Notes under the pieces: generated by a model
Seen by the model: only the letters and a program-made list of their open reading frames with translations
Database searches by the model: none
What the model was told of the DNA's origin: nothing
NCBI GenBank assembly: GCA_041660605.1
Contig: JBAZWB010000001.1
Span: forward strand, 137,295-201,294
Length of the DNA stretch: 64,000 bases
Origin: Patescibacteria group bacterium
Lineage (GTDB): Bacteria > Patescibacteriota > Patescibacteriia > UBA10025 > JAHIVO01
Reading direction: 5' to 3'
Shown here: piece after piece, positions 1 through 64,000 of the stretch
How positions within the stretch are numbered: position 1 is the first letter of the stretch
Layout of the letters: the number at the start of each line of letters is the position of its first letter
Program-made: the position numbers and the translations under genes

Positions 1-1
1 T

Positions 2-181
2 AAAGTCAAGCTGAAAGTCAAACAAGCGCCGCCGGGCATCCGCGGAGATACGGCTCAGGGATCCGTTACCAAAAGAGTTACTCTGGAAAACGGCTATGAA
101 GTTGACACTCCGCTTTTCATCAAAGAAGGGGAGATAGTTGAAGTAAACACGGAAACAGGCAAATACGTCGGCAAGGCATAA
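2..181 (+). CDS. efp: Elongation factor P, C-terminal fragment (gene starts upstream of window)
   Basis: Frame-2 translation ...GDTAQGSVTKRVTLENGYEVDTPLFIKEGEIVEVNTETGKYVGKA* matches the EF-P C-terminal OB domain pattern; stop TAA at 179-181. Confidence 0.7.
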   Translation, partial: KVKLKVKQAPPGIRGDTAQGSVTKRVTLENGYEVDTPLFIKEGEIVEVNTETGKYVGKA

Positions 182-244
182 TTTTTTGGATAAGTAAAAT
201 AAAAACCCACTTCGTTAGAAGCGGATTTTTTATAATAAATGATT

Positions 245-1378
245 TTAGGCTAGGCCAATCTTTTTCTTGATCTTCAGCAGGTTTCTGACGGCCTGTACTC
301 TGGCTTTTTTGCTGCCCTGCTTGAGGATATTCTCTATTTCTTTCGGATTTTTTACCAGTTCCGCCCTTTTCTTGCGGAATTTTACAAAAGCGGGGTATTT
401 AACGATTTTTTCCGTCAATAATTTTTTGTATTCAGAGAATTTTATGTTGCCGCCGCTAAGCTCATCAACAAATTTGCGCCTGTCCCTGGTTTCGGTGAAA
501 ATATACAATAACATGTAGAAATTGAAGATGGCCATGAAGGTTTTGAAGTTTTTCTGGCCCAGACGGTTAGCAATGGCGCTCAGGTCTTTTTCAACTTTAA
601 CGCCTTTTTCCGGCGGGTATTTTGCAGCCATATCCTTAAATTCCGTGTTAATTTCCTTGGTATTTCTTAAAAATTCCGTAATCACATGCCGTTCCGTGCC
701 GGTGGCCGTAGGCATGGCTTTTATTTTATTCTCAATTTCCGCCGGCGAATCCGCCAGGGCGATGTATGATTTCGGCCCCAGGCTCTTACTCATTTTTTTG
801 GTCGGATCAATCAGGCTCATGATTTTCGGGGTGGGCGTGATTTTGTCTTTTGGTTCGATAAGGATTTTTCCGTAGCGGGAGTTGAAACTGCGGGCAATTT
901 CCCTGGTCAGCTCCAGATGAGGGAGCTGGTCATAGCCGACCGGCACTACTTCTGCATTATATAGCAGGATATCAGCCGCCATCAGAACCGGATAATCCAT
1001 CAGCCCCATATTAACATTATTGGCAAAACGCTCTGATTTTTCCTTGAATGTCGGCACCCGTTCCAGCCAGGCAACCGGCGTTGTGCAGTTCAGTATCCAG
1101 GCCAGGTCAGTATGTTCCGGCACGAATGACTGCAGCATGACAATGCTTTTCTTGGGATCCAGACCGCAAGCCAGAAAATCAACCGCCGTATCAAAAACGC
1201 GCTGCTCCAGTTCTTTCGGATCAGGGCCCTCCGTCAGCGCGTGATAATCAACGATGGCGAAAATACAGTCGTGCGTTTTGTCTTTCTGCAGCTCAATCCA
1301 CGATTGGATGGCGCCGAAGTAGTTGCCGATATGCAATTGTCCTGACGGCTGGATACCGGAAAAAACGATGTGTTTCAT
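245..1378 (-). CDS. trpS: Tryptophanyl-tRNA synthetase
   Basis: Class I aaRS HIGH-type motif (QPSGQLHIGNY) and KMSKS motif present; 377 aa with a C-terminal extension. Confidence 0.9.
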   Translation of the reverse strand: MKHIVFSGIQPSGQLHIGNYFGAIQSWIELQKDKTHDCIFAIVDYHALTEGPDPKELEQRVFDTAVDFLACGLDPKKSIVMLQSFVPEHTDLAWILNCTTPVAWLERVPTFKEKSERFANNVNMGLMDYPVLMAADILLYNAEVVPVGYDQLPHLELTREIARSFNSRYGKILIEPKDKITPTPKIMSLIDPTKKMSKSLGPKSYIALADSPAEIENKIKAMPTATGTERHVITEFLRNTKEINTEFKDMAAKYPPEKGVKVEKDLSAIANRLGQKNFKTFMAIFNFYMLLYIFTETRDRRKFVDELSGGNIKFSEYKKLLTEKIVKYPAFVKFRKKRAELVKNPKEIENILKQGSKKARVQAVRNLLKIKKKIGLA

Positions 1379-1596
1379 AGGTTTTATTAGGTAGCTTATG
1401 GTTTATAGCTTATAGCTCTAGGGGATTTATGAAAGTAATCGTGAAATAATTATAGGCTATTTTCCATATGCTATAAGCCATCTATTAATTATTATACCAC
1501 ATTACTCCAGATTGGGATTTTTTGCAATAAAAAAGAAGGCGGATGCTGTCCATCCACCTTCAGCCAAGTTATATGTAACTATATTTTTCAGCAGTC

Positions 1597-2034
1597 TCAG
1601 ACGACGGCTTGGCTGCTGAAAAATTCGAAATGAACTCTGATGCCGGCTTGAGGTAATGCCTTGTCTATTTCTTCAACTATGTGTTGAAGACTGGCATAAA
1701 CTATTGGCACTACTGATGCGGGAATTGCATCCGCATAATCCGTTGTACCCCACCATCCCGTATTTGGCGTGTCCAGCTTATCATTATGGATTTCCCCGGT
1801 AAGAAACCCCTTGTGGTGTGAAATGGAAAAAACATATTCACCAAATGGAATTTCGAGAATGATCTGACCGAATTTCCATTTGTTGCCTTTGATCACCGCG
1901 GATTTGCTAAGCAGCGACTCGACGGATGTAAGAATCCGCGTGATGACCTTCCTCTTCCGGTCAATTTCCTCGCACCCTCGAACGAAGCGTTCGCAGTCAA
2001 TCTTTTCAGTTGACATTTCAGTTCTCCTTTCCAT
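1597..2034 (-). CDS. Hypothetical protein (145 aa)
   Basis: Intact ORF, no motif recognised. Confidence 0.4.
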   Translation of the reverse strand: MERRTEMSTEKIDCERFVRGCEEIDRKRKVITRILTSVESLLSKSAVIKGNKWKFGQIILEIPFGEYVFSISHHKGFLTGEIHNDKLDTPNTGWWGTTDYADAIPASVVPIVYASLQHIVEEIDKALPQAGIRVHFEFFSSQAVV

Positions 2035-2246
2035 GTCTGGAAAAGCCTGTCGACTATTACGTTGTCTGTAGAATTATAACTTGGCTTTAAACGTGCAAAT
2101 TGATTTATTTAAGCAAATAATTCAGTAAGTGTCAATTGAACTAATGAGTTGTAAATTGCAGGTTTAAAATAGAAATCGCTTTGTTAGTGGTGGCTTTTTA
2201 TTAATTTTTTTGAGAAAACAGATTCTGCTTGAGTATATTTACATTG

Positions 2247-2276
2247 TTGACTTCATGAGTTTAAATAGTGTATAGT
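2247..2276 (+). promoter_or_regulatory. Sigma70-like promoter (TTGACT-N18-TATAGT) upstream of the 2308 gene, followed by a GGAGGTG RBS
   Basis: Sequence read directly; spacing is consistent with a -35/-10 pair. Confidence 0.45.
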
Positions 2277-2307
2277 AGAAAACTAACTTTGACAATTTGG
2301 AGGTGGC

Positions 2308-2820
2308 ATGAACTATTTGATAGAATTTTTTGCTTTAACTCGTGAACATGATGGATCATCCGCTGTTTGGCGCTGTCGGAATGAGCGTTTAAATGGCCAA
2401 GCGCCTTTTTTTCAGAAAGTGCTGGGTACGCAAGTGCAAATATGCAGCCGTCCGAGCGGTCTGGGCGGTTTGCCGGTAGGTGCGTTTGTGCCGACACGGC
2501 GTCCAGCCGGCCTGATTGGCATTACCCGATCCGGTCTGTGCGTGTATAGTGACTGTGATCAGGCTAATCCCGCGCCAGCGGGTAGGTTGCATCAGCGCCC
2601 GGATAAGGTGCGCAGCGGTTTACTGGACGGATCCACTGGTGAAGTAGTAGCGCTGTTTCTGGATGAGCATGAAGCAGCCGAAGCCGCAAAGCAGTCTGGG
2701 GTATTGCCTCTGGACCAGCGCTGGCACAGGCAGACCAGGGAAACGCTTGAGGCCATTGGCCTTAACCATCCGATCTTTATTTCGTCGGATCGCGATTTTC
2801 AGGAGGTTTTTTCCGTCTAA
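2308..2820 (+). CDS. Hypothetical protein (170 aa), GC-rich relative to neighbours
   Basis: ORF with good promoter and RBS; composition visibly more GC-rich than the flanking genes; no recognisable motif. Confidence 0.5.
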   Translation: MNYLIEFFALTREHDGSSAVWRCRNERLNGQAPFFQKVLGTQVQICSRPSGLGGLPVGAFVPTRRPAGLIGITRSGLCVYSDCDQANPAPAGRLHQRPDKVRSGLLDGSTGEVVALFLDEHEAAEAAKQSGVLPLDQRWHRQTRETLEAIGLNHPIFISSDRDFQEVFSV

Positions 2821-2973
2821 GCTTTCGCTGTTTTTAGAAGTGGGCGTGTCCAGTTTCCGGACACGCTTTTTTATTATTTTAAATTTTTTTTTGTGCCTGT
2901 TAAGAGTTTTTAATTATACAAACAAGCGCACCCACAGAGGGGTGCGCTTGGAGCGGTTATTATAAGGTTTGAT

Positions 2974-4686
2974 TTATACTTCTATCACAACCGGTAGCAC
3001 CATCGGCCTTCTCTGAGTTTTTGTAAACAGGAATTGTCCGATGTCGTCGCGGATCTTATTTTTGATGTACTGCTCGTCAGCTTCGGCGCGCGGTTCGCGT
3101 TCTTTAAATATCGCTTGTACTTTCTTTTTAGTCTGTTCCAATAGCTGTTTGTTCTGCTTGACATAAATGAAGCCACGGGAAATAATGTCCGGCGCATTGA
3201 GGATGTCTCCTGTTTTAGAATCTACGGTAACGATAATGACAAACATGCCGTCAGCCGCCAGCATCTGCCGGTCGCGCAGAACCACATTTGAAACGTCTCC
3301 GACCCCCAGGCCATCGACAAAAACATAATGCGAAGGGGCTTTTTGGGGAGACAGGTTCGCACCATTTTTGCTTATTTCCAAAATAGAACCGTTATCCAGA
3401 ACAAAAATATGATTTTTCGGATAGCCCCGGCGGACCACCAGTTTTTCCGCCTCCTTGAGGAAATAATGGTTGGCATAGACGGGCAGGAAATACGTGGGCT
3501 TGATTTGCTTGACGACTTCCACCAGGTCAGCGGCGTTGCTGTGCCCGCTGGAATGGACATCCATAATATCCGTATGTATGACATTGTCGCACAGTCGGTA
3601 TAAATTATCTTTTAGCCGCTGGATAGTCCGCTCATTACCGGGTATTACGGAAGACGAAAAGATAACCGTATCGTTTTTCTTTATTTTGATAAAACGATGG
3701 TTGTTGCTGATGATACGGGAAAGCACCGCCCGCGGCTCACCCTGGGCGCCGGTGCAGACGACCAGCACTTTGCGGTCGGGATATTTGTGTATCTGATCAA
3801 CGGTGATCAGCGAGCCTTTTTTAGTTTTAATGTATCCCAGCTGTCTGGCTACTTCCACATTGACTTTCATGCTGTAGCCATCCAGTGCTACTTTTTTTCC
3901 TACTTTTTGCGCCTGGTCCAGCACCCATCTGATTCTTTCCAGCTGTGAGGAAAAAGTGCCGATGATGATGCGTCCGGGCGCCTGTTCCATCAGCCTCTGC
4001 AGATTCTGGTACATTATTTTTTCCGGAGTCCTTTCTTTATTGGCCGTGGAACCCAGACTTTCCAGCATTAGTATGGTTGGTTTAGGTAATCCGGCCAGGC
4101 GGTTATAGGTGACAGGATTCCGATCCAGAGGGTCTCTCTCGTAAGTCCAATCACCGGGGTGGATAATAGTGCCCTGCGGAGTCTGCAGAATAACGCCGAT
4201 AGCATCCATGATAGAATGATCAACCTGAAAGAAATTAGCCGTGAATTTTCCCAGCCTAATATTCTGGTTAAGATTTTTGATATTGATCGTATGCAGCCGC
4301 TTGGATGCCCCTTTTTTATAATCTTCCACGCGATGTTTTATCATAGCCAGCGTCAGTGGCCGGCCGATAATCGTCGGATTATTCAGCCTTTCTAGGAGAA
4401 TCGGAGCCGCGCCGATATGGTCCAGATGTCCGTGGGAAAAAATAACCCCTCTGATATTTTTTTCCTTGCCGCGCAGATAGGCGATATTGGGAATTATATA
4501 ATCAATGCCGGGCATGTCTTCTTCCGGGAACTGTACGCCCATATCCAGAATTACAATATCGTTGCCGTATTCGAACACGGTCATATTGCGGCCGACTTCT
4601 TCCTGGCCGCCGAGTGGGATGATCCGCAGGCGGTTATCCTGATGCTGCGGTTGTCTGATTTTTTTAGTTTGTTTTTTTTGTATCAT
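2974..4686 (-). CDS. rnj: Ribonuclease J (beta-CASP metallo-beta-lactamase RNase)
   Basis: HxHxDH motif (SHGHLDHIGA), beta-CASP and RMMBL-like C-terminal region; 570 aa. Confidence 0.9.
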   Translation of the reverse strand: MIQKKQTKKIRQPQHQDNRLRIIPLGGQEEVGRNMTVFEYGNDIVILDMGVQFPEEDMPGIDYIIPNIAYLRGKEKNIRGVIFSHGHLDHIGAAPILLERLNNPTIIGRPLTLAMIKHRVEDYKKGASKRLHTINIKNLNQNIRLGKFTANFFQVDHSIMDAIGVILQTPQGTIIHPGDWTYERDPLDRNPVTYNRLAGLPKPTILMLESLGSTANKERTPEKIMYQNLQRLMEQAPGRIIIGTFSSQLERIRWVLDQAQKVGKKVALDGYSMKVNVEVARQLGYIKTKKGSLITVDQIHKYPDRKVLVVCTGAQGEPRAVLSRIISNNHRFIKIKKNDTVIFSSSVIPGNERTIQRLKDNLYRLCDNVIHTDIMDVHSSGHSNAADLVEVVKQIKPTYFLPVYANHYFLKEAEKLVVRRGYPKNHIFVLDNGSILEISKNGANLSPQKAPSHYVFVDGLGVGDVSNVVLRDRQMLAADGMFVIIVTVDSKTGDILNAPDIISRGFIYVKQNKQLLEQTKKKVQAIFKEREPRAEADEQYIKNKIRDDIGQFLFTKTQRRPMVLPVVIEV

Positions 4687-4872
4687 ATATTTTTAAAAAT
4701 TTCCAATTTCCAAGCTCTAATTTCTAATCAATTTTTTAATATCTAATGCTAATAATGCCCAATTTAAACGTTTAATTATTGGATATTGGGGTTTGGTTAG
4801 GTATTAGAAATTTGTCATTAGAAATTCAAATAGGTTTTGGATTTCGTATTTTGAGATTAGAATTTAATTATT

Positions 4873-4945
4873 TGATGCCGGAGACCCCGTACAATTCGCT
4901 TCGCTCATGTACGGGGCAGGGAGCCCCGCTAGTCAGCGGGATCTC
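4873..4945 (+). repeat. Hairpin element: 12-nt tgatgccggaga (4873-4884, copy of 5208-5219) followed by CCCCGTACA-ATTCGCTTCGCTCA-TGTACGGGG hairpin and a second CCCGCT-agtc-AGCGGG hairpin
   Basis: Perfect 9-bp inverted repeat around a CGCTTCGCTC core; same core and flank logic at 30175-30213 and 63359-63435. Confidence 0.6.
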
Positions 4946-5207
4946 ATCATTTTATTAAGTTATTGTTTTCGAGAATCTCCGCAAAAGGCGGGATGCGTCA
5001 TCTGGTAATCAATTTTAGGGGTTATAATGGGCGAAAGAGGAGTCGCCACGCCCGCTTCGACGCAGCTGCGTCTGCAGCGAGTCGGGCGGGAACCTCCACG
5101 GGATTGCTCCCACACGGCCCTGCCACCGCCATACGGCGGGGTCCCACCTCCATTTGATTGAAAATATTGTAGCGGGAAACCGTGTGTATTGCTATTGTAA
5201 ATTTTAA

Positions 5208-5262
5208 TTGGTGCCGGAGAGAGGAATTGAACCTCCAAGCCCTTGCGGGCACACGGCCCTCC
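5208..5262 (-). other. tRNA-like 3' fragment (variable arm, T-arm, acceptor 3' strand, encoded CCA); no matching 5' half found
   Basis: Minus strand reads ...GCCCGCAAGGGCTTGGAGGTTCAATTCCTCTCTCCGGCACCA. T-arm and ACCA end are clear, but no 5' acceptor or D-arm could be folded in the 124 nt before tRNA-Leu. Confidence 0.35.
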
Positions 5263-5332
5263 GCCTTTGCCCTCATTATATTCGGGCTATGGCGGACAGG
5301 TGAACAGTGCGCTTCGTGCCTGCCTGTGCCTA

Positions 5333-5416
5333 TGCCGAGAAGAGGACTCGAACCTCCATGGGCTTGCGCCCGCTAGCTCCTGAAGCTAGTGCGTCTACCA
5401 AATTCCGCCATCTCGG
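5333..5416 (-). tRNA. tRNA-Leu (anticodon CAG), type II with long variable arm, CCA not encoded
   Basis: Manual fold: acceptor GCCGAGA/TCTCGGC, D-arm GCGG..CGC, anticodon stem CTAGC/GCTAG with loop TTCAGGA, variable arm CGGGCGCAAGCCC, T-arm GGAGG-TTCGAGT-CCTCT. Confidence 0.85.
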
Positions 5417-5487
5417 CTCAGACATAGGTAGGCAGGTTTGCTAACTTGTCCCGTCGAATGACGGGGTTTCACCACTCCGGCAGAAAA

Positions 5488-7320
5488 TTACTGCCAACCC
5501 AATTTAACTTTTATATACCTGTCCTCGATGCCGTTAAAGCGATCGGAGGGTATAGTTATAGGTATATCCTTAATACCTTTAATTTTTTTTGCTGCACCAT
5601 AATTATAATACGGGCTGTAGAGAAAGACTGCGGGAACATCTTCGGCGATAATGTTTTGGAAATCTATGTAGTCCTTCGCCCGATCATCCAAATTATCGGT
5701 TTTTCTGGCTTCTTCGAGTAATTTATCCGCGTCTTTATTATAATAGTTTGATAAATTCAATCCACCGGAAACGCTTTGGCTGGAGTGCCAGAATGGATAA
5801 GGGTCGGGATCGGCGCCTAATATTTCACCGTATAAAAAAGCCTCGTAGGCCCTGGGCTTGATGACTTCCTTATCAATGCGCAGGGGATTCATAATTTTCA
5901 GTTCAATGCCGACGCCGATATTTTCCCAGTTCTCACGCAGGATATCGGCAGTTTTCAGATATTCAGGCTGGTCAACGGTGGTCAGGGAAAATTTAAGTTC
6001 GTTCCCGTCTTTTTGCCTCAGACCGCCTCCTTCAGGCACTTTCCAGCCGGCGTCGTTGAGTATCTGTTCAGCCTTGGCTTTATCAAAATCGTATTTTTTT
6101 ATATCCGGGTTATAGCCTAGAAAACCCTCAAGTATCGGCCCGTTAATGATCTGGCCTTCGTTACTAAGCGCTTCCTGCAAGATCCGGTTTCTATCAGTGG
6201 CGTAGGCCAGCGCCTGCTTTATTTCTTTTACCTTCAGCAGAGGATTTTTTTGGTTAAAAAATATGGCGGTATATTGCGGCAGCCGGAGAGAATAATTTAC
6301 AATATCCTTGTTTTTCCCGAGTGAACCGCTGTAATCTTTTGGGATATAGCTGATGCCGTCAACTTTATTATTTTGCAGAGAGCTGAGCGCGGATTCGAAG
6401 TCAGGATAAAATTTGAAAGTAATTTTTTCGATATAAGGTTTCTGATTGTAATAATCAGGATTCAGAGTCAGTAAATATGATTTTATCGTTCCAGACTGGT
6501 CTTTTACCAGTTCACTGAATTTGTACGGCCCGGAACCGATCGGTTTGGTATTATATTCCGCCAGACGGAAGTTGCTGGCAGTGACATCGCTCCAGATATG
6601 CGCCGGCAAGATGCCGATCGTCAAGTTTGAAAGAAACGGAGAAAATGGTTCATCCAGGCCGAAAGAAACAGTATAGTCATCAACTCTATTTATCGTTACA
6701 CCCTGGAAACTGGCGTAATAAGGGCTGTTAAAATCCGCTTCTTTGATGGTTTCATAAGTATAAACCACGTCGTCGGCCATCAGCGGATTGCCGTTCTGCC
6801 ATTTGACGTCCTGACGGAGATGTATGGTGTAGGTTTTTTTATCTTCTGAAATTTCATAATTCTGGGCCAAATCAGGCAGAAGCTTGAGGTTTTTATCGTA
6901 GCGGAATAATCCCGAGTAAACCAGCCGGGCGATATCGCGATCAATGTCATTCTGGGCCAGAATAGGATTGATATATGATGGCTGGCCAATCAGCGCTTCA
7001 CTGTAGCTACCGCCTGCTTTTGGCAGGTAAATAACGTGGCGCTGGTAAAAGCGAACCACTAAAAATCCGAGACTGGCGATAATCAATAAAAGCAGTACGC
7101 GGATAACTACCGCCTCCTTTTTTGTCAGGTATTTGGGTATATATTGCAGCTGCTGCCAGTTTGGGAAACGCTGCTTAGCCATGGAAAAAACGAGTTTTTT
7201 GTCCAAGTCAGTCTGTTCGGAAACAATTTCCGGTGTTTTTACCTGGCTATTGTCTGACTTTTGTCTTTTCCGAAAGATGTTTTTAGCCTGCGAAAATATT
7301 TTTGATACGTTCAGTTTCAA
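5488..7320 (-). CDS. ABC transporter substrate-binding protein, family 5 (oligopeptide/dipeptide-type), N-terminal membrane anchor
   Basis: 610 aa, N-terminal TM segment, SBP_bac_5-like sequence pattern through the mature domain. Confidence 0.7.
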   Translation of the reverse strand: MKLNVSKIFSQAKNIFRKRQKSDNSQVKTPEIVSEQTDLDKKLVFSMAKQRFPNWQQLQYIPKYLTKKEAVVIRVLLLLIIASLGFLVVRFYQRHVIYLPKAGGSYSEALIGQPSYINPILAQNDIDRDIARLVYSGLFRYDKNLKLLPDLAQNYEISEDKKTYTIHLRQDVKWQNGNPLMADDVVYTYETIKEADFNSPYYASFQGVTINRVDDYTVSFGLDEPFSPFLSNLTIGILPAHIWSDVTASNFRLAEYNTKPIGSGPYKFSELVKDQSGTIKSYLLTLNPDYYNQKPYIEKITFKFYPDFESALSSLQNNKVDGISYIPKDYSGSLGKNKDIVNYSLRLPQYTAIFFNQKNPLLKVKEIKQALAYATDRNRILQEALSNEGQIINGPILEGFLGYNPDIKKYDFDKAKAEQILNDAGWKVPEGGGLRQKDGNELKFSLTTVDQPEYLKTADILRENWENIGVGIELKIMNPLRIDKEVIKPRAYEAFLYGEILGADPDPYPFWHSSQSVSGGLNLSNYYNKDADKLLEEARKTDNLDDRAKDYIDFQNIIAEDVPAVFLYSPYYNYGAAKKIKGIKDIPITIPSDRFNGIEDRYIKVKLGWQ

Positions 7321-7340
7321 TTTAAACAGTGATTAATAAT

Positions 7341-7601
7341 TTATTGACGGATCAAAATATTCGCTACGGCCACTCCAAAGAATAAAATACTTATCACAAT
7401 GGTGACCACGAAAAGAGATTTTTCAAAACCCCGCTTCGTCCGATAAACGTTTCCGTCACCCCCTAAGGCAGTGGAAAGACCGGCGCCCTGGTTTTGCAGT
7501 AAAATTACCGTCACCAGCAGACCGGCGAGTACAATCTGCGCAATATTTAGAATGTTTTGCATATAAAAAAATATAGCTCTAAGCTTAGTATAAGGTATCA
7601 A
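7341..7601 (-). CDS. secG: Preprotein translocase subunit SecG (true start possibly at 7556, MQNIL...)
   Basis: Small two-TM protein with LLQ.QGAGL...GG pattern typical of SecG. Confidence 0.7.
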   Translation of the reverse strand: MIPYTKLRAIFFYMQNILNIAQIVLAGLLVTVILLQNQGAGLSTALGGDGNVYRTKRGFEKSLFVVTIVISILFFGVAVANILIRQ

Positions 7602-7636
7602 ATTACAGGCCTTTTGTCAAGAAAGGCCTGAACTGG

Positions 7637-7774
7637 TTATTTCCCGGCTCTTTTTATTATAATTTTTTGCAGCTTTTTCACGCTGGCTCCGGAGACTTTC
7701 ATCCGGATTTTTTTCCGCCTGGATTTTTGCTGGTTTTTTCTCTCTATCTCTCTCTGCAATTTTTCGTAATCCAT
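7637..7774 (-). CDS. Small highly basic ORF (45 aa, MDYEKLQREIERKNQQKSRRKKIRMKVSGASVKKLQKIIIKRAGK) 2 nt downstream of the uvrC stop
   Basis: Translated by hand from the minus strand; missing from the ORF track because it is under 60 aa; function unknown. Confidence 0.25.
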   Translation of the reverse strand: MDYEKLQREIERKNQQKSRRKKIRMKVSGASVKKLQKIIIKRAGK

Positions 7775-7776
7775 TT

Positions 7777-9561
7777 TTATAAGTATTCCTTAATGATTTT
7801 TACCAGTTTTTTCCCGGCAATTTTTCCCAGTTCCACCACGGAGGCGCCGGCGATTCCCTGGGTTGAACTGAAATGGGCCAGAAGTTTTTTCTTGGTTTTC
7901 GGCCCCAGCCCGGGGATTTCATCAAGGATTGATTTTTTAATTTCTTTGCCATGTTCTTTGCGAAAAAAGGCAATAGCAAAACGATGCGCCTCATCCCGCA
8001 GCCGCTGGATCAGGAAAAGGGCCGGGGAGTCAGGAGGGAAATTTACCGGCATCTCCCGGTCAGGCAGATAGATGTTCTCATGTTTTTTTGCCAGAGCCAC
8101 TGTCGGTATTTGGCGCCCAATAGCTTTTATCACTGTATTAAGCTGGCCTCGGCCGCCATCCAGAATTACCAGATCGGGTCTTGGCCACGGCCCCCTCATC
8201 CCAACCTTCTCCCCCGCAGGGGGAGAAGGGGGCAGTTTAAGGTGACCAAAACGGCGTTTGAGCATTTCCGCCAGCATCGCCGTGTCATTGGCCCCTTTGA
8301 CGCTTTTTATCTTAAATTTGCGGTACCATTTTTTATCAGGGCGGCCGTCGGTAAAAACAATCATGGAGCCAACCGGATTCTGGCCCTGAATGTTAGAAAT
8401 ATCATAAGTTTCAATGCGCCTGGGAATATGGGGTAAAGACAATAATTTTTTAAATTGCTCCAGCGCGATTTTTGTTTGAGTCTTTTCTTTTTCCCAGGAT
8501 GCTTTTTGCTGTTCCAGATAGCCTACGGCATTCTCAACTCCCAGTTCAAGATATTTTTTCTTTGTTCCTTTTTGGGGAACGATTATTCTAACTCCGAAAG
8601 TATTTTCGATAATTTTTTGGTCAGCCAGCTTTAGAGGCAAAATAATTTCCCCGGGCAGGTCGGTGGTTTGGGGGTAGTATCTTTCTAGGAAGGCCTGAAT
8701 GATCTCCCCTTCAGTCTGGCTGGCAATATTTTTCAAAATGAAATTCTGCTTGTTCAGAAGTATTCCCTGCCTGATGATGAAAAGGTTGATGCAGGCCAGT
8801 TCACGATTTTGTGCCAGGCTGACGATATCCTGGTTCTCCCGTTTGGCTGAGACGACAATCTGTTTTTCCATCAGCCTTTTGATTGACTGTATCTGGTCGC
8901 GGCAGGTGGCGGCTTTTTCGTATTGCCGGTTATGCGAAGCACGGGCCATTTTTTTCCCCAGCTCCTCGGCAATCATCCGGTACTCGCCTTTGAGAAATTT
9001 AATAATATTATTAATGTTTAATCTGTACTCACGCGGGTCACTGGGGCCCAGCAGCTGCGGATACCTTTTAACCAGGAAGTTCAAATGATATTTAGACGCC
9101 GAACGGGAAAAATTACGATGCGGAAAAAGCTTGCGCAGCAGGCGCAAAGTCTGCCTAACCGAACCGGCTGAGACGTAAGGGCCGAAATATCTGGCTTTAT
9201 CCCAGCTGATTCTCCTGACCGTAAAGACGCGCGGGAATTCCTCATCCAGCGATATTTTAATATATAAAAAGTTCTTGTCATCCTTCAAATCAATATTAAA
9301 CGGCGGCTGGCGCTTTTTTATCAGATTTGACTCTAGGAGCAGGGCTTCTGACGGCGAGGTGGTAATAATAAATTCCAGTTTGGAAATTTTTTCCACCATC
9401 AATTGCTTTTGCGGCGTCAGCTGGCTGGTCTGCCGGAAATATGAAGAAATGCGGTCTTTTAATTTTGTCGCTTTGCCAATATAAAGTATGCTGTCATTTA
9501 CATCTTTGAAGATATAAACTCCGGGTTTTTTGGGTATTTTTTGCAGGCTGATTTTTTTCAT
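7777..9561 (-). CDS. uvrC: Excinuclease ABC subunit C (start moved to MKKISLQKIPKKPGVYIF)
   Basis: GIY-YIG N-terminal motif (GVYIFKD...ILYIGKA), UvrC central and HhH C-terminal regions. Confidence 0.9.
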   Translation of the reverse strand: MKKISLQKIPKKPGVYIFKDVNDSILYIGKATKLKDRISSYFRQTSQLTPQKQLMVEKISKLEFIITTSPSEALLLESNLIKKRQPPFNIDLKDDKNFLYIKISLDEEFPRVFTVRRISWDKARYFGPYVSAGSVRQTLRLLRKLFPHRNFSRSASKYHLNFLVKRYPQLLGPSDPREYRLNINNIIKFLKGEYRMIAEELGKKMARASHNRQYEKAATCRDQIQSIKRLMEKQIVVSAKRENQDIVSLAQNRELACINLFIIRQGILLNKQNFILKNIASQTEGEIIQAFLERYYPQTTDLPGEIILPLKLADQKIIENTFGVRIIVPQKGTKKKYLELGVENAVGYLEQQKASWEKEKTQTKIALEQFKKLLSLPHIPRRIETYDISNIQGQNPVGSMIVFTDGRPDKKWYRKFKIKSVKGANDTAMLAEMLKRRFGHLKLPPSPPAGEKVGMRGPWPRPDLVILDGGRGQLNTVIKAIGRQIPTVALAKKHENIYLPDREMPVNFPPDSPALFLIQRLRDEAHRFAIAFFRKEHGKEIKKSILDEIPGLGPKTKKKLLAHFSSTQGIAGASVVELGKIAGKKLVKIIKEYL

Positions 9562-9729
9562 AGCTGATAGAATTATAACATAGTCGGCGGGTATTGGTAT
9601 TGACAAAAGCCAATGTCCATGCTAATATTGCCAGTTATTTCTCCACGCACTTTTTTATTTTCAAGTTAATCGAAGAAGTCAGGCTTCTTCGGCATTTTTT
9701 TCACAATTTTCAATTCTGGAGGCGGTGTT

Positions 9730-10386
9730 ATGAGTCTCAAGGTTCAGGCAGTATTGGCAAAGCCGGCAAGCGAAACCAGGCGTGGCCGCGTAGCTCATGG
9801 AGTGAACTACGGCAAGAATTACGTTTTCGTGGACAGCCATGCTTCACGTTGGAGCGATGGGGTCGGTGAATTCGCCATTAATCTCGATGGGCATGGGGAG
9901 GCGATCGATTATCAGGCAGTTTTGACCTGGCGTCCGGGCGAAGCAACTGATCGATACCTGGTGCCCCTGATACCTACCTCTGATGGCTTCGCGGTTCTCC
10001 CGGCTTTCAATATGCCGCATAGTGGGTACGATTTCCACTGCTACAGTTTTTGCGGCAGGATCGACCAGGGGGAGAGCAAGTCGCCGATGTATTTGCCTAT
10101 GTATCTGGTAGCTGTGTATAGCGACGGCTATGTACAGATCGATCGGTACGAAATTGACCGCGGCAACATTGTCAGCAACGGGGATATCCGTGTTATCAGA
10201 GTGAAAGAAGATCGCATCTATCAGTCGGCCCATGTGCAGACTAACACCCACCTGCTCCAGTTGGATTTGCCGGGCGCTACGTCAGCCATGGCAAAGTACA
10301 TCCTGGCAGCCTGGCAGACGGTTTGTGGTGATGCCCAGCCTGAAAGGGTTGGCAAGTCTCACCGACGCAGCAGAAATGCGGCCTGA
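9730..10386 (+). CDS. Hypothetical protein (218 aa), GC-rich
   Basis: Promoter-like TTGACA upstream, RBS GGAGG; overlapping antisense ORF 9844-10251 judged less likely; no motif recognised. Confidence 0.5.
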   Translation: MSLKVQAVLAKPASETRRGRVAHGVNYGKNYVFVDSHASRWSDGVGEFAINLDGHGEAIDYQAVLTWRPGEATDRYLVPLIPTSDGFAVLPAFNMPHSGYDFHCYSFCGRIDQGESKSPMYLPMYLVAVYSDGYVQIDRYEIDRGNIVSNGDIRVIRVKEDRIYQSAHVQTNTHLLQLDLPGATSAMAKYILAAWQTVCGDAQPERVGKSHRRSRNAA

Positions 10387-10477
10387 TGGTCGCCAACGGT
10401 CCGGTCTTAGCAATAAGATCGGACCGCCTTTTTTTAGTAGGTAATAAAAAGTTAAATGTTAATAGACTAATAGTATT

Positions 10478-10546
10478 ACGTTCTGCTCTATTGACCGAGA
10501 TTTCTCCGCTCCTCTTCGGCTACGCTCAGAGTCGGTCGAAATGACA
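10478..10546 (+). repeat. Solo copy of the structured repeat family (acgtt..tgct...cgagatttctcc-N-tcggtcgaaatgaca) also present at 25.3, 26.0 and 29.6 kb
   Basis: About 52 nt nearly identical to 25297-25346 and 25469-25520. Confidence 0.8.
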
Positions 10547-10612
10547 ATCGTTCAGCCATATAATAAAGGTAACTGTTTGAAAGGCACTTGTCCGGGGTAC
10601 TCCTATTATCTC

Positions 10613-10641
10613 TTGACCGATCTTGACACGGGGTGTATAAT
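10613..10641 (+). promoter_or_regulatory. Sigma70-like promoter TTGACC-N17-TATAAT upstream of uvrA
   Basis: Read directly; exact 17-nt spacer. Confidence 0.5.
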
Positions 10642-10678
10642 GGCTTTCGTATCTTTAACCTGTGGATATTTTTTTATA

Positions 10679-13522
10679 ATGAAAAATAGTGTAGACAAAA
10701 TAATAATTCGCGGTGCCCGGGTGCACAACCTGAAGAATATTGACGTTGACATACCGCGCGATAAATTAGTGGTGATCACCGGCATCTCCGGTTCAGGAAA
10801 ATCATCACTGGCTTTTGATACTATTTATGCTGAAGGCCAGCGTCGGTATGTGGAATCCCTTTCCGCTTATGCCCGGCAGTTTTTAGGCTTAATGGACAAG
10901 CCGGATGTTGATTTGATTGAGGGCTTGTCGCCCGCCATTTCCATTGATCAGAGATCTACTTCGCATAACCCCCGGTCCACCGTCGGCACAGTAACGGAGA
11001 TATATGATTACCTGCGATTGTTATTCGCTAGGGTGGGCAAGCCGCACTGCCCGCAATGCGGCCGGCTGGTCAACAAGCAGTCTATTGAGCAGATTGCCGT
11101 TAGTGTTGCCAGCTTGGCGTCCGGATCCCAATTCATGATTTTAGCGCCGGTTATCCGCGACCAGAAAGGCGAGCACAAAAAAATTATTTCCGAAGTGCGC
11201 AAGGCCGGATACGTGCGCGTGCGCTTTGACAAGGAGATGTATTCGGTCGAGGAAGCGGAAGACCTGAGAGTAGATAAAAATAAAAAGCACAATCTGGAAG
11301 TGGTGGTTGACCGCCTGACCAATGATGGCAGCCTGGATAAAAAGAGGCTGAATGAGTCATTGGAAGCGGCGCTGGACCTGGGCGACGGCCTGGTTATCAT
11401 TCAGGTAAATGGAAAAAAGGAAGACCTGCTTTTTTCCCAGAATTATTCCTGCCCGCACTGCAATATCAGTTTGCCGCCGATTGAACCAAGAAATTTTTCA
11501 TTTAATAGCCCTCACGGCGCCTGCCCGGATTGCACCGGCCTGGGCACCCGCCTGGAAATAGATCCGCAGCTGGTCATTCCCAACCCCCGGCTGACTATTG
11601 CCGAGGGCGCCATCCGTCCGTGGTCCAGAACTTCCTCCAACCAGGCCTGGTATCTGCGGTTTCTGGAAGGCGTGGCCCAGGAGCATGGTTTTTCCCTGGA
11701 CGTACCGGTTGCAGATTTGACCAAGAAACAGCTGGACATGGTTTTAAACGGCACCGGCAACAAAGAATATACCATGGAATACTCCAGCGACCGGTTCAGC
11801 GGTGAATTCACCAGAAATTTCGAGGGCGTGATGCCGAACCTGATGCGCCGCTATAAGGAAACACAGTCAGATTATATACGGGCCGAGATTGAAAGGTACA
11901 TGCGCGTGCTGCTTTGCCCGACCTGCCACGGCAAGAGGCTGAAACCGGAAGCGCTGTCAGTTAAAATTGCCAATATCTCCATTGCCGACGTCGCCGCCAT
12001 GACGGTTGACCTGGCGCGCGGGTTTTTTAATACCCTGAAGCTGGAAACAACCAAGGAAAAAGCCATTGCCAAGCAGATCCTGAAAGAAATCTCCGCGCGC
12101 CTCACTTTCCTGCACAACGTCGGTCTTGATTATTTAAGCCTGGACCGGGCGGCCCAGACTTTAGCCGGCGGCGAAGCCCAGCGCATCCGTTTGGCTACCC
12201 AGATCGGCTCTTCTTTAGTTGGCGTGGTTTATATATTAGACGAGCCTTCCATCGGACTTCACCAGCGCGACAATGAAAAATTGATCAGCACTTTAATTGC
12301 TTTGAAAGAATTGGGCAATACCGTAATAGTCGTTGAACACGATGAGGGCACTATTTTAGCTTCGGATTACGTTATTGATATCGGTCCGGGCGCTGGCGAG
12401 CACGGCGGCAAAGTTGTGGCCTGCGGCACTCCGATAGAATTGAAAAAAAACAAGAATTCCCTGACCGGGGCGTACTTATCCGGCCGCAAAAAAATCGTCG
12501 CGCCGAAAAAATACCGCCCGGGCAACGGCAAGAACCTGACTATCCGCGGCGCCAGCGAATTCAACCTGAAAAATATTGACGTGAAAATTCCCCTGGGCAA
12601 ATTTGTCTGCATCACCGGCGTTTCCGGCTCGGGCAAATCCACATTAATGACGGAAATTCTGGCGAAATCTTTATCCCAAAAATTTTACCAATCCAAGGAC
12701 GTGCCGGGAAAGCACAAAGCCATAGACGGCACGGAAAATCTTGATAAGGTCATTAATATCGACCAGTCGCCGATCGGCCGCACGCCCCGCTCCAACCCCG
12801 CCACTTATACCGGCGTTTTTACCTATATCCGGGATTTGTTCTCGCAGGTGCCGGAAGCCCGCATCCGCGGCTATTCTCCGGGACGCTTCAGCTTCAACGT
12901 CGTGGGCGGACGCTGTGAAGCCTGCCAGGGCGACGGTTTAGTCAAAATAGAAATGCAGTTCCTGCCGGATGTCTATGTGGAATGCGAAGAATGCAAGGGC
13001 CGGCGCTACAACCAGCAGGCCCTGGAAATTCATTATAAAAGCAAGAATATTTCCGAGATCCTTAATATGACGGTGGAAGAGGCGATGGAATTTTTTGAGA
13101 ATCTGCCGCCGATCCATAATAAGCTAAAAACTTTGCACGAAGTCGGTTTGGGCTATATCCATCTCGGCCAGTCAGCCACGACCTTATCCGGCGGCGAAGC
13201 CCAGCGCATCAAGCTGGCGACTGAATTATCCCGCCGTGCGACGGGCAAGACTTTGTATATCCTGGATGAGCCGACCACCGGCCTGCACTTCGAGGACGTG
13301 AAAAGGCTGTTAAACGTTTTAAACAAGCTGGTGGACAAGGGCAATACGGTGCTGGTGATTGAGCATAACCTGGACGTTATCAAGTCCGCTGACTGGATAG
13401 TTGATCTGGGACCGGAAGGCGGGAGCAAGGGCGGGGAAATCGTGGCTCAGGGCACACCGAGGGAAGTAGCTAAAGTAAAAAAAAGCTATACCGGTTACTT
13501 CCTACAAGGCATGCTGGATTAG
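10679..13522 (+). CDS. uvrA: Excinuclease ABC subunit A (start at [14 protein letters not shown]; the track ORF starts 46 codons earlier at an ATG inside the repeat)
   Basis: Two ABC ATPase modules with Walker [13 protein letters not shown] / [10 protein letters not shown], zinc-finger cysteine pairs (CPQC, CPTC, CEAC), LSGGE signatures. Confidence 0.95.
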
Positions 13523-13606
13523 CTAGCTATTTATATTTTTAAAATCACCCCTTATCTTTTTGACAAGGCGGGCTTATTGTATTAAGATTCCGGTAATGGA
13601 TTTTTA

Positions 13607-13954
13607 ATGGAGGTATGGAGTATGTTCTTTGCAGCGATTGGTTTAGCCGCTTTAATTTCCTGCGTGGTGGCTATGTATAGGGACCAGAGTAAAATAATGG
13701 GGATTCTTCTGATATTTGCAATTGTGGCGACGGTGGTATTTTCATTCTGGGATGACCTGTATTTTTTACTGGTAATGTTCAACTATAAGGCACCGGAGGC
13801 AGCTATTATTTCAGTGGTGGTATCAGGTTTTTCCGTTATGTCGCTGGTGGCGCTGCGGCTTTACAACCAATCACGTGAGACGCGTCTGGTTGGCGGACTG
13901 GTTTCGCAGGTGTTCCTTTCTATTGCTTTCGTTTTTTTGCGCGCGGCAGTTTGA
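13607..13954 (+). CDS. Small integral membrane protein (about 4 TM), hypothetical
   Basis: Hydrophobic segments; promoter-like TTGACA-N17-TAAGAT upstream. Confidence 0.5.
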   Translation: MEVWSMFFAAIGLAALISCVVAMYRDQSKIMGILLIFAIVATVVFSFWDDLYFLLVMFNYKAPEAAIISVVVSGFSVMSLVALRLYNQSRETRLVGGLVSQVFLSIAFVFLRAAV

Positions 13955-13983
13955 AATTAACTGCCCATTCGGTCAGATTATCG

Positions 13984-14012
13984 GGGACGACTTGTATCGT
14001 CCTCTTTTTTTT
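13984..14012 (+). terminator. Rho-independent terminator (GGGACGA-cttgta-TCGTCC plus T9)
   Basis: GC-rich stem followed by a run of T immediately after the 13607-13954 gene. Confidence 0.6.
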
Positions 14013-14032
14013 ATCCTCACTATATATCACCG

Positions 14033-14059
14033 TAGAAGCTAAATAGGATTTAGCTTCTA
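14033..14059. repeat. Perfect 12-bp-arm palindrome TAGAAGCTAAAT-agg-ATTTAGCTTCTA, related to the 17.9 kb palindromes
   Basis: Shares the GCTAAAT-AGG-ATTTAGC core and the following ctacgcgg with the 17900/17961 elements. Confidence 0.6.
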
Positions 14060-14148
14060 CGCGGCGGGGTATGTAAGTGGAGGAGAATAAAAAAGAGGGC
14101 ACCTCATAGAGGGTCCTCTGGTTTTCGTTAGACATAATGAATGGGCTG

Positions 14149-14448
14149 TTACGGCGTGGCCTTTGCCTTGGGATCGCGGAAAGGGAGATCCCGTGACTGA
14201 CAAAAACCCCGGAGAAATTCGTAGAACCTGTCTTCGTCATCCTCATGCACGCTTGCTTTAATGTGCCAACCGCTTGGATGATTGTAGTAGCTGTCAACGG
14301 CCTTAATCCTTCTAATACCCTCGCGGCCACCCTCAACAGCGAATGCCTGGCCGAACTCCATTATGAATTCTCCGAAGTACTTCTCGGGAATGACCACCTC
14401 CAACCTGATGTGGCGCGAGTAAATGCTTACCTCGCTTTGATCCGACAT
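14149..14448 (-). CDS. Hypothetical protein (99 aa)
   Basis: ORF only; overlaps the alternative frame 13920-14336; weak call. Confidence 0.3.
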   Translation of the reverse strand: MSDQSEVSIYSRHIRLEVVIPEKYFGEFIMEFGQAFAVEGGREGIRRIKAVDSYYNHPSGWHIKASVHEDDEDRFYEFLRGFCQSRDLPFRDPKAKATP

Positions 14449-14561
14449 GACTATCCTCCACTTGTTGAATAGGTTAAAAATACTTTATTTTTTAAATTTA
14501 CTACTTTAATCGGCTGGTGTCAACACTTTTAATAAGGCCATGAAAAGGCTATAATATTCAC

Positions 14562-15485
14562 ATGACCGCAGTTGAAAAAGCTATTTTATCGGCTATTTGC
14601 TATTTTGATGTTTTCGACTATCCATTAACCCTGATGGAGATTTGGAAATGGCTTTTTTTCCAAGAGGGTGCGCAAAAAACAACTCTGGCAGAGGTTGAAG
14701 AAATTCTGCAGAGCAGCAAGTTATTGGGAGAAAAACTGGAAACAAAGAACGGATTTTATTTTTTGCGCGGCAGAGAGGAGATTGTTAATCGTCGGCTGGA
14801 GCGTTACCGTTTGGCAGAGGATAAATATGAGCGCGCCGTGAGAATCATAAAATATTTGCGCTGGATGCCTTTTGTTAAAATAATTGCCATTTGCAATACC
14901 CTCGCGTACAGCAACAGCCGCCGCGAGGGGGACATTGATTTATTCATCATTACCAGCCCGCGGCGGGTGTGGCAGGCGCGCTGGTGGGTGACCGGCTTTT
15001 TAAAACTTTTTAACCTGCGGCCAACCCTGCAAAAAACGCAGGACACTTTTTGCGCCAGCTTTTTCATTGATAAGAATAATCTTAACCTGGAAATTTTTAA
15101 AGTCGCCGACGATATTTACCTGCCGTATTGGATCGTCCAGCTGTATCCGGTTTATGACGAGGGCTTATATAATGATTTCGAAACCCAAAACGCCTGGGTG
15201 CGCAAAAAAATTCCGAATTGGATCCCGGCCAGCACTGTGCCCCGGCGCACTGTTGCTCCCGCCGGCTGGTTGAAAAGCGTTTATACCGGATTTTTCACTT
15301 TACTGCCGGAGAGTTTTTTCAAGAAACAACAGATGCACATTATGCCAGAAAAACTTAGGGAGGCGGCTAATAAAGATACCCGCGTAATTATTAACGACGG
15401 TGTTTTAAAATTTCACGATAACGACCGGCGCCGCCTTTATTATGAAAGCTGGAAAAAAAGACTTAATCAAGCTTATGGCCAGTAA
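14562..15485 (+). CDS. Hypothetical protein with a possible nucleotidyltransferase-fold motif (SNSRREGDIDLFII)
   Basis: GS...DxD-like motif; otherwise unrecognised; 307 aa. Confidence 0.45.
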   Translation: MTAVEKAILSAICYFDVFDYPLTLMEIWKWLFFQEGAQKTTLAEVEEILQSSKLLGEKLETKNGFYFLRGREEIVNRRLERYRLAEDKYERAVRIIKYLRWMPFVKIIAICNTLAYSNSRREGDIDLFIITSPRRVWQARWWVTGFLKLFNLRPTLQKTQDTFCASFFIDKNNLNLEIFKVADDIYLPYWIVQLYPVYDEGLYNDFETQNAWVRKKIPNWIPASTVPRRTVAPAGWLKSVYTGFFTLLPESFFKKQQMHIMPEKLREAANKDTRVIINDGVLKFHDNDRRRLYYESWKKRLNQAYGQ

Positions 15486-16812
15486 ACTGGAAAAAATCGT
15501 CAGCTACGCCTTTTACCTGTTTATTTTTTTATTGCCCTGGCAGACGCGGTGGATATGGCATCAGGGTTTTCTTAACGGCGGGGCGTGGGAATACGGCACG
15601 CTCAGCCTGTACGGAGTGGATATTCTTTTTGTCCTGATATTTCTGGTTAGTATCTTTTTACCGCGGCCAAAAAAGCCGAGACACGGTGTCTTTTTAATGA
15701 TCATCGCCGGTCTAGCGCTGGTCAGTTTTATTTCCATAATTTATTCGCAGAACCGCGAAGTTTCCTGGTATTATTTCCTTAAACTGGCAGAGGCGGTACT
15801 ATTGGTTGTTTATGTTTTGCGCCAGCCGCTGCACTGGAGAAAAATAAGCCTGGCTTTTATTTCTGCCGGAGTCATCCAGGCCGTGCTGGGCATTTACCAG
15901 TTTTTTACCCAGAGCGTCTTCGCCTCCAAATGGCTGGGCATGGCCGCCCAGTCGCCTGACCAGATAGTTGGGGAGTCAGTGGTGGCCACTTCCGCCGGAC
16001 GGTGGTTGCGCGCCTACGGTTCTTTTCCGCATCCCAACATACTGGCCGGCTTCCTGGTGGTCTGCCTGATTTTTTTGATCGGCTACCTGTTCATCATCAG
16101 GGCGCATTTACGCGTCCGCGTCTGGCAGATAGTGCTGACGGTCAGCGCCTTTGTGGTGACGGCTTTCGGCTTGATTCTGACCTTTTCGCGCGCGGCCTGG
16201 CTGGTATTCGGTGTTTGCCTGCTCTTCTGCCTGCTGATCGCCTGGCTGCAGAAAAATAAATTCAGAGTGAGGATATTACTGGAGATTTTTGCCTGGCTGA
16301 TAATGCTGGCGGTTTTTAGTTATGTACAGCTGCCGGAATTGTGGCACACGCGCCTGACCGCCACTGGCCGTTTGGAAACCATGTCGTTAACGCAAAGAAC
16401 CGAGCAATATTCGCAGGCGGAAACGGTTTTGAATAAATACTGGACTTACGGCGCCGGACTGGGAAGCTACACTTATGCCCTTTATCAGAATCATTCATCG
16501 TTGGAGGCCTGGGATTATCAGCCAGTACATAATATTTACATTTTGGCAGCTGCAGAAATCGGGGTTTTTGGCGGCCTGCTGATTTTATTGTTGGCGATGG
16601 AATTTTTCCGGCAGGCTTTTGTTATTCACTGGAAAAAACTTGACGAGGACCAGTGGTTTTTCGTTTACACGATTGCTTTTTTGGCTTTGCTGCTGCTCGG
16701 GTTTTTTGACCATTATTTATGGACCATGTCATTTGGAGTGCTGTTTTTCTGGCTGATATTCGGTTTGTGGCTGAAGCGGTTGCGCAGAGTTACCGATAAA
16801 AGTCGGGATTAG
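15475..16812 (+). CDS. O-antigen ligase / Wzy-type polymerase-like polytopic membrane protein
   Basis: At least 10 TM segments; Wzy_C-like region (TFSRAAWL... and PVHNIYILAAAEIGVFGG, the H-N-x-Y-L ... E-x-G motif). Confidence 0.65.
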   Translation: MASKLEKIVSYAFYLFIFLLPWQTRWIWHQGFLNGGAWEYGTLSLYGVDILFVLIFLVSIFLPRPKKPRHGVFLMIIAGLALVSFISIIYSQNREVSWYYFLKLAEAVLLVVYVLRQPLHWRKISLAFISAGVIQAVLGIYQFFTQSVFASKWLGMAAQSPDQIVGESVVATSAGRWLRAYGSFPHPNILAGFLVVCLIFLIGYLFIIRAHLRVRVWQIVLTVSAFVVTAFGLILTFSRAAWLVFGVCLLFCLLIAWLQKNKFRVRILLEIFAWLIMLAVFSYVQLPELWHTRLTATGRLETMSLTQRTEQYSQAETVLNKYWTYGAGLGSYTYALYQNHSSLEAWDYQPVHNIYILAAAEIGVFGGLLILLLAMEFFRQAFVIHWKKLDEDQWFFVYTIAFLALLLLGFFDHYLWTMSFGVLFFWLIFGLWLKRLRRVTDKSRD

Positions 16813-16823
16813 TAATCCCGACT
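16801..16823. repeat. Palindrome AGTCGGGATTA-g-TAATCCCGACT overlapping the stop codon; a second copy lies at 18126-18148
   Basis: Perfect 11-bp arms; two copies in the window. Confidence 0.7.
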
Positions 16824-16836
16824 TAGAAAATAAAAA

Positions 16837-16862
16837 AACGGACAACCAAGGGGTTGTCCGTT
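16837..16862. terminator. Hairpin AACGGACAACC-aagg-GGTTGTCCGTT between convergent genes (possible bidirectional terminator)
   Basis: 11-bp perfect stem; weak T tract. Confidence 0.4.
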
Positions 16863-16880
16863 AATAGTTTGTGCTGTTTG

Positions 16881-17699
16881 TTAGAGCAATTGCTCATGCT
16901 CAAATATTCGTTGAATGAAGGCGTTTTTTGTTCTCATCAATCGGGTGATAGCCACCGCTTTATCGAGGAGATTCATGCGTTTGAAGACGCCATAGGTCAT
17001 TATGGTGGCGAGATCATAGCCGATTTCGTTCGGTTCACCACCCAGGTTTTCCAGCGGATATCGTTCGCTGTAAATCGCCGTGATTATCTTCTGGATGTCT
17101 TTTTGCCTGTGAGTGTCTCCTTGGCGCCCGGCGAAGAAAAAGGCTTTGCTGATCCACTCCTCAATGGCTGACGAAAGCAATTCGCGGATATTCTTTTCCG
17201 GTCTTATTTCACTGGAATTAGTGGGATACGCACGGAAATGTTTCATCATTATAATGATGATGGCGTCTGGCAGGTCTTTCTCAAACTTGGCGCGTTGTTT
17301 GAAATAGTTATCGCGCCAGACCGCCGCAAACATAAGCGCCACAGGCAGGGCATGAATAAAATCCGTAATATCCGGTTTATTCTCTCTGTCCTTTTCCGTT
17401 CTGCCAAACGGCTTCATCAAAGTTGCCATCCAGATATCGGCAGTGACGGGATTTTCCAGCAACACAGCCAGAATAGCTCTGGCGATCACCAGAGGATTCT
17501 TGCAGTTCAGGCAGGCTTCAAGAAATTTCTTCGGTCCTTCCACGGTTTCTTGCAGAGTGCAATTGCTTAGGGCGCCGAATGTCCAGCCCAACAGGGGATC
17601 TGGAGTGGCCGCATCCATTTTTGGAAATTCAACCACAGGTGAGCTTTGGTTGACCCGGAAAGAGCCATAAAGTACCTGGCTCACTAATTGTTCGTCCAT
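16881..17699 (-). CDS. Hypothetical protein (272 aa)
   Basis: ORF only. Confidence 0.45.
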   Translation of the reverse strand: MDEQLVSQVLYGSFRVNQSSPVVEFPKMDAATPDPLLGWTFGALSNCTLQETVEGPKKFLEACLNCKNPLVIARAILAVLLENPVTADIWMATLMKPFGRTEKDRENKPDITDFIHALPVALMFAAVWRDNYFKQRAKFEKDLPDAIIIIMMKHFRAYPTNSSEIRPEKNIRELLSSAIEEWISKAFFFAGRQGDTHRQKDIQKIITAIYSERYPLENLGGEPNEIGYDLATIMTYGVFKRMNLLDKAVAITRLMRTKNAFIQRIFEHEQLL

Positions 17700-17897
17700 T
17701 TTTTGCTCCTTTCGAAGCGTGACTCTTCCTTTCGGAATAGCTGCGTCCCTTTCGGGCGCGATGGTTATAAGGTACAGTGAATTTGTAAACGTGCGTTAGC
17801 TAAACTTAATGCGATTGGCTGATATTGTCAAGTAATAATTATTGCCCCATCCGCATTTCCTGGTAAATCACTTGAATGACAATTTATGCAAGAAAAG

Positions 17898-17990
17898 CGG
17901 CTAATAAATAGGGATTTATTAGCTACGCGATATTATAACGTATCTGCTTCCAAAAAAACGGCTAATAAATAGGGATTTATTAGCTACGCG
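17898..17990. repeat. Two direct copies (17898-17929, 17959-17990) of cggCTAATAAAT-AGGG-ATTTATTAGctacgcg, each a perfect 10-bp-arm palindrome
   Basis: Read directly; lies in the divergent intergenic region between 16881-17699(-) and groES. Confidence 0.7.
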
Positions 17991-18125
17991 GATTTTTTCG
18001 TTGCGTCTATTTTTTAACCGTGTGAAGTCCAAATTTATTTGGGCTTACGTGTTTCTCCATATCTAAGCTAAGTCATCTCACGCTTAAGCGCGGGTAGGGC
18101 AGGCAATTAATTAGCAAACCTGCAA

Positions 18126-18148
18126 AGTCGGGATTATTAATCCCGACT
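18126..18148. repeat. Palindrome AGTCGGGATTA-t-TAATCCCGACT (second copy)
   Basis: Same element as 16801-16823. Confidence 0.7.
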
Positions 18149-18189
18149 CAAACTCCAAGAACTTGTGGATAACCTAATTATCGCTTGAC

Positions 18190-18218
18190 TTGACTTCGGA
18201 TATATCATTATATACAAT
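18190..18218 (+). promoter_or_regulatory. groESL promoter TTGACT-N17-TACAAT
   Basis: Read directly. Confidence 0.55.
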
Positions 18219-18230
18219 AAATACTACGAC

Positions 18231-18257
18231 TTAGCACTCTAAAGGTAAGAGTGCTAA
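18231..18257 (+). promoter_or_regulatory. CIRCE operator (HrcA binding site) TTAGCACTC-N9-GAGTGCTAA
   Basis: Perfect match to the CIRCE consensus, between the promoter and groES. Confidence 0.85.
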
Positions 18258-18310
18258 TTTAAGCCAAAAAATTAGTATCATTAGCTAAATAATCATTAAA
18301 AAGAAAAAAT

Positions 18311-18586
18311 ATGAATTTGAAACCATTGGGCGATAGAATAATCGTCAAGCCGGTAACCGAGGAAGAAGTGACTAAATCAGGCATTGTGCTGCCCGACACC
18401 GTTGAGAAAGAAAAAAAAGAAGAGGGCGAAGTGGTGGCTGTCGGCGACGGCGAAAAAATAAAAAAGCTGGGACTGAAAAAAGGCGACAAGGTTATTTTCG
18501 GCAAGTATTCCGGCGAAGAAGTAAAATTAGAAAAAATTGAGTATAAGGTTTTGAAAGAAGAAGACGTGCTGGCGAAGATTGAATAG
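18311..18586 (+). CDS. groES: Co-chaperonin GroES
   Basis: 91 aa, MNLKPLGDRIIVKP... canonical. Confidence 0.95.
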   Translation: MNLKPLGDRIIVKPVTEEEVTKSGIVLPDTVEKEKKEEGEVVAVGDGEKIKKLGLKKGDKVIFGKYSGEEVKLEKIEYKVLKEEDVLAKIE

Positions 18587-18738
18587 TTAGTGGTAAGTAG
18601 AAAGTTGTAGGAAGAAGGAAAAGAAGAAAGAAGTATGTAGAAAGTCTTATACCTAACATCCTTTTTCCAAACTTACTTCTTTAAACTTTAAACTAAAGAC
18701 CAATTTCGAAATTATACATTATTCATTATAAATCTTAA

Positions 18739-20400
<1,662 letters not shown>

Positions 20401-20857
20401 GAATTTCGGAAAACCCTTTTAGAAAGTGTTTTCCGATACCTTTCGCAAAATATTTGTATCGCTCGGTTCGGGACCCACGAGACCCGCAACCTCGCGATGA
20501 TCAGGAATAATAATCACCTGCACCTTTTAATATAAATTATAAACAAAGCTCCTGGTTTTCACTGGGAGTTTTGTTGTTTATGAAGGCGTTTGCGATTTAT
20601 TTAATTAAAAAAACCACTCCAAGGGGAGCGTTATAAAATTGATTGACAAACTACAATTTATTTGGTATCGTAAAAAACTTGCTCATTGACAAAGCAAGAC
20701 GCATCAAATATCGCGGCTAATGCCGTGCGGAGCAAGGTACCGAAGTCACGCCTTACTCCAGCGAAGGATTTCCCTTTGATAGATGCGCGACCTTACGGCT
20801 CACGTATTTCGGCCTACATGAAATAGGGTAGGAAGTTCAGGGTGAGAAGGAGGATTT

Positions 20858-21691
20858 ATGTCAGATTTTCTTGTTACCACTAGGCTCACGCTCAATGCCT
20901 GTTTTAGGTCACACTGGCATTGTCATGAATCCATAACGTATGGCAATGTTACAGATCAGTGTCGAGCTGATTTGGGGCAAAACGCCCTTGACGTTCCAGA
21001 GTGTCCAACTGAGGAATGGTGTGAAGCGCGAGGCGGGAGTAGTCATTTCGTATTTATTCCAGTTTTTTGCAAAGCCTGCAATGTGTGGACATTCCACGCA
21101 TACTCGAATTTTGGTGGGGACGCCTACTATAAGTGGAAAACATTCCGATTTTGGCAGTTTGGCGACTCATCGTCAGTTGACTTCAGGTTCGTTGCGAGCT
21201 ATCATAGCGAAAAACCATTTTGCGGTATTATTGAAATGGTTGTTCGTTTTGGCTGGCGGCTTCGAAAATCTATTCATTTTAGGTTTCCGATTACAGAATT
21301 TTCAAATACGCCATGTTTCTCGTTCAAGGCTGCTTTGCTAAAGTCGTTTCTTTACAACTCTACTTTAGTTGAAGGGAGTAGTAGGCGATTCGCAAAACTA
21401 TGTCAATTTTCTCAAGATGAGGCATTGCAGAATTTTTTCCCTCAGCTGGCGGGTTATGAAAGTAAAGCCGAACTGTTGAAGCGAAATGCAATTGCGACGG
21501 TATTTGATCTTCACCGACTGAAGGATAGCATCCAGGCCCCATCGTTGCAGTTGACGCGCGAGGTATTACAGCGCGCAGTATTGGATTACGACCCAGAATC
21601 GCGTAAAATATTCCTCGACGCAGGTATTCCGTTACCGGAATCGGGGCAATCGCAAACTGGAGAAATCCGCGGAACAAACGTTCCTGGCTGA
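20858..21691 (+). CDS. Hypothetical Cys/Trp/Phe-rich protein (277 aa)
   Basis: Strong RBS AGGAGG and TTGACA-N17-TATCGT promoter upstream; no motif recognised. Confidence 0.45.
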   Translation: MSDFLVTTRLTLNACFRSHWHCHESITYGNVTDQCRADLGQNALDVPECPTEEWCEARGGSSHFVFIPVFCKACNVWTFHAYSNFGGDAYYKWKTFRFWQFGDSSSVDFRFVASYHSEKPFCGIIEMVVRFGWRLRKSIHFRFPITEFSNTPCFSFKAALLKSFLYNSTLVEGSSRRFAKLCQFSQDEALQNFFPQLAGYESKAELLKRNAIATVFDLHRLKDSIQAPSLQLTREVLQRAVLDYDPESRKIFLDAGIPLPESGQSQTGEIRGTNVPG

Positions 21692-21848
21692 TAGCTACCA
21701 AAGTTCATTTTATCCCGGGATTGAGGAAACTCAGTCCCGATTTTTTATGTATTTAAAGAACTATTCTAATAAAAAATTGTTCTAAGCAATTAGTTTGTCA
21801 AAACACATTTAATAACCTATAATTCAGTCAGAAGATTAAATCAAAAAT

Positions 21849-22346
21849 ATGCCGGAAATTATCCAGGAAAAAAATGACAATATTTCTGCGGATAATGACG
21901 CCTTGATCGCGGGCAAAAGCCCGTCGTTTTACTGGCAGGCCAGCCGCTGGTTTGCCTTGCTTTTAGTTGTACTGGAAGCATTGAATATCAAGTTTGATTT
22001 TTTCAAATACGCGGAGTGGGTGATTATTGTGGCGGTTTTTGCTGTTTTTGCCTTTTGGCTGCAAACTCGCAGGCGAATCAGTCTGACCGCGGCCCTGGTT
22101 GCCGGCGTTTTTCTGGGCGTTATTTCCGGTTTATTGCTGGCAATTTTTGACATTATTTGGTATCATCAATGGTGGTACCTGCTGAATCTTATCAGAATGC
22201 CATTTATAAACACGGCGGTGGGGGCAGCGACTATATTAGTTTTCTATCTATTGATTCAAAGTTTAAAAAACAATAAAATTTTTAAAGCCTCGAAAGGGGG
22301 TGGCAATTATGGAGGAAAAGAAACCAACTACAGTAAATACCGATAG
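21849..22346 (+). CDS. Hypothetical membrane protein (about 4 TM)
   Basis: Hydrophobicity pattern. Confidence 0.5.
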   Translation: MPEIIQEKNDNISADNDALIAGKSPSFYWQASRWFALLLVVLEALNIKFDFFKYAEWVIIVAVFAVFAFWLQTRRRISLTAALVAGVFLGVISGLLLAIFDIIWYHQWWYLLNLIRMPFINTAVGAATILVFYLLIQSLKNNKIFKASKGGGNYGGKETNYSKYR

Positions 22347-22611
22347 CAATTTAATGGGCGCTTTATCGTATGTCTGGATACTCAGCGTGGTGATGTTGAT
22401 CATAAAAAAGGACGATGAATTCGTGAAATTTCATGCCAAACAGGGTTTGATTCTTTTTATCGCGTCTTTTATCGGCGTAGTACCGGTGATCGGCTGGGCA
22501 ATCTGGCTGGTGGTAGTGGTCCTGGATATCGTCGGATTTATCAAAGCTTTATCGGGTGAGAGATACAAAATGCCGGTTATCGGCGACATCGCTGGCAAAA
22601 TTAAACTATAA
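22300..22611 (+). CDS. Small membrane protein, DUF4870/Tic20-like (tentative)
   Basis: Pattern GALSYVWILSVV ... KFHAKQGLILFI ... GWAIWLVVVVLDIV recalled as typical of that family; overlaps the upstream ORF. Confidence 0.4.
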   Translation: MAIMEEKKPTTVNTDSNLMGALSYVWILSVVMLIIKKDDEFVKFHAKQGLILFIASFIGVVPVIGWAIWLVVVVLDIVGFIKALSGERYKMPVIGDIAGKIKL

Positions 22612-22714
22612 ATATTACCGTTTAATAAGATAATATTACAAAGAGTCCGATTTTAATATTCGGGCTTTTTGTGTTATAATTATAGAAAGATTATTATTTA
22701 TTAACTATTTTTTT

Positions 22715-25117
22715 ATGGCAAAAAAAATGAACAGGCAGATAAAAACAATTCTTTGGTTTAATGAAATCGGCATCAAAGATGTGCCCCTGGTTGGCGGCAA
22801 AAACGCTTCCCTGGGTGAAATGTACCGCAATCTGGTGCAGAAAGGCGTATTGGTACCCAACGGCTTCGCCATTACGGCCAGCGCTTATTTTTATTTAATA
22901 AAAGAAGCGGGCATCATGCAGCGCATACGCCAGATATTATCCGACCTGAATACCAAGAGTCTGAAAAATTTAATGGTACGCGGCGCAAAGGTTCGTCAGA
23001 CGATTTTACACGCTGAAATACCGGCGGATTTAAAACAGGAAATCGTCGTTTCCTATAGAAAATTAGAAAAAAAATACGGGAAGAACTGCGATGTAGCGGT
23101 TCGTTCTTCTGCAACAGCTGAAGATCTACCCGATGCTTCGTTCGCCGGACAGCAGGAGACCTATCTGAACATCCGCGGCGAGAAGGCACTGCTGGAAGCC
23201 TGCAAAAAATGTTTTGCCTCTTTATTTACCAACCGCGCTATTTCTTACCGCGTAGACAAAGGCTTTGACCATTTCAAAATCGGCCTGTCCATCGGCGTGC
23301 AGAAAATGGCTCGTTCGGACAAGGCCTGCTCCGGCGTGATGTTTTCCATTGATACCGAATCAGGATTTAAAAATGCAGTATTGATAAACGGTTCCTGGGG
23401 GCTAGGTGAAAATATCGTGCAGGGCGCGGTTACTCCGGATGAATTCTATATTTTCAAACCCACGCTGGATAAATACAAGCCGATTTTAACGAGAAAGCTG
23501 GGCACCAAGCTTATAAAAATGGTGTACAGCACCGGCGCGCAGCCGACTAAGAATATTCCCACTACTACCGAGGAAAGGAATAAATACGTTTTAACGGACA
23601 AGGAAATTCTACAGCTGGCCAAATGGGCGGTAGTCATTGAAAAACATTACAAAAAACCCATGGACATGGAATGGGCTAAGGATGGAGTTGATAATAAGCT
23701 TTATATTGTACAAGCGCGCCCGGAAACCGTGCAGTCCCAGCGCGACATGTCCGTTCTGGAAGAATATCAGCTGGGCAAGAAGGGGAAAGTGCTGGCAGTC
23801 GGTTCGCCGGTTGGAGCGAAGATTGGATCCGGCACTGCGCGGGTAATCTTTGACGTAAAAAATATTAGCGAATTTAAAAAAGGCGAGGTGCTAGTTACCG
23901 ATATGACGGATCCGGACTGGGAGCCGATCATGAAAATCGCCTCGGCCATTATAACTAACCGCGGCGGACGTACCTGCCACGCGGCCATCATTTCCCGCGA
24001 ACTCGGCATTCCCTGCATCGTCGGTACCGGTAACGCCACTCGCCTGATAAAAACCGGCCGCAAAGTAACCGTTTCCTGCGCCGAAGGCGAGGAAGGCTAT
24101 GTTTATGACGGCATTATGCCTTATAAAGTGAAAAGGACTAATCTGAAAAAGCTAGGCCGCCCGCGCACCAAGATTATGATGAATATCGGCACTCCGGAAA
24201 TGGCTTTCAGCCAGAGCTTCATACCGAATGACGGCGTGGGTTTGGCGCGCGAGGAATTTATCATTTCCAGCTATATCAAAATTCATCCGCAGGCTTTATT
24301 AAAATATCCAAGATTGAAAGATAAGAAAGCTGTTAAGCAGATCGCTGAACTTACCGCTATGTATAAAAATAAACCGCAATATTATGTAGATAAACTGGCC
24401 TCTGGCCTGGCCTTGATTGGCGCGGCTTTCTACCCCAAGGACGTGATTTTCCGCCTGGCTGATTTCAAATCCAATGAATATGCTAACCTTATCGGCGGCA
24501 AGGAATTTGAACCGGTAGAGGACAATCCTATGATCGGCTGGCGCGGTGCTTCCCGCTATTACGACGAGAATTACAAGGCGGCTTTCGCCCTGGAGTGCCA
24601 GGCTTTTAAGAAAGTCCGTGACGGAATGGGTCTCCATAACATCAAAGTAATGGTACCGTTCTGCCGTACGGTGGAGGAAGGCAAGAAAGTTATCGCGGAA
24701 ATGGCTAAAAACGGGCTGAAACACGGCGAAAAGGGTTTGGAAATATATGTGATGTGCGAAATACCCTCCAATGTCATTATCGCCGAGGAGTTCTGCAAAA
24801 TTTTTGATGGGTTTTCCATCGGCACCAATGATTTAACCCAGTTAACCCTGGGAGTTGACCGCGATTCAGAGCTGGTCGCCCATGTCTATGACGAACGCAA
24901 TCTGGCGGTGAAAAGGCTGGTCTCGGGAATTATCAGGGCGGGTAAAAAATATCACCGCAAGGTTGGTATCTGCGGTCAGGCGCCGTCTGATTATCCGGAA
25001 TTCGCCAGGTTTATCACCAAAGAGGGCATTGACAGTATGTCATTAAATCCTGATACGATAATTAAAACCACCATTGATATTATCAAGACGGAGAAGTCGC
25101 TGAAAAAGAGAAAATAA
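22715..25117 (+). CDS. ppsA: Phosphoenolpyruvate synthase (pyruvate, water dikinase)
   Basis: 800 aa; ATP-grasp N-terminal region, mobile phospho-His domain (GGRTCHAAIISRELGIPCIVG), PEP-utilizing C-terminal barrel. Confidence 0.9.
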   Translation: MAKKMNRQIKTILWFNEIGIKDVPLVGGKNASLGEMYRNLVQKGVLVPNGFAITASAYFYLIKEAGIMQRIRQILSDLNTKSLKNLMVRGAKVRQTILHAEIPADLKQEIVVSYRKLEKKYGKNCDVAVRSSATAEDLPDASFAGQQETYLNIRGEKALLEACKKCFASLFTNRAISYRVDKGFDHFKIGLSIGVQKMARSDKACSGVMFSIDTESGFKNAVLINGSWGLGENIVQGAVTPDEFYIFKPTLDKYKPILTRKLGTKLIKMVYSTGAQPTKNIPTTTEERNKYVLTDKEILQLAKWAVVIEKHYKKPMDMEWAKDGVDNKLYIVQARPETVQSQRDMSVLEEYQLGKKGKVLAVGSPVGAKIGSGTARVIFDVKNISEFKKGEVLVTDMTDPDWEPIMKIASAIITNRGGRTCHAAIISRELGIPCIVGTGNATRLIKTGRKVTVSCAEGEEGYVYDGIMPYKVKRTNLKKLGRPRTKIMMNIGTPEMAFSQSFIPNDGVGLAREEFIISSYIKIHPQALLKYPRLKDKKAVKQIAELTAMYKNKPQYYVDKLASGLALIGAAFYPKDVIFRLADFKSNEYANLIGGKEFEPVEDNPMIGWRGASRYYDENYKAAFALECQAFKKVRDGMGLHNIKVMVPFCRTVEEGKKVIAEMAKNGLKHGEKGLEIYVMCEIPSNVIIAEEFCKIFDGFSIGTNDLTQLTLGVDRDSELVAHVYDERNLAVKRLVSGIIRAGKKYHRKVGICGQAPSDYPEFARFITKEGIDSMSLNPDTIIKTTIDIIKTEKSLKKRK

Positions 25118-25275
25118 ATTCAGTTTAAATTTTAAACCGGTTGCTATATGGCAGCCGGTTTTTCATTTAATCCTGATGGTTTTTAGTCGTGGTTTTGTTG
25201 CAATCAGCTGTGCCTGTTGTATTGACTAAAGGTTTTAAACGGGAGGCTAGCGGAGACATATTGGTTAAAAACCGC

Positions 25276-25645
25276 TTACGTTGCTAATCTTTAATCGAGA
25301 TTTCTCCACTCCTCTTCGGCTACGCTCAGAGTCGGTCGAAATGACAGACGTTTGTTCTGGTAAAACCCTTATGACAGGCACTTACGTTTGTCGCCTCGAC
25401 CGATCCCGTCATCCTTCGGTGAGTGGTAGGAGTCCCCGTTGGACACAACTAACGTTGCTAATCTTCAACCGAGATTTCTCCGCTCCTCTTCGGCTACGCT
25501 CAGAGTCGGTCGAAGTGACACACGCCGATGGATTATCAACACCGAGCTACAAACTCAACCAACGCCTGTCACCTCGACCGAGTCACGCGGAGCGTGATGA
25601 GTGGAGAGGTCTCTGTAAATGCCACCTCACTCATTCATACCACCC
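25276..25645. repeat. Array of structured modular repeats (two tandem units containing cgagatttctcc...tcggtcgaa[a/g]tgaca plus tgtcNcctcgaccga inverted modules) that abuts and overlaps the 3' end of the GIY-YIG gene
   Basis: Internal tandem copies at 25297-25346 and 25469-25520; homologous to 10478-10546, 26015-26300 and 29569-29925. Confidence 0.8.
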
Positions 25646-25924
25646 CTCGCTCAAATCATTCCAACAGGGATTCATATTATTAATTAACCATTCTTTTTTT
25701 CCCCGTCGCCACCGTTTTATTTGTTTTTCCCTTTGTATCGCCACAAAAATATCGTCATGCACTTCGTAATACACTAGCTTGTTAACATTATACTTATTAG
25801 TAAAACCAGGATTTACTTTAGTCTTATGTTGCCAAACCCGACTTTCAAGATTTGAAGTCACCCCGACATACAAAACATTCTTTCTTTTATTAGTCAAAAT
25901 ATAAACGTAATATTGCCTTGCCAT
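25631..25924 (-). CDS. Small GIY-YIG nuclease-domain protein (YhbQ/UPF0213-like, 97 aa)
   Basis: YYVYILTN...LYVGVT..L..R..QH motif. Confidence 0.8.
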   Translation of the reverse strand: MARQYYVYILTNKRKNVLYVGVTSNLESRVWQHKTKVNPGFTNKYNVNKLVYYEVHDDIFVAIQREKQIKRWRRGKKEWLINNMNPCWNDLSEGWYE

Positions 25925-26014
25925 AATAAAAATTCCTTCCGTTTGGGGAAGGCTATGCTGTTATGCTACTACTTTTTCGAATGTTGTCAAATACTACCAG
26001 CATTTTTTATTCAA

Positions 26015-26300
26015 GCCGAGATTTCTCCACTCCCACCGCTTGCGCGGCGGTCGGTCGAAATGACAGACGTTTGTTCAGGTAAAACCCTAATGACTGGCAT
26101 TCACGCTTGTCATGTCGACCCCCTCGACTACGCCCCTTCGATAAACTCAGAGGCTACGCTCGGGGCAGGCTTTACGGAGACATCTCTGTTAATTACCACC
26201 CACGTTATTCGCCCTAATCGAGATTTCTCGACGAAGTTTACCCTGAGCATAGCCGATGTGCTCGAAGTGACAAATATGGCGGATAAAAAAAGAAACGGTT
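26015..26300. repeat. Second locus of the modular repeat family, including an inverted copy of the ccccgagcgtagcc...ggggcgtagtcgaggg module and a terminal AACGGTTGC/GCAACCGTT hairpin
   Basis: Shares cgagatttctc, tcggtcgaaatgacagacgtttgtt, gtgacaaNNtggcggataaaaa with loci B and D; one module is the reverse complement of its copy in locus D. Confidence 0.8.
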
Positions 26301-26726
26301 GCTTTCTAGGGCAACCGTTCTGTAGGTGTAAAAATCCAATACTAAAGGAAGCTATTAATCTCGGCTAGAGACTAATAGACTCCCGGACTTGGTCGTCAAG
26401 TGAACCTAGAGGGGAAAAATCTTTTCCAGTCCAGTGCTCCCTTGGTAGGGATATGTATGCCATCCCATGCAACTTTTAGCCGGGCGGCACACACTAGGCA
26501 CACAAAGCTCCTGCAGAGGAGCAGACCAATGTCCGGGAAGGATCGATGCAGCAAATTAATGTACATAGATTTCCCTCCACGGTTATTCTTCAATTAGGAT
26601 AGCAGTTGCATTTTATTTGTCAATTTTTTAACGAATTATTACTGGCAATTACGCTTGACTTAAGGCCTGGACTTTGTTAGGATTTTTTAATTAGTTCTTT
26701 GATATCATAACAAATGGAGACAGAAA

Positions 26727-29045
26727 ATGACGCAAATTGTCGGTTTCGAGTTTGAGGAAGTAGTAGTAGTCGCGGAAAGCCCACACGATATTTTTTCTCC
26801 CCAGCTGCGCAAAGCCGGCATCAAATACAAAAGATGTTCGGAACGCGAGGCGCGGGAGTTAATACTCGGAGATTCTGCGCTTATCATTGTCGTGAATTTA
26901 GGCGCTGAAAAAGTAGGCGAGCGGTTAAGAGCTCTATTTCCCCGAGCGCAGGTAGTTGTCTGTACCGGCGGCGAGAAGGTTTTTGATCCGCGGGTAGTCG
27001 TAGTGCACGGGAAAGGCGAGCATGACCTGCACCGCTTTTCCGACTGGGGAGGCTTTATCAGGCTTATTGGCCAACGGTTAAAGCCGCTGCCCAGGATTTT
27101 CACGCCGGTTCCCGGAGGGCACGACCTGTTTACTTATCTTCAGCCGGAGGAAGATGACTATGCGTACTGTCCGCAAGGGCTCAGCGACGCTTCCGGCACT
27201 ATGCTGAATATGTCCATAGTTTATCTGCGCTGGTACCGGCAGTGGCTGGAGGATGTCAGCAAAATTTCTTTTGATTGCCACTTCAGTTTTTCCGGCAAGA
27301 AAAGAAAAGTCAGGCGCGTGACGGTGCTGGTGGATGAAGTGACATTTATTCATCTTGGGCTGCCGATTTTCCACGAGGAAGACCGGGTGACATTCTTTGA
27401 CTCTGGCGGCAACGAGCACCGGGCTATTGTTGAGCGCATCGGCGATGAAGAAATGAAACTGTATTTTCCGGAAGAGTTGGACCGTTTTGTCGCGGAAGAT
27501 CTGGTTTTTTTCCAGAGAGATGTGGACAACGGCCTGATTGAGGCGCAACTGCAGCTTTGCGAGAATTTTACCACGGGCATGATTGCCAATTATTCCCTTC
27601 CCTGGCTAGTGGCTACCGGCCAGTACAGAAATCAGCAGGCTGACCCGCAAGATAGAGTTTGCTTGCCTGAACGTGAATGGCGCAGGCTGTCCCAGGACCG
27701 TTCGCAGTGTTTGGCCCTGGTTGACATGGTTGGGACGGCTAATTTGGTTTTTACCAATGGACCAGCCGGTACGGGCAAGACTTTCGTTATCTCGCAAGCC
27801 ATACCCCAAAATATCAGTCGCAGGAAAGTCACGCTAGTGCTATCCCATTCCAACAGGGGACTGGATAATATGATAGCCGCCATTGCCAAGCGGTTTACTG
27901 ATCATCGTCTTATTTATCGCCTGGGCAATAGCCAGGATAGCGTGGCTCCAGAGGCACTGCCTTTTCACCGGAGCCAGCGCTTCCGCGGTCCTGACGATAG
28001 GCCGTATCCAGAGGCACGGCAGGCTATGGAGGAGACTCGTAACATTTTGGAGCAATTAGATTTTGGCGACGGCATTGTCATTGGGTGCACCTTGACCTCG
28101 TTCTGGCTGGATAAGACGATGCTAGCTTTGCAGAAGAGCGGGATCCGGTTCCAGGTCGCTTATGTGGACGAAGCTTCGCGCTGCTATTTCTTTGAGCTGC
28201 TGCCTATCCTGCGCGCGGTGGCGGAAAAAGTCATTTTTGTCCTTGATCCCGAACAGCTGGGCAATATCGGCTTGTCTCCCCAGGCTAAGGATCACTTGGT
28301 GCAAAAAGGTTTTGAACCCGGGCAAATTGACGAATTCTTGGCAGGCTGGCCGGCCAGTGTCATTAAGAAGCGCCTGCTTAATTCCAGGATGCTGACAGTC
28401 AACAGGCGTTCCTTGCCTGTGATTTGCCGGCTGGTTAGTGAGGTTTTTTACGACGGTGAGCTTGAATCCGGACGTTTTGATCCGAATAATTCCGGGCAGG
28501 TTATTTTCTACGATACGGCCGCCGCGCAGGATAAGGGCCAGGAACGGCATCACAAATCTTTCAAGAATAGGCGTGAGGCTAATATAGCCGTTAGCTATGT
28601 TGTTAAACGCCTGGCTGCCGGCACAGCGCCAGATCAGATTGGGATTATTACTCCTTACCGGGGACAGATCGGCCTGATCCGGGGCAAGCTACGGCAAGAA
28701 TTGCTTTTTAACGACAAGCTGAAAGCGGTTCGCCAGCGGTATAACATTAACGCTGAAACTATTGATGCCATAGCCACTGCCATGGTGGATACGGTGGATG
28801 CTTTCCAGGGATCAGAGCGGACAGAGATAATCCTAAGCTTCGTCCGCTCAAATGACGAAGGCGACGTGGGTTTCAACCGCTTCGTCAACCGTTTATTGGT
28901 GGCGTTCTCGCGAGCCCGCAACCGCCTGGTGATAATCGGGGATACGCAGACTTTCCTGGCTTCGGAATTTCCAGAAGTGGTCAGGATATTCAAGCAGGTA
29001 ATTGAGTACGTGAAAAAGTATGGTACATACGTGGAGGTAAAATAA
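26727..29045 (+). CDS. Superfamily-1 helicase, Upf1/DNA2-like (AAA_11/AAA_12-type), with an unrecognised N-terminal region of about 330 aa
   Basis: Walker A FTNGPAGTGKTF, Walker B-like VDEASRC, C-terminal VDAFQGSER...NRLLVAFSRARNRLVIIGD; GC-richer than surroundings. Confidence 0.75.
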   Translation: MTQIVGFEFEEVVVVAESPHDIFSPQLRKAGIKYKRCSEREARELILGDSALIIVVNLGAEKVGERLRALFPRAQVVVCTGGEKVFDPRVVVVHGKGEHDLHRFSDWGGFIRLIGQRLKPLPRIFTPVPGGHDLFTYLQPEEDDYAYCPQGLSDASGTMLNMSIVYLRWYRQWLEDVSKISFDCHFSFSGKKRKVRRVTVLVDEVTFIHLGLPIFHEEDRVTFFDSGGNEHRAIVERIGDEEMKLYFPEELDRFVAEDLVFFQRDVDNGLIEAQLQLCENFTTGMIANYSLPWLVATGQYRNQQADPQDRVCLPEREWRRLSQDRSQCLALVDMVGTANLVFTNGPAGTGKTFVISQAIPQNISRRKVTLVLSHSNRGLDNMIAAIAKRFTDHRLIYRLGNSQDSVAPEALPFHRSQRFRGPDDRPYPEARQAMEETRNILEQLDFGDGIVIGCTLTSFWLDKTMLALQKSGIRFQVAYVDEASRCYFFELLPILRAVAEKVIFVLDPEQLGNIGLSPQAKDHLVQKGFEPGQIDEFLAGWPASVIKKRLLNSRMLTVNRRSLPVICRLVSEVFYDGELESGRFDPNNSGQVIFYDTAAAQDKGQERHHKSFKNRREANIAVSYVVKRLAAGTAPDQIGIITPYRGQIGLIRGKLRQELLFNDKLKAVRQRYNINAETIDAIATAMVDTVDAFQGSERTEIILSFVRSNDEGDVGFNRFVNRLLVAFSRARNRLVIIGDTQTFLASEFPEVVRIFKQVIEYVKKYGTYVEVK

Positions 29046-29568
29046 GTAAAAAAATAGGGTGGCTGTGGCAAACAGTCACCCTTTAGTTTTTTGGTCAGGT
29101 CCAAGCTTTATTAAATGCCTTGCAAGTTGCATATAATATTTTTGCCTATACCCCTTCGAATGCCATCAGTGAGGTAAGGAAGCCAGTTAACGTAAGCGTT
29201 AACCTAGTAAAAGGACCGGACCCCTCTTCGAACTCCACCGTGGGTCTTCGCCGTAGTCAACTGCTCATCGCCGTCATGACATATATGATAAGAAGACCAT
29301 TGGCCGTGCAACCACCTACGAATTGCACTGACCAGCTGCCTGCTCCCAGAGAGATTTTCTCTCTTGAACAGGGGCGGAATTGAAGAGGAAATGAACCCTG
29401 CTGGGACTATCCCAAAAGCGAACCTTTGAGAAAGTAGCATTAGAGAACCTCCTCCCTATTCCAGAAATGTAACCGTCCGTACACTAGGCACTGCGACTGT
29501 TACGTGCATATCTTAGCAGAATAAATAATACTGTCAAGGGATTTTTAATGAATTTGAACTCACGCGAT

Positions 29569-29925
29569 TGTCTCCTCGACCGATCCCGTCATCCGTCAGG
29601 GGAGTGGCGGGAACCTCCGTTAAACATAACTAACTTTGTTAATCTCCAAGTCGAGATTTCTCCATTCGTCCTCGTTCCACTCGGGCTCAGTCGAAATGAC
29701 ATGCGTTTTTTGACGACAAACAACACTTGATAAAACCACCCACGTCTGTCATGTCGACCGAGTTACGCGTAGCGTGATGAGCGGAGACATCTCGGTTAAA
29801 CACCACCTCAGCCAGCCCTAACCGAGATTTCTCCATTCAATCTGCCCCGAGCGTAGCCTCTGAGTTTATCGAAGGGGCGTAGTCGAAGGGCTCGAGGTGA
29901 CAAGCGTGGCGGATAAAAAGAGGCG
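29569..29925. repeat. Third large locus of the modular repeat family
   Basis: Contains tgtcNcctcgaccgatcccgtcatcc, aactaacNttgNtaatct..cgagatttctcc, tcagtcgaaatgaca and ggtgacaagcgtggcggataaaaag modules. Confidence 0.8.
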
Positions 29926-30145
29926 GCAATCGTATAAGTTCCATTGGCATGAACCCCCCTTGTTTTATAATCAAAGGGTGGTATGATATACTGATTTTAG
30001 GCATTTTTTAACAAAAAGATGCAGAGGTGAGTTTAACTACGTTTTTTAAGAAGCTGCATCTAAAGTGCAATCAAAGCGGAGAGGTCGCCCCGCCTCCGTA
30101 AAAACTCCGGCGGGGCAGGCATAGTGTAATATATTTCATCAGAAT

Positions 30146-30213
30146 GGAGGGATCGCATAGTTGGTCTAGTGCGCACGCCCCGAAGAATACTCGCTTCGCT
30201 CGTATCTACGGGG
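30146..30213 (+). pseudogene. Partial duplicate of the tRNA-Ser 5' end (29 nt, 30146-30174, 2 mismatches) fused to a CCCCG...CGCTTCGCTC...CGGGG hairpin element (30175-30213)
   Basis: ggagggatcgcatagttggtctagtgcgc versus ggaagggtcgcatagttggtctagtgcgc of the intact tRNA 90 nt downstream. Confidence 0.7.
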
Positions 30214-30267
30214 TAAACTTGGAAAGTAGTTTTTAAAAAAGCAGATATTATTTATTGGGCTCGGAGC

Positions 30268-30356
30268 GGAAGGGTCGCATAGTTGGTCTAGTGCGCTTGC
30301 TTGGAAAGCAAGTAAAGGCCAAAAGCCTTTCGCGAGTTCGAATCTCGCCCCTTCCG
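30268..30356 (+). tRNA. tRNA-Ser (anticodon GGA), type II, CCA not encoded
   Basis: Manual fold: acceptor GGAAGGG/CCCTTCC, D-arm GCAT..GTGC, anticodon stem CTTGC/GCAAG with loop TTGGAAA, variable arm AAAGGC-caaaa-GCCTTT, T-arm GCGAG-TTCGAAT-CTCGC. Confidence 0.8.
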
Positions 30357-30384
30357 CTCCGGATCTTATTAGATAGTATAGTTG

Positions 30385-30480
30385 GTTTTAAGTTCGCCAC
30401 GTCATCCTGTCATCCGACAGGACATATCCGACGTGGCGCCCCGAGTTTATCTTGGGGCGAATCTTTACCCCGCTGAATAG
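30385..30480. repeat. Nested hairpins (GCCACGTC..CCTGTC-atccga-GACAGG..GACGTGGC; CCCCGCT-gaat-AGCGGGG) and a terminal 17-nt segment that is the inverted repeat of 30137-30153
   Basis: tccctccgttctgatga (30464-30480) is the reverse complement of tcatcagaatggaggga (30137-30153) with 1 mismatch. Confidence 0.55.
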
Positions 30481-30889
30481 CGGGGCCTTTCCCTCCGTTC
30501 TGATGAAGTAAACCGCAGGTTTGAATCTTACAACAATAATTTGATTTATGCGAAATTAAATCATTTTAATCATTATAGCCGCAATGATTTTAGAAGCTTT
30601 AGTGTTAACCGTGATTATATTTTCAGACACCTCTTACGTGATCCAAATTATTGAATCAAAAGAAGAATACAAAGAACTCTCAATTCCAAACAGTGGTTAT
30701 CTTTAAGAATAGCCGGCAAGTTTTAGTTAAAAAAATATTTTTTTCTAATTTTGACACTAATCTTATAAAAAACTATAATTAAAGCACGTAATCCTTAATA
30801 AAATAGCGGATCAGAGCAAAACCGATATTGCATTATAATATGACATGAAAAGCGCTGAAAAAAAGTTACAAAATATTTAATCAACAAAT

Positions 30890-32905
30890 ATGAATGAGAA
30901 TTTTAAGGCGATAGAGGACTGGATAGCGCAAGCCCGCACTGCCGGTCTTTCTGACAATCAAATTTCAGATCAGCTTCGCAACAGCGGCTGGCAGGAAAGC
31001 CAAATTGCACAATTTATCAAGAATGAAGTTTCCGGAGTTTCTCACCCGGGCACACCCGCCCGAGATTACACTTTCCCAGTGAAGGGTATGAAAAATGTCG
31101 GCACTTCTGCGACGGAACTAAGGCAAAAGCCCTGGCTTTTACGGCACACCGCGTTATTATTCGGGGTGCTTGGGGGCATTCTCATCATTGGCGGTACTGC
31201 CTTTGCCGCGGTACAAGGATATATTCAAATTCCATTTATTTCTAATAGCAATAAACTGCTGACCCAGGCAATAAAACGCCTGGAAACCGTGGAAAGCGGC
31301 GAATTCGGCATTGTTTTCAGCATTGCTACTGAACCGCGCACTCCAGATGCAGTTCCATGGCCAAAAAATTCGAATATAGATGAGGGTATGGATGATTTTT
31401 CCCTAGATTTTACTGATATGATCCCGGCCGATGTCGCGCTTGAAGGCGTCATCACCACATTTATGAATACAGATTCCGCTGATTTGCAGAAACTCCGCGG
31501 CATTCTTACAGCAAAGGGCTCTTACCGCAGCTCAGGTACGACAATGAGCATGGACTTAGAGGCAAGGATCGTTGATGGACTGGGCTACCTTCTCGTGCGG
31601 CAATTTCCCGCCCTTCCTTTTGTGGATACCAGTCCATTCGTTGGAAAGTGGATATCACTGAATACAAAGGGGGATTCAACTGCGGATGATTTTCTTAGCG
31701 CCTATACGCCTGATAATGTAAATGTGTCAGAGGAATCAAAAAAGGTAAAAATTGAGGCAGCAGCTATTTTCCGGCTAGCGCTCTCCACGAAGGCTCTCTC
31801 TGCCGCAAACAGCGGTAGCGAGAAGCTGGACGGGCACGCTACGAAAAAAATTACCCTGACGATTAACCCTGAAAAAATTCCTGCGTTCCTGGCGGCTTAC
31901 CGTGATGATGCTGACAAGCGAGGCGTCTCCACGGCGTATGTCGATGAAACCCTGCAAGAATTAAAAGATCCGAAATACCTCGAACTTATCCGGGCAATGG
32001 CGAGCAACCTGCGCATTACAGTCTGGATCGACAGTGCGGATCATACTCCCCGAAAAGCCGAGTACTCGCAAATTATAGTACCAGATGAGACTGCCACGAA
32101 CTTCAAGGATAAACAGATCCATGCGACATTTGGATTCACGCTTGATCATGTCAATGAACAGCCTAACGTCGAAGCGCCAAAGGACGCTGTTACGCTTGAA
32201 ACAGTTCTTGAGCCGGTGTTAGCTGGACCTCGCGCTAAGTCCCGGAACGCACAGCGCAAATCCGATATTGGACAATTGAGGACCGCGCTTATTCTGTATT
32301 ATGATGATAATACCCACTACCCAAAAGATATAAATGAGGTGGCCGAAAAACCAAATCAGACTATCAGCCAGATGCCTGTCCCGCCATTGCCAAATGAGAT
32401 ATATGCGTACACTCCCACAGAAGACCTTTCGGGTTTTACTATCTGTGCAACTCTCGAGGATGTAGGGGAGGGCGCAGGGAAATACTGTTATGACCAGGCC
32501 GGAATTTTAACAGAAACTCCCGGAAACTCATTGGCTGGCCCGACGGATTTATTTTCTGAGCCAGGGCAAAGAAATGAAAAACGATTAGCAGACCTAAAAA
32601 AACTTCGGGAAGGGGTTTTGCTTTTCTATGATTATGAAAATCAAATGCCAAAATCATATACGGATCTGCTGAGGCATACCCCGCCTGTTATTGAGGGCGT
32701 CGCGCCGCCAGTACAAGGTGAAATGTATAAATACACCCTGTTAGATGGCGTAAAACGGGACTTCAGCGTATGCGCGGATTTTGAAAACTCAGTAGAATAT
32801 GAAGCTGGTCAGTATTGCTTTGAAACCGCAAAACCGAATGCCCTTATCCAAAAAGGCGTAAATGGCGGCATTGACATTGAAATTGTGGGTGATTATAACA
32901 GCTAG
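30890..32905 (+). CDS. Membrane-anchored protein (671 aa) with two tandem pseudopilin/type-IV-pilin head-like motifs in the C-terminal half
   Basis: TM segment around aa 88-110; SRNAQRKSDIGQLRTALILYYDDNTHYP and QRNEKRLADLKKLREGVLLFYDYENQMP resemble the region just after the N-terminal helix of Parcubacteria-type pilins (recalled consensus ARDARR.ADLKQIQTALELYYDDNGSYP). Confidence 0.6.
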   Translation: MNENFKAIEDWIAQARTAGLSDNQISDQLRNSGWQESQIAQFIKNEVSGVSHPGTPARDYTFPVKGMKNVGTSATELRQKPWLLRHTALLFGVLGGILIIGGTAFAAVQGYIQIPFISNSNKLLTQAIKRLETVESGEFGIVFSIATEPRTPDAVPWPKNSNIDEGMDDFSLDFTDMIPADVALEGVITTFMNTDSADLQKLRGILTAKGSYRSSGTTMSMDLEARIVDGLGYLLVRQFPALPFVDTSPFVGKWISLNTKGDSTADDFLSAYTPDNVNVSEESKKVKIEAAAIFRLALSTKALSAANSGSEKLDGHATKKITLTINPEKIPAFLAAYRDDADKRGVSTAYVDETLQELKDPKYLELIRAMASNLRITVWIDSADHTPRKAEYSQIIVPDETATNFKDKQIHATFGFTLDHVNEQPNVEAPKDAVTLETVLEPVLAGPRAKSRNAQRKSDIGQLRTALILYYDDNTHYPKDINEVAEKPNQTISQMPVPPLPNEIYAYTPTEDLSGFTICATLEDVGEGAGKYCYDQAGILTETPGNSLAGPTDLFSEPGQRNEKRLADLKKLREGVLLFYDYENQMPKSYTDLLRHTPPVIEGVAPPVQGEMYKYTLLDGVKRDFSVCADFENSVEYEAGQYCFETAKPNALIQKGVNGGIDIEIVGDYNS

Positions 32906-33378
32906 TAATGTTCATGATCAGCGCCGATTAATTGTCTGGCAACAGTCCAGTATCTTCTGAAACAAATGACGGATCAGGGTTATTATTAGTATAATTTCTC
33001 ACCTTCAGTTGGGCTGTATACTGGAAATAAAAATAATTCAAGAGGGCGGGGCATTTACGCCTGGCTAGAGTTTTTGAGTTTTCTTAATGCGCATAAAAAT
33101 ATTTATCATATTCTGACTAATGAATTTTATTATATTTTTTATAGAGCAATAGCGGGATACCCTATAAGCCGTAATTAAAAGATAGTTTTCCGTGATAAGA
33201 CTGGACAAGTCGCTGCTTTTTTGGTATACTTATGGTAGTATTGTTGTTAAGTTAATGGTATTTTTTAGCTTAGATTAGTAAAAATAATAATAAAAAAGTC
33301 TGATATCATAGCCTTCTGGGAAATCAAAGCAGTCTATTCTAGACAAAAAAAGAAGCGTTATTATTAGGCAGAAGCGTT

Positions 33379-36300
33379 GTGACTTTACAACGATTTTTCA
33401 ACAAAAACACGCCTAATTGGCTGACAAAACCAAAAAGGGGTAATAGGGGGAAAGAAATTGATTTTAAAAGCTATCCTGCGTTACTCACCATTGAGCAGGT
33501 TGGTGAGATTTTTAATATTCACGCAAACACCGTACGCAATTGGGACCGAACAGGCAAGCTTAAGGCGGTGAGAATGGGCAGCAGGCGTGACAGACGCTAT
33601 CCAAAAGAAATGGTGCAAAAAATATATCTGGAAATGCACCCAAAGGAAACGGAAGATAAAAAGGAATCAAACGAAAAGACAGCTTTACCTGCTCCGGAAG
33701 TCAGCAAATACATAATTCAACCCGGTTTTTCTTTTAATAAAATACGCCTGCTGTTAATCAGCAAGCGGTTTACTGTTTTTGTTTACTCCGTAATCATGGT
33801 GGCCGTAGCTTTTGTAACTGTTCAGGTTTCCTTTTTTGCTTATGTTTATACTATTCGTGCCGAGGAAAAGCCTCCGGAAGAATATACTCTGACCATTAAT
33901 CCTACTGTGGTAAAAGGCTGGCAAAATCCGGATAAGGCAAAAGAGATTGAAACCAAGACGAATTCTCCCATAAGTGATTTTACGGAAAAAAATGCCGCGA
34001 TTTTTCACAATAAGCCGGTAGTGTCGCCGACTGAAGCGCCAGCTGTCCCAATAAAAGCGGAAGAAGTTTTGCCGGCGGCTAACACTAACCATGAGACTAT
34101 AACTGACACCAATGTAAATATAAACACCGCTGTCCCACCCCCCAGTCCAGAGCCACCGCCAGCCAATTCTAATCTGAATCAGGCAGTCACGCCGGCCAAT
34201 ACCAATGTTAATGTAAATACAAATACCAACAGCAATAGCAATGCTAATGCGAATACTAATTCTGAGAGCGTTAACACTAATAGTGAGAATACCAATACCA
34301 ACTTAAATTCCAATTCCAACGCTAATACGGGGGTGGAATCTGATCTGAATGCAAATACTAATACCTCCGTACCTGTTGAGGGACAGCCGCAGGTTAAAGT
34401 TTTAGGCGAGGAAACCAGCCAGGTAGGCGAGGTAATAGAAACGGCGCAGGAGAATATTTTTGAAGCCAGCGGCTATGCCTTTCCCGATACGGTACCGGAA
34501 TTGGCGAAATTAAAAAGCGTGAAAATAATATACTCCCTGGCCGCTGATACTTATCCGGACAACGAGGACGTCATTACTTTGAGCTACTCCCTGGATAACG
34601 GGGATTCCTGGCAAACGGCGGATTCATTCGCCCTGCTGGATAATGTCAGTAACAGCACCCACGGCGGTTATTGGGAGGTATCTTTAAATAATATTGATAT
34701 AAAAGATTTTGCAAAGATCCGCGCACGCGTTTCTTATAACGCCGTACCTAGTGATAAAGACGCAAAAGCTTACCTCGATGGCATAATTCTGGAAGCGGTA
34801 GTCAAAAATCCTGAACCGGCCGTAGTTGAGATTCAAAACAGCGTTGAAATAGAAAAGACAGACGTCAAAATTGACGAGCAGCCGGTCGTCAGCGTGGCTG
34901 TCGAGCAGGAAAGTTTTTTCTCTTTTATTGGGGCAGCTTCACAGACGCGCGAAGTCAAGGACATTGAGCTGGTGGATCCTTCCGGTGAAGCTATCAAGGA
35001 GGTAAATTATGACCTGCAGGAAGTGCAGGAAGGAAAAACAATAAAAGCTGAATATGCGATTCAAACCGATAATTTTGACAAACCCGGACGCTATCAAGTA
35101 AAAATGCAGATAGAGCAGGACGGAGTTACCGAAGAAGTGACGCAGGAATTCAACTGGGGCGTATTGGCTATAAATCCCGACCAGTCTATTTACCAGGCGG
35201 GACAGCCAGCCATGCTCTCTATCGGCGTGCTGGATGAAACCGGAAATATGGTCTGCGACGCGGATGTCACCCTGGAGATTACCAATCCAGACGGAGAAGT
35301 GACCATAAAAAAAACCAGCGATGGCGGAATAACCGTCAGCCAGTACTGCACTTATAAAGGAGAATTCAAGGGTCCGGACTATTATACAGATTACATTCCG
35401 TCAGTCCCCGGTACTTATAAAATGAAATTATCGGCTACACATCACAGCGGCACCAATGTCATAAATGACAGTTTTGAAGCGCAATTATTCCCTGAATACA
35501 CCATCAAGCGGACCGGACCAACCCGCGTCTTCCCATATATTTATCAGCCTATGGTCCTGGAGGTAACTGCCCAAAAAGATTTTGAGGGAGAAATCACGGA
35601 AGTGGTGCCGGATGTTTTTGAAGTAAAAGACACCGATGACGCTCAGATGCGCAGGTTTACGAGCGGCACAGTAATATACAAGGAAATAGTTTGGCAGCGT
35701 GCTTTGGCCGCGGGGCAGACGATGAAATTAAGTTATAATTTCAAAACCCCGGAAAAAAGTCCGGCACTCTATTTCGTGGGTCCGGCCAGGGTAGGCGACT
35801 GGAATGAGGGGCGCGAGTGGCAGATGGCCATTGATGTGACTTATATGTACGTCCTGGCTAAGAACGCCTCTGCGCCGAGCGGATGGACTGACGATACGGC
35901 CACTTTTGATAATAAATATTTACGTGGCGCGGCGACGTTCAGCTCAACCGGTGGCGGTGCCGCGACGCACGCTCCCACGATCCACCATAATAATGTAAAT
36001 CCCTCCACTGATGCTGCTGGTACCACCTGTACACGCCGTTGCGGTGCCGTGGCGACTCTTGCCCATACTCATACGTCCAGTAACCCAACGATCGGTGATG
36101 CCAGTAATGATCCCGCTTATCACACTTTTTATGTCTGGAAAAACAATACCGGCGTCCCGGCCAATATCCCCCAGAATGCCTTTGGCTTTTTTGATGCCAA
36201 CCCGGGCGGTTCCTGGACACGACTTAGCGCGGCCGACAGCCGTTTAGTCAAACTGGACAATTCGCATACAACCGGCGGTACTGATACGCATTCACATACG

Positions 36301-39300
36301 GTCACCTGGCAGTCACTCGCTGCCGCCAGCGGTAGTTCAAGCTCGCTTGACCCTCTTTTAGGAGATGGTACTGCGGCTAGCGTACATGGGCATTTTGCGC
36401 CAGCGTTTGGATCCACGGATTCGCAAACATCCGTTCCCCAGTATGTGACGACCTTGATTTATGAGCAAACGAACGCCACTCCGCCAGCCATTCCGACCGG
36501 TTATATTGGATTGTTTGATGCCGATCCAGGCGCGGGCTGGACAGTGATTTCTGACGGTGCACTTGAGGACTACTACCAGAGATTTATCCGCGGCGATGCC
36601 ACGACTGAAGGTACCAAGGCCGGCGCAAATACAACCGACCACGCAGAAGTAACGAGCGGTGCTTCGGACGCGCCTGACACAAATGCGCTCGGCAGCGTTG
36701 GAACGGTTTATTCCGGCCCTAACCATACGCATACCATCACCACCGGCTTTAATACCGAGGACCATACGCCTTCGTATGTTGACTTTGTGGTAGCGCAATA
36801 CACTGGTGCATCATCGACAATCAATCTTTCCGGCGTGGCATATCAGGAAAATGAGAGCAGTCCGATTAACGGAAGTTCAGTCAATAAAACAGTAAATTTA
36901 CTGGTTAATGGAGCGGCCACTGCCTGCGGCGGAGCGGCCTGCACTGATGAAATAACGACGTCGGACGGCGCCTGGGCCATTACCGGCATAACAGCCGTGA
37001 GCGGTGACATTATCACCGTTTTCCTAAATGACGAGACGGAAGAAGGCACGACGGTATTTAAAAGCGACGGCGTGACCCAGACGAATATAAATATATTCCA
37101 AAACGCGGTTATCGTGCGCAATGATACCGGTACTTCCATTACTAATGCCAATCTTGAGAGCGGCGACCGGGATGCCGGCGATAATGATATTAAGTTTGAT
37201 GTTTCTTCCAGTAATGTCACGGTTGATTCCGGCTTTGAACTGCATGTCTGGACGGGCGATACGTATGACCCGGGAGGTACGGTCTCAACTAACGCGACTG
37301 GCGGCGACGTGCATGTGGATGACAGCGCTACAATATACTTCGATACTGCCACGAGCCAGGTCGGACTCGGAACCATAGTCGATGCCAGCGCGACGCTCAA
37401 CCTTGACGCGGCCACCACTTTTGGCGGCGATGTCACTATAAATTCTACCGGCACCTGGAATAACACAACTGCAAACCTGTCACTGACTATCCCAGGCAGT
37501 TTGCAGAATAATGGCACATTTAACGCCGGTACAGGCACCTATACTTTTAACGGAGCAACCAAGACATTCAGCGGCACGACCGCGACTACCATTCCTAGCG
37601 TGTCGGTTTCCGGCACATTGCAGAATAACGGTACTTTAACCGTCTCATCGGCATTGGCTGGCGGAGGCACCTTGACTAATGGCGCTACCGGCGCCTTGCA
37701 TATTGATGTGGCCGCCGCCAGTCTGACCTTAACAACTCTGACCGCCTCGGCTTCCGGCAATACGGTGGACTACGGCTATGCCGGTGCACAGACGGTAAAA
37801 GCTGTTACTTATCACCATCTATCCTTCAGTGGCAGCGGGGCCAAAACCTTGACCAGCTTAACTACGGTCAATGGTGATCTTACCTGGAGCGGCACGGCCA
37901 CCGGCACCAGCGCCTCTAGCCTGATTGTCGGCGGGAATCTGGTTATCAACGACACTGCCAATTTTTCCGCCGGTGCCGTGAACCTGACTGTCATGGGCAC
38001 CACGAGCATTACCGGTACGCTGACTTTTAATTCTAGCACTGGTACGAAGATACTGACCGGCGCCGTGACCATTAATGCCAATGGCACCTGGACTAATTCC
38101 GGCAATTCAGCTTTGTGGTTTAAAGGCGGGCTGACTAATAACAGCGCCAATACCTTCACCGCCGGCTCTGGTGCCTATGCTTTTTACACAAACGATCAGG
38201 CTATCGGCGGCACCAACGCCATCTCTATTCCCAATGTGAACGTTCCCACCATTACTTTGACTAATAACGGCACGCTCACCGTGACGACGCAGCTCACTGG
38301 TTCTGGAGGCATAACAAATTCCGCAACCGGCGCCCTTCATATTGATGCTGCCAGCTTTTCCTTGACCACCCTGACTGCCTCGGCCTCCGGCAATACCGTG
38401 GACTATGGCTATGCCGGCGTGCAAACTGTCCACGACAACACTTATCACCACCTGACCTTGAGCGGCAGCGGAGATAAGACAATGACTACGAATACGCGGA
38501 CTATCGGCGGCAATCTCACCTTGAGCGGTACGGCGACGGCGACTACCAATGCCTCAGGTACGACGACAGTGACCGGGGATGTTATTATCAATACCGGGAC
38601 GACGCTCACTGTGGCTGTAGCTTTTGTAGTCAATGGCGGTGATATTACGGGTGACGGTACGCTGACTTATACCGGTACGCCGATTATCTATCTCAATGGA
38701 ACCGGTAACCTTGGTGGCGCGACCGCCTGGACATTCTACAGTTTAAATTTAGCTGCCAGCGGTGGAACAGCGACGACGACGGCAATCGGTGCCGGACAAA
38801 TAACGATCGCGTCCACTCTGACGCTGGTCTACTATTATAATGCGGGAAACGACACGGAAAGTTTCCACCACCTGAACGCCGGGCCAAAGACCTGGACATT
38901 GAGCGGGTCGGGCACGCCATTCATTAAAAATGCAACATTTACGCCAGCTACCTCGACATTCATCTACTCAGGGACAGGGAGCACAAATATCACGGGGGCG
39001 ACCTACAATAACCTCACCTTGCAGCCTTCTTCTGGCACCCCGACCTATACTCTTGCAGATAGTACGGCGTACACAATTGGCGGTAACCTGGTCATGAGTT
39101 CAACCGCAAATTTAACAGTATCCGCTGGAACGTCCATAATTACCATGACTGGTACCTCCAATACCATCACCGGTGGCGGACAGACGATTTACGACCTGAC
39201 CATCAATCCTGCCACTGCCGGGACTATTACGTTGCAGACCTCCGGGCTGACGTTGACGCGCAATTTGATTGTTTCTAGCGGCGATATCTTCTCCGTTGGT

Positions 39301-42300
39301 GCCATCGCCCTGACTGTGACTGGTACTTCCACCATTACTGGTACGATCAATATTACCAGTGCTACTGGCACCAAGATATTTACCGGCCTGGTGACCGTCA
39401 GCACGACCACCGGTGTCTGGAATAATTCCGGCAATTCAGCCGTGACCTTCCGTGGCGGGATAACCAATAATAATACCTTCACCGCAGGCAGTGGCGTGCA
39501 TACCTTTGATACCAACAGCCAAGCCCTGACTGGAACCTTTTCCATCCCCAGCGTGACCGTGACCAGCCCTACCACCCTGACCAATGACGGCACGCTCACC
39601 ATATCAACGGCCCTGTCCGGAACTGGAGGCCTGACAAACAGTGCCACGGGCACATTGAATATCGGCGGCACGTCCGGTATCACCACGATTACTGCCTCAG
39701 CTTCCGGCAATACGGTGAACTATACCGGCGGCGTGCAGACCGTCCACATTAATACCTATCACCATCTAACCCTGAGCGGCAGTGGCGCGAAAACCATGAC
39801 CAGTGTACAAACAGTAAATGGAAATTTGACGCTCTCCGGTACGGTGACGGCAACTATCAGCTCCTCATTTGGCGTGGGGCTAGATGTAATTATCAATACA
39901 GGGACGACACTTACCGTAGCCGCTCAATTAATTGTTAGTGGCGGGGATATTACGGGTGACGGCACGATGACGTATACCGGAACGCCGACGGTCTATCTGA
40001 TCGGTACCGGTAGTTTCGGAGGCGCGAATGCCTGGAGCTTCTATAATTTGACTTTTGCTATCTCAAGTGGTGCAGCAACGACGACCACGGCAACCGGCGC
40101 CGGGCAAATAACGGTCGCCTCCGTCCTGGCATTGTCATATTGGTTCAATGGAGACAGTGATGTAAACCATTACTTGGATGCTGGCTCAAAGACATGGACG
40201 CTGTCAGGCAGCGGCACGCCGTTTCCTTATAACAGAGCTTATGCGCAATTAATTCCCAATGCCTCGACATTCATATACAGCGGAACAAGCGCGACGAATG
40301 TCCGGTACGCGCCCTACAATAACCTCACTCTGTCCGGCGCCGCGACCTATACCCAGTTGACAGGAGGCTGTACCGTGTCCGGCGCTTTGAATGTGGCTAA
40401 TGGCGCTACTTTTTCTATTCCTACTAGTATGACGGTAACAAATTCCGGGACATTCACGCTTAACACCTCTGGTACCGTGAGTGGGGCGGGAACCGTAAAA
40501 TTTACCAGTACTTCGGCTGGTCCGGGGACGGGCGGTACGCTTAGCGCGGTTGTCCAGTATGATTCATCAGGCGGAAGTATCGCCAGCACCACCTTTGACG
40601 CGCGCACCTACGTAGGGGCAGTGGATATTTATGGTAATAATTCCTCCAATTCAGTCACGGCGGCGTCTGGCACATACACGTTTTCGGGAAATTTAAGCAT
40701 TACGCAAGACGGCACCGGCACGACTACCCTGGATCTTAATACCAGCGATCCCACAGTCGGCGTTACCGGCACGACTACTATTGATGCCAGCACCATTCTC
40801 TCGGCTTCCAGCGCCAGCGCTATGTCCCTAGGCGATGATTTTACCAATAACGGCACTTTCACCCACAACAGCGGAAGCGTTGCTCTGACCACTACCGCCA
40901 CAGCGACTATCACGGGCAATACTACTTTCAATAACTTGTCAGTCAGCGGCATCGGCGCCGCCAAGACGATTACTTTCACCGCCAGTTCGGTCACGACAGT
41001 CGTCGGCACCTGGACTGTCACCGGTACGGCCGGTAATCTTATCACCCTCCAATCCTCCAGCTCGCCGACCCAGTGGACGATCAATCCGACCGTCGCTTCG
41101 GTTAGTTATGTTCAGGTATCGGATTCTAATAATACCGGTGTTGCTTTCTGCGCCACCTATTCCACTGATACGGGGGATAATAATACCAACTGGTCAGTCA
41201 GCTCCGGCGGCGTCTGCACTACTATCAATGTCTCCGGCACCATTTATACCGACGAGGGTTCCACTGTTTATAACTGCTCCAGTAACAATCTAACAGTCAG
41301 GATCAAGGTAAACGGCGTCGGTTCCTATTCAGCTGACTGTACGGCGGCTGGCGGCACCTTTGCTGTCAGTAACGTCTCCGTCGGCGCCATCAATGATGTT
41401 GTGACTGTCTTCCTGGACAACGAGACGCCCAATGCCGTTACCATTACTAAGACTGCTGACACTACGTCTAATCTTACTGATATTAATTTATATCAGAATA
41501 AGGCTATTGTCCGGCACGAAAGCGCATCGGCCATTACCAACGCTAACCTTGACCAATATGATTTTGCCAATGAAGGGAGTGACGGCGATATAGGTTTTAC
41601 CGTTACCACAAACAATATTACAGTTGCCTCCGGCTGGGAGCTGCATGTCTGGACCGGCAAGACATATAATCCGGGCGGTACGGTAGCGACCAACGCCACT
41701 GGCGGCGATCTGCATGTGGACGATTCCGGCGTCTTTACCACGGGCGGCACGACGACTGTCGGTGCAAACCTAGCCATTGATACCGGTGCTACCATGACTG
41801 CCGGCGCTTACGACCTGACCGTAACTGGCACGACGGGTATTACTGGCACCATGACCATATCATCTGCTACTGGCACGAAGATATTGACCGGCTCTGTGAC
41901 CGTAAATTCCGGCGGCACCTGGACGAATTCCGGCAATTCCAATGTGGAGTTCCAGGGTGGTTTGACTAATAACAGCGCCAATACATTTACCGCCGGCACC
42001 GGTGGCTATGCCTTTGATACGAATAGCCAGGCCATTGGCGGTACCAACGCCATTTCTATTCCCAGCGTGACTGTGACTGGCGTTACCCTAACCAATAACG
42101 GTACGCTCACGGTGACGACAGCATTGGCTGGCTCTGGTGGCATCACCAATGCAACAACCGGCGCGCTCCATATAGATGTCGCAGCGGCCAGCTTTACCCT
42201 GACCACGCTCACTGCTTCTGCCTCCGGCAATACCGTGGATTACGGCTATGCCGGTGCGCAGACCGTGAAGGCGACCACTTACCATCACTTGATCTTGAGC

Positions 42301-45300
42301 ACCAGTGGGGCAAAGACCATGACTAATGTAACGACGATCAATGGCAATCTCACCATGACCGGTACCGTCACAGCCTCCACGAGCACCTCGGGCCAAACCA
42401 CGGTGGCCGGCGACGTCAGCATCGGTACGGGGACGACCCTGACCGTGGATACGGCGAATCTGGTGGTCAATGGCGGTGACATCACTGGTGACGGTACGTT
42501 GACATATAATGGTACACCGACGGTATCACTTGATGGGAACGGCAGTTTCGGTGGGAATACCGCCTGGTCATTCTGGAATCTTACGTTCGCTGATGCAGCG
42601 TGTGCCACATTATATTCGAACGCGACAGGCAGTGGTGGGATAACGGTCAATAATGTCATGACCACCGCAAGTCAGCCCGGGGCGTGCATAGAAGTTGATG
42701 AAGTCAGTAATGCACATGACCTATACGCCGGATCAAAGACCTGGACGATCGCCGGCAGCGGCACGTCGTACGTGAAGAATAGGGGAGTATTGACGCCGGA
42801 AACCTCGACTTTCATTTACAGCGGTACTGGTTCAACGACAGTTGCCCTTGGACCGTATAATAATCTCACCTTACAGCCCTCGACCGGCACACCGACGTAT
42901 ACGCTGCAGAATTCCACGTACTCAATCGGCGGCAACCTGGTTATTGTGCCGGATATCACAGCCGGCACCTCTACCGTTAATATGACCGGCACTTCCAACA
43001 CCATCACGGGTGGCGGGCGGTCAATATATAACCTGACCATTAATCCAGCGACAGCCGGCACGATTACTTTGCAGACCTCCGGGCTGACGGTGGCTCACAA
43101 CTTGATTGTTTCCAGCGGCGATATTTTTTCTGTTGGCGCGGTGGACCTGACGGTGACCGGCACCTCCACAATCACCGGTACGCTCACTTTATCGTCTGCC
43201 ACTGGCACGAAGATTTTTACCGGCCTGGTGACGGTCAGCACGACCACCGGTACCTGGAACAATTCCGGCAATTCAGCTATAACATTCCAGGGCGGGCTGA
43301 CCAATAATAATGTATTTACAGCCGGTACCGGTGTCTATACCTTCGATACCAATGACCAGGCCATCGGCGGCACCAGCACTATCGCCATTCCCAGCGTAAC
43401 CGTGACTACTATTACCCTGACCAATAATGGCACTCTTACCGTCACCACGGCGCTGGCCGGTACCGGCGGCATTACGAACGACACAACTGGTTCACTCCAT
43501 ATAGACGTGGCGGCAGCCAGCTTAACTCTGACGACCCTTACCGCTACCGCTTCCGGCAATACGGTTGATTATGGGTATGCCGGCGCGCAGACCGTCCACG
43601 ACAACAGTTATCACCACCTGACCTTGAGCGGCAGCGGAGACAAGACCATGCCCGCCGGCACTAAGAATATAGGCGGTAATTTGACTTTGAGCGGTACCGC
43701 GACCGCTACTACATATAGCGGAGTAGGCACAACATCAGTAACCGGCGATGTCAGTATTGGTACGGGAACAACATTGACCATCGCTAAAGACATACTCGTC
43801 AGTGGCGGGGACATTACCGGTGACGGGAACTTGACATACATTAATACGCCGATTGTTTATCTGTCCGGTGCTGGTAACTTCGGTGGTGCGACCAATTGGA
43901 GCTTCTATGATTTGATTTTTTCTATCAGCAGCAGTCCAAACACAACGACCACGGCGATAGGCGCAGGACAGATAACGGTCGCGTCAGTTCTGACAATTAG
44001 CAGTTGGAATGATGGATTTGGGGAGACATATTATCATAATCTGGACGCTGGCTCAAAGACCTGGACTTTGAGCGGATCCGGTACGCCGTTTACTGGAAAT
44101 GCGACACTGACGCCAAGTGCCTCGACCTTCGTTTACAGCGGGACAAGCGCAACGACAGTCGACGCAGGACCTTACTACAACCTCAGCCTGCAGCCCGCCT
44201 CTCCGCCGGACTATGTGATCTATACCATCGGGGACACCACAGTCGGCGGCAATCTCGTCATGAGCACGCTTGCGCAAAAATTAATTACCCAAGTTGGAAC
44301 TTCCACAGTTACCATGACGGGCACCTCCAATACTATCACCAGCGGTGGTCAGTCATTATACAATCTGACCATTAACCCAAGTTCAGCAGGCACCATCACG
44401 GTGCAAACTGACGATTTCCAGGTGGATGGCGCGCTTGACATCGCTGATAACGATACATTCTCCATCCCTACGGGCCGCACGGTTACCAGCATTGGGGCGA
44501 TCACCTTGAATACGTCCGGTACGGTAAGCGGAGCGGGAACGCTATCCTTAGATTATCGTTCGACTGGCCTAGGGACTGGCGGTACGGTGAGCTGCATCGT
44601 CCGGTTTGACACGACCAGTGCGAGTATTGGAGCCGGTACGTTTGACGCCCGCACGTATGGTGGCTTGGTACAATTGTATAATAATCAGCAGACATTAGAT
44701 CGGGTGATTACCGCACCGGCTACTGGCACGTTTGTATTCAGCGGAGGCCTCACGATGAGGGTTAATAATCAGTACGGAGAGCTGACAGCCGATTTTGACG
44801 ATACGACTGACCCGACGGTCACGGTGACAGGCAGCGTTACGATTCCTGCGGGCGGCACATTCCTGGCACCTAGCAGTACGACGCTATCCGTTGGCGCGAG
44901 CTTCTCAAACTCCGGTACCTTCACCCACAACTCCGGCACGGTGGCCCTGACTACCTCGGCGGCCGCGACAATAACAGGCAATACCACCTTTAATAACCTG
45001 TCAGTGACCGGCATCGGCGCAGCCAAGGCCATCACCTTCACCGGCAGTTCAGTGACGACGGTGGCCGGCACCTGGACCGTTACCGGCACGGCCGGCAACC
45101 TGATCACCCTGCAGTCCTCGGATACCAATAACTGGACTATCAACCCTGCGGCCGCCTCGGTTTCCTACGCCAGCATCTCCCGGTCAACTAATACCGGCAT
45201 CTCGTTCTGCGCCATTTATTCTACCAATGGCGGCAATAATGCCGGATGGAATATCTCAATCGGGCCTATTTGTGAGTCAGTTTCCATTACGGGGATCATC

Positions 45301-48300
45301 TATACGGATGAAGGGTCGACGTTATATAATTGCGCATCGAATAATCTGACTATTGCCGTCAAGGTTAATGGTTATGGTACGTACAGCAGTACCTGTACAA
45401 CCGCTGACGGGGAATATGTATTAAGTGACGTGATGGTTGATGGGACCAATGATGTGCTGACTGTTTTTCTGAATAATGAAACGCCAAACGCCGTAGCCGT
45501 CTCAAAAATTGCCGATACGCCAGCGGGTATTAATAATTTAAATCTGTACCAGGATAAAGTAATCGTCCGGCACGAAAGCTCTTCAGCCATGACCAATGCG
45601 AATCTGGACAAGTATGATTTCGTCAACGAAGGCAGTGACGGCGATATAGGGTTTACTGTCACGACTAATAATATTACCGTGGCCTCCGGCTGGGAGCTGC
45701 ACGTCTGGACTGGCGATACGTATGACCCGGGCGGTACGGTTACGACCAACGCGACCGGCGGTGATCTGCACGTGGACGATAGTGCGGTAGTCTATCTGGA
45801 TACGGCTACTAATGCCATTGGCCGGGATATTCTGGTTGACGGTAGCGCCACCCTGAACATTGATGCTGATACGACCGTCTCCGGCGGCGATATCACCATT
45901 TCAGGAAGCGGGGCGACGGTTACAAAATCCACCGGCACGCCAACTGTGACAATTACCGGCACCGGCAGTATCGGCGGCGGCACGACGCCCTCAATAAGCT
46001 TTTACAGCCTGACCGTCGGCACGGCTACAGCCGCCAGCACGACAGCTGCAAATAATATTTCTGTTACCAATACCCTTAATGTCGATACCAGCGATTCTTT
46101 GGCTATTGCCTCGGGAATGACTGTCACACATAGCGGCGCCACCCTGACTTTGAATGGCACGATATCCGGCGCTGGGCGCTTAACCTATAAGAGCTCCACG
46201 GCTTTCCCGACCGGCGGTACCATTTCTTCAATATTACGCTTTGATTCCTCGTCTAATAATCAAGATTTGAGTTCGCGGACCTATGGCGGTAACGTGGAAA
46301 TTTACGGCAACAACGCATCAAATATTGTTACGGCAGCATCAGGTACTTATACAATCAGTGGTAGCTTGACCACAAGCCAGGATGGGACAGGCGCTACCGC
46401 GTTGGATTTGAATGCCAACGCCCCCAATCTGACGGTCAATGGCGCGTTGACCGTCGGTGCTAATACGATCCTCAGCTCCACTGCCAACATACTAGATGTG
46501 AAGGGTAATCTAACTAATAATGGAACATTTTCTAATAACGGCGGCACGGTACGCCTCAGTGGCACTTCACAGCAGACCATGTCCGGCTCCTGGAATGGGG
46601 CTCAACTTGCCGACCTGACAGTTACCAATAATTCCGGGTCTGATCCGGATACCAGTCCATCAGTTATTTTTTCCTCCTCAGTTTCACTTAATGGCACCTT
46701 TACTGCCGCTACCGGCGGAACCAAGCTAAGGTTCAACACTGGCATCACTTTTTGGGCTTATGGCTTGACCCTAACGGGTTCAGCCGGCAATCTGGTTTAC
46801 CTGCGCAGTTCCACGTCGGGTACGGAAGTGACTTTTGAATACGGCGGTTTGGCCCAGAGCGTCACCTATGCTGATGTCAAAGACATGGACAATGGTGGTG
46901 GTACCGTCATAAACGCCACCGGAACCGGTAACGTCAATTCCGGCAATAATACCAACTGGGACTTCGGCTCTATCCGCGTAGCTGGTACGATTTATTCCAA
47001 TGACGGAGTAACGCCCTATAACTGCAGTTCGGACAATTTGACTATCAAGGTTTCGACGAATGGCGGGGCGGTTAATTCCGGCACCTGCACGGCAGCCAAC
47101 GGCACATTTGTCATGACTAATATAACTAAGCCCGGTGCCATAGACCAGCCAATTGCCCTGTTAATTGACAGCGGGGAAACACCGCAGGCGACTTCTGTCA
47201 CGTTGGCAGCCAGTACCCTTGGTGACGCGAATATGGATTTATACCAGAACCGACTGATTATTGACTCCGAGACCGGTACCACAATGACCGATATTTTATT
47301 GGATACAGCGGACAACAGCGGTGATGCCGGAATACGTTACGCTATTGCCAGCGGTAACCTAAGCGTGTCGAGCGGGCTCGGCTTGTGGGTATGGACTGGG
47401 AAGAACTTTACCCCCGGCGGGACAGTCACTACGCCGGCGTCCGGCACTGCTGCCGGAGGCGCTGGAGATGTCAATATTGCAGCCAGCGCGACGCTTAATA
47501 TGGCTGCCAACGCGCTTTCAGTCGGCGGCGATTTTACTAACAGTGGAACATTTACTATAACTTCAGGCCAGGCAACGACATTTACCGCCACGGGTACCGA
47601 TTTCGCGATTGACGACGGTACGGCAACTTTTCAGAATATTATTTTTAATGGTTCCGGCGGAGGCTGGTCATTTAGTTCAGCGGTAACCTTGTCAGGTGAT
47701 TTGACGATGACTGCCGGCATGCTTTCCGGCACCAGCGACATCACCGTCAATGGGAACGACATTACCGGCAATGGCACTATTAATTTAACGGGTGGCACGG
47801 TTTCCCTGCCGGATACCGGCAGTCTGGGAGGGGATGCGGCCTGGACGTTTTATAATCTTTCCCTGACTCAGGCAAGTTTTACTGATAAAACAACCACTGC
47901 CATCGGCAGCGGCAGTATCACTGTCAGCAATGTTTTAAGAGGCTATAGTGCTTATGACGCGGGTAGCGACCATGATTATTTCCATATTCTCGCGGCAGGG
48001 TCGAAAACGTGGATACTGTCAGGCACCGGCACTCCATTTGCGAATGGCGGTCTTCTCGTCGGCGATACTTCTACGTTCCGCTATACCGGCAACGGGGCGA
48101 CTAATATCGCTTCTGCCGAGGATGCTACTACGAATTATTATTATAACTTAGAGCTAAAACCATCCGGTACCGCCACTTATACCCTGCCTGACGCAATTGT
48201 TAGCACGCCCCAGCGAGTGAACGGCAATCTGATAATTGGCAACGGCACTAATTCAGTTACCGTCGATGGCACGACGAATAATCCATATTATAATATCGGC

Positions 48301-51300
48301 GGCAATGTTACCTGTACTACGGGTGCTGGGACGAATACTGTCCAAACCGGCACTGCTACCTGGGCCATCGCGGGTGATTTTGATCTCTCGAATTGCGACG
48401 TATTTACCGCGACTGCGGGGAACACTATTACGCTTTCCGGCACGAGCAAAACCTACACGCATAATAACCTGGCCGGCAACCCCTATAATTTGAATATTAC
48501 TGGCACGATTGCCGAATCAACGCCCGGCACCAACTATATTGATAATAACCTAACTATCAGCGGTACATTCACCAGCACGGCGGCTACTCTAGGCGTTGGC
48601 AATACTTTTACTAATAATGGTACGTTTAACGCGAATAATGGCGATGTTGTCTTCAGCGGCAGCAGCGGTATAATTGCCGGTTCCAGCACTACGACTTTCT
48701 TCGGCCTTTTCGTCCAGCCTACCGGCAGCGGCACGGTGACGGTCAATGGCTCCAATCCTACGGTAACGGACGACCTTTCTGTCGCTACCGGAGACACCCT
48801 CTCAATAAGCAGCGGGCAAATATTATCGCATACCGGCGGTACGATTGACCTGCTTGGAATAATGTCAGGCGACGGCCTGTTACGAATTACTAACGGATCG
48901 AGTGGTCCTGGCACGACCGGCACTCTCAATGTTGATGTGCGCTATGAAAATGGCATATCGGAGACCACGCTTGATGCCAGGACTTATGGCGGGGATGTGG
49001 AATTTTATATTGATTCTGAGGCTTTAATGTCAGCATCATCCCGGATGGCCAGCGGCACTTATAATTTCAATGGCAATTTGTACATAAATGCCGTCAATAA
49101 CGCCAATATTTCTTTAGAGGGGAATTTTAATAATCCAACGGTTAATGTCACCGGTAATATTGATTTTCTCGGATCGGGTCCTGGAATGGAAATCATCCAG
49201 ACAGGCACCGGCACCTGGACGGTCGGTGGAAATATCGATTTTACTGATGGCACTTATACGGCAACAACGGGAAATACGCTGACCATGAACGGCGCAGACG
49301 CCACTATTAATACCGGCGGCAATAGTTTGTATAATTTCAGCACTTCAGGCACCGGCATTATCACTACCGCATCTGCCATTACAGTGACTAATGATGTGAG
49401 TATCGGCACTGGCAGCACATTGCGCGCCAATACAGATACCAGCGTAGCGGGTGATTTGACTGGCGATGGCACGCTGACTTACACCAGCGGCACGCCTACG
49501 GTCACTATGTCTAATACAGGCAATATTGGCGGTGCGACAGCCTGGACATTTTACAATTTGACGCTGTCTGCTGATGCCTCCAGCGATTACACGACTACCG
49601 CTGCTGGCATCGGCAACATTAACATTGATAATGTTTTAACCACCGAATCGGCTGACTGCGGCGTGGACTGTTTTCGTTATCATTACCTTAATGGCGGGCT
49701 GAAGACCTGGACGCTCACTGGTTCCGGTACGCCGTTTATAAATAATGGATCATTGACGCCGGCAAGCTCTACCTTTGTTTTTTCAGGAACGTCAGCCACA
49801 ACTGTTGCCGGAGCGACGTACAATAATTTATTGCTCCTGCCGCCGAGCGGTACGCCAACCTATACGTTGGCCGGATCGCAATATATTGCCGGCGATTTTT
49901 CAATGGCGGCTGGACTAACCATGGATGCCGGTGCGTATACGGTTACGATGGCCGGCACAAACAACAGCATCATCAGTAACGGTCAAACACTGTATAATTT
50001 AACGATCGATCCGGCGACGACCGGCACTATTACTGTACAGACAGGCAATCTGACAGTCTCAAACAATCTGCGAATTGAAGCGGGCGATACTCTGGCCATC
50101 GACAACGGCGTGACGCTGGCCCACACCGGGAATGATTTGATCATCTTGGACAGCGCGAGTACGATTGCGGGTCCCGGCCGGCTGACTTACCGCAGCGCCA
50201 CGGCGTTTCCCACTGATGGTACGTTATCAGCTGGCCTGATCCTGCGGCTGGATACGACTAGTACCAACCAGACGATGAGCAGCCGGACTGATTATCAGCT
50301 GGTGGAAATCGACAACAGCGGAGCCACCGGCGGCCGGACGGTAACCATAGGTTCGGGTACTGCGCAGACCGTTACTACGTCGGGCGCTTTGTCCGTCCTG
50401 TCTTCCGGTAGCGGTTCAGTTGAGTTGGCGGGAGCGACATATAATCCAGCGGTCAATATCGGGGGAGACCTGAGCTACACGGCGGGAGGAGGGACGAAGA
50501 CCATAACGACCGGGACTGGCACCTGGACCGTTTCCGGCAATGTCAATCTGACTAATGGCACCTTTACCAAAAGCACCGGCCATACGCTTGTTATGAACGG
50601 TTCTTCTAAGACGCTTACTTCGGCTGCACAGATATTGGAGAACCTGACGCTTTCCGGCACCATTACGCTGGCTAATGCCACCCACACAGTCAATGGCAGC
50701 CTGACGTTAAGCGGAACGGTAACTGCCGGATCCTCTAATGTAACCATGACGGGTACGTCGAATACTATCGTCGGTGGTGGAAATATTTTAAGTACATTGA
50801 CCATAAATCCTTCATCCACCGGTACAATCACGTTACAGACCTCTGACTTAACTGTTTCCGGGACGCTGAGTGTTGCCGCAGACGATACATTGAGCATTGA
50901 TACCAGTCGCACTGTGACTGCTGTAGATACGTTAGTCATTAATGGCACCATTTCAGGCGCCGGACGTTTAACATTCAAGGGCTATACCTTCCCGGGTACC
51001 GGCACCGTGAGCTCAATCGTCCGGATGGACGCGACCGATGCCGGCTCAGGCCAGAATATCGGCGCCCGGACATTCGGCGGCTTAGTTGAGATATATAATA
51101 ATTCCGCCAGCAGTAACCGGATTGTTTCTCTGCAAAGCGGTACGTTCAATTTCAGCGGCGATGTCAATCTTACCGCCGCCAACAATCAAAATGTAACCCT
51201 CGATGGTTCGGGTAATGATTCCACCGTCAACATCACTGGTAACCTTGATTTCACTGGAGCAGGCTCCGGCAGTGAAATTATCGCTTCCGGCACCGGCACT

Positions 51301-53412
51301 TGGACTATTTCTGGCAATATTGATTTTACTGACGGGACTTACACGGCCACAGCAGACAATATTCTCAAGATGAACGGAACAGCTAAGGCCATCACTTCCG
51401 CCAGCAATGCCTTAAGTAAATTTGAAGTCTCCGGCGGCAGCGTTTCTACTGCAGATGCCTTGTTGGTCAATAAAACGCTCAATATTTCTGGCGGGGGATT
51501 TACGCAGGCAGCCAATGCCAACCTTACCGTGTATGGCAATTTTACGATCGCTATTGGCACGACATTCACCAACGCCTCGGGCACCGGCATCCTCATCTTA
51601 GACGGCAACCCCACGGCCAATACTTTCACGGATAACTCGTCCCCAAAACAGAACATGGGTGACGTACAAATTGGCTTGTCGCCGGGTACCACGGATCTAG
51701 CCAGCGATATGATCGCTAAGAAGTTGACGATTAACGATGGCGACATATTCAACACTAATGGTTATGATCTAAACATTGGTATCGGAGGGATTATTGTCGC
51801 TGCTGATGGTGGCTCAGGCGGAGGCACATTGGATGTTGACGATGACGTGGAAACAGACGGTACGGTTATGGAAACAGACGGCATCTTTGACTTAAAAAGT
51901 GGCGGTGATTTATTAAACAGCGGTGGGACAAACGTGGGTTCCTTGCTGAAATTTACCATGCCGGCAGCCTTAGCTGACGTAACCAGTGATTTAATAACTG
52001 CTGGCACTGGCTCGCTATATGATCTTGAAGTTGATGACGGAGCCGGAGATTATAATTTAATCGTTGAAGTTGAGGATCCATTGGATGTGGATAATAATAT
52101 TAACATTACTGGCGGTATTTTAGATACGAAAACCGGTGAGAGTAACGCTATTACTATTGGCGGCAGTTGGGCCAACAGCGATACGTTTACTGCCCGGTCT
52201 GGTACTGTGACGTTTGACGCAACGTCAGGCACGAAGACCGTAAACCCCGGAACGTCTCCTTTTTATGTGCTTACCTTTAACGGTGTTGGCGGCACCTGGC
52301 AACCGACCACTAATACGGTTACGGTGTCCAGTAATCTGAATGTTACCAACGGTACAGTGGACAACGAAACCAACGACCAGATCCTGGATATTGGCGGAAA
52401 TGTGGCTATCAGTTCTGGCGGAGTACTGCAGGCTTCCTCAACCGCCAGCTTTACTGTCGCTGGCAACTGGGCAAACAGCGGCGATTTCACTGATGGCACC
52501 GGGACAGTCACGCTCGATGGTACGGCGCAGCAGACGCTCTCCGGCCAGCTGACAGGCGCGAATGATCGCTTCTATAACCTGACGGTTACTAACGCGGGCG
52601 CTGCTGACCCTGACGTCATCTTTGATGCCAGCGCTGATACGGATAATAACTTCACGGCCGCAACGGCGGGTACGCAGCTTCAGTTCAAAGCTGGCAGTAC
52701 TTATGCGTTTGACAATATCGCCCTGGACGGCCAGGCAGCGGGTACCAGAGTTTTCCTGCGCTCTTCGTCATTGGGCACGCAGTGGAATATAAATGTCTCC
52801 GGTTCGCGTTCAGTCTCCAACACTAACGTGCGCGATTCATACGCCTGCGGCCAGCCGCCCGATATAGACGCCTCCGACGGCACGAATTTTGACGCTACCA
52901 ATAATAATTGCTGGTTCATTAATTCACTGACTTTTTCGATATCAGATGTAGCCATCGGTTTCGGTCCGCTGGGAGCCGGGGGAGCCCGCTGGGCGACCGG
53001 CGATGGCAATGGCACTGGCGCGCAGCCGGCCGTAGGCAGCGGAGCCCATGAATTGACTATCAGCAGCAATTCAGACAATGGTTACGCCATTACTTACTAC
53101 GGCACGACCCTGACTGGCGAGCATGGCACTATCAGCAATGCCACCATTGCCGGTGATGGCAATGGTATACCGGGGACTGAGCAGTTTGCGCTGTCAGCTT
53201 CTGCCTCTGGCGATGCGGTTATCCCCGTTGACTATCGGTATAGCAGCAATAACTATGGTTTTGTTGAAAATTCGCTCACTACATTAGTCTCTGAATCCGG
53301 GCCAACAGCTTCAGAAACAATTGATCTATATTATATAGCTAATATTGCGACGCAAACCGAAGCCGGAGAATATAGTACAGCAATAATATATATTGCCACC
53401 GCAACTTTCTAA
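33379..53412 (+). CDS. Giant surface protein (6677 aa): N-terminal excisionase-type HTH plus TM helix, Asn/Thr-rich linker, Ig-like and Thr/Gly/Ser/Asn-rich beta-helix-like super-repeats, C-terminal SCPU/Csu-pilin-like domain
   Basis: Single uninterrupted ORF of 20 kb. Repeated modules ASASGNTVDYGYAGAQTV..YHHL.LSGSG.KT (5 copies), ELHVWTGDTYDPGGTV.TNATGGD.HVDD (3-4 copies), SGTIYTDEGS..YNC.SNNLT..VKVNG (3 copies). Confidence 0.85.
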   Translation: MTLQRFFNKNTPNWLTKPKRGNRGKEIDFKSYPALLTIEQVGEIFNIHANTVRNWDRTGKLKAVRMGSRRDRRYPKEMVQKIYLEMHPKETEDKKESNEKTALPAPEVSKYIIQPGFSFNKIRLLLISKRFTVFVYSVIMVAVAFVTVQVSFFAYVYTIRAEEKPPEEYTLTINPTVVKGWQNPDKAKEIETKTNSPISDFTEKNAAIFHNKPVVSPTEAPAVPIKAEEVLPAANTNHETITDTNVNINTAVPPPSPEPPPANSNLNQAVTPANTNVNVNTNTNSNSNANANTNSESVNTNSENTNTNLNSNSNANTGVESDLNANTNTSVPVEGQPQVKVLGEETSQVGEVIETAQENIFEASGYAFPDTVPELAKLKSVKIIYSLAADTYPDNEDVITLSYSLDNGDSWQTADSFALLDNVSNSTHGGYWEVSLNNIDIKDFAKIRARVSYNAVPSDKDAKAYLDGIILEAVVKNPEPAVVEIQNSVEIEKTDVKIDEQPVVSVAVEQESFFSFIGAASQTREVKDIELVDPSGEAIKEVNYDLQEVQEGKTIKAEYAIQTDNFDKPGRYQVKMQIEQDGVTEEVTQEFNWGVLAINPDQSIYQAGQPAMLSIGVLDETGNMVCDADVTLEITNPDGEVTIKKTSDGGITVSQYCTYKGEFKGPDYYTDYIPSVPGTYKMKLSATHHSGTNVINDSFEAQLFPEYTIKRTGPTRVFPYIYQPMVLEVTAQKDFEGEITEVVPDVFEVKDTDDAQMRRFTSGTVIYKEIVWQRALAAGQTMKLSYNFKTPEKSPALYFVGPARVGDWNEGREWQMAIDVTYMYVLAKNASAPSGWTDDTATFDNKYLRGAATFSSTGGGAATHAPTIHHNNVNPSTDAAGTTCTRRCGAVATLAHTHTSSNPTIGDASNDPAYHTFYVWKNNTGVPANIPQNAFGFFDANPGGSWTRLSAADSRLVKLDNSHTTGGTDTHSHTVTWQSLAAASGSSSSLDPLLGDGTAASVHGHFAPAFGSTDSQTSVPQYVTTLIYEQTNATPPAIPTGYIGLFDADPGAGWTVISDGALEDYYQRFIRGDATTEGTKAGANTTDHAEVTSGASDAPDTNALGSVGTVYSGPNHTHTITTGFNTEDHTPSYVDFVVAQYTGASSTINLSGVAYQENESSPINGSSVNKTVNLLVNGAATACGGAACTDEITTSDGAWAITGITAVSGDIITVFLNDETEEGTTVFKSDGVTQTNINIFQNAVIVRNDTGTSITNANLESGDRDAGDNDIKFDVSSSNVTVDSGFELHVWTGDTYDPGGTVSTNATGGDVHVDDSATIYFDTATSQVGLGTIVDASATLNLDAATTFGGDVTINSTGTWNNTTANLSLTIPGSLQNNGTFNAGTGTYTFNGATKTFSGTTATTIPSVSVSGTLQNNGTLTVSSALAGGGTLTNGATGALHIDVAAASLTLTTLTASASGNTVDYGYAGAQTVKAVTYHHLSFSGSGAKTLTSLTTVNGDLTWSGTATGTSASSLIVGGNLVINDTANFSAGAVNLTVMGTTSITGTLTFNSSTGTKILTGAVTINANGTWTNSGNSALWFKGGLTNNSANTFTAGSGAYAFYTNDQAIGGTNAISIPNVNVPTITLTNNGTLTVTTQLTGSGGITNSATGALHIDAASFSLTTLTASASGNTVDYGYAGVQTVHDNTYHHLTLSGSGDKTMTTNTRTIGGNLTLSGTATATTNASGTTTVTGDVIINTGTTLTVAVAFVVNGGDITGDGTLTYTGTPIIYLNGTGNLGGATAWTFYSLNLAASGGTATTTAIGAGQITIASTLTLVYYYNAGNDTESFHHLNAGPKTWTLSGSGTPFIKNATFTPATSTFIYSGTGSTNITGATYNNLTLQPSSGTPTYTLADSTAYTIGGNLVMSSTANLTVSAGTSIITMTGTSNTITGGGQTIYDLTINPATAGTITLQTSGLTLTRNLIVSSGDIFSVGAIALTVTGTSTITGTINITSATGTKIFTGLVTVSTTTGVWNNSGNSAVTFRGGITNNNTFTAGSGVHTFDTNSQALTGTFSIPSVTVTSPTTLTNDGTLTISTALSGTGGLTNSATGTLNIGGTSGITTITASASGNTVNYTGGVQTVHINTYHHLTLSGSGAKTMTSVQTVNGNLTLSGTVTATISSSFGVGLDVIINTGTTLTVAAQLIVSGGDITGDGTMTYTGTPTVYLIGTGSFGGANAWSFYNLTFAISSGAATTTTATGAGQITVASVLALSYWFNGDSDVNHYLDAGSKTWTLSGSGTPFPYNRAYAQLIPNASTFIYSGTSATNVRYAPYNNLTLSGAATYTQLTGGCTVSGALNVANGATFSIPTSMTVTNSGTFTLNTSGTVSGAGTVKFTSTSAGPGTGGTLSAVVQYDSSGGSIASTTFDARTYVGAVDIYGNNSSNSVTAASGTYTFSGNLSITQDGTGTTTLDLNTSDPTVGVTGTTTIDASTILSASSASAMSLGDDFTNNGTFTHNSGSVALTTTATATITGNTTFNNLSVSGIGAAKTITFTASSVTTVVGTWTVTGTAGNLITLQSSSSPTQWTINPTVASVSYVQVSDSNNTGVAFCATYSTDTGDNNTNWSVSSGGVCTTINVSGTIYTDEGSTVYNCSSNNLTVRIKVNGVGSYSADCTAAGGTFAVSNVSVGAINDVVTVFLDNETPNAVTITKTADTTSNLTDINLYQNKAIVRHESASAITNANLDQYDFANEGSDGDIGFTVTTNNITVASGWELHVWTGKTYNPGGTVATNATGGDLHVDDSGVFTTGGTTTVGANLAIDTGATMTAGAYDLTVTGTTGITGTMTISSATGTKILTGSVTVNSGGTWTNSGNSNVEFQGGLTNNSANTFTAGTGGYAFDTNSQAIGGTNAISIPSVTVTGVTLTNNGTLTVTTALAGSGGITNATTGALHIDVAAASFTLTTLTASASGNTVDYGYAGAQTVKATTYHHLILSTSGAKTMTNVTTINGNLTMTGTVTASTSTSGQTTVAGDVSIGTGTTLTVDTANLVVNGGDITGDGTLTYNGTPTVSLDGNGSFGGNTAWSFWNLTFADAACATLYSNATGSGGITVNNVMTTASQPGACIEVDEVSNAHDLYAGSKTWTIAGSGTSYVKNRGVLTPETSTFIYSGTGSTTVALGPYNNLTLQPSTGTPTYTLQNSTYSIGGNLVIVPDITAGTSTVNMTGTSNTITGGGRSIYNLTINPATAGTITLQTSGLTVAHNLIVSSGDIFSVGAVDLTVTGTSTITGTLTLSSATGTKIFTGLVTVSTTTGTWNNSGNSAITFQGGLTNNNVFTAGTGVYTFDTNDQAIGGTSTIAIPSVTVTTITLTNNGTLTVTTALAGTGGITNDTTGSLHIDVAAASLTLTTLTATASGNTVDYGYAGAQTVHDNSYHHLTLSGSGDKTMPAGTKNIGGNLTLSGTATATTYSGVGTTSVTGDVSIGTGTTLTIAKDILVSGGDITGDGNLTYINTPIVYLSGAGNFGGATNWSFYDLIFSISSSPNTTTTAIGAGQITVASVLTISSWNDGFGETYYHNLDAGSKTWTLSGSGTPFTGNATLTPSASTFVYSGTSATTVDAGPYYNLSLQPASPPDYVIYTIGDTTVGGNLVMSTLAQKLITQVGTSTVTMTGTSNTITSGGQSLYNLTINPSSAGTITVQTDDFQVDGALDIADNDTFSIPTGRTVTSIGAITLNTSGTVSGAGTLSLDYRSTGLGTGGTVSCIVRFDTTSASIGAGTFDARTYGGLVQLYNNQQTLDRVITAPATGTFVFSGGLTMRVNNQYGELTADFDDTTDPTVTVTGSVTIPAGGTFLAPSSTTLSVGASFSNSGTFTHNSGTVALTTSAAATITGNTTFNNLSVTGIGAAKAITFTGSSVTTVAGTWTVTGTAGNLITLQSSDTNNWTINPAAASVSYASISRSTNTGISFCAIYSTNGGNNAGWNISIGPICESVSITGIIYTDEGSTLYNCASNNLTIAVKVNGYGTYSSTCTTADGEYVLSDVMVDGTNDVLTVFLNNETPNAVAVSKIADTPAGINNLNLYQDKVIVRHESSSAMTNANLDKYDFVNEGSDGDIGFTVTTNNITVASGWELHVWTGDTYDPGGTVTTNATGGDLHVDDSAVVYLDTATNAIGRDILVDGSATLNIDADTTVSGGDITISGSGATVTKSTGTPTVTITGTGSIGGGTTPSISFYSLTVGTATAASTTAANNISVTNTLNVDTSDSLAIASGMTVTHSGATLTLNGTISGAGRLTYKSSTAFPTGGTISSILRFDSSSNNQDLSSRTYGGNVEIYGNNASNIVTAASGTYTISGSLTTSQDGTGATALDLNANAPNLTVNGALTVGANTILSSTANILDVKGNLTNNGTFSNNGGTVRLSGTSQQTMSGSWNGAQLADLTVTNNSGSDPDTSPSVIFSSSVSLNGTFTAATGGTKLRFNTGITFWAYGLTLTGSAGNLVYLRSSTSGTEVTFEYGGLAQSVTYADVKDMDNGGGTVINATGTGNVNSGNNTNWDFGSIRVAGTIYSNDGVTPYNCSSDNLTIKVSTNGGAVNSGTCTAANGTFVMTNITKPGAIDQPIALLIDSGETPQATSVTLAASTLGDANMDLYQNRLIIDSETGTTMTDILLDTADNSGDAGIRYAIASGNLSVSSGLGLWVWTGKNFTPGGTVTTPASGTAAGGAGDVNIAASATLNMAANALSVGGDFTNSGTFTITSGQATTFTATGTDFAIDDGTATFQNIIFNGSGGGWSFSSAVTLSGDLTMTAGMLSGTSDITVNGNDITGNGTINLTGGTVSLPDTGSLGGDAAWTFYNLSLTQASFTDKTTTAIGSGSITVSNVLRGYSAYDAGSDHDYFHILAAGSKTWILSGTGTPFANGGLLVGDTSTFRYTGNGATNIASAEDATTNYYYNLELKPSGTATYTLPDAIVSTPQRVNGNLIIGNGTNSVTVDGTTNNPYYNIGGNVTCTTGAGTNTVQTGTATWAIAGDFDLSNCDVFTATAGNTITLSGTSKTYTHNNLAGNPYNLNITGTIAESTPGTNYIDNNLTISGTFTSTAATLGVGNTFTNNGTFNANNGDVVFSGSSGIIAGSSTTTFFGLFVQPTGSGTVTVNGSNPTVTDDLSVATGDTLSISSGQILSHTGGTIDLLGIMSGDGLLRITNGSSGPGTTGTLNVDVRYENGISETTLDARTYGGDVEFYIDSEALMSASSRMASGTYNFNGNLYINAVNNANISLEGNFNNPTVNVTGNIDFLGSGPGMEIIQTGTGTWTVGGNIDFTDGTYTATTGNTLTMNGADATINTGGNSLYNFSTSGTGIITTASAITVTNDVSIGTGSTLRANTDTSVAGDLTGDGTLTYTSGTPTVTMSNTGNIGGATAWTFYNLTLSADASSDYTTTAAGIGNINIDNVLTTESADCGVDCFRYHYLNGGLKTWTLTGSGTPFINNGSLTPASSTFVFSGTSATTVAGATYNNLLLLPPSGTPTYTLAGSQYIAGDFSMAAGLTMDAGAYTVTMAGTNNSIISNGQTLYNLTIDPATTGTITVQTGNLTVSNNLRIEAGDTLAIDNGVTLAHTGNDLIILDSASTIAGPGRLTYRSATAFPTDGTLSAGLILRLDTTSTNQTMSSRTDYQLVEIDNSGATGGRTVTIGSGTAQTVTTSGALSVLSSGSGSVELAGATYNPAVNIGGDLSYTAGGGTKTITTGTGTWTVSGNVNLTNGTFTKSTGHTLVMNGSSKTLTSAAQILENLTLSGTITLANATHTVNGSLTLSGTVTAGSSNVTMTGTSNTIVGGGNILSTLTINPSSTGTITLQTSDLTVSGTLSVAADDTLSIDTSRTVTAVDTLVINGTISGAGRLTFKGYTFPGTGTVSSIVRMDATDAGSGQNIGARTFGGLVEIYNNSASSNRIVSLQSGTFNFSGDVNLTAANNQNVTLDGSGNDSTVNITGNLDFTGAGSGSEIIASGTGTWTISGNIDFTDGTYTATADNILKMNGTAKAITSASNALSKFEVSGGSVSTADALLVNKTLNISGGGFTQAANANLTVYGNFTIAIGTTFTNASGTGILILDGNPTANTFTDNSSPKQNMGDVQIGLSPGTTDLASDMIAKKLTINDGDIFNTNGYDLNIGIGGIIVAADGGSGGGTLDVDDDVETDGTVMETDGIFDLKSGGDLLNSGGTNVGSLLKFTMPAALADVTSDLITAGTGSLYDLEVDDGAGDYNLIVEVEDPLDVDNNINITGGILDTKTGESNAITIGGSWANSDTFTARSGTVTFDATSGTKTVNPGTSPFYVLTFNGVGGTWQPTTNTVTVSSNLNVTNGTVDNETNDQILDIGGNVAISSGGVLQASSTASFTVAGNWANSGDFTDGTGTVTLDGTAQQTLSGQLTGANDRFYNLTVTNAGAADPDVIFDASADTDNNFTAATAGTQLQFKAGSTYAFDNIALDGQAAGTRVFLRSSSLGTQWNINVSGSRSVSNTNVRDSYACGQPPDIDASDGTNFDATNNNCWFINSLTFSISDVAIGFGPLGAGGARWATGDGNGTGAQPAVGSGAHELTISSNSDNGYAITYYGTTLTGEHGTISNATIAGDGNGIPGTEQFALSASASGDAVIPVDYRYSSNNYGFVENSLTTLVSESGPTASETIDLYYIANIATQTEAGEYSTAIIYIATATF

Positions 53413-53558
53413 TATTAGCCATTGTCTTTGACACATTAAAGTATTTATGATATACTATCTGCAGATAACGTGGTTAAATGTGGTTTTTCTCGGATTTTTT
53501 AATAAAACCGAAAAAATTAAATTAATATATAAAAATTAATAATTAAAATGAGCAAAAT

Positions 53559-54626
53559 ATGGTTAAACTAAAACGATTGTATGTCGTAATTTTAGCTCTT
53601 TTTTTAGTGGTAGCGTTTAACGTACCAGCCCTACCAGCCTGGGCTGCCAGTCTGTCTGATATGTCAGACACCTTGACTACGGCTGCTCAGAATACTGTTG
53701 CAAATCATACTATTCTCTTCACCACCCCGACTGGCGTTCCTGCAGGGCAGACAATCACCTTAACATTTGATACGGATTTTCAGGATCTGGCGGGTATCAC
53801 TGAGAATGACGTGGATATTGCCGATGACACCGTAGATTTAACAACTGCTGCCGACTGTACCGGCGCTGAACAGGCTAGCGTAGCCATGGCCAGCCCGACT
53901 TTAACGATTACCATCTGCGCTGGTGACGGTGGAGATATCGCGGCTGCCAGTAATGTAACTATTGAAATAGGTACTAATGCTACTGCCTCCGGTATTGGCG
54001 CTAATCAGATAAAGAATCCAGCCGCCGCGGAAACTTCCATGATTGCTTTAGCCGGCACGATGGCTGATTCCGGCACTCTTTCGGTAGTAACAATTGCAGA
54101 CGATAGCGTCGCGGTTACCGCCACGGTAAATCCTAGTATTACTTTTTCAATAACAGACACGGCTATTGGTTTTGGCGCTTTGACTTCAGCCAATGCCCGT
54201 TTTGCTACTGCAGATGGTAACGGCTCTGATACTGACAGCACCGCTGCCTTTACTATGGATGTATCCACAAATTCAACAAATGGTTATGCCATTACATATA
54301 ATGGTTCAACGCTGACTAGCGGAGCAGATACCATTACTGTAGCCAATATTACCAATGATGCAAATGGAACTGCTAATACGGAAGAGTTCGGCATGGGCTT
54401 GTCAGCCAGCGGAGACGCGACAGTTGCCGCTGCCTATGATCACAATGCGACAGCAGGCAATCGCGACTGGGCATTTATCGATGCCACGACCACCACGATT
54501 GTTTCCGAAAACGGCCCAACCGCCACGGAAACCATCAGCGCTTTCTTCCTGGCGAACATTTCCGGCAATACCGAAGCAGGCAGCTATTCAACCGCGATAA
54601 CCTATATTGCCACCGCCACTTTTTAG
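53559..54626 (+). CDS. Secreted protein (355 aa) whose C-terminal ~165 aa is homologous to the C-terminus of the giant protein
   Basis: Signal peptide (MVKLKRLYVVILALFLVVAFNVPALPAWAAS); C-terminus ...NGYAITYNGSTLTSG...EAGSYSTAITYIATATF versus giant ...NGYAITYYGTTLTGE...EAGEYSTAIIYIATATF. Confidence 0.8.
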   Translation: MVKLKRLYVVILALFLVVAFNVPALPAWAASLSDMSDTLTTAAQNTVANHTILFTTPTGVPAGQTITLTFDTDFQDLAGITENDVDIADDTVDLTTAADCTGAEQASVAMASPTLTITICAGDGGDIAAASNVTIEIGTNATASGIGANQIKNPAAAETSMIALAGTMADSGTLSVVTIADDSVAVTATVNPSITFSITDTAIGFGALTSANARFATADGNGSDTDSTAAFTMDVSTNSTNGYAITYNGSTLTSGADTITVANITNDANGTANTEEFGMGLSASGDATVAAAYDHNATAGNRDWAFIDATTTTIVSENGPTATETISAFFLANISGNTEAGSYSTAITYIATATF

Positions 54627-54708
54627 CCGTGAACAAGCTTTTTGCTCTTCCTAACCTTAGGTAAAGGATACAGGAGGGAGGGTAGACATAATTTAAATAA
54701 TTAACCCC

Positions 54709-55638
54709 ATGCTTATGTCGAAAAAAAATATTATCGCTTTCAGCGCTATCCTGTTCTTTGCCTTTTTGGTGCTGCCGAAGATTTCGGCTGCACTGGAAGT
54801 AACGCCCGCTATACGCGAGGTTGATCTGGCTAAGGGAGAGAAGACCGTGGTCATGATTGAACTGCAGAATGAGGCCACAGAAACCATGCAATTAAACACG
54901 CAGGTGGTCAATTTTACGGCTAAAGATGAGATTTCCGGCGAGCCGGAATACAATCTGACCGGTACGCCTACTGGTATTGCTACCTGGACTACTGTACAGG
55001 CAGGCCCGATAGTTATCCAGCCTTCCGGCAAAGTAGAAGTCCCGGTAACTTTTGATACGCCTGCCACTGCTACACCCGGCGGCCACTACGTCGGGGTGGT
55101 TTTTAGTTTTGTAGAATCTGCCGCTGCGGCAACCAATAACAGCCTGAAGATTGAGTCAAAAGTGGCAGTACCAATATTAGCGACTGTCGCGGGCAACTTT
55201 ACGGAAAGCGCCAGGATTGTTGCTTTCAAAACAAATAAGACTAATTATACTTCCGGCCCGGTTAAATTTACCCTGCGTTATGAAAATACCGGCGCTGTTC
55301 ACCTGAAGCCTACCGGTAAAGTCACCGTAACCAGCATGTTCGGCAAGGTGGTGAAGGAAGCTACCATTAATACCGAATTAAGCGCAGTCCTGCCGGGGAC
55401 TATCAGGCAGTATGACGTCGCCAGCTGGAAAGACCTAGGCAGTGCTTTTGGCAAATATACCGCCAAGGTCACTCTGACATCAAGCGGCGTAGTCACTAAT
55501 GACACTTACGATTTTTGGGTATTTTCAACCACCGGCATTGTTATCGCGGTTGTCATATTATTAGTGGTTATGATCCTGATAGTTTTACTGATTAAGGCTT
55601 TAACCAAGAAAAAAACAGAAGCCCCGGCTGCTAAATAG
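54709..55638 (+). CDS. Cell-surface protein with signal peptide, beta-rich ectodomain of about 260 aa, C-terminal TM anchor and Lys-rich tail (paralog 1)
   Basis: N-terminal signal peptide, C-terminal IVIAVVILLVVMILIVLLIKALTKKKTEAPAAK; shares PGGHY and NTGAVHLKPTGKVTV motifs with the next gene. Confidence 0.75.
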   Translation: MLMSKKNIIAFSAILFFAFLVLPKISAALEVTPAIREVDLAKGEKTVVMIELQNEATETMQLNTQVVNFTAKDEISGEPEYNLTGTPTGIATWTTVQAGPIVIQPSGKVEVPVTFDTPATATPGGHYVGVVFSFVESAAAATNNSLKIESKVAVPILATVAGNFTESARIVAFKTNKTNYTSGPVKFTLRYENTGAVHLKPTGKVTVTSMFGKVVKEATINTELSAVLPGTIRQYDVASWKDLGSAFGKYTAKVTLTSSGVVTNDTYDFWVFSTTGIVIAVVILLVVMILIVLLIKALTKKKTEAPAAK

Positions 55639-55653
55639 CTTTTATAATAAGTT

Positions 55654-56661
55654 TTGTGTATGCATTGCATTGTGAAAAAAATTAATTTTCGCCTGATCTT
55701 CCTTTTTGCATTTGTTGTCGTTGGGACTCTGCTTTTGGGAAATGGAGCGCAAGCCGTGACGCTTATTCCGCCGTCGTTGGAAATTGGCTTAAAACCGGGC
55801 GCTGAATATGACACAGTTATAAAGCTTTTTAACGAAACTTCAAATACCATCAGTTTATATACTGAAGTAACCAATTTTTCCGCTAAGGGAGAAACCGGTC
55901 AGCCGGAATTTGATTTTGGCGGTGAGCTAATCGGCCTGGCAAAATGGATAAACGTGGAAAAAGGCCCGATCGTCATTGAGCCGGGAAAACGTTATGAAGT
56001 TCCGGTGGCCATCAAGACTCCTGTTGACGCCGATCCGGGCGGCCATTATGCGACCTTGTTTTTCAGCTCTTCTCCTCCGGAAGAAGGCCAGCTGCGCATT
56101 GCCTCAAAGGTAGGTACGCTGATCCTAGCGCGAGTCGACGGGGAAATAAAGGAAGCAGGAAGCATCACTGAATTCAGCGCTAGCAAAAAAACTTTTTCGA
56201 GTCTGCCGGTTGAATTTACCATTCGCTTCAGTAATTCCGGAAATGTCCATCTGAAGCCCACAGGAAAGATTGCTGTAAAAAATATTTTTGGGAAGGAAAC
56301 AGTTTCTATTGATTTTAACGCCAGCAAAGGAGCCACTCTGCCAAATACCGTACGCATGTATCAGGCTACCTGGGACAAGGGGCTGATCATTGATAAATCG
56401 GGCAATGTCTGGTCAGATTTCTGGCAGGGTTACAGCAATGAAAAAAACAATTTTGCCCTGGGCAAATATACCGCTGAATTAAGCATTACTGCTGGTACGC
56501 TGGAGAGCGTCAAGGACACCGCTAAGGTGGGTTTCTGGGTATTGCCCTGGCACATGATGCTGGTCTGGGGCTTACTAGCGGTTTTAGCGGTATTATTGAT
56601 TATATTTTTGATCAAGAAATATAACGCATGGATATTAAAAAAAGCGAAATCACAGCAATAA
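55654..56661 (+). CDS. Cell-surface protein with signal peptide and C-terminal TM anchor (paralog 2)
   Basis: DPGGHYATLFF, NSGNVHLKPTGKIAV; C-terminal LLAVLAVLLIIFLIKKYN...KKAKSQQ. Confidence 0.75.
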   Translation: MCMHCIVKKINFRLIFLFAFVVVGTLLLGNGAQAVTLIPPSLEIGLKPGAEYDTVIKLFNETSNTISLYTEVTNFSAKGETGQPEFDFGGELIGLAKWINVEKGPIVIEPGKRYEVPVAIKTPVDADPGGHYATLFFSSSPPEEGQLRIASKVGTLILARVDGEIKEAGSITEFSASKKTFSSLPVEFTIRFSNSGNVHLKPTGKIAVKNIFGKETVSIDFNASKGATLPNTVRMYQATWDKGLIIDKSGNVWSDFWQGYSNEKNNFALGKYTAELSITAGTLESVKDTAKVGFWVLPWHMMLVWGLLAVLAVLLIIFLIKKYNAWILKKAKSQQ

Positions 56662-56664
56662 GTA

Positions 56665-57576
56665 ATGAAAAAATCGTGCCCGTCATCAGTTAAATATTTT
56701 CGTATACTTTACGTGTTTGTCCCGCTATTAGTATTGATAGCGGGATATTCATTTGCCGAAGCGCAAGTGTCGCGTCAGGTTACGGTCACGGCCACAGTGC
56801 CGGAAAAACCGCCCATAGAAGAGCCGGATACTATTGTAATTTTCCGCGGCATCGCTTACCCCTCATCCACGGTCACTATTAATCAGGACGGTTCGGCTAT
56901 TTCTATTATAACTACCAATACCCAGGCGCAATTTGACGTTTCAGCCAAGGTGGATCCGGGCACTTACACTTTCACCATTATCGGCGTGGATACTGACGGG
57001 GTTGAGGGCAAGGTTTCCAATTTTACTTTGATGCTTTCAGAAGGGACGACTACCACCATCAGCGGGATATTTCTAGGACCGACTATTTCCATTGACGATA
57101 CCGTCATCGGGCCCGGAGAAACCGCCACCCTGGCCGGCACTACGGTGCCTGACAGCGAGGTTAATGTTACCGTCAGCTCGATTGGTACGGCCGCCGCCGC
57201 CGGCGATCCCCAGATTGCCGTGCATATCGCCAGTGCTGATTCAAACGGCCGCTGGCTGCAGCTTTTAAATGCCGACGAAATGGAAGCGGGAGATTATGAA
57301 GCAAAGGCGCAGTCAACAGAACCGCAGAATCATGCGGTTTCTGAATTCAGTAAAATCGTCGGTTTCCAGGTACAGGGGCAGACAGAGCCTGACCAATGCG
57401 CCGGCGCCTTGCCGGGCGATATCAACTGCGATACTTTTGTCAATCTGGTGGATTTCAGTATTTTGCTTTTTTATTGGGACAGCTCCAGCCCGGCTAATCC
57501 GCGGGCCGACATAAATACCGACGGGGTCGTTAATATTATTGATTTTAGCATTATGCTTTTTTACTGGACTGGATAA
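56665..57576 (+). CDS. Secreted Ig-like-domain protein with a C-terminal dockerin (two Ca-binding-loop-like repeats)
   Basis: GDINCDTFVNLVDFSILLFYW and ADINTDGVVNIIDFSIMLFYW form a dockerin type I-like duplicated segment. Confidence 0.7.
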   Translation: MKKSCPSSVKYFRILYVFVPLLVLIAGYSFAEAQVSRQVTVTATVPEKPPIEEPDTIVIFRGIAYPSSTVTINQDGSAISIITTNTQAQFDVSAKVDPGTYTFTIIGVDTDGVEGKVSNFTLMLSEGTTTTISGIFLGPTISIDDTVIGPGETATLAGTTVPDSEVNVTVSSIGTAAAAGDPQIAVHIASADSNGRWLQLLNADEMEAGDYEAKAQSTEPQNHAVSEFSKIVGFQVQGQTEPDQCAGALPGDINCDTFVNLVDFSILLFYWDSSSPANPRADINTDGVVNIIDFSIMLFYWTG

Positions 57577-57580
57577 ATAT

Positions 57581-58711
57581 ATGACCAAAAAAAATATTAA
57601 AATTCTGATTTTTTCCTTAATCTTCATCGGCGCTTTTTTATTGGCCGGACGGGTCAGCGCGGCAACTCTTTCCATCCAGCCGTCGCAGGATGAATACGCC
57701 ATCGGAGAAACATTCATTGTCGAAGTGCATTTAAAAGGAGAAGGGGAAATTGTCAATGCGGTGAAAGCGACCATAACGTATCCCAGTGATTTATTGGAGG
57801 TGACGGAATTATCAAAAGGGGGTTCGTTTTTATCGCTTTGGGCGCAAGAGCCAGCCAATGAATCAAGCGGCGGAGTTATCAGTCTGGCTGGCGGGATACC
57901 GAACGGCAGTTATGTGGTAGATGGCAGAGTGCTGGCTATCACTTTCCGCACCATTGCTCCGGGCGGAGCGGAAATCGCTTTTGACCAGAACCAGACGGGC
58001 GTTTATCTGAATGACGGCCATGGTACGCCGGCAAATTTAACTCTGAAATCAGGCATCTTCAACATTGCCGATCGCACTAACGTGAAAATAACTTCACCGA
58101 CCCATCCTGACGAAGAGGCCTGGTACCAGAATAAAACATTTACGGTAAATTGGAGCCCGAAAGAAGGGGCGAAGTACAGCTACTTACTGACCAATGATCC
58201 TGATAAAGCCCCGGATGAAGTGCAGGAATTCGCCGAGGGCGTAGTAACATTCAAGGATTTGCCGGACGGAATTTCATATTTTATTTTAAATGAGCAACTC
58301 CCGGGAAAATCGTGGCAGATCGTGGGCAAACGGCGGGCGATGGTGGATACTGTCCTGCCCTCGCCGATTGAAACGATTGTCAGCCGGGACAGGACATTGT
58401 ATGATGGGAAATATTTCTTGATTTTTTCTGCCGTGGACAGGACTTCCGGCGTGGATCATTATGACATTATTGAAGATGGAAAGAAATCCAGCCATGCCGT
58501 TTCCCCCTACATTTTATCAGATCAAACAAGGCAGGAAATGATAGAGATTCGCGCTTTTGATAAAGCGGGTAACGTCAGAACCGCGGTTTTGGGGGACAAG
58601 AGGGGGAGCCTAGAGGAAGAGAGGGGTTTCACCATAGCCCTGCTGATGTTTATCGGCGCCTTAATTCTCTTGCTGGTTTTTGTTCTGGTTAGGACCAGGT
58701 CAAAAAAATAA
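57581..58711 (+). CDS. Cohesin-domain surface protein with C-terminal TM anchor (start moved to MTKKNIKIL)
   Basis: N-terminal ATLSIQPSQDEYAIGETFIVEVHLKGEGEIVNAVKATITYPSDLLEVTELSKGGSF is cohesin-like; C-terminal hydrophobic segment plus RTRSKK. Confidence 0.65.
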   Translation: MTKKNIKILIFSLIFIGAFLLAGRVSAATLSIQPSQDEYAIGETFIVEVHLKGEGEIVNAVKATITYPSDLLEVTELSKGGSFLSLWAQEPANESSGGVISLAGGIPNGSYVVDGRVLAITFRTIAPGGAEIAFDQNQTGVYLNDGHGTPANLTLKSGIFNIADRTNVKITSPTHPDEEAWYQNKTFTVNWSPKEGAKYSYLLTNDPDKAPDEVQEFAEGVVTFKDLPDGISYFILNEQLPGKSWQIVGKRRAMVDTVLPSPIETIVSRDRTLYDGKYFLIFSAVDRTSGVDHYDIIEDGKKSSHAVSPYILSDQTRQEMIEIRAFDKAGNVRTAVLGDKRGSLEEERGFTIALLMFIGALILLLVFVLVRTRSKK

Positions 58712-58722
58712 CAGACCAGATT

Positions 58723-61185
58723 ATGAGGAGGTTAATATTAATATTTTTTTTTGCAGCGGCCTTAGTTTTATTTTTGCCTGATTCCGCCTCGGCCGCCTCT
58801 TTATATCTAAGCCCGGCGAGCGCCAGCCATACGGTCGGCGACAGTTTTAACGTTACCGTCGGGGTAAATACCGCCAATGCCGCCATTAATTCCGCCATGG
58901 CGACAGTCTCTTTTACCAATGATTTGCTGGAAGTAACGTCGGTTTCGCAAACGGGAATTTTCAGCCTCTGGCCGGTAACACCGTCGTATTCCAATGGCAG
59001 CGGGACGGTCAGTTTTGCCGGCGGCCTGCCTAATCCCGGTTATAACGGATCTTCGGGAACCATTATATCCATAAGCTTCAAAGCAAAAGCAGTAGGCACG
59101 GCCAGGGCCAGCATCGGTTCGGCCAGTGTCCTGGCTAATGACGGATTTGGTACAAACGTCCTCACTTCTTCCGGCAGCGGTACGTATACGATAACCGCAG
59201 CCGCACAGCCAAAACCCGAGCCCGAGCCGGAACCGCAGCCTGAGCTTAAATTCCCGGATGTCCCGAAAATAACTTCATCAACGCATCCTGAGCAGGTATT
59301 TTGGTATTCTAATAATAATCCGTCATTTACCTGGAATAAGCAGGAGGGGGTGGTCGGCTTCAGTTATGCTTTTGATGATAGCTCAGGCACTGTACCCGAT
59401 AAAAATCGCGATTCAACATCTAATTCCATCAGTTATACCAGCACCGGCGATGGTGTCTGGTATTTTCACGTGCGCGCCCAAAATGCCGATGGCTGGGGAG
59501 ACACCGGGCATTATAAAGTGCAGATAGACACCGCCCCACCGCGGGCTTTTGCCATTGAGCTCTTGGACGGCAAGCGCACCACCGTGACCTCGCCCCGCCT
59601 GTCATTTTCCACTACAGATGATAAGTCAGGAGTGCACCATTACAGTTTATCAATAAATAGCCAGGCGCCAATCAGCATTGATGTCGGCAAGACCACGCCT
59701 TATACTCTGGCAAATCTGGCCGTTGGCGATTATAAAGTGGTCGCTACAGCTTATGACAACGCCAGCAACCAGACACAAGCGACTAATAATTTTACGATTT
59801 ATAAGCCCGAGGAAAAAACTCCGGAGGAGAAGAAAGAAGAAAAGGAAAAGTCCGAGGAAGTTCTGCCGCCGGTCGCAAAAACGCTAAAGAAAATTCAGGA
59901 GGCATTGCCGGCGCCTATCAGAAAAATTACGGAGCAGATCGGCAAAACTGTCCAGCAAATAAAAGAAAATGAAACAGTCAGTAAGACGGTGGACCGGGTC
60001 GTGCAGCCGGTAGTGGCCACTTCCGCGGTGGTAGCTGTCACCGGCCTGGCGGCAACAGCCGGCTCTACCCAGTTTTTCAATTTATTGTATTTATTCTTCC
60101 GTTTCGGCTATTTCTGGCTGGTGCCGATATCTTTCGGCAAAAAAAGGAAAGCCTGGGGCACTGTCTTCGACAGCCTGACCGGCCGGCCGATTTCCCGGGC
60201 AGTGGTGAGAATTTTTTCGCGCGAATTCAATAAGCTGCGTGAAAGCCAGATAACCGACAAGGAAGGCCGTTTCGGCTTTATCGTCGATGAGGGCGTGTAT
60301 TATCTGACCGTCACCCGCCCCGGCTATGTCTTCCCTTCGCACATATTGGAGACCGCGGCCATCAGCCAGTACATTAATATTTATCGGGGCAATACCATTA
60401 GTATTGATGATGGCAATAAGGGCACCTTGGCTTTGAATATCCCCGTTGATCCGAATATGAGGGAAATCAGCAGTGGCCGCGTAAATTGGCTGAAGATAAT
60501 CAGCTTTATTGGAAATCTGCTGGAAAAAATGAACACTCCGCTGTTGATTGGCGGTACGATATTAAGCTGGTTAGCCCTGATTATTGAGCCAAAATTGATA
60601 AATTACCTGCTACTGGGACTGTACGCCGCACTTTTGTTTTTAAGGTACATAACTGCCCGCCATTTAGGCCGTTCTTGGGGCGTGGTCAAGGATAAATATA
60701 CCGGTGCGCCGATCGAACAGGCGGTGGTCCGCATCTACAACGTGAATACCGGCAATCTCTTATGGACGCGCGTGACCAATCAGCAGGGCCAGTTCAATGG
60801 CTTGCTGTCGCCTGGCAGATATTATCTGGTAATAATAAAATACGGCTATCATATGTTCCAGAGCAAACCGGTGAATGTCTCCAGGAAACGCGGTTACATC
60901 AGGTTCACGGCTGAATTAATTTCCAAGAAAGCGCAGCTGCCGCCGGTCAGCGGCAAGGGCGACCAGGATATACACCTGGAATCGATTTCCGTCCCAGGTG
61001 CATACAAGGATAATACGGCACCGCGGCCGGTGCGCGAGGAAAACGTTTTTCAGCCGCCGGTGCCGCGGCGTCCGTCAGCCTCAGGCAAAAATGTTTTTGA
61101 ACCCCCTAAGCCTATAAACGGACTGGGGCAGTCCGGGAATCAAACAGCAGCGCCGAAAAGCCGCCGTTCGGCAAAAAAGAAATAA
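58723..61185 (+). CDS. Large surface protein: cohesin-like domain, shared ITSxTHP domain, Pro/Glu linker, polytopic TM region and two carboxypeptidase-regulatory-like (CarboxypepD_reg) domains
   Basis: SLYLSPASASHTVGDSFNVTVGVNT...ATVSFTNDLLEVTSVSQTG is cohesin-like; GTVFDSLTGRPISRAVVRIF...DKEGRFGF and GVVKDKYTGAPIEQAVVRIYN...NQQGQFNG are CarboxypepD_reg-like. Confidence 0.65.
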   Translation: MRRLILIFFFAAALVLFLPDSASAASLYLSPASASHTVGDSFNVTVGVNTANAAINSAMATVSFTNDLLEVTSVSQTGIFSLWPVTPSYSNGSGTVSFAGGLPNPGYNGSSGTIISISFKAKAVGTARASIGSASVLANDGFGTNVLTSSGSGTYTITAAAQPKPEPEPEPQPELKFPDVPKITSSTHPEQVFWYSNNNPSFTWNKQEGVVGFSYAFDDSSGTVPDKNRDSTSNSISYTSTGDGVWYFHVRAQNADGWGDTGHYKVQIDTAPPRAFAIELLDGKRTTVTSPRLSFSTTDDKSGVHHYSLSINSQAPISIDVGKTTPYTLANLAVGDYKVVATAYDNASNQTQATNNFTIYKPEEKTPEEKKEEKEKSEEVLPPVAKTLKKIQEALPAPIRKITEQIGKTVQQIKENETVSKTVDRVVQPVVATSAVVAVTGLAATAGSTQFFNLLYLFFRFGYFWLVPISFGKKRKAWGTVFDSLTGRPISRAVVRIFSREFNKLRESQITDKEGRFGFIVDEGVYYLTVTRPGYVFPSHILETAAISQYINIYRGNTISIDDGNKGTLALNIPVDPNMREISSGRVNWLKIISFIGNLLEKMNTPLLIGGTILSWLALIIEPKLINYLLLGLYAALLFLRYITARHLGRSWGVVKDKYTGAPIEQAVVRIYNVNTGNLLWTRVTNQQGQFNGLLSPGRYYLVIIKYGYHMFQSKPVNVSRKRGYIRFTAELISKKAQLPPVSGKGDQDIHLESISVPGAYKDNTAPRPVREENVFQPPVPRRPSASGKNVFEPPKPINGLGQSGNQTAAPKSRRSAKKK

Positions 61186-61321
61186 AAATTTCGTTCAGGC
61201 GTATTTAAATACATTATAATGCATAGTGGCAGATTATTTGCCCAAAAATATTGATTTATGTTAAAGTAGCTGTTAGATAAGCCGGTTTTTTGTACTATTT
61301 TAAAATCCCCAATGAACATTT

Positions 61322-62266
61322 ATGGCCATAGAAATGAGAAAAACCCGGATTGTGAATTTATTGAAAAAGTACCGGTTTGGGGCAATAGTCGGTTTTTACC
61401 GGATTAAAAAAGGCTTTGCCAATACAGTAATTGATTTATCAACAACCGCAGGGCGTTATATTTTAAAAATCGCGGAAAGAAACAATCCGGTTCGCGTCAG
61501 ATATGAGGTGGCTTTGCTGAATTTTATCAGGGGATTGCCTACGCCCCGGCCAATCGCCGCCAGTAACGGAAATTTTTTAAATAATTATAATAAAACAAAT
61601 AAAGCGTTTATTTATAAATATTTGCCCGGGCGGTTCGCCGGAGAATTGACTCCTGCGAGATTGAGAGCAGCGGGGATTTTTTTAGGGAAACTGCACAAAC
61701 AGACAAGGCGTTTTCACTCGCCGATCAAGCGGATGGAATTTTATAATATTACTCCGCAAAATTTAAAAGCGACAATTAAGAGGATCCGCCGGGGTCGCCA
61801 TCAGGAGGTAGTTCATCATCTGCCATATCTGGAACAAAACATTTTAAAATACGTTCCTTCAAAGAAGCTGCCCGCTGGCGCCATGCACATTGATTTTAAA
61901 CCGGAAAACGCCCTTTTTACCGGGCAGAAGCTGACTGGCGTAGTTGATTTTGATAACTCCTACAACGGGCCATTAGTGCTGGATTTAGCCAATACTATCA
62001 TGTGGTTTTGTTCGAAAAACGGCCGTTTCAACCTGAAAGCGGCGCTAATAATTTTTCGGTCATATCAGAGCGTCAGGGCATTAAATCAGTCAGAGAAAAG
62101 AAATTTTATTAAAGTTTTGCACTTTGCTTTTTTAAGCCACATATTGGTGGACATGTATCATCTGGCGCTGGGAAAATTGCCGCTGGGATATATCAGATGG
62201 GGAATAAAAAATTTACTGCTGACGGAAAAGGATCTTAAGGTAACCGACAAAGATTTTAAACTATAA
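61322..62266 (+). CDS. Aminoglycoside/choline/homoserine-kinase-type (APH fold) phosphotransferase
   Basis: HIDFKPENALF (catalytic HxDxxxxN) and VVDFDNSY (DFD) motifs. Confidence 0.65.
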   Translation: MAIEMRKTRIVNLLKKYRFGAIVGFYRIKKGFANTVIDLSTTAGRYILKIAERNNPVRVRYEVALLNFIRGLPTPRPIAASNGNFLNNYNKTNKAFIYKYLPGRFAGELTPARLRAAGIFLGKLHKQTRRFHSPIKRMEFYNITPQNLKATIKRIRRGRHQEVVHHLPYLEQNILKYVPSKKLPAGAMHIDFKPENALFTGQKLTGVVDFDNSYNGPLVLDLANTIMWFCSKNGRFNLKAALIIFRSYQSVRALNQSEKRNFIKVLHFAFLSHILVDMYHLALGKLPLGYIRWGIKNLLLTEKDLKVTDKDFKL

Positions 62267-62270
62267 AAAT

Positions 62271-63176
62271 ATGGGATACGCTGAAACGCGCTATAACATT
62301 GAAAGAAATCCCGAAATAAAAGAACAGGAACCGGACGTTCGCGTGCCGCTGGTTGACATTGTCAGGCACGGCGATACCGATTATAAAGAATTGCGTGACC
62401 CTAGTTTCAAATTTGATCCGCAGGCTCTGGATTTTAAACTTGATGCCGAGCACCTGGATTTGAACGAGCAGGGGATTGAAAATATTCTCCAGACTGCAAT
62501 GCAGCTGTGCCAGTCTATTGATAAAGAAAAAGAGGTCGTTATGTTGGTTTCCAGCCCGAATTACAGGGCGCAATCAAGCATCCTGCTTATAGAGAAAATT
62601 TTGCAGGAAAATGGCATCGATGTATTGAATTCTTCGGCAGCCAAGCAGGCAGGGGCAAGTAAAGGCATTAGGTTGGTTGGAAATTTGCGGCAGATTGAGC
62701 AACGAGACTCTAATTTCAATCCGACTTGGAGCGCTGAGGACAAGAAATACCGGGAAGAGGATCCGCAAAGACAGAAAATAAGCGCACGCGAAGCGCACAC
62801 GGAAATTGCCGCCCGACTAGGTAAAACCGTTCCCGAGATTTTTACCAGAGATCATGACCAGCTGGATTTGGATTTTAGAAAGTGGCTGCGCCACATGATA
62901 AACATTGATCAAAATTTTGATGAAAAAACTAAAAAAGTCATTGCTGGCCGGAGAATCAGATTAATCTGCGCGACTCACGAAGAAGTGCCTGAAAAGTTTA
63001 TGCAAGAAGCACTGGGTGTGGAGGGTAATTTAGCAAAAGGCCAGGTAATGGAGATAAACGCACAGAATAAACTATCACCGGGCGAAAAAACGGCAGCGCA
63101 GGTAAGCTTGTTTGAGAAAGGAGAGGCAAGAGGTGCGCAGGGCAAGATTTCCATTTCATATGATAAAAAGGAGTAA
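62271..63176 (+). CDS. Histidine-phosphatase-superfamily-like protein (tentative)
   Basis: N-terminal VPLVDIVRHGDTDY resembles the RHG catalytic motif; otherwise unrecognised. Confidence 0.4.
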   Translation: MGYAETRYNIERNPEIKEQEPDVRVPLVDIVRHGDTDYKELRDPSFKFDPQALDFKLDAEHLDLNEQGIENILQTAMQLCQSIDKEKEVVMLVSSPNYRAQSSILLIEKILQENGIDVLNSSAAKQAGASKGIRLVGNLRQIEQRDSNFNPTWSAEDKKYREEDPQRQKISAREAHTEIAARLGKTVPEIFTRDHDQLDLDFRKWLRHMINIDQNFDEKTKKVIAGRRIRLICATHEEVPEKFMQEALGVEGNLAKGQVMEINAQNKLSPGEKTAAQVSLFEKGEARGAQGKISISYDKKE

Positions 63177-63187
63177 ATTTTTTTAAT

Positions 63188-63435
63188 ATGGCACAAGCCC
63201 CATACCAGAGCTCACCTTTGGCTAGCTCCCATCGGGCCTGAGCCCTCAGGGCCGAAGGCAGGGTCATATGGTACGGGGTTAAAGAGCGGTAAAATGGCTT
63301 TTATACGATTATAAAAAGATTAAGTAAATAGATAAGCAATGGCACAGGATAATATCGACCCCGCACCAAAGCTCCCCTTCGACTCCGCTCCTTCAACAAG
63401 TTCAGGAGCTTCGCTCAGGGTCGCTTGATGCGGGG
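63188..63435 (+). repeat. Two decayed duplicates of the dnaG 5' end (63188-63197, 10 nt; 63339-63358, 20 nt), each fused to a CCCC...GGGG hairpin element (63198-63278; 63359-63435)
   Basis: atggcacaag / atggcacaggataatatcga versus the true start atggcacaagataatatcga at 63493; element 2 contains the CTTCGCTC core. Confidence 0.7.
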
Positions 63436-63492
63436 CTAGGTAGAACAATTATTGGTCTAAGGTTTTTCACAGATATAACAAATTATTATACT

Positions 63493-64000
63493 ATGGCACA
63501 AGATAATATCGAGGAAATTAAATCAAAAATTGATGTCGTTGATTTGATACAGGAGTACATCCAGGTCAAGCCGGCAGGCGCCAACAGTTTCAGGGCGCTC
63601 TGTCCGTTTCACCACGAAAAGACGCCGTCTTTCATGGTTTCACGGGACAAGCAGATCTGGCACTGCTTCGGCTGCGCCGAGGGCGGCGATATTTTCGGCT
63701 TTGTCATGAAGATGGAAGGCCTGGAATTTCCTGAGGCACTGCGCATCCTGGCGAAAAAAGCCGGCGTGCAGCTGAAATACCAGGATCCGGCGCAAAGTAA
63801 CCAAAAAACCAGGCTGATGGAGATCTGCAAATCGGCGGCATTTTTCTTCCATAAAATTTTATTGGATCACCCCAAGGCGGAATTTGTCCGGGAATATTTG
63901 AAGAAAAGAAAAGTACAGGAGCAGACAACGGAAGCCTGGCAGCTTGGCTACGCGCCTGACGCCTGGGAGACGCTCAACACTTATTTGACCGGCAAGGGGT
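63493..64000 (+). CDS. dnaG: DNA primase, N-terminal zinc-binding domain (partial, continues beyond window)
   Basis: CPFHHEKTPSF...WHCFGC zinc-ribbon motif. Confidence 0.85.
   Translation, partial: MAQDNIEEIKSKIDVVDLIQEYIQVKPAGANSFRALCPFHHEKTPSFMVSRDKQIWHCFGCAEGGDIFGFVMKMEGLEFPEALRILAKKAGVQLKYQDPAQSNQKTRLMEICKSAAFFFHKILLDHPKAEFVREYLKKRKVQEQTTEAWQLGYAPDAWETLNTYLTGKG

Follow-up and report, generated by a model that had tools for sequence, protein, structure and literature searches.

A giant repeat-rich protein and a two-domain pilin share a predicted Pam-type C-terminal domain in a Patescibacteria group bacterium

Gene content of the locus

We analyzed a window of 64,000 nucleotides (contig JBAZWB010000001.1, assembly GCA_041660605.1), in which the two ORFs of the original prediction, encoding a giant protein and a 355-aa protein with a common C-terminal domain (CTD), are present as described. 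The features are as follows.

33379..53412, +, giant ORF, 6,677 aa; proposed acceptor-only tip subunit
52828..52923, +, conserved two-Cys module VRDSYACGQPPDIDASDGTNFDATNNNCWFIN, directly preceding the giant's CTD and sitting where the pilin has its linker strand
52924..53412, +, Pam-type CTD of the giant (residues 6516-6677 plus stop codon)
53428..53456, +, promoter-like site between the giant and pilin genes (TTGACA, 17-base spacer, TATACT, with TG)
53559..54626, +, two-domain Pam-type pilin, 355 aa; likely signal peptide at residues 1-29 (AWA-A), N-terminal beta-sandwich at residues 30-179
54096-54134, +, conserved linker of the pilin, ADDSVAVTATVNP (residues 180-192)
54135-54623, +, CTD of the pilin (residues 193-355)
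54709..55638, +, WxLIP-like/PapD-like membrane-anchored chaperone candidate 1, 309 aa
55654..56661, +, WxLIP-like chaperone candidate 2, 335 aa, a paralogue of candidate 1
56665..57576, +, dockerin adaptor, 303 aa; proposed donor-only base subunit
56764-56802, +, linker-like strand QVTVTATVPE of the adaptor (residues about 34-46)
57412-57555, +, dockerin domain of the adaptor (residues 250-297; Dockerin_1 29.9 bits, cut-off 22.9)
57539..58711, +, cohesin-bearing membrane protein 1, 390-aa ORF; likely true start at the ATG at 57581
58723..61185, +, cohesin-bearing membrane protein 2, 820 aa; gene order after the dockerin gene is kept in related loci

Two related copies of one C-terminal domain

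In BLASTP, giant residues 6516-6677 (52924-53409) align with residues 193-355 of the small protein with 84/166 identities (51%), 68% positives and E = 4e-46. The ~165-aa shared domain that had been predicted is thus borne out, and all of its quoted motifs are found in both copies (FSI[ST]D.AIGFG, NGYAITY.G.TLT, SASGDA, SE.GPTA.ETI, EAG.YSTAI.YIATATF); its extent is corrected to 162-166 residues starting at S[LI]TFSI, and the 30 residues preceding it are unrelated between the two proteins. The terminal strand is near-invariant (G at -15 in 99%, Y at -13 in 100% and F at -1 in 95%), and the CTD always forms the end of the protein, with relatives of up to 4,118 aa among the best 150 matches.

A local assembly duplication, raised with the original prediction as a possible source of this likeness, is ruled out because the coding DNA of the two CTDs is only 60% identical. 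The pairing recurs elsewhere: of 81 related loci, 50 encode a CTD protein without the pilin N-domain (X-CTD) immediately before the two-domain pilin gene(s). In 37 of 43 cases, the CTD of the X-CTD protein is more similar to its counterpart in a different genome than to the pilin CTD encoded alongside it (median identity 66% vs 54%), so the giant and pilin copies are old paralogues. The X-CTD proteins in the 50 loci measure between 249 aa and more than 3,200 aa (complete ones from 249 to 2,991 aa, the small ones with classical signal peptides), and gene order is preserved, running X-CTD, pilin(s), chaperone(s), dockerin protein, cohesin proteins.

The domain belongs with Pam-type pilins

Both CTDs pass the 55-bit cut-off of NCBIfam NF058581 ('Pam pilus system pilin subunit'), the model for the C-terminal pilin domain of the Pam pilus, with 58.4-58.6 bits for the giant and 71.9 bits for the pilin, and each of the 72 homologous CTDs tested is a match as well. 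For the giant ORF, the CTD hit emerges solely with the HMMER bias filter off (E 1.9e-58). Pam pili are chaperone-assisted, usher-less pili of CPR (ultrasmall) bacteria, described by cryo-EM in a 2026 preprint, the single source of this reference system, in which the CTD is an open beta-barrel receiving the neighbor's linker strand, the chaperones are TM-anchored and PapD/FimC-like, and the system includes a CTD-only tip pilin and a membrane anchor that donates a strand (bioRxiv 10.64898/2026.03.03.709456). Judged by sequence, what the two proteins share is the C-terminal domain of Pam-type pilins, and homology with PamA/PamB suggests an incomplete Ig-like fold completed by the beta-strand of the next subunit. 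The predicted assignment to the donor-strand class of Ig-like pilin domains is supported by these matches; the remark that such a module was not described for CPR bacteria is out of date, because the preprint and the NCBIfam models already describe it.

The original prediction had likened the domain to spore-coat-protein-U (SCPU) or WxL modules. As family membership neither likeness held, because Pfam SCPU or WxL matched none of the 63 family members, and for WxL the W-x-L motif is absent in 140 of 145 CTDs and hhalign against 19 WxL domains aligned only the final 13-residue strand at 5% probability. The AlphaFold2 model of the pilin (pLDDT 92.7) has two beta domains. When the whole model was used for fold searches, the hits were confined to generic Ig-like adhesins, sortase pilins and cohesins, with no chaperone-usher pilins, WxL or Pam structures, in a PDB copy that lacks PamA/B.

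Proposed donor and acceptor elements in the pilin and the giant

The linker in the AlphaFold2 monomer has no secondary structure and no intramolecular strand partners. The pilin has 739 homologues in the searches made. The linker motif is present in 101 of 101 two-domain pilins and in 0 of the 47 clear-cut CTD-only proteins listed; the lone 'CTD-only' entry scoring high for the linker is a pilin truncated by the locus edge. The giant opens with an HTH_17-like segment, one hydrophobic segment (about residues 130-158) and an Asn/Thr-rich stretch, followed by about 6,000 residues of T/G/S/N-rich repeats, which by eye look like a beta-helix, and by the two-Cys module, which also precedes the CTD in many giants from other genomes. 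Giant homologues with the same C-terminal CTD are present in related genomes. The giant has the proposed strand-accepting CTD and lacks both the conserved donor linker and the pilin N-domain. This acceptor-only architecture, shared by the X-CTD proteins of the 50 loci, fits the role of a tip subunit, which appears to be new. The giant scores 27 bits with the equivalog model of PamT, the CTD-only tip pilin, for which the cut-off is 240, and so is not PamT itself.

Chaperone candidates and a possible base

Chaperone candidate 1 carries two Ig-like domains between a signal peptide and a C-terminal TM helix (274-299), and Foldseek with its AlphaFold2 model (pLDDT 88.9) ranked WxLIP (9i1y/9i25, E 5e-12) first, then RbmA, then the chaperone-usher chaperones CsuC, CfaA, Caf1M, FimC and others. 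Against nine Firmicute WxLIPs, hhalign gave 97.3% probability (E 2e-11), and 94.2% without the signal peptide and TM helix. Candidate 2 is 37% identical to candidate 1 (E 1e-57), and its type is the sole chaperone copy in most related loci. The two proteins are homologues of Firmicute WxLIPs, a finding that appears to be new; the predicted analogy with WxL loci therefore stands for the accessory proteins and fails for the CTD. Overall, the original interpretation is partly supported.

The dockerin adaptor consists of a signal peptide, the linker-like strand, a Pro-rich spacer, Ig-like domains and the dockerin, and in about 55 full-length orthologues (264-370 aa) the strand immediately follows the signal peptide. 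Among 3,926 non-pilin ORFs, the pilin-linker scoring matrix singles out the N-termini of dockerin proteins, which include the best non-pilin match; the strand in the window itself scores only 7.6 bits. Some loci encode proteins with the pilin N-domain, a linker-like strand and a dockerin but no CTD. Membrane protein 1 starts with a signal peptide, combines a cohesin with an Ig-like/OmpL47-type domain and ends in a C-terminal TM helix. Its Pfam Cohesin score of 20.5-23.9 bits lies below the cut-off of 24.1, at its highest by a narrow margin, and the assignment is supported at the family level, with Cohesin hits in 17 of 28 orthologous domains (best E 1e-9) and cohesins as the top PDB matches of the family profile. 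Membrane protein 2 has a signal peptide, a cohesin, a PE-rich linker, an Ig-like domain, hydrophobic segments and two CarboxypepD_reg domains. The conserved dockerin protein with its linker-like strand and the cohesin proteins that follow it suggest that the pilus base is anchored by cohesin-dockerin binding, which also appears to be new.

A model for assembly

We favor, with somewhat better than even confidence, a Pam-type pilus with the giant as acceptor-only subunit, a shaft pilin, WxLIP/PapD-like chaperones and a donor-only dockerin base, in which we infer all of the binding steps, the tip position and the cohesin-dockerin anchoring. The 355-aa protein would be the standard shaft pilin, with ADDSVAVTATVNP as the donated strand and the CTD as the acceptor, and the two chaperones would retain the open CTD at the membrane until a strand is exchanged. 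Because the giant lacks the linker and the pilin N-domain, it could accept a strand and not donate one, which would place it at the distal end, and it is probably carried at the tip, filling the role of PamT fused to a very large repeat-rich adhesin; this tip logic matches FimH/PapG of chaperone-usher pili and the 'long WxL' proteins of Firmicutes. If the single hydrophobic segment after the HTH_17-like segment were an uncleaved anchor, the giant would be fixed by its N-terminal end, and the tip model in its simple form would have to be modified. In the favored model, the dockerin protein, having a linker-like strand and no CTD, would terminate growth by capping the last pilin, and its dockerin would bind the cohesins of the next two membrane proteins, fixing the pilus base to the cell.

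The number of promoter-like sites in the region is not above the shuffled expectation. The site at 53428..53456, a consensus match only (11 of 12 positions), may allow the pilin to be expressed separately and at a higher level.

Shared C-terminal domain of the giant and the 355-aa protein

The two neighboring genes from which the analysis starts are as follows.

33379..53412, + strand: giant protein, 6,677 aa, with the shared C-terminal domain (CTD) at residues 6516-6677
53559..54626, + strand: 355-aa protein, composed of an N-domain, a linker (180-192) and the CTD (193-355)

The original prediction, that the giant ends in the same domain as the product of the next gene, is borne out by BLASTP: the last 162-166 residues of the two proteins are 51% identical with 68% positives (E = 4e-46), and every motif that the prediction quoted was found in both C-termini. 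A local assembly duplication, which had been named as a possible source of the similarity, is ruled out because the two coding stretches are only 60% identical as DNA, and because the paralogy is conserved across genomes. Both CTDs pass the curated cut-off (55 bits) of the NCBIfam model NF058581 ‘CPR_Pam_pilin_C, Pam pilus system pilin subunit’, with 58.4-58.6 bits for the giant and 71.9 bits for the 355-aa protein, and the model matches 72/72 related CTDs (best E 1.5e-26). Both CTDs also weakly match the PamT model (NF058579). Pfam has no model for the domain, isolated CTDs giving no match at E up to 10, and PDB sequence searches returned chance hits only, whether the query was the pilin or a profile of 72 CTD sequences (PamA and PamB are absent from the PDB copy searched). 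The terminal strand is near-invariant among 145 CTDs: Gly occupies position -15 in 99% of them, Tyr positions -13 and -7 in 100% and 93%, respectively, and Phe position -1 in 95%. The domain is already known as the CTD of the Pam pilins, a family described very recently.

Cryo-EM of Ca. Mycosynbacter amalyticus filaments identified PamA and PamB, in which a nine-strand N-terminal sandwich is followed by a linker strand and then, at the C-terminus, by an ‘open beta-barrel’; this truncated Ig fold accepts the linker of the neighboring subunit (bioRxiv 10.64898/2026.03.03.709456). The Pam set of this organism comprises the pilins PamA/B/E/T, the chaperones PamC/D, which are PapD/FimC-like and membrane-anchored, and the anchor PamR; PamT is a tip pilin consisting of the CTD only, and PamR is an RbmA-like protein that donates its N-terminal strand (bioRxiv 10.64898/2026.03.03.709456). 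The proposal that the module is an Ig-like subunit using donor-strand complementation for its assembly was thus right in kind, because the CTDs belong to the Pam pilin family, while the statement that such a module is not described for CPR bacteria did not hold, the preprint having already described the system there. The preprint emphasizes Saccharimonadia and Microgenomatia, and was the only item in the literature searched that links CPR with donor strands.

Relation of the CTD to the SCPU and WxL families

A further reading, suggested by the likeness that the prediction saw, is that the CTD belongs to the SCPU/CsuA-B family of archaic chaperone-usher pilins or to the WxL family proper. What recommends this is chiefly the terminal strand, G-x-Y-x-T-x-I-T-Y-I-A-T-x-T-F, which resembles the C-terminal strand of chaperone-usher pilins, and which is the only stretch that local hhalign aligns with WxL (13 columns, score 22.1, 5% probability; the score was reached by 0/40 shuffled controls); CsuC is, in addition, among the structural matches of a chaperone candidate from the same operon. 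However, none of 63 family members matches SCPU (PF05229) or WxL (PF13731) at E up to 1, nor do isolated CTDs at E up to 10. The W-x-L motif is missing from 140/145 CTDs and occurs once in the other 5/145, whereas the WxL family is defined by two motifs, and global hhalign of the CTD against WxL found no similarity over the whole domain. Pfam and NCBIfam scans of seven proteins of the operon matched no usher family, and the putative donor strand is an internal linker rather than an N-terminal extension. Membership in either family is accordingly rejected by the HMM, motif and profile tests, and we regard it as very improbable. On visual comparison, GY-x-I and TY-I-A of the CTD take the positions of the WxL motifs GW-x-[LV] and TW-x-L, which we note as a lead.

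The 355-aa protein is modeled as a Pam-like shaft pilin

The AlphaFold2 model of the 355-aa protein, computed with a 63-sequence alignment (pLDDT 92.7), has a signal peptide, a beta-sandwich with strands at 36-179, a segment lacking secondary structure (residues 180-193, the linker) and a second beta domain at 194-353. As modeled, this is the architecture of a Pam shaft pilin. A protein identical to the 355-aa one is encoded in a ‘Patescibacteria group bacterium’ MAG. The linker, ADDSVxVTATVDP, is highly conserved and present in 101/101 two-domain pilins from the window and 81 related loci. Fold searches that took the whole pilin model as query were not discriminating. Some loci (L012, L021, L037, L048, L054, L055, L057, L058, L062, L064 and L072) carry a second, divergent module downstream of the first chaperone gene, consisting of a 361-377-aa protein with a weak CTD match (E ~1e-4 to 1e-8) and 1-3 more chaperone-like genes; these divergent proteins may be a second pilin type.

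Membrane-anchored chaperone candidates are homologous to WxLIP

Two paralogues with 37% identity follow the pilin gene.

54709-55638: chaperone candidate, 309 aa
55654-56661: chaperone candidate, 335 aa

The model of the first candidate (pLDDT 88.9) contains two Ig-like domains and a C-terminal TM helix (274-299), so that, at the level of the model, PapD/FimC-like chaperones with a C-terminal TM helix stand next to the pilin as in the Pam system. In a Foldseek search against the PDB, the top matches, at E 5e-12, were ‘WxLIP from Enterococcus faecium’ (9i1y) and its form ‘bound to long WxL’ (9i25), followed by RbmA (E 5e-10, TM-score ~0.27) and then by CsuC, CfaA, CupB2, Caf1M, DraB, FimC and SafB (E 1e-8 to 1e-7). 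A lower-confidence loop of the model (131-150) aligns with the inter-domain loop of WxLIP. At the sequence level, 20/26 members of the candidate family weakly match Pfam WxLIP_PGBD (PF06030), and the two best hits of the family profile among PDB sequences are EfmWxLIP1 (E 0.004). hhalign of the family against nine Firmicute WxLIPs, taken from loci of a plasmid collection, gave 97.3% probability (E 2e-11, 251 columns), and after removal of the signal peptide and TM helix still 94.2% (E 1e-7) with a score of 57.1 against a shuffled-control maximum of 17.2. A protein-database search with EfmWxLIP1, rebuilt from a printed alignment, yielded only fragments from error-prone assemblies.

Since Foldseek, profile and hhalign results agree on WxLIP, the likeness to WxL loci that the prediction had pointed out is a real homology as regards the accessory protein; for the CTD, which the WxL HMM does not match, hhalign extends the similarity to WxL no further than the last strand. 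In Firmicutes, a WxLIP strand is predicted to complete the WxL sandwich (PMC10599100), and PDB 9i25 is a complex of WxLIP with a long WxL protein. The features of PamR (RbmA-like double FnIII, strand donation from the N-terminus, C-terminal TM helix) are not combined in any single protein of the window: the match to RbmA is found in the chaperone-like proteins, whose N-termini have no linker-like strand, and such a strand sits instead on the dockerin protein described below.

The giant belongs to a conserved class of CTD-only proteins

In the giant, the CTD starts at SLTFSISD and a two-Cys module, VRDSYACGQPPDIDASDGTNFDATNNNCWFIN, stands in place of the pilin linker; like PamT, the giant has neither the pilin N-domain nor the linker. 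It is no one-off but one of a conserved protein class, as a CTD protein lacking the pilin N-domain lies directly upstream of the pilin gene(s) in 50/81 loci (17 of the 31/81 loci without one have <4 kb of upstream sequence). The linker is absent from 47/47 clear-cut CTD-only members listed, and the sole high-scoring exception among the CTD-only entries is a pilin truncated by the locus edge. Among complete members the length varies between 249 and 2,991 aa, and many others are cut by the locus edge at >3,200 aa; the smallest, which carry classical signal peptides, are comparable in size to the PamT model with its 241 positions. In a representative library of 1.84 billion proteins, the last 223 residues of the giant match 370 clusters, always at the extreme C-terminus. 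Among the best 150 of these the longest relative has 4,118 aa, which makes the 6,677-aa giant the largest seen. In 37/43 loci the CTD-only protein has a CTD that resembles the corresponding CTD of a different genome more closely than that of the pilin in the same locus, and this pattern in the sequences points to an old, functional split between the two classes. With 27 bits against a PamT equivalog cut-off (NF058579) of 240, and a length of 6,677 aa against ~241 aa, the giant falls outside the PamT family; it would share the logical role of PamT but is not PamT itself. The default HMMER run loses the giant because the bias filter drops this T/G/S-rich protein, while --nobias gives E 1.9e-58, and the CTD in such giants may be overlooked by automated annotation.

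The N-terminus and the upstream neighbor of the giant gave the following features.

33379-33860, + strand: N-terminal region of the giant, with an HTH_17/MerR-type DNA-binding match at residues 35-80 (E 3.4e-7)
30890-32905: 671-aa ORF directly upstream of the giant, no Pfam match

The giant ORF starts at a GTG codon, and its single hydrophobic segment (~residues 130-158) comes after the HTH_17 match; in other giants, the N-region is basic and leads into one hydrophobic segment. The HTH_17 match is either a genuine cytoplasmic domain on a giant surface protein or the product of an over-extended start. If cleaved at the hydrophobic segment, the giant would be a free tip adhesin, and if not, an N-terminally tethered fiber. 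A single hydrophobic segment is present in the 671-aa ORF, whose C-terminal part contains two copies of a motif (RKSDIGQLRTALILYYDD... and KRLADLKKLREGVLLFYDY...) that, by eye, is like the region following the N-terminal helix of type IV pilin-like proteins.

Dockerin and cohesin proteins at the putative pilus base

The operon continues with three genes.

56665..57576: dockerin protein, 303 aa, Dockerin_1 match at the C-terminus with 29.9 bits against a cut-off of 22.9
57539..58711: cohesin protein, 390 aa, N-terminal cohesin module and TM segments
58723..61185: cohesin protein, 820 aa, N-terminal cohesin module and TM segments

About 55 full-length orthologues of the dockerin protein (264-370 aa) have a strand right after the signal peptide (e.g., QVTVTATVPE, LNVSVSAIVQ, IDVTVSATVE), which is followed by a Pro/Gly-rich spacer. 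When a scoring matrix of the pilin linker was applied to 3,926 non-pilin ORFs, the N-termini of the dockerin proteins were the best matches, with a median score ~10-12 bits above those of the same-sized chaperone and cohesin proteins. Pfam Cohesin matches 17/28 orthologous domains (best E 1.1e-9), the window’s own cohesin reaching 23.9 bits against a cut-off of 24.1, and the top PDB hits of the cohesin profile are cohesins; both modules are thus recognized by family HMMs, at the level of sequence. The 820-aa protein (58723-61185) additionally has two CarboxypepD_reg domains (E 8e-20) after the cohesin and hydrophobic segments, and a long basic, Pro-rich tail. Proteins that combine the pilin N-domain, a linker-like strand and a C-terminal dockerin, and have no CTD, were found at L041:8035-8931, L058:7421-8956, L062:6200-7762 and L064:7350-8861, in loci without an upstream CTD-only protein. 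The order giant, pilin(s), chaperone(s), dockerin protein and cohesin proteins is kept in complete genomes of the Parcubacteria group.

From this architecture and gene order, we suggest that the dockerin protein would act as a donor-only terminal subunit, and that predicted cohesin-dockerin binding would fix the pilus to the membrane in place of the single TM-anchored PamR. The Saccharibacterium Southlakia epibionticum requires a dockerin-domain protein, SEML1_0315, to grow as an epibiont (PMC10633639), and this protein could be a counterpart of the adaptor. Cellulosome-type cohesin-dockerin pairs offer a close precedent: here, as there, the dockerin is a duplicated segment, in the present case one that passes the Pfam cut-off, and cell-anchored proteins carry N-terminal cohesin modules. 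In the present loci, however, glycoside hydrolases are not involved, the dockerin sits on a small Ig-like protein starting with a pilin-linker-like strand, and the proposed use, anchoring of a pilus base, was not met with in the literature searched.

A proposed assembly and its alternatives

Placing an acceptor-only subunit at the tip follows a logic established for FimH and PapG. The same logic was used for PamT (bioRxiv 10.64898/2026.03.03.709456). Because the giant could accept a strand yet cannot donate one, we propose that it would occupy the distal end of the filament. An alternative is anchoring in the manner of WxL proteins, in which no filament forms, the CTD retains both the giant and the small protein at the cell surface, and a hairpin strand of a membrane-anchored WxLIP-like protein enters the CTD, as proposed in Firmicutes. 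The accessory proteins are indeed WxLIP homologues, down to the alignment of loop 131-150 with the WxLIP inter-domain loop; the WxLIP strand is predicted to complete the WxL sandwich (PMC10599100), 9i25 contains both partners, and the layout is the same, in that one C-terminal domain is common to a large and a small protein and a TM-anchored two-Ig protein is encoded beside them. On the other hand, the HMM family of the CTD has members seen as filaments by cryo-EM, the strongly conserved linker strand of the pilin would be superfluous for pure anchoring, and the conservation of both donor-only dockerin proteins and acceptor-only CTD proteins fits a polar polymer. Homology between the CTD and WxL is, moreover, not demonstrable past the last strand, and we consider this alternative unlikely.

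The polarity could also be the reverse, with the giant anchored in the membrane by its N-terminal hydrophobic segment as the base and its CTD recruiting pilin(s), resulting in a long cell-attached fiber that is extended or looped by pilins. The basic N-region and single hydrophobic segment of the giants, which is not a classical short signal peptide, would suit such a base, as would the cytoplasmic-type HTH_17 ahead of the segment in the window’s giant. Yet the small class members (249-377 aa) have classical cleavable signal peptides, the HTH may stem from over-extension of the ORF to an upstream GTG, and a membrane-anchored giant together with a cohesin-docked adaptor would tie both ends of the polymer to the cell. 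Both this arrangement and the fiber it would produce seem improbable to us, and we retain the distal giant as the preferred proposal.

Comparison with known systems

The operon agrees with Pam pili in the HMM family of its CTD, in the make-up of the shaft pilin (N-terminal beta-sandwich, then linker, then CTD), in chaperone-like proteins with two Ig domains and a C-terminal TM helix, in the lack of an usher, and in the proposed polar logic of acceptor-only tip and donor-only base. It differs in that the acceptor-only subunit has 6,677 aa instead of the 241 aa of the CTD-only PamT, that the donor-only subunit bears a dockerin rather than a TM helix and is followed by two cohesin-bearing membrane proteins, and that the named relatives of the present subfamily belong to the Parcubacteria group (Nomurabacteria, Kerfeldbacteria).

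Firmicute WxL loci encode a small WxL, a long WxL and WxLIP, which consists of DUF916 and DUF3324 (PF06030 and PF11797) and a TM helix (PMC10599100; 9i1y, 9i25). Common to both are a homologous accessory protein (hhalign 97.3%, E 2e-11), which is also the best structural match, one C-terminal domain on a large and a small secreted protein, and a TM-anchored partner whose strand is predicted to complete that domain. Some large partners in WxL loci are annotated as pectate-lyase-like adhesive proteins: on the Enterococcus faecalis plasmid NZ_CP124902.1 (L088:7454-11728), a 1,424-aa ‘pectate lyase-like adhesive domain’ protein adjoins the WxL and WxLIP genes and may parallel the repeat-rich body of the CPR giant. 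In contrast, the CTD has neither a WxL Pfam match nor the dual W-x-L (by eye, Y-x-I at similar positions), its alignment with WxL is limited to the last strand, WxL proteins are described as peptidoglycan-bound, non-polymerizing surface proteins, and the WxL loci compared encode a small LPXTG protein and lack genes for dockerins and cohesins.

Chaperone-usher pili (Pap/Fim, Caf1, CFA/I, archaic Csu) resemble the operon in donor-strand complementation and exchange (here predicted), the two-Ig chaperone (structural matches from CsuC to SafB), the tip adhesin, here putative, made of a receptor module fused to an acceptor-only pilin domain (FimH, PapG), and the terminal strand of alternating hydrophobic residues behind a conserved Gly. 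They differ in that here usher and outer membrane are absent, the chaperones are membrane-anchored, and the donor strand lies between two domains instead of in an N-terminal extension (the dockerin adaptor excepted); membership at the sequence level was not found.

Implications

CPR bacteria spend their lives attached to other microbes, and little is understood of the means by which they get to their hosts and hold on to them. Giant genes are common in their small genomes and have no assigned display mechanism. If the giant is a Pam-type tip subunit, a class of CPR giants gains a testable function, host capture at a distance, and Pam pili gain candidate adhesins, an open question listed in the preprint (bioRxiv 10.64898/2026.03.03.709456). 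The retention of cohesin-dockerin genes after the pilin genes points to a modular, non-covalent fixing of the pilus in a cell without an outer membrane. The homology of the chaperones with WxLIP joins two systems that have been studied separately, and suggests that strand complementation may also be how WxL proteins work, those of Enterococcus and Listeria among them. In the literature searched, WxL was not linked with donor-strand systems, one 2013 review merely containing both terms, and the part of the preprint covered by a term search has no mention of giant proteins, adhesins or WxL (bioRxiv 10.64898/2026.03.03.709456). Giant acceptor-only subunits, the WxLIP homology of the chaperones, and a conserved dockerin/cohesin set with a linker-like strand were found neither there nor in the other literature searched. 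We judge the finding to be of moderate to high interest, with the assembly model as a proposal.

More broadly, and as a tentative possibility that we would not yet favor over its negation, Pam pili, Firmicute WxL loci and chaperone-usher pili might be branches of one ancient strand-complementation family. They would have in common a chaperone of two Ig domains that keeps hold of an incomplete Ig-like domain. Where the cells are of the monoderm type, as in CPR and Firmicutes, this chaperone would be anchored to the membrane and an usher would not be required, and the Parcubacteria-type branch would carry multi-thousand-residue adhesins at the pilus tips and have its bases jointed to the cell by cohesin-dockerin pairs. 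Giant proteins would then be mounted on filaments in a new way, and cohesin-dockerin pairs would serve a new purpose.

The remainder of the window is ordinary chromosome, with a class I (Trp/Tyr-type) aminoacyl-tRNA synthetase, RNase J, UvrA, UvrC, GroEL, PPDK and two tRNAs. Among the related loci, several operon-bearing TPA MAG contigs (L004, L006, L015, L023, L053 and others) are titled ‘uncultured Gammaproteobacteria’, ‘Bdellovibrionales’ or ‘Pseudomonadales’, and another (L038) ‘candidate division FCPU426’; these labels look unreliable, or the contigs mis-binned.

Follow-up and report, generated by a model that had tools for sequence, protein, structure and literature searches.

A cohesin-dockerin gene trio as the putative membrane-attachment module of a Pam-type pilus in a Kerfeldbacteria-like CPR bacterium

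Three adjacent genes encoding one dockerin protein and two cohesin proteins were examined in a 64-kb stretch of DNA (hereafter the window) from a Kerfeldbacteria-like CPR bacterium, and the trio appears to attach a Pam-type donor-strand-exchange pilus to the membrane. The dockerin protein is probably a donor-only last pilus subunit which, judging from its sequence, would plug the pilus into membrane cohesins in place of the transmembrane (TM) terminator PamR. The tethered structure is probably a pilus and not a lone cargo, because the dockerin protein bears a donor strand and, in some genomes, a whole pilin N-domain. A wider generalization is offered tentatively, namely that a large part of the CPR may carry pili held by a cohesin-dockerin joint, the acceptor domain of the last subunit having been swapped for a dockerin and integral membrane cohesins acting as sockets.

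In the proposed order of assembly, the giant protein, which possesses an acceptor domain only, would enter the fibre first and would therefore be distal. Copies of the 355-aa pilin would follow, each donating its linker strand to the acceptor domain of the preceding subunit with the aid of two membrane-anchored chaperone-like proteins. The 303-aa dockerin protein would be incorporated last by means of its donor-strand-like N-terminus and, having no acceptor domain, would end the chain. Its C-terminal calcium-type dockerin would then dock with the cohesin that forms the outer end of either membrane anchor, with two Ig-like stalk domains keeping the cohesin off the membrane. Dockerin protein and cohesin anchor would thus be two non-covalent pieces for the role proposed for PamR in Mycosynbacter amalyticus.

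Gene arrangement and conservation of the cassette

The trio comprises three consecutive open reading frames (ORFs; Table 1), and the gaps running from chaperone-like protein B to cohesin anchor 2 are 3, 4, and 11 bp. The gene for the 376-aa protein has an alternative TTG start at 57539. NCBI already holds the exact proteins of the first two genes, named "dockerin type I repeat-containing protein" and "cohesin domain-containing protein" (Patescibacteria MAG), so the domain calls themselves are not new; the novelty is the pilus-cassette context of the trio. The source organism is uncultivated and is represented by a MAG only.

The original prediction had placed the trio immediately downstream of the giant gene, whereas three genes (53559-56661) intervene. 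The same prediction described a cohesin-dockerin docking pair in a non-cellulolytic context; both the domain assignments and the context stand, no glycoside hydrolase having been found among the scanned window ORFs of at least 150 aa, but the idea of a free-standing device beside the giant protein does not, since the trio forms the end of a conserved pilus cassette. Uptake of the neighbouring dockerin protein by a membrane-anchored cohesin is the most economical reading of these predicted proteins.

Table 1. Features of the pilus cassette, with nucleotide positions in the window and residue numbers in the encoded proteins.
Feature	Position (nt)	Strand	Description
Giant protein, 6,677 aa	33379..53412	+	HTH_17-like aa 35-80; hydrophobic aa 131-157; proposed distal, acceptor-only subunit
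Pam-pilin acceptor domain of giant protein (last ~165 aa)	52924-53409	+	Donor strand absent in front
Pam-type pilin, 355 aa	53559..54626	+	Signal peptide, N-domain, linker, C-terminal acceptor domain (aa 193-355)
Pilin linker/donor strand DDSVAVTATVNPS (aa 181-193)	54099-54137	+	V186 and V190 invariant
Chaperone-like protein A, 309 aa	54709..55638	+	Signal peptide, ~250-aa ectodomain, C-terminal TM helix aa 277-295
Chaperone-like protein B, 335 aa	55654..56661	+	Signal peptide, ectodomain, C-terminal TM helix aa 302-320
Dockerin protein, 303 aa	56665..57576	+	Proposed donor-only last pilus subunit; AlphaFold pLDDT 87.4; one gene per locus
Donor-strand-like segment QVSRQVTVTATV (aa 34-45) and Pro-rich spacer PEKPPIEEPD (aa 46-55)	56764..56832	+	Mature N-terminus
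Two tandem Ig/FnIII-like beta-sandwich domains (aa 57-136, 153-236)	56833..57372	+	AlphaFold, Foldseek
Type I dockerin module (aa 245-303)	57397..57573	+	Pfam; PDB dockerins via phmmer
Dockerin repeat 1	57418-57477	+	
Dockerin repeat 2	57508-57567	+	
Cohesin anchor 1, 376 aa	57581..58711	+	Signal peptide, cohesin, THPDE-WY domain, Ig-like domain, TM helix
Cohesin domain of anchor 1 (aa 28-166)	57662-58078	+	Followed by THPDE-WY domain (aa 167-255) and Ig-like domain (aa 256-340)
TM helix of anchor 1 (aa 350-370)	58628-58690	+	Followed by basic tail
Cohesin anchor 2, 820 aa	58723..61185	+	Ectodomain with three domains as in anchor 1
Cohesin domain of anchor 2 (aa 25-160)	58795-59202	+	
C-terminal part of anchor 2		+	Hydrophobic ~aa 426-472 and 603-643; CarboxypepD_reg aa ~478-539 and 652-721; basic Pro-rich tail

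All 27 related loci examined, distant CPR lineages included, have exactly one dockerin gene, and it adjoins two or three cohesin genes. One locus encodes a protein in which two cohesin domains are joined. In 24 of 27 loci, and down to approximately 36-45% identity, the giant is followed by pilin(s), then by chaperone-like protein(s), a single dockerin protein, and lastly two or three cohesin proteins. In three loci (L003, L025, and L026) the trio remains intact with no adjacent pilin gene; this speaks for a coupling of dockerin and cohesin, but also suggests that the pair may dock other cargo.

Giant protein, pilin, and chaperone-like proteins

The pilin matched the NCBIfam model NF058581 (CPR_Pam_pilin_C, "Pam pilus system pilin subunit") with 71.9 bits against a cut-off of 55, and the model also matched 16/16 pilin orthologues (best 1.3e-22). 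The C-terminal 165 aa of the giant protein shared 51% identity with residues 193-355 of the pilin (E 2e-43), identifying an acceptor domain, while the HTH_17 match near the other end scored 29.3 bits (cut-off 27). An HMM of the pilin linker matched no giant protein; at the position of the pilin linker strand the giants of 17 loci carry the motif NNxCWxxxSLTF. If the hydrophobic segment of the giant protein were an uncleaved anchor, a free distal tip would be excluded and the fibre would have a fixed point at either end.

The two chaperone-like proteins are paralogues (36% identity in A4; reciprocal second-best BLAST), and one or two copies were present in every Pam-type cassette examined. The architecture of these candidate chaperones (signal peptide, ectodomain of ~250-270 aa, C-terminal TM helix, the helices being called by hydropathy) resembles that of PamC/PamD (10.64898/2026.03.03.709456). 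In sequence searches they matched neither PapD/FimC nor any solved structure significantly; within the family, WxLIP_PGBD/DUF916 matched weakly in 18/25 members (best E 1e-4) and PapD_N in 1/25 (E 0.021).

The dockerin protein and its donor strand

The duplicated C-terminal segment of the 303-aa protein, originally described as dockerin-like, is a true type I dockerin, matching Pfam Dockerin_1 (PF00404) over residues 250-297 with 29.9 bits (gathering cut-off 22.9). A search with phmmer also recovered a solved dockerin (2y3n_B, E 7e-4). Dockerins were defined by tandem segments of ~22 residues, each with an EF-hand-like loop D-x-[ND]-x-[DN]-x6-D and then a helix; here, segments D252-W271 and D282-W301 each contain a loop D-x-N-x-D-x(6)-D followed by a helix. 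The repeats read DINCDTFVNLVD plus FSILLFYW and DINTDGVVNIID plus FSIMLFYW, and helices were modelled by AlphaFold at residues 261-269 and 291-301 (block pLDDT 93-97). Conservation along the protein peaks in this module (0.76), which includes a conserved Cys pair (C245/C255), and PF00404 was present in almost all of the 120 homologues listed. Upstream of the dockerin, the AlphaFold model consists of a signal-peptide helix (residues 9-29), an unstructured stretch (residues 30-56), and the two beta-sandwiches, a pair which matched tandem Ig/FN3 pairs in Foldseek (7dm0_A, 3pdd, and others) and gave weak Pfam matches to Big_13 and Big_6.

The mature protein starts with a copy of the pilin donor strand (QVTVTATVP), and the acceptor domain is absent. 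This segment, located directly after the signal peptide, is unstructured in the monomer model and is conserved on par with the folded domains; across 46 homologues (41-71% identity) V39 and A43 are nearly invariant and V45 is invariant. A 13-residue linker HMM built from pilins alone was searched against 1,223 ORFs (264,982 aa) and ranked the pilins first, followed by the dockerin proteins (ranks 24-26, 28-37, and 39-40, at residues ~30-47) with one other ORF among them. Furthermore, eight chimeric proteins (P0187, P0139, P0197, P0221, P0289, P0148, P0167, and P0168) combine a pilin N-domain (E 4.6e-37 to 1.5e-9), linker strand, tandem Ig domains, and dockerin. P0187 aligned both to the window pilin (aa 29-186, E 5e-18) and to the window dockerin protein (aa 57-301, E 3e-54), and in two loci (L023 and L024) chimeras sit exactly in the slot of the dockerin gene. 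At the sequence level, the N-terminal strand of the dockerin protein is homologous to the pilin linker. The link to PamR is one of analogy and not homology, since a profile of the strand plus tandem Ig domains revealed no relative with a terminal TM helix among its 86 short matches, of which 84 end in a dockerin.

An unlikely alternative is generic surface display, whereby the cohesins present the dockerin protein, or dockerin proteins encoded elsewhere, as an independent factor and the pilus neighbourhood reflects co-regulation only. Such display would agree with the domain calls, which are sound, with the three loci that have no adjacent pilin genes, and with the large size of the tandem-Ig plus dockerin family, whose N-terminal heads vary (4,531 profile matches, and at least 934 relatives of the L003 type). 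However, it leaves unaccounted for a donor-strand copy at the mature N-terminus, the conservation of an unstructured segment to the same degree as folded domains, and the presence of pilin-N-domain/dockerin chimeras in orthologous slots. Moreover, neither the 64-kb window nor the surrounding 10 kb in any relative yielded a second dockerin.

The cohesin proteins

Cohesin-like N-terminal domains and a common second domain had been predicted for both remaining genes, and each prediction was borne out. The Pfam Cohesin model (PF00963) matched the 376-aa protein with 20.6 bits, below the cut-off of 24.1, and gave no match to the 820-aa protein itself, but members of both families do match (36/42 relatives of the 376-aa protein at E<=0.01, best 9.4e-10; 7/20 orthologues of the 820-aa protein, best 2e-8). 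The AlphaFold model of the 376-aa protein (pLDDT 92.9) aligned with solved cohesins in Foldseek at TM-scores of 0.70-0.77 and rmsd of 2.6-3.6 A, with 6kge_A, 5nrm_A, and others at 0.75-0.77 and 2.6-3.0 A (E 1e-8 to 1e-9). Approximately 350 residues of the 820-aa protein aligned with the 376-aa protein (BLASTP E 4e-37; hhalign probability 100%, E 1.7e-70). The two are paralogues, each starting with a domain of predicted cohesin fold. The second domain contains KITSPTHPDEEAWY in one protein and KITSSTHPEQVFWY in the other, with S, H, W, Y, and W conserved to 90% or more in each family, and the motifs NDGxGT and GG[IL]PN are likewise kept in both.

Both proteins had also been expected to end in membrane anchors. 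This holds for the 376-aa protein, with its TM helix close to the C-terminus, but not for the 820-aa protein, in which the hydrophobic segments are internal and the tail of ~100 residues is hydrophilic and rich in Pro and Lys. The two CarboxypepD_reg domains of the latter scored 71.5 bits. Only 10/20 members of its family have the CarboxypepD_reg/multi-TM part, suggesting this part is dispensable for the cassette.

The same count weighs against an improbable second alternative, that the cohesin proteins, and especially the multi-pass 820-aa protein, form an assembly platform, a substitute for an usher that recruits the dockerin subunit transiently while the finished fibre is held or released otherwise. 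A platform would be in keeping with the presence of one dockerin against two or three cohesin paralogues, with the complex membrane part of the 820-aa protein, and with a Pam system reported to have no dedicated trans-envelope machinery (10.64898/2026.03.03.709456). No usher-like or ATPase-like component accompanies the cohesin proteins, however. The cohesin-dockerin pairs known to date, as established for cellulosomes, are stable attachments.

A third alternative, in which the modules have these folds without being mutual partners, a calcium-stabilised dockerin binding something else such as a host envelope or cell wall and the cohesin folds binding other ligands, could draw on a pairing read from genes and predicted folds, on window cohesins under the Pfam cut-off, and on dockerin helices (DFSILLFYW) unusually hydrophobic relative to cellulosomal ones, but it has little probability given the strict adjacency of dockerin and cohesin genes in 27/27 loci, the two-cohesin fusion among them, a dockerin more conserved than the rest of its protein, and the same surface motifs in both cohesin families.

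If the wider generalization to a large part of the CPR is correct, the fibres, in this case with a 6,677-aa tip, would plug as modules into a choice of anchors, namely the two or three cohesin paralogues, and might even be detached or swapped. The joint would constitute the first natural use of cohesin and dockerin in pilus biogenesis, and the whole would be a general surface-display system of the CPR, with different heads on its dockerin proteins.

Comparison with known systems

Single cohesin and dockerin modules are used for attachment outside cellulose degradation in the Clostridium perfringens GH84C/GH33 toxin complex (PDB 2w1n and 2vo8), and 2w1n (cohesin + FN3) was the top Foldseek match of the 376-aa protein. 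Those modules join secreted glycoside hydrolases. The present pair involves no enzyme; its cohesin sits on an integral membrane protein and its dockerin on a pilin-derived one. A surface-anchored N-terminal cohesin for a dockerin-bearing partner is also known from the anchoring scaffoldins OlpA/OlpC of Clostridium thermocellum (type I cohesins; PDB 3ul4 and 4dh2), against which the 376-aa model gave TM-scores of 0.71-0.75; a TM helix takes the place of the SLH domains of cellulosome anchoring scaffoldins. Each of the two window proteins has one cohesin, the sole dockerin is on a non-enzymatic protein, and the scanned ORFs of the 64-kb window included no multi-cohesin scaffoldin, CBM, or glycoside hydrolase.

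The WxL clusters of Firmicutes, consisting of a small WxL protein, a large WxL protein, and WxLIP (DUF916-DUF3324-TM), are similar in pairing a small subunit with a large protein that has the C-terminal domain of the small subunit, and in having a further protein, made of two Ig domains and a C-terminal TM helix, for which strand insertion into that domain is predicted (PMC10599100). No cohesin or dockerin is described in those clusters, and the cassette here has no WxL motifs and no Pfam WxL match, the similarity being marginal (best E 1e-4). Chaperone-usher pili (Pap/Fim) share the logic of donor-strand exchange and, in PapH, a donate-only subunit that stops polymerisation at the base. Here, in contrast, the cell is monoderm-like without an outer-membrane usher, the putative chaperones are membrane-anchored, and the terminator would be fixed via a cohesin-dockerin joint.

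The closest counterpart is the Pam system of Candidatus Mycosynbacter amalyticus (NF058581/NF058579), reported mainly in Saccharimonadia and Microgenomatia (10.64898/2026.03.03.709456). Cryo-EM established that Pam pilins polymerise through a linker strand inserted into the C-terminal domain of the next subunit; the assembly model rests on AlphaFold predictions, from which membrane-anchored chaperones (PapD/FimC-like PamC/PamD) and a terminator with an N-terminal strand were proposed. The terminator, PamR, combines an N-terminal strand with a pair of FnIII domains and a TM helix at the C-terminus, and neither cohesin nor dockerin appears in that preprint (10.64898/2026.03.03.709456). Common to both systems are a pilin composed of N-domain, linker, and acceptor domain, chaperone-like proteins ending in a TM helix, an acceptor-only subunit (cf. 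PamT), a last subunit, here a proposed one, that is donor-only and contains two tandem Ig/FnIII-like domains (cf. PamR), and signal peptides on all components with no usher. The present lineage, by contrast, is Parcubacteria-group/Kerfeldbacteria-like, and the acceptor-only subunit is a protein of 6,677 aa where Mycosynbacter has a single-domain tip. A dockerin takes the place of the TM helix of PamR at the end of the proposed last subunit, and separate cohesin proteins would provide the membrane anchor.

Domain composition of the trio

The surroundings of the dockerin gene and the two cohesin genes alter the original prediction, which had read them as a surface-docking pair: the trio belongs to a Pam-type pilus cassette. 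At the domain level the trio is unexceptional: its modules fall within the dockerin and cohesin superfamilies and have been annotated before. Proteins identical to the 303-aa and 376-aa products are already public from a Patescibacteria MAG (904,720-bp contig), named by NCBI 'dockerin type I repeat-containing protein' and 'cohesin domain-containing protein', respectively. The nearest related loci were found in MAGs of Candidatus Kerfeldbacteria, placed within the Parcubacteria group by NCBI taxonomy, and of unclassified Patescibacteria.

Positions of the trio and of neighboring features in the window
Feature	Position (nt)	Strand	Length	Residues	Spacing
ORF without Pfam match	14562-15485		307 aa		
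ORF without Pfam match	30890-32905		671 aa		directly upstream of giant gene
Giant protein gene	33379-53412	+	6,677 aa		
Start of giant ORF, with HTH_17/MerR-like domain	33379-33849			aa 35-80	
Giant interior, near-repeated blocks	36000-52900				
Predicted sigma-70-like site	53428-53456				in 146-bp giant-pilin gap
Pilin gene	53559-54626	+	355 aa		
Chaperone-like gene A	54709-55638	+			
Chaperone-like gene B	55654-56661	+			
Dockerin protein gene	56665-57576	+	303 aa	dockerin aa 245-303	3-bp gap to upstream gene
First calcium loop with Cys pair	57397-57432			C245/C255	
Cohesin protein gene	57581-58711	+	376 aa	cohesin aa 28-166	4 bp after dockerin gene
Cohesin protein gene	58723-61185	+	820 aa	cohesin aa 25-160	11 bp after 376-aa cohesin gene
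CarboxypepD_reg region of 820-aa protein	59998-61185			aa ~478-539, 652-721	

The C-terminal segment noted earlier as duplicated and dockerin-like was matched by Pfam Dockerin_1 across residues 250-297 (29.9 bits, cut-off 22.9). Its repeats, D252-W271 and D282-W301, each comprise a D-x-N-x-D-x6-D loop and a helix, the helices lying at 261-269 and 291-301 in the AlphaFold model (pLDDT 87.4), and cellulosomal dockerins in the PDB were matched as well (2y3n_B, E 7e-4, phmmer). According to an HMM built from orthologues, each related locus contains exactly one dockerin, and a second is absent from all frames of the 64-kb window. The first calcium loop (CAGALPGDINCD) is flanked by a Cys pair, nearly invariant across 46 homologues, which may form a disulfide clasp.

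Against Pfam Cohesin, the 376-aa protein scored 20.6, just under the cut-off of 24.1, and the 820-aa protein gave no match. Neither the single 376-aa sequence nor its profile yielded a significant cohesin match among PDB sequences (4ums_A at E 0.17 with the profile), and fold comparison was therefore required. The N-terminal domain of the 376-aa protein (model pLDDT 92.9) fits many solved cohesins with TM 0.70-0.77 and rmsd 2.6-3.6 A, the best match being 2w1n, a non-cellulosomal cohesin-FN3 pair. Furthermore, 36 of 42 homologues matched Cohesin at E<=0.01. The cohesin identity of this protein is settled by the homologue matches, the confident model and the fold superposition together. The 820-aa protein is its paralogue across the first ~350 residues (BLASTP E 4e-37; hhalign probability 100%, E 1.7e-70), and Cohesin was matched by 7/20 of its orthologues, so that both genes do start with a cohesin-like domain as predicted.

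The cohesin is followed in both proteins by the predicted common second domain ('THP[DE]..WY') and then by a third, Ig-like domain. Both proteins had also been expected to end in membrane-anchoring segments. This holds for the 376-aa protein, the C-terminus of which is a single TM helix, and fails for the 820-aa protein, since the latter runs on past its hydrophobic segments through two CarboxypepD_reg domains to a hydrophilic tail. Each CarboxypepD_reg domain stands behind a basic stretch directly after hydrophobic segments; domains of this kind are usually extracytoplasmic, and by the positive-inside rule these could be cytoplasmic. The CarboxypepD_reg part is present in just 10/20 members of the 820-aa protein family, and elsewhere the protein is divided among shorter cohesin paralogues or these stand in its place.

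Conservation of the gene cassette

Related loci were sought with a narrow 18-sequence alignment. In total, 27 were fetched: 16 lie in species-representative genomes, and the other 11 surround single homologues. A common gene order was found in 24 of the 27: the giant gene, one or two pilin genes, one or two chaperone-like genes, exactly one dockerin gene, and cohesin genes encoding a ~375-aa cohesin-TM protein and then one or two more paralogues. This order was kept down to 36-45% identity. In the other three loci (L003, L025, and L026), the dockerin-cohesin-cohesin trio is retained with no pilin genes next to it. Tandem-Ig-dockerin proteins bearing different N-terminal heads form a very large family, and the trio may have additional cargo.

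A dockerin protein with a short cohesin-TM protein and a long cohesin protein was seen in other CPR lineages (L003:7916-11752, L025:8001-11610, L026:8001-11916, and L027:7935-11626), including a relative named Ca. Microsyncoccus archaeolyticus. The dockerin proteins of these four loci carry a Cys-rich CG[DN]G...GE.CD module and a Gly run before the tandem Ig, and in L027 one 871-aa protein fuses two cohesin domains. A further locus encodes an additional pilin and chaperone-like pair downstream of its cohesin genes (L021:13467-15617) and two pilin genes upstream.

Pilin, chaperone-like proteins and giant protein

The pilin matched NCBIfam NF058581, 'Pam pilus system pilin subunit', with 71.9 bits (cut-off 55), as did 16/16 pilin orthologues. 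Its gene is followed by those of two paralogous proteins, in each of which a signal peptide precedes an ectodomain of ~270 aa and a TM helix forms the C-terminus. These share the architecture of PamC and PamD of the Pam pilus and are putative chaperones. A PapD fold is not claimed because the family profile matched no solved structure in the PDB and Pfam gave only weak WxLIP_PGBD (DUF916) matches, in 18/25 members of the family alignment (A4; best E 1e-4; window 54709-56661).

The last 165 residues of the giant protein are 51% identical to the pilin acceptor domain (E 2e-43). At the position of the pilin linker (DDSVAVTATVNPS), the giants of 17 loci carry an unrelated NNxCW segment. An HTH_17/MerR-like DNA-binding domain (29.3 bits, cut-off 27), found also in the giant of a related locus (L022:1-7707), opens the giant protein, and a hydrophobic segment follows at aa 131-157. 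If uncleaved, a giant with these two elements would be membrane-tethered too, and a cytoplasmic HTH on a giant surface protein would be at odds with a tip that is released freely. The interior of the ORF contains several long near-repeated blocks, e.g. '...TLTASASGNTVDYGYAGAQTV...HHLTLSGSG.KT...', and has a GC fraction of 0.51-0.54 vs 0.41-0.50 in the remaining window.

Scanning for sigma-70 promoters and for terminators gave no signal above background with the exception of one strong, near-consensus site, TTGACA and TATACT separated by 17 nt with an upstream TG (11/12 consensus matches). This predicted site suggests that the pilin-to-cohesin genes could be transcribed apart from the giant gene. 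The 671-aa ORF, which has an N-terminal hydrophobic segment, and the 307-aa ORF had no Pfam match at E<=0.01.

Donor strand and natural chimeras

The dockerin protein has no acceptor domain, and right behind its signal peptide (AEA|QV) stands QVSRQVTVTATVPEKPP. Among the strand residues, V45 is invariant across 46 homologues (41-71% identity), and V39 and A43 almost so. Although the monomer model shows no structure for the segment, its conservation matches that of the folded domains. Homology of this strand to the pilin linker was established with an HMM of the 13-residue linker, trained on 16 pilins only and searched against every ORF from the window and from 22 loci (1,223 ORFs, 264,982 aa). 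Pilins ranked on top, and ranks 24-26, 28-37, and 39-40 were all dockerin proteins, matched at residues ~30-47; one unrelated ORF intruded at rank 38, and no giant protein was among the matches. This pilin-only HMM was used instead of a donor-strand regex, V.V[ST]A.V (2 window matches), which was set aside as post hoc. L003 was dropped as a strand-less negative control, being ambiguous because its L025 and L027 relatives start with a strand-like segment before the Cys-rich module.

A profile of the strand and tandem Ig, without the dockerin, was searched against 1.84 billion representatives and gave 4,531 matches. The best 150 of these included 86 short proteins. A dockerin forms the C-terminus of 84 of them, and no short protein terminates in a TM helix. 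With no TM-ending relative among the best 150 of 4,531, homology of the dockerin protein to PamR, the Pam terminator, was abandoned and the analogy retained. Eight members of ~440-460 aa comprise a signal peptide, a Pam pilin N-domain (E 4.6e-37 to 1.5e-9 with our own N-domain HMM), the linker strand, tandem Ig, and a dockerin. One of these chimeras, P0187, matches the window pilin as far as the strand (aa 29-186, E 5e-18) and matches the window dockerin protein in aa 57-301 (E 3e-54). At two related loci (L023 and L024), such chimeras occupy precisely the slot of the dockerin gene in the cassette. Given the chimeras and their slot, the window dockerin protein is best seen as a pilin derivative in which tandem Ig and dockerin would have replaced the acceptor domain and the N-domain would have been lost, leaving the donor strand.

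Proposed assembly and anchoring

In the proposed mechanism, the giant protein, as an acceptor only, would enter the fibre first. Pilins would then join by donor-strand exchange, aided by the membrane-anchored chaperone-like proteins, until the dockerin protein, as a donor only, closes the chain. The dockerin would finally plug the fibre into a membrane cohesin carried on two Ig-like stalk domains. The data establish which domains are present, the cassette, the acceptor domain of the giant and the homology of the strand, and from these the insertion of the strand, the order of subunits, the binding of dockerin to cohesin and the fold of the chaperones are inferred.

CPR bacteria, which account for a large fraction of the diversity of bacteria, live in attachment to host cells; to our knowledge, barely anything is known of how their surface fibres are constructed and retained when the cell lacks an outer membrane. 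If this mechanism is true, the Pam pilus system reaches into the Parcubacteria group, giant CPR proteins gain a role as pilus subunits, and many CPR 'cohesin' and 'dockerin' annotations gain a concrete job. The cellulosome plug-and-socket would have been recruited for pilus anchoring, and donor-strand exchange would be joined with cohesin-dockerin docking, both of them well studied, in a poorly understood group.

Comparison with known systems

Cohesin-dockerin modules are widespread in non-cellulolytic organisms. The C. perfringens modules, a cohesin-dockerin system outside cellulosomes, were among the fold matches of the 376-aa protein. The window locus is not a cellulosome, and no glycoside hydrolase was found among the window ORFs scanned, as had been predicted. 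In the searchable literature, cohesin and dockerin of CPR received passing mentions, none tied to pili, and no description of a dockerin/cohesin-anchored pilus was found.

Firmicute WxL clusters combine a small WxL protein, a large protein with the same C-terminal domain, and a DUF916-DUF3324-TM protein (PMC10599100), a gene logic like that of the pilin, the giant with a pilin domain, and the putative TM chaperone described here. Pam pili and WxL clusters may be evolutionarily linked; the Pam preprint does not discuss this, nor does it mention cohesin or dockerin (10.64898/2026.03.03.709456). The Pam pilus was reported in 2026 from one cultivated species, Ca. Mycosynbacter amalyticus; cryo-EM shows its pilins to polymerise as the linker strand of one enters the C-terminal domain of the next subunit, and an operon is proposed from AlphaFold models to encode membrane-anchored chaperones PamC/D, an acceptor-only tip PamT, and the terminator PamR, which consists of an N-terminal strand, two FnIII domains, and a TM helix (10.64898/2026.03.03.709456). 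With the exception of the terminator, the window locus has the features of a Pam-type cassette, its chaperones being putative; the PamR form was looked for and not found. Where the Pam system has PamR, the window cassette has a dockerin-bearing, pilin-derived subunit and cohesin membrane proteins, and by analogy the dockerin protein and cohesin would be two pieces for the job proposed for PamR alone.

Follow-up and report, generated by a model that had tools for sequence, protein, structure and literature searches.

Displaced copies of the dnaG start joined to GC-rich hairpins in a Patescibacteria genome and its relatives

REP/BIME sequences and the Rickettsia palindromic elements (RPE) are short, GC-rich, imperfect palindromes conserved as structures, which lie dispersed, clustered and nested in intergenic DNA without target duplication and occasionally occur in frame inside genes. 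A conserved GTAG or CGTC head characterises REP/BIME (PMC3733652). Integrative elements leave att duplications and, by deletion and accretion, CIMEs, in which a gene-end fragment, an insert and a regenerated gene follow one another and can be stacked in tandem; tRNA genes are among their targets, with 3'-half fragments that start at the anticodon loop. Homology-facilitated and short-patch double illegitimate recombination, which accompany natural transformation, need no element-encoded enzyme, and combine a long or short homologous anchor with a microhomology joint, so that joints vary and duplications are possible. DNA integration through one-sided homology and microhomology is documented (PMC3240628; bioRxiv 10.1101/2023.11.22.568220), and natural competence has been demonstrated in Saccharibacteria, members of Patescibacteria (PMC10633639). 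The locus described here, in front of the primase gene dnaG, has features in common with each of these systems; an in-frame hairpin was seen in a single case (L092), in a different organism.

Start copies and hairpins in front of dnaG

The window, that is, the whole stretch of 64,000 nucleotides that was analysed, ends within dnaG (DNA primase; 63493..64000, + strand, continuing past the window edge), whose N-terminus MAQDNIEEIKSKID agrees with homologues and which is followed on the contig by rpoD. The gene upstream (62271..63176, + strand) encodes 301 aa and has a full-length orthologue in L006/L099 (45% identity, E = 3e-94). A Shine-Dalgarno-like AAGGAG (63168..63173, + strand) lies 14 nt 5' of the first start copy, and no motif of this type precedes the true dnaG start. 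A sequence-only reading of this DNA had claimed that the true start is preceded by two decayed copies of itself, each followed by an inverted-repeat element, and both parts of this description were confirmed. The sequences ATGGCACAAG at 63188 and ATGGCACAGGATAATATCGA at 63339 are copies of the true start at 63493 (S3, 63493-63512): by pattern search, S1 (63188..63197, + strand) matches it at 10/10 over 10 nt, and S2 (63339..63358, + strand; pattern search and shuffles) at 19/20 over 20 nt. The 20-mer ATGGCACAAGATAATATCGA is found exactly at 63493 and with one mismatch at 63339, with 0 matches expected (100 shuffles), and the 10-mer ATGGCACAAG is limited in the window to 63188 and 63493, with 0.23 expected. 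S1 begins 11 nt downstream of the stop codon of the upstream gene and occupies the position expected for the dnaG start relative to that gene. Similarity among the three units 5' of the ATG was not above chance (P = 0.18 and 0.69), which places the beginning of the repeat at the ATG. The same sequence, identical, is present in two more public assemblies, which argues against an assembly artefact. Both copies open short ORFs on the + strand, one of 17 codons (MAQAPYQSSPLASSHRA, then a stop; 63188..63241) that enters the first hairpin, and one of 29 codons (MAQDNIDPAPKL..., ending in a stop; 63339..63428) that crosses the second.

S1 and S2 each lie directly 5' of a GC-rich imperfect palindrome, which is followed by an AT-rich spacer. 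Element 1 (63198..63278, + strand; CCCCATACCA...TGGTACGGGG; 37 bits and E = 2e-7 with the family model) has a long loop that is itself structured, and element 2 (63359..63435, + strand; 45 bits) has an outer stem, CCCCGCACCAAAGC/GCTTGATGCGGGG, close to the stem of the hairpin in the relative L009, together with a second hairpin nested in its loop (63374..63420, + strand) that carries CTTCGCTC (63409-63416). The two elements are homologous and align loosely, in their stems and a few other blocks. They fold better than shuffled sequences (z = -2.1 and -3.6 for elements 1 and 2 on the + strand; -3.3 and -5.1 on the - strand), and the dnaG leader folded as a whole gave z = -0.9, which argues against long-range structure beyond the hairpin. 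The core CTTCGCTC, said in the same reading to be shared with elements at 4885 and 30175, is present at 63409, 4899 and 30194 (+ strand), always within a CCCC...GGGG hairpin; its count in the window (4 matches against 1.5 expected) is borderline taken alone. Spacer 1 (63279..63338, + strand) does not significantly resemble spacer 2, the native upstream sequence or the spacers of relatives, and spacer 2 (63436..63492, + strand) contains weak sigma-70-like matches ending at the ATG and no Shine-Dalgarno motif. Promoter and terminator scans returned weak matches only. On the + strand no T-run follows either dnaG hairpin, a canonical terminator being present after the PPDK gene, and the identification of the hairpins as intrinsic terminators was rejected because no U-tract follows the GC-rich stems. 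Rfam searches (gathering threshold on the window; E-value mode on 63100-63560 and 29040-29960) returned two tRNAs and noise only. Judged from the sequence, an effect of the insert on dnaG expression is plausible: dnaG would probably no longer be coupled to the gene before it or to that gene's Shine-Dalgarno motif and would lie behind two short ORFs that enter stable hairpins, an exchange that would bear on how dnaG-rpoD expression is set.

The arrangement in relatives and at tRNA genes

In L006/L099 the orthologous 301-aa gene is followed by a 33-nt spacer and dnaG; this insert-free locus represents the empty site, and agrees with the earlier proposal that the gene start is regenerated upon insertion into the 5' end of dnaG. 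Four Patescibacteria species (L008, L009, L012 and L095; L012 is the same as L090) have a decayed dnaG start joined at +20 to a hairpin of the same family, with the joint ...ATYGA/CCCY (the slash marking the junction), then a spacer of 19-80 nt and then the true start. Since the relatives show the same arrangement, the repeat is not due to chance, and we read the dnaG start as a probable recurrent recombination joint. In three further loci (L007, L011 and L094) the first 24-33 nt of a 200-aa transglutaminase-like gene are a copy of the dnaG start (27/33 in L094). Two pairs of close relatives differ in what the slot contains, one member having the hairpin and its partner the 200-aa gene: L095 (hairpin) and L094 (gene) share 83% DnaG identity, and L008 (hairpin) and L007/L011 (gene) 82-86%. 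Within the L008 clade the start copy and the leader are orthologous. The 200-aa gene aligns gap-free from residue 1 with an orthologue in L097 that has no start copy, so that its own start copy looks like a short conversion patch and not an insertion joint. The spacers of the window were considered as possible remnants of this gene and the idea was rejected, the similarity not being significant and the best matches clustering in an A-rich low-complexity stretch. Codon 2 of the working start differs from proline (GCA, GCG, GTT, TCG) in the hairpin-bearing genome and encodes proline in its sister in all 4 of 4 contrasts, and proline codon 2 is retained in 4/5 dead start copies; this pattern in the sequences is consistent with a working start that arrived with the module or, alternatively, could reflect selection on translation initiation after leader replacement. 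Start copies are absent at distant dnaG loci (L015-L082), no relative above 65% DnaG identity was found in a set of 5.8 billion proteins, a single metagenome scan gave only 4 loci, and viral contigs, scanned for the hairpin and for the start-hairpin joint, yielded either no match or just coding matches due to chance.

The hairpin is conserved as a structure, with 89% of cells paired against 33-46% in slid controls, and 3 of 13 pairs have changed on both sides (in one column pair, UA 4 times, CG 3 times and AU once). Stems measure 9-14 bp and all open with CCCC or CCCT. A covariance model run over 660 kb of loci recovered the family twice in the window and at the start copies of L009, L012 and L095, missed the shorter L008 hairpin, and placed it in only four further positions (L021, L027, L091 and L092). 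With this family model, the four top-scoring + strand hairpins of the window all adjoin a gene fragment. Between copies the hairpin is conserved and the spacers are not; insert sizes span 44-141 nt, and the repeats measure 9, 10, 14, 18, 20, 24-33, 29 and about 48 nt. No terminal inverted repeats were found, the units ending in CCCCGCACC... and ...TTATTATACT.

The order of fragment, hairpin, spacer and intact gene is repeated at tRNA-Ser, tRNA-Leu and tRNA-Asn of this contig, where partial tRNA copies adjoin CCCC...GGGG hairpins at 3/3 of the tRNA genes seen, and also at tRNA-Ser(TGA) in a distant Buchananbacteria genome. The recurrence of the pattern, which the sequence-only reading had asserted, therefore holds at three tRNAs and at dnaG in four other species. 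Its parallel at tRNA-Ser was likewise found as claimed: a copy of the first 29 nt of tRNA-Ser(GGA) (30146..30174, + strand; 27/29) is followed, 3 nt past its end, by a CCCC...GGGG hairpin with a CGCTTCGCTC loop (30178..30213, + strand; at 12 bits a marginal family member) and then by the intact gene (30268..30357, + strand). At 4876..4916 (+ strand) a 9-nt tRNA 3'-end fragment, TGCCGGAGA, runs directly into a hairpin (4885-4916, again with a CGCTTCGCTC loop; 21 bits with the family model). The intact tRNA-Leu(CAG) gene (5333..5417, - strand) has beside it two tRNA 3'-half fragments (about 5033-5120 and 5212-5259, within 5033..5303, + strand), both of which end at the anticodon-stem boundary and adjoin hairpins, one of them also containing a hairpin within the T arm. 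A hand count gives about 69% identity to the resident tRNA-Leu, from which we take them to be remnants of another type-II tRNA. Because the tRNA-Leu fragments and a fragment in L003 are remnants of other tRNA genes and not copies of the neighbouring gene, not every combination of fragment and hairpin is the same type of event. Split tRNA halves were rejected, no matching 5' half having been found.

The dnaG gene also forms the right border of a hyper-variable slot, tRNA-Ser(GGA)...dnaG, with a content of 0 to 33 kb: the two genes are 30-64 nt apart in L003/L004 and 33 kb apart in the window, and other relatives have 0.16 to 2.7 kb of unrelated genes between them. No integrase or transposase domain was found in the window or its 10-kb flank, and the search for integrases was equally negative over about 85 kb of this genome and at about 20 related dnaG loci. 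In L021 a truncated large serine recombinase gene adjoins tRNA-Ser(GGA).

Origin of the start copies

We hypothesise, with roughly even confidence, that the arrangement consists of modules or scars bounded by start copies and left by recombination through a short conserved gene end. The 325 bp in front of dnaG would be a stack of two short non-coding modules, each a hairpin with an AT-rich spacer, lodged within the opening 10-20 nt of dnaG between direct copies of its start (S), the left copies being displaced dead starts and the right-most copy the working start. The short, highly conserved start would act as the recombination joint of the tRNA-Ser(GGA)...dnaG slot: DNA ending in, or brought beside, a copy of S would have recombined in front of dnaG, with the essential gene regenerated, and later recombination between S copies would multiply, swap or delete modules, which could carry either just a hairpin or a gene whose start is S itself. 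The hairpin would be a REP/RPE-like GC-rich palindrome, kept as a structure and marking the inner edge of the displaced fragment. The repeat would be made by recombination through short gene-end homology and not by the staggered cut of a transposase, possibly by a recombinase acting in trans, or by short-homology or homology-anchored illegitimate recombination of DNA taken up by the cell. The repeats begin at the ATG or at tRNA position +1, which is expected if incoming DNA brings along a gene-end copy of its own. The corresponding donor arrangement (hairpin, spacer and dnaG with no dead start) was not found among the loci examined. That five genomes share the +20 joint calls for a single origin with later spread or else for a site-specific step, and, since the hairpins of the window align loosely and its start copies match at 10/10 and 19/20, recent independent events or gene conversion are needed. 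Two other candidates were set aside: in-situ tandem duplication of the upstream region with the start (the units are no more alike upstream than chance would give, and in L012 the dead start is not preceded by a hairpin), and a Xer/dif-like site in the dnaG start (a partial resemblance by eye, ATAA-N6-...TTAAAT, inapplicable to the tRNA joints).

An unlikely alternative is that one ancient insertion became a functional dnaG leader, which was selected and vertically inherited while the dead start decayed. The hairpin would then serve as a terminator, as an insulator, as a stem that stabilises the mRNA or, jointly with the short ORF, as an attenuator, and the two units of the window would derive from unequal crossing-over between start copies. 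The same +20 joint and hairpin family in all carriers and the compensatory changes in the stems are compatible with this history, as is L012, where the hairpin is intact beside a start copy that retains about 13/20 positions, contains an indel and no longer has its ATG. In E. coli, moreover, an attenuating terminator occupies an analogous place between an upstream gene, rpsU, and dnaG. However, the distribution is patchy, with sisters that lack the hairpin or have a gene instead; L012 and L095 no longer have the short ORF's ATG, which argues against a conserved leader peptide; the stems have no U-tract, although canonical terminators exist in this genome; the hairpins of the window are far more diverged than their start copies; and the same architecture stands at tRNA genes, where a translational leader would make no sense.

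There is also a limited chance that these are scars of integrase-mediated integration, that is, decayed or miniature CIME-like integrative elements whose attP carried the gene end, with the hairpin as the terminal arm of the element and the tandem units as products of accretion; this would be a sub-variant of recombination through a conserved gene end with the enzyme class named. It would account for the near-identical direct repeats of gene ends (19/20, 27/29 and, for the partial copy of tRNA-Asn, 18/18), and for the 3'-half fragments of tRNA-Leu type and of tRNA-Asn, which begin at the anticodon-loop boundary, where tyrosine integrases that target tRNA genes reportedly cross over as a rule (Williams 2002). 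The variable stretch from tRNA-Ser to dnaG also looks like a hot spot for islands, and the recombinase remnant in L021 fits as well. Inserts of 44-141 nt with unconserved spacers are nevertheless too small and too variable for arm-type sites, the 5' copy of tRNA-Ser stops before the anticodon stem-loop instead of spanning it, large serine recombinases are not known to make long repeats, and the surveys of this genome and of related dnaG loci, as described above, revealed no integrase.

The sequence-only reading had suggested a mobile hairpin with target duplication or repair by gene-start regeneration; duplication of the target site by a discrete mobile hairpin was not supported. On such an account a non-autonomous, MITE- or REP-like hairpin would transpose into gene ends with a long duplication from a staggered cut, and insertions would survive only where the duplication regenerates the gene. 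The layout of copy, insert and copy is what this predicts; the two stacked units, with near-perfect copies and diverged hairpins, look like two recent events; the family recurs beside gene fragments; and the third base of codon 5 (AAT or AAC) is common to dead and working starts in 4/4 informative genomes. We nevertheless consider it quite improbable. Terminal inverted repeats are absent, the hairpin alone is conserved next to unrelated spacers, inserts span 44-141 nt, repeats from 9 to about 48 nt match no known transposase, sister genomes have a 600-nt gene in the slot, and no transposase was found in the window or its 10-kb flank. Moreover, hairpins have inserted with no duplication into two pseudo-tRNA fragments, into the loop of another hairpin (element 2) and, in frame, into a PBP gene (L092), so that duplication is not a by-product of hairpin insertion and, with spacers that are not conserved, a classic MITE that makes target-site duplications is unlikely.

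At similarly low probability, the first 7-11 codons of dnaG could be an attachment site in a Patescibacteria family, an integron-like cassette platform with no known integrase. Its cassettes, the 200-aa transglutaminase-like ORF or a hairpin-only unit, would each open with a copy of the dnaG start and, since they begin in this way, would be expressed from the resident promoter and start codon; dnaG would be regenerated behind them, and arrays would grow, shrink or swap by recombination between copies. Finally, an RNA device, in which the minus strand would encode a stable hairpin and 20 nt antisense to the dnaG start and act as a trans-antisense regulator or as a guide of an RNA-guided system, is very improbable, for although the minus strand folds more stably (-43.8 kcal/mol, z = -5.1), has a 10/12 promoter-like match from 63512 to 63485 and would present a hairpin with about 20 nt behind it, as guides of Cas12/TnpB type do, the copies of 9 to 48 nt are not guide-like, they do not face the target gene in the same direction at dnaG/tRNA-Ser as at tRNA-Leu/tRNA-Asn, the wobbles and mismatches seen across species show no consistent preference for either strand, L008, L009, L012 and L095 do not (by eye) share the promoter-like match, and there is neither an effector gene nearby nor an Rfam match.

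If recombination through short conserved gene ends is the right reading, the start region of an essential replication gene would be a site at which foreign or selfish DNA can dock repeatedly, in episymbiotic bacteria that have reduced genomes, are probably competent and possess few classical mobile elements. It would offer a concrete route for gene gain and loss in the CPR, with short conserved gene ends as portable recombination sites and hairpins at the joint, and would explain pseudo-starts and tRNA fragments that mislead gene callers. If the units are merely decayed recombination scars, they would be ordinary genome archaeology, yet useful in annotation.

Comparison with known systems

Guides of crRNA or omega-RNA type differ from the present units, whose copies measure 9 to 48 nt and which have no effector, no conserved promoter and no Rfam match. 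MITEs have terminal inverted repeats, a conserved full-length unit and a target-site duplication of fixed length, none of which is seen here. The systems of Cas1-type integrases (the CRISPR repeat, and casposons with a 14-15 bp target-site duplication at tRNA or EF-2 gene ends) share with the present loci a long direct duplication, insertion beside a conserved gene end and stacked units of repeat, insert and repeat; here, however, Cas1 and terminal inverted repeats are lacking, homologous hairpins stand in place of unique spacers, and repeat length is not fixed. Integron cassette arrays (attI/attC) likewise have a fixed platform by a resident promoter or start and a hairpin-associated repeated site between cassettes, and a single promoter-less ORF can be a cassette. 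They differ in that R''/R' core sites (RYYYAAC...GTTRRRY) and IntI are absent here, the hairpin ends being CCCCGCACC and GATGCGGGG, and in that the repeated site is the copy of an essential-gene start, 5' of the hairpin.

Att duplications and CIMEs come close in layout, but the inserts here measure 44-141 nt with unconserved spacers and no integrase found, the target consists of the 20 nt that open a protein-coding gene, and cargo genes start on the repeat. REP/BIME and RPE come close in the palindrome itself. The hairpins here have no GTAG or CGTC at either end, their stems starting with CCCC or CCCT, and no RAYT (Y1 HUH) domain was found in the window or its flank, the part covered being about 85 kb of a contig of about 904 kb; moreover, the best members of the family lie flush against partial copies of conserved genes, a placement not known for REP or RPE. 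Illegitimate recombination of incoming DNA is sporadic and scattered, whereas here the joint between +20 of the dnaG start and the hairpin is found in five species and the hairpin always marks the illegitimate end.

Copies of the dnaG start in front of dnaG

The source genome belongs to the Patescibacteria (CPR), near 'Kerfeldbacteria', and its best species-level relatives show a DnaG identity of 59-65%; the databases searched contain no close relative. Its dnaG starts at 63493, with an N-terminus (MAQDNIEEIKSKID) that is colinear with all homologues, and is followed by rpoD. The upstream 301-aa gene has its stop codon at 63176, leaving 316 nt before this start, in which we confirmed the two decayed dnaG starts, each joined to a hairpin, that the sequence-only reading had described. 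The first copy, S1 (63188-63197, ATGGCACAAG), matches the working start, S3, at 10/10 positions and is followed by hairpin 1 (63198-63278) and a spacer (63279-63338). The second, S2 (63339-63358, ATGGCACAGGATAATATCGA), matches S3 at 19/20 positions, where no such match is expected by chance, and is followed by hairpin 2 (63359-63435) and a second spacer (63436-63492) that leads into S3. Hairpin 1 is homologous to hairpin 2 (CCCCryACCArAGC ... tgrTrCGGGG), and shuffled sequence folds less well than either. The core CTTCGCTC reported for the second element is indeed present; it lies in an inner hairpin that hairpin 2 carries within its loop. Comparison of the units revealed no similarity beyond chance upstream of the ATG. 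Two further public assemblies contain the window sequence base for base, so an assembly error does not account for the stretch.

AAGGAG precedes S1, which lies 11 nt past the stop codon of the 301-aa gene, and dnaG has likely lost this Shine-Dalgarno motif. In front of dnaG lie a 17-codon and a 29-codon ORF, both of which run into stable hairpins, and promoter-like matches in the second spacer are weak. From the lost motif and the short ORFs we infer that dnaG expression is probably uncoupled from the upstream gene.

The relatives compared comprised ~20 distinct family members. Two of their loci (L006 and L099) carry a full-length orthologue of the 301-aa gene (45% identity), a 33-nt spacer and dnaG, with nothing inserted; the window stretch is an insertion, and S1 occupies the expected dnaG start site relative to the 301-aa gene. 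In four more species (L009, L012 (= L090), L095 and L008), a decayed dnaG start is joined to a hairpin at the identical position (...ATYGA directly followed by CCCY), with a 19-80-nt spacer after the hairpin and then the working start. In L101 and L103, where the upstream genes differ, a common leader occupies the 40 nt upstream of dnaG and ends in ...GGTAATGGTAATTTTT(C/T)AGT immediately before the ATG; it may be a conserved dnaG 5' UTR of that subgroup.

A hairpin family and its parallels at tRNA genes

The hairpins at dnaG starts form a single family. Nine sequences were compared: 89% of their stem cells are paired, and pairing falls to 33-46% when the partner is slid by 1-3 columns as a control; both sides have changed in 3 of 13 pairs, one column pair being UA (n=4), CG (n=3) or AU (n=1). 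A covariance model built from the family hairpins was applied to 660 kb of fetched loci. It matched the hairpin at each dnaG start copy that has one of the family type (two in the window, L009, L012 and L095), gave no match to the shorter L008 hairpin, and elsewhere in the 660 kb matched at only four places (L021, L027, L091 and L092). With filters off, the best plus-strand scores in the window were those of the two dnaG hairpins, then 4885 and then 30178, and each of these four hairpins lies directly 3' of a gene fragment. In L092/L093 (10904-10952), a family hairpin sits in frame within a PBP/FtsI-like gene and adds the peptide TPRQSPEGERADKLGTG.

The same kind of structure was found at all three tRNA genes seen on the contig. 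At tRNA-Ser(GGA), which the sequence-only reading had likened to dnaG, this held: its first 29 nt are copied with 27/29 matches, and a hairpin lies 3 nt beyond the copy. At tRNA-Asn (17364-17640 of L001, the same contig, ~3.6 kb beyond the window's right end) the order is tRNA, CCCC...GGGG hairpin, copy; the 18/18 copy of the 3' half lies 4 nt after the hairpin, begins at the anticodon-loop boundary and is interrupted by two further hairpins without flanking duplication. tRNA-Leu(CAG) has three tRNA 3'-end fragments, each adjoining a hairpin. The two long ones are only ~69% identical to the resident gene by hand count, and a fragment in L003 derives from a neighbouring tRNA-Ser(TGA)-type gene; these long fragments and that of L003 are remnants of other genes, not true copies. 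In a distant Buchananbacteria locus (L021), a truncated large serine recombinase ORF (Zn_ribbon_recom) adjoining the 3' end of tRNA-Ser(GGA) and the neighbouring tRNA-Ser(TGA) region lie at 5-751 and 683-1330, and upstream of tRNA-Ser(TGA) a 14-nt copy of its start comes before several hairpins, of which one belongs to the family. L006/L099 (1905-1945) carry a 9-10-nt copy of the first bases of tRNA-Ser(GGA) (GGAGAGGTC) 31 nt upstream of it with no hairpin between, a minimal version of the gene-start-copy pattern.

The covariation in the stem would also suit a single ancient insertion retained as a functional dnaG leader. We consider this unlikely: the hairpins are patchily distributed, no U-tract is present, L012 and L095 have lost the ATG of the short ORF, and there are parallels at tRNA genes.

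A variable region bordered by dnaG

The ancestral order is PPDK ... tRNA-Ser(GGA) - dnaG - rpoD - tRNA-Asn. L003 and L004 have 30-64 nt between tRNA-Ser and dnaG; in other relatives unrelated accessory genes fill 0.16 to 2.7 kb there, and the window has a 33-kb block (30358-63187). This block, which contains a 6677-aa ORF (33379-53412), looks as a whole like accessory cargo in a hot spot, of which the dnaG start is the right-hand edge; several surface-protein-like genes also lie in it. In relatives, small GIY-YIG ORFs directly adjoin tRNA-Ser (L004, L096) or tRNA-Asn (L094, L102). Intein and LAGLIDADG domains are present in one DnaG homologue of 984 aa (P0022); dnaG of this group is thus also targeted by a different selfish element.

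The window holds other structured repeats. Two clusters of ~170-nt tandem, highly structured repeats (25278-25640 and 29560-29900) share a 73-nt core, 68/73 identical between copies, and a GIY-YIG nuclease ORF (25631-25924, minus strand, 97 aa) lies beside one of them. A helicase gene and a repeat cluster are separated by ~400 nt of GC-rich non-coding DNA (29100-29520), which gave no Rfam match even at E = 1 and could be an undetected structured RNA. Upstream of groES/groEL (17893-17990), two tandem 61-nt units each contain a perfect palindrome, GCTAATAAAT-AGGG-ATTTATTAGC, and look like an operator, but not of the CIRCE consensus.

In L007, L011 and L094, a 200-aa transglutaminase-like gene (weak Pfam match) lies directly upstream of dnaG and itself opens with a dnaG start copy (27/33 nt in L094; ~20/24 by hand count in the L007/L011 clade). 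The DnaG tree contains two sister pairs in which one side has the hairpin and the other the gene (L095 versus L094, 83% DnaG identity; L008 versus L007/L011, 82-86%), and 3/3 genomes of the L008 clade have an orthologous dead start and leader. Therefore, the content between start copies was exchanged while the copies stayed put. Since the orthologue of the 200-aa gene in L097, which has no start copy, aligns gap-free from residue 1, the start copy in the gene case behaves like a short replacement patch. Moreover, in 4/4 sister contrasts codon 2 of the working start does not encode proline where the genome bears the hairpin (GCA, GCG, GTT or TCG) but does so in the sister; proline is kept in 4/5 dead copies. 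This is consistent with a working start that arrived with the module; alternatively, selection may have acted on translation initiation once the leader had changed.

Origin of the repeats

Our best explanation, to which we give about an even chance, is that recombination through the dnaG start built the stretch as a short series of modules, each hairpin plus spacer, bounded by copies of that start. Recombination would act via the short, highly conserved dnaG start at the border of a variable region, with the hairpin as a REP/RPE-like palindrome marking the inner edge of the displaced fragment. The repeats start at the ATG or at tRNA position +1, as expected if incoming DNA brings its own conserved gene end beside an unrelated flank; sequence comparison found no relatedness of the spacers between copies or to the 200-aa gene. 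A recombinase acting in trans might make the joints, or they might result from short-homology or homology-anchored illegitimate recombination of taken-up DNA. Natural competence was shown in Saccharibacteria (PMC10633639), and both kinds of illegitimate recombination are documented in other bacteria (PMC3240628; bioRxiv 10.1101/2023.11.22.568220).

Classical integrase scars would be a sub-variant of this recombination with a named enzyme class, and we hold them to be doubtful. No integrase, transposase, HUH or Cas1 domain was found in the window or its 10-kb flank (~85 kb of the source genome examined), and large serine recombinases, the class of the truncated L021 ORF, are not known to make long repeats. 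A MITE making target-site duplications, close to the mobile hairpin first proposed from the sequence, is quite improbable: only the hairpin is conserved, with no terminal inverted repeats, the repeat length varies from 9 to ~48 nt, the repeat start at the ATG or tRNA +1 speaks against target-site duplication, and hairpins of this kind were inserted elsewhere without flanking repeat (in the loop of hairpin 2, in the T arms of two pseudo-tRNA fragments and in the PBP-like gene). A minus-strand RNA consisting of hairpin plus antisense part, suggested by a more stable minus-strand fold and a promoter-like match, is very improbable: the copies vary in length and are inconsistently oriented, and conservation is lacking.

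In the literature, we found no report combining such a hairpin family, dnaG start joint and alternative cargo. To our knowledge, what is new is that several species have a conserved hairpin family at one and the same joint within the first 20 nt of an essential protein gene, together with alternative cargo that takes the copy as its own start and with no recombinase found in the sequence examined. Neither palindromic repeats nor partial copies of genes at insertion sites are new in themselves. The in-frame hairpin of the PBP/FtsI-like gene resembles Rickettsia palindromic elements.
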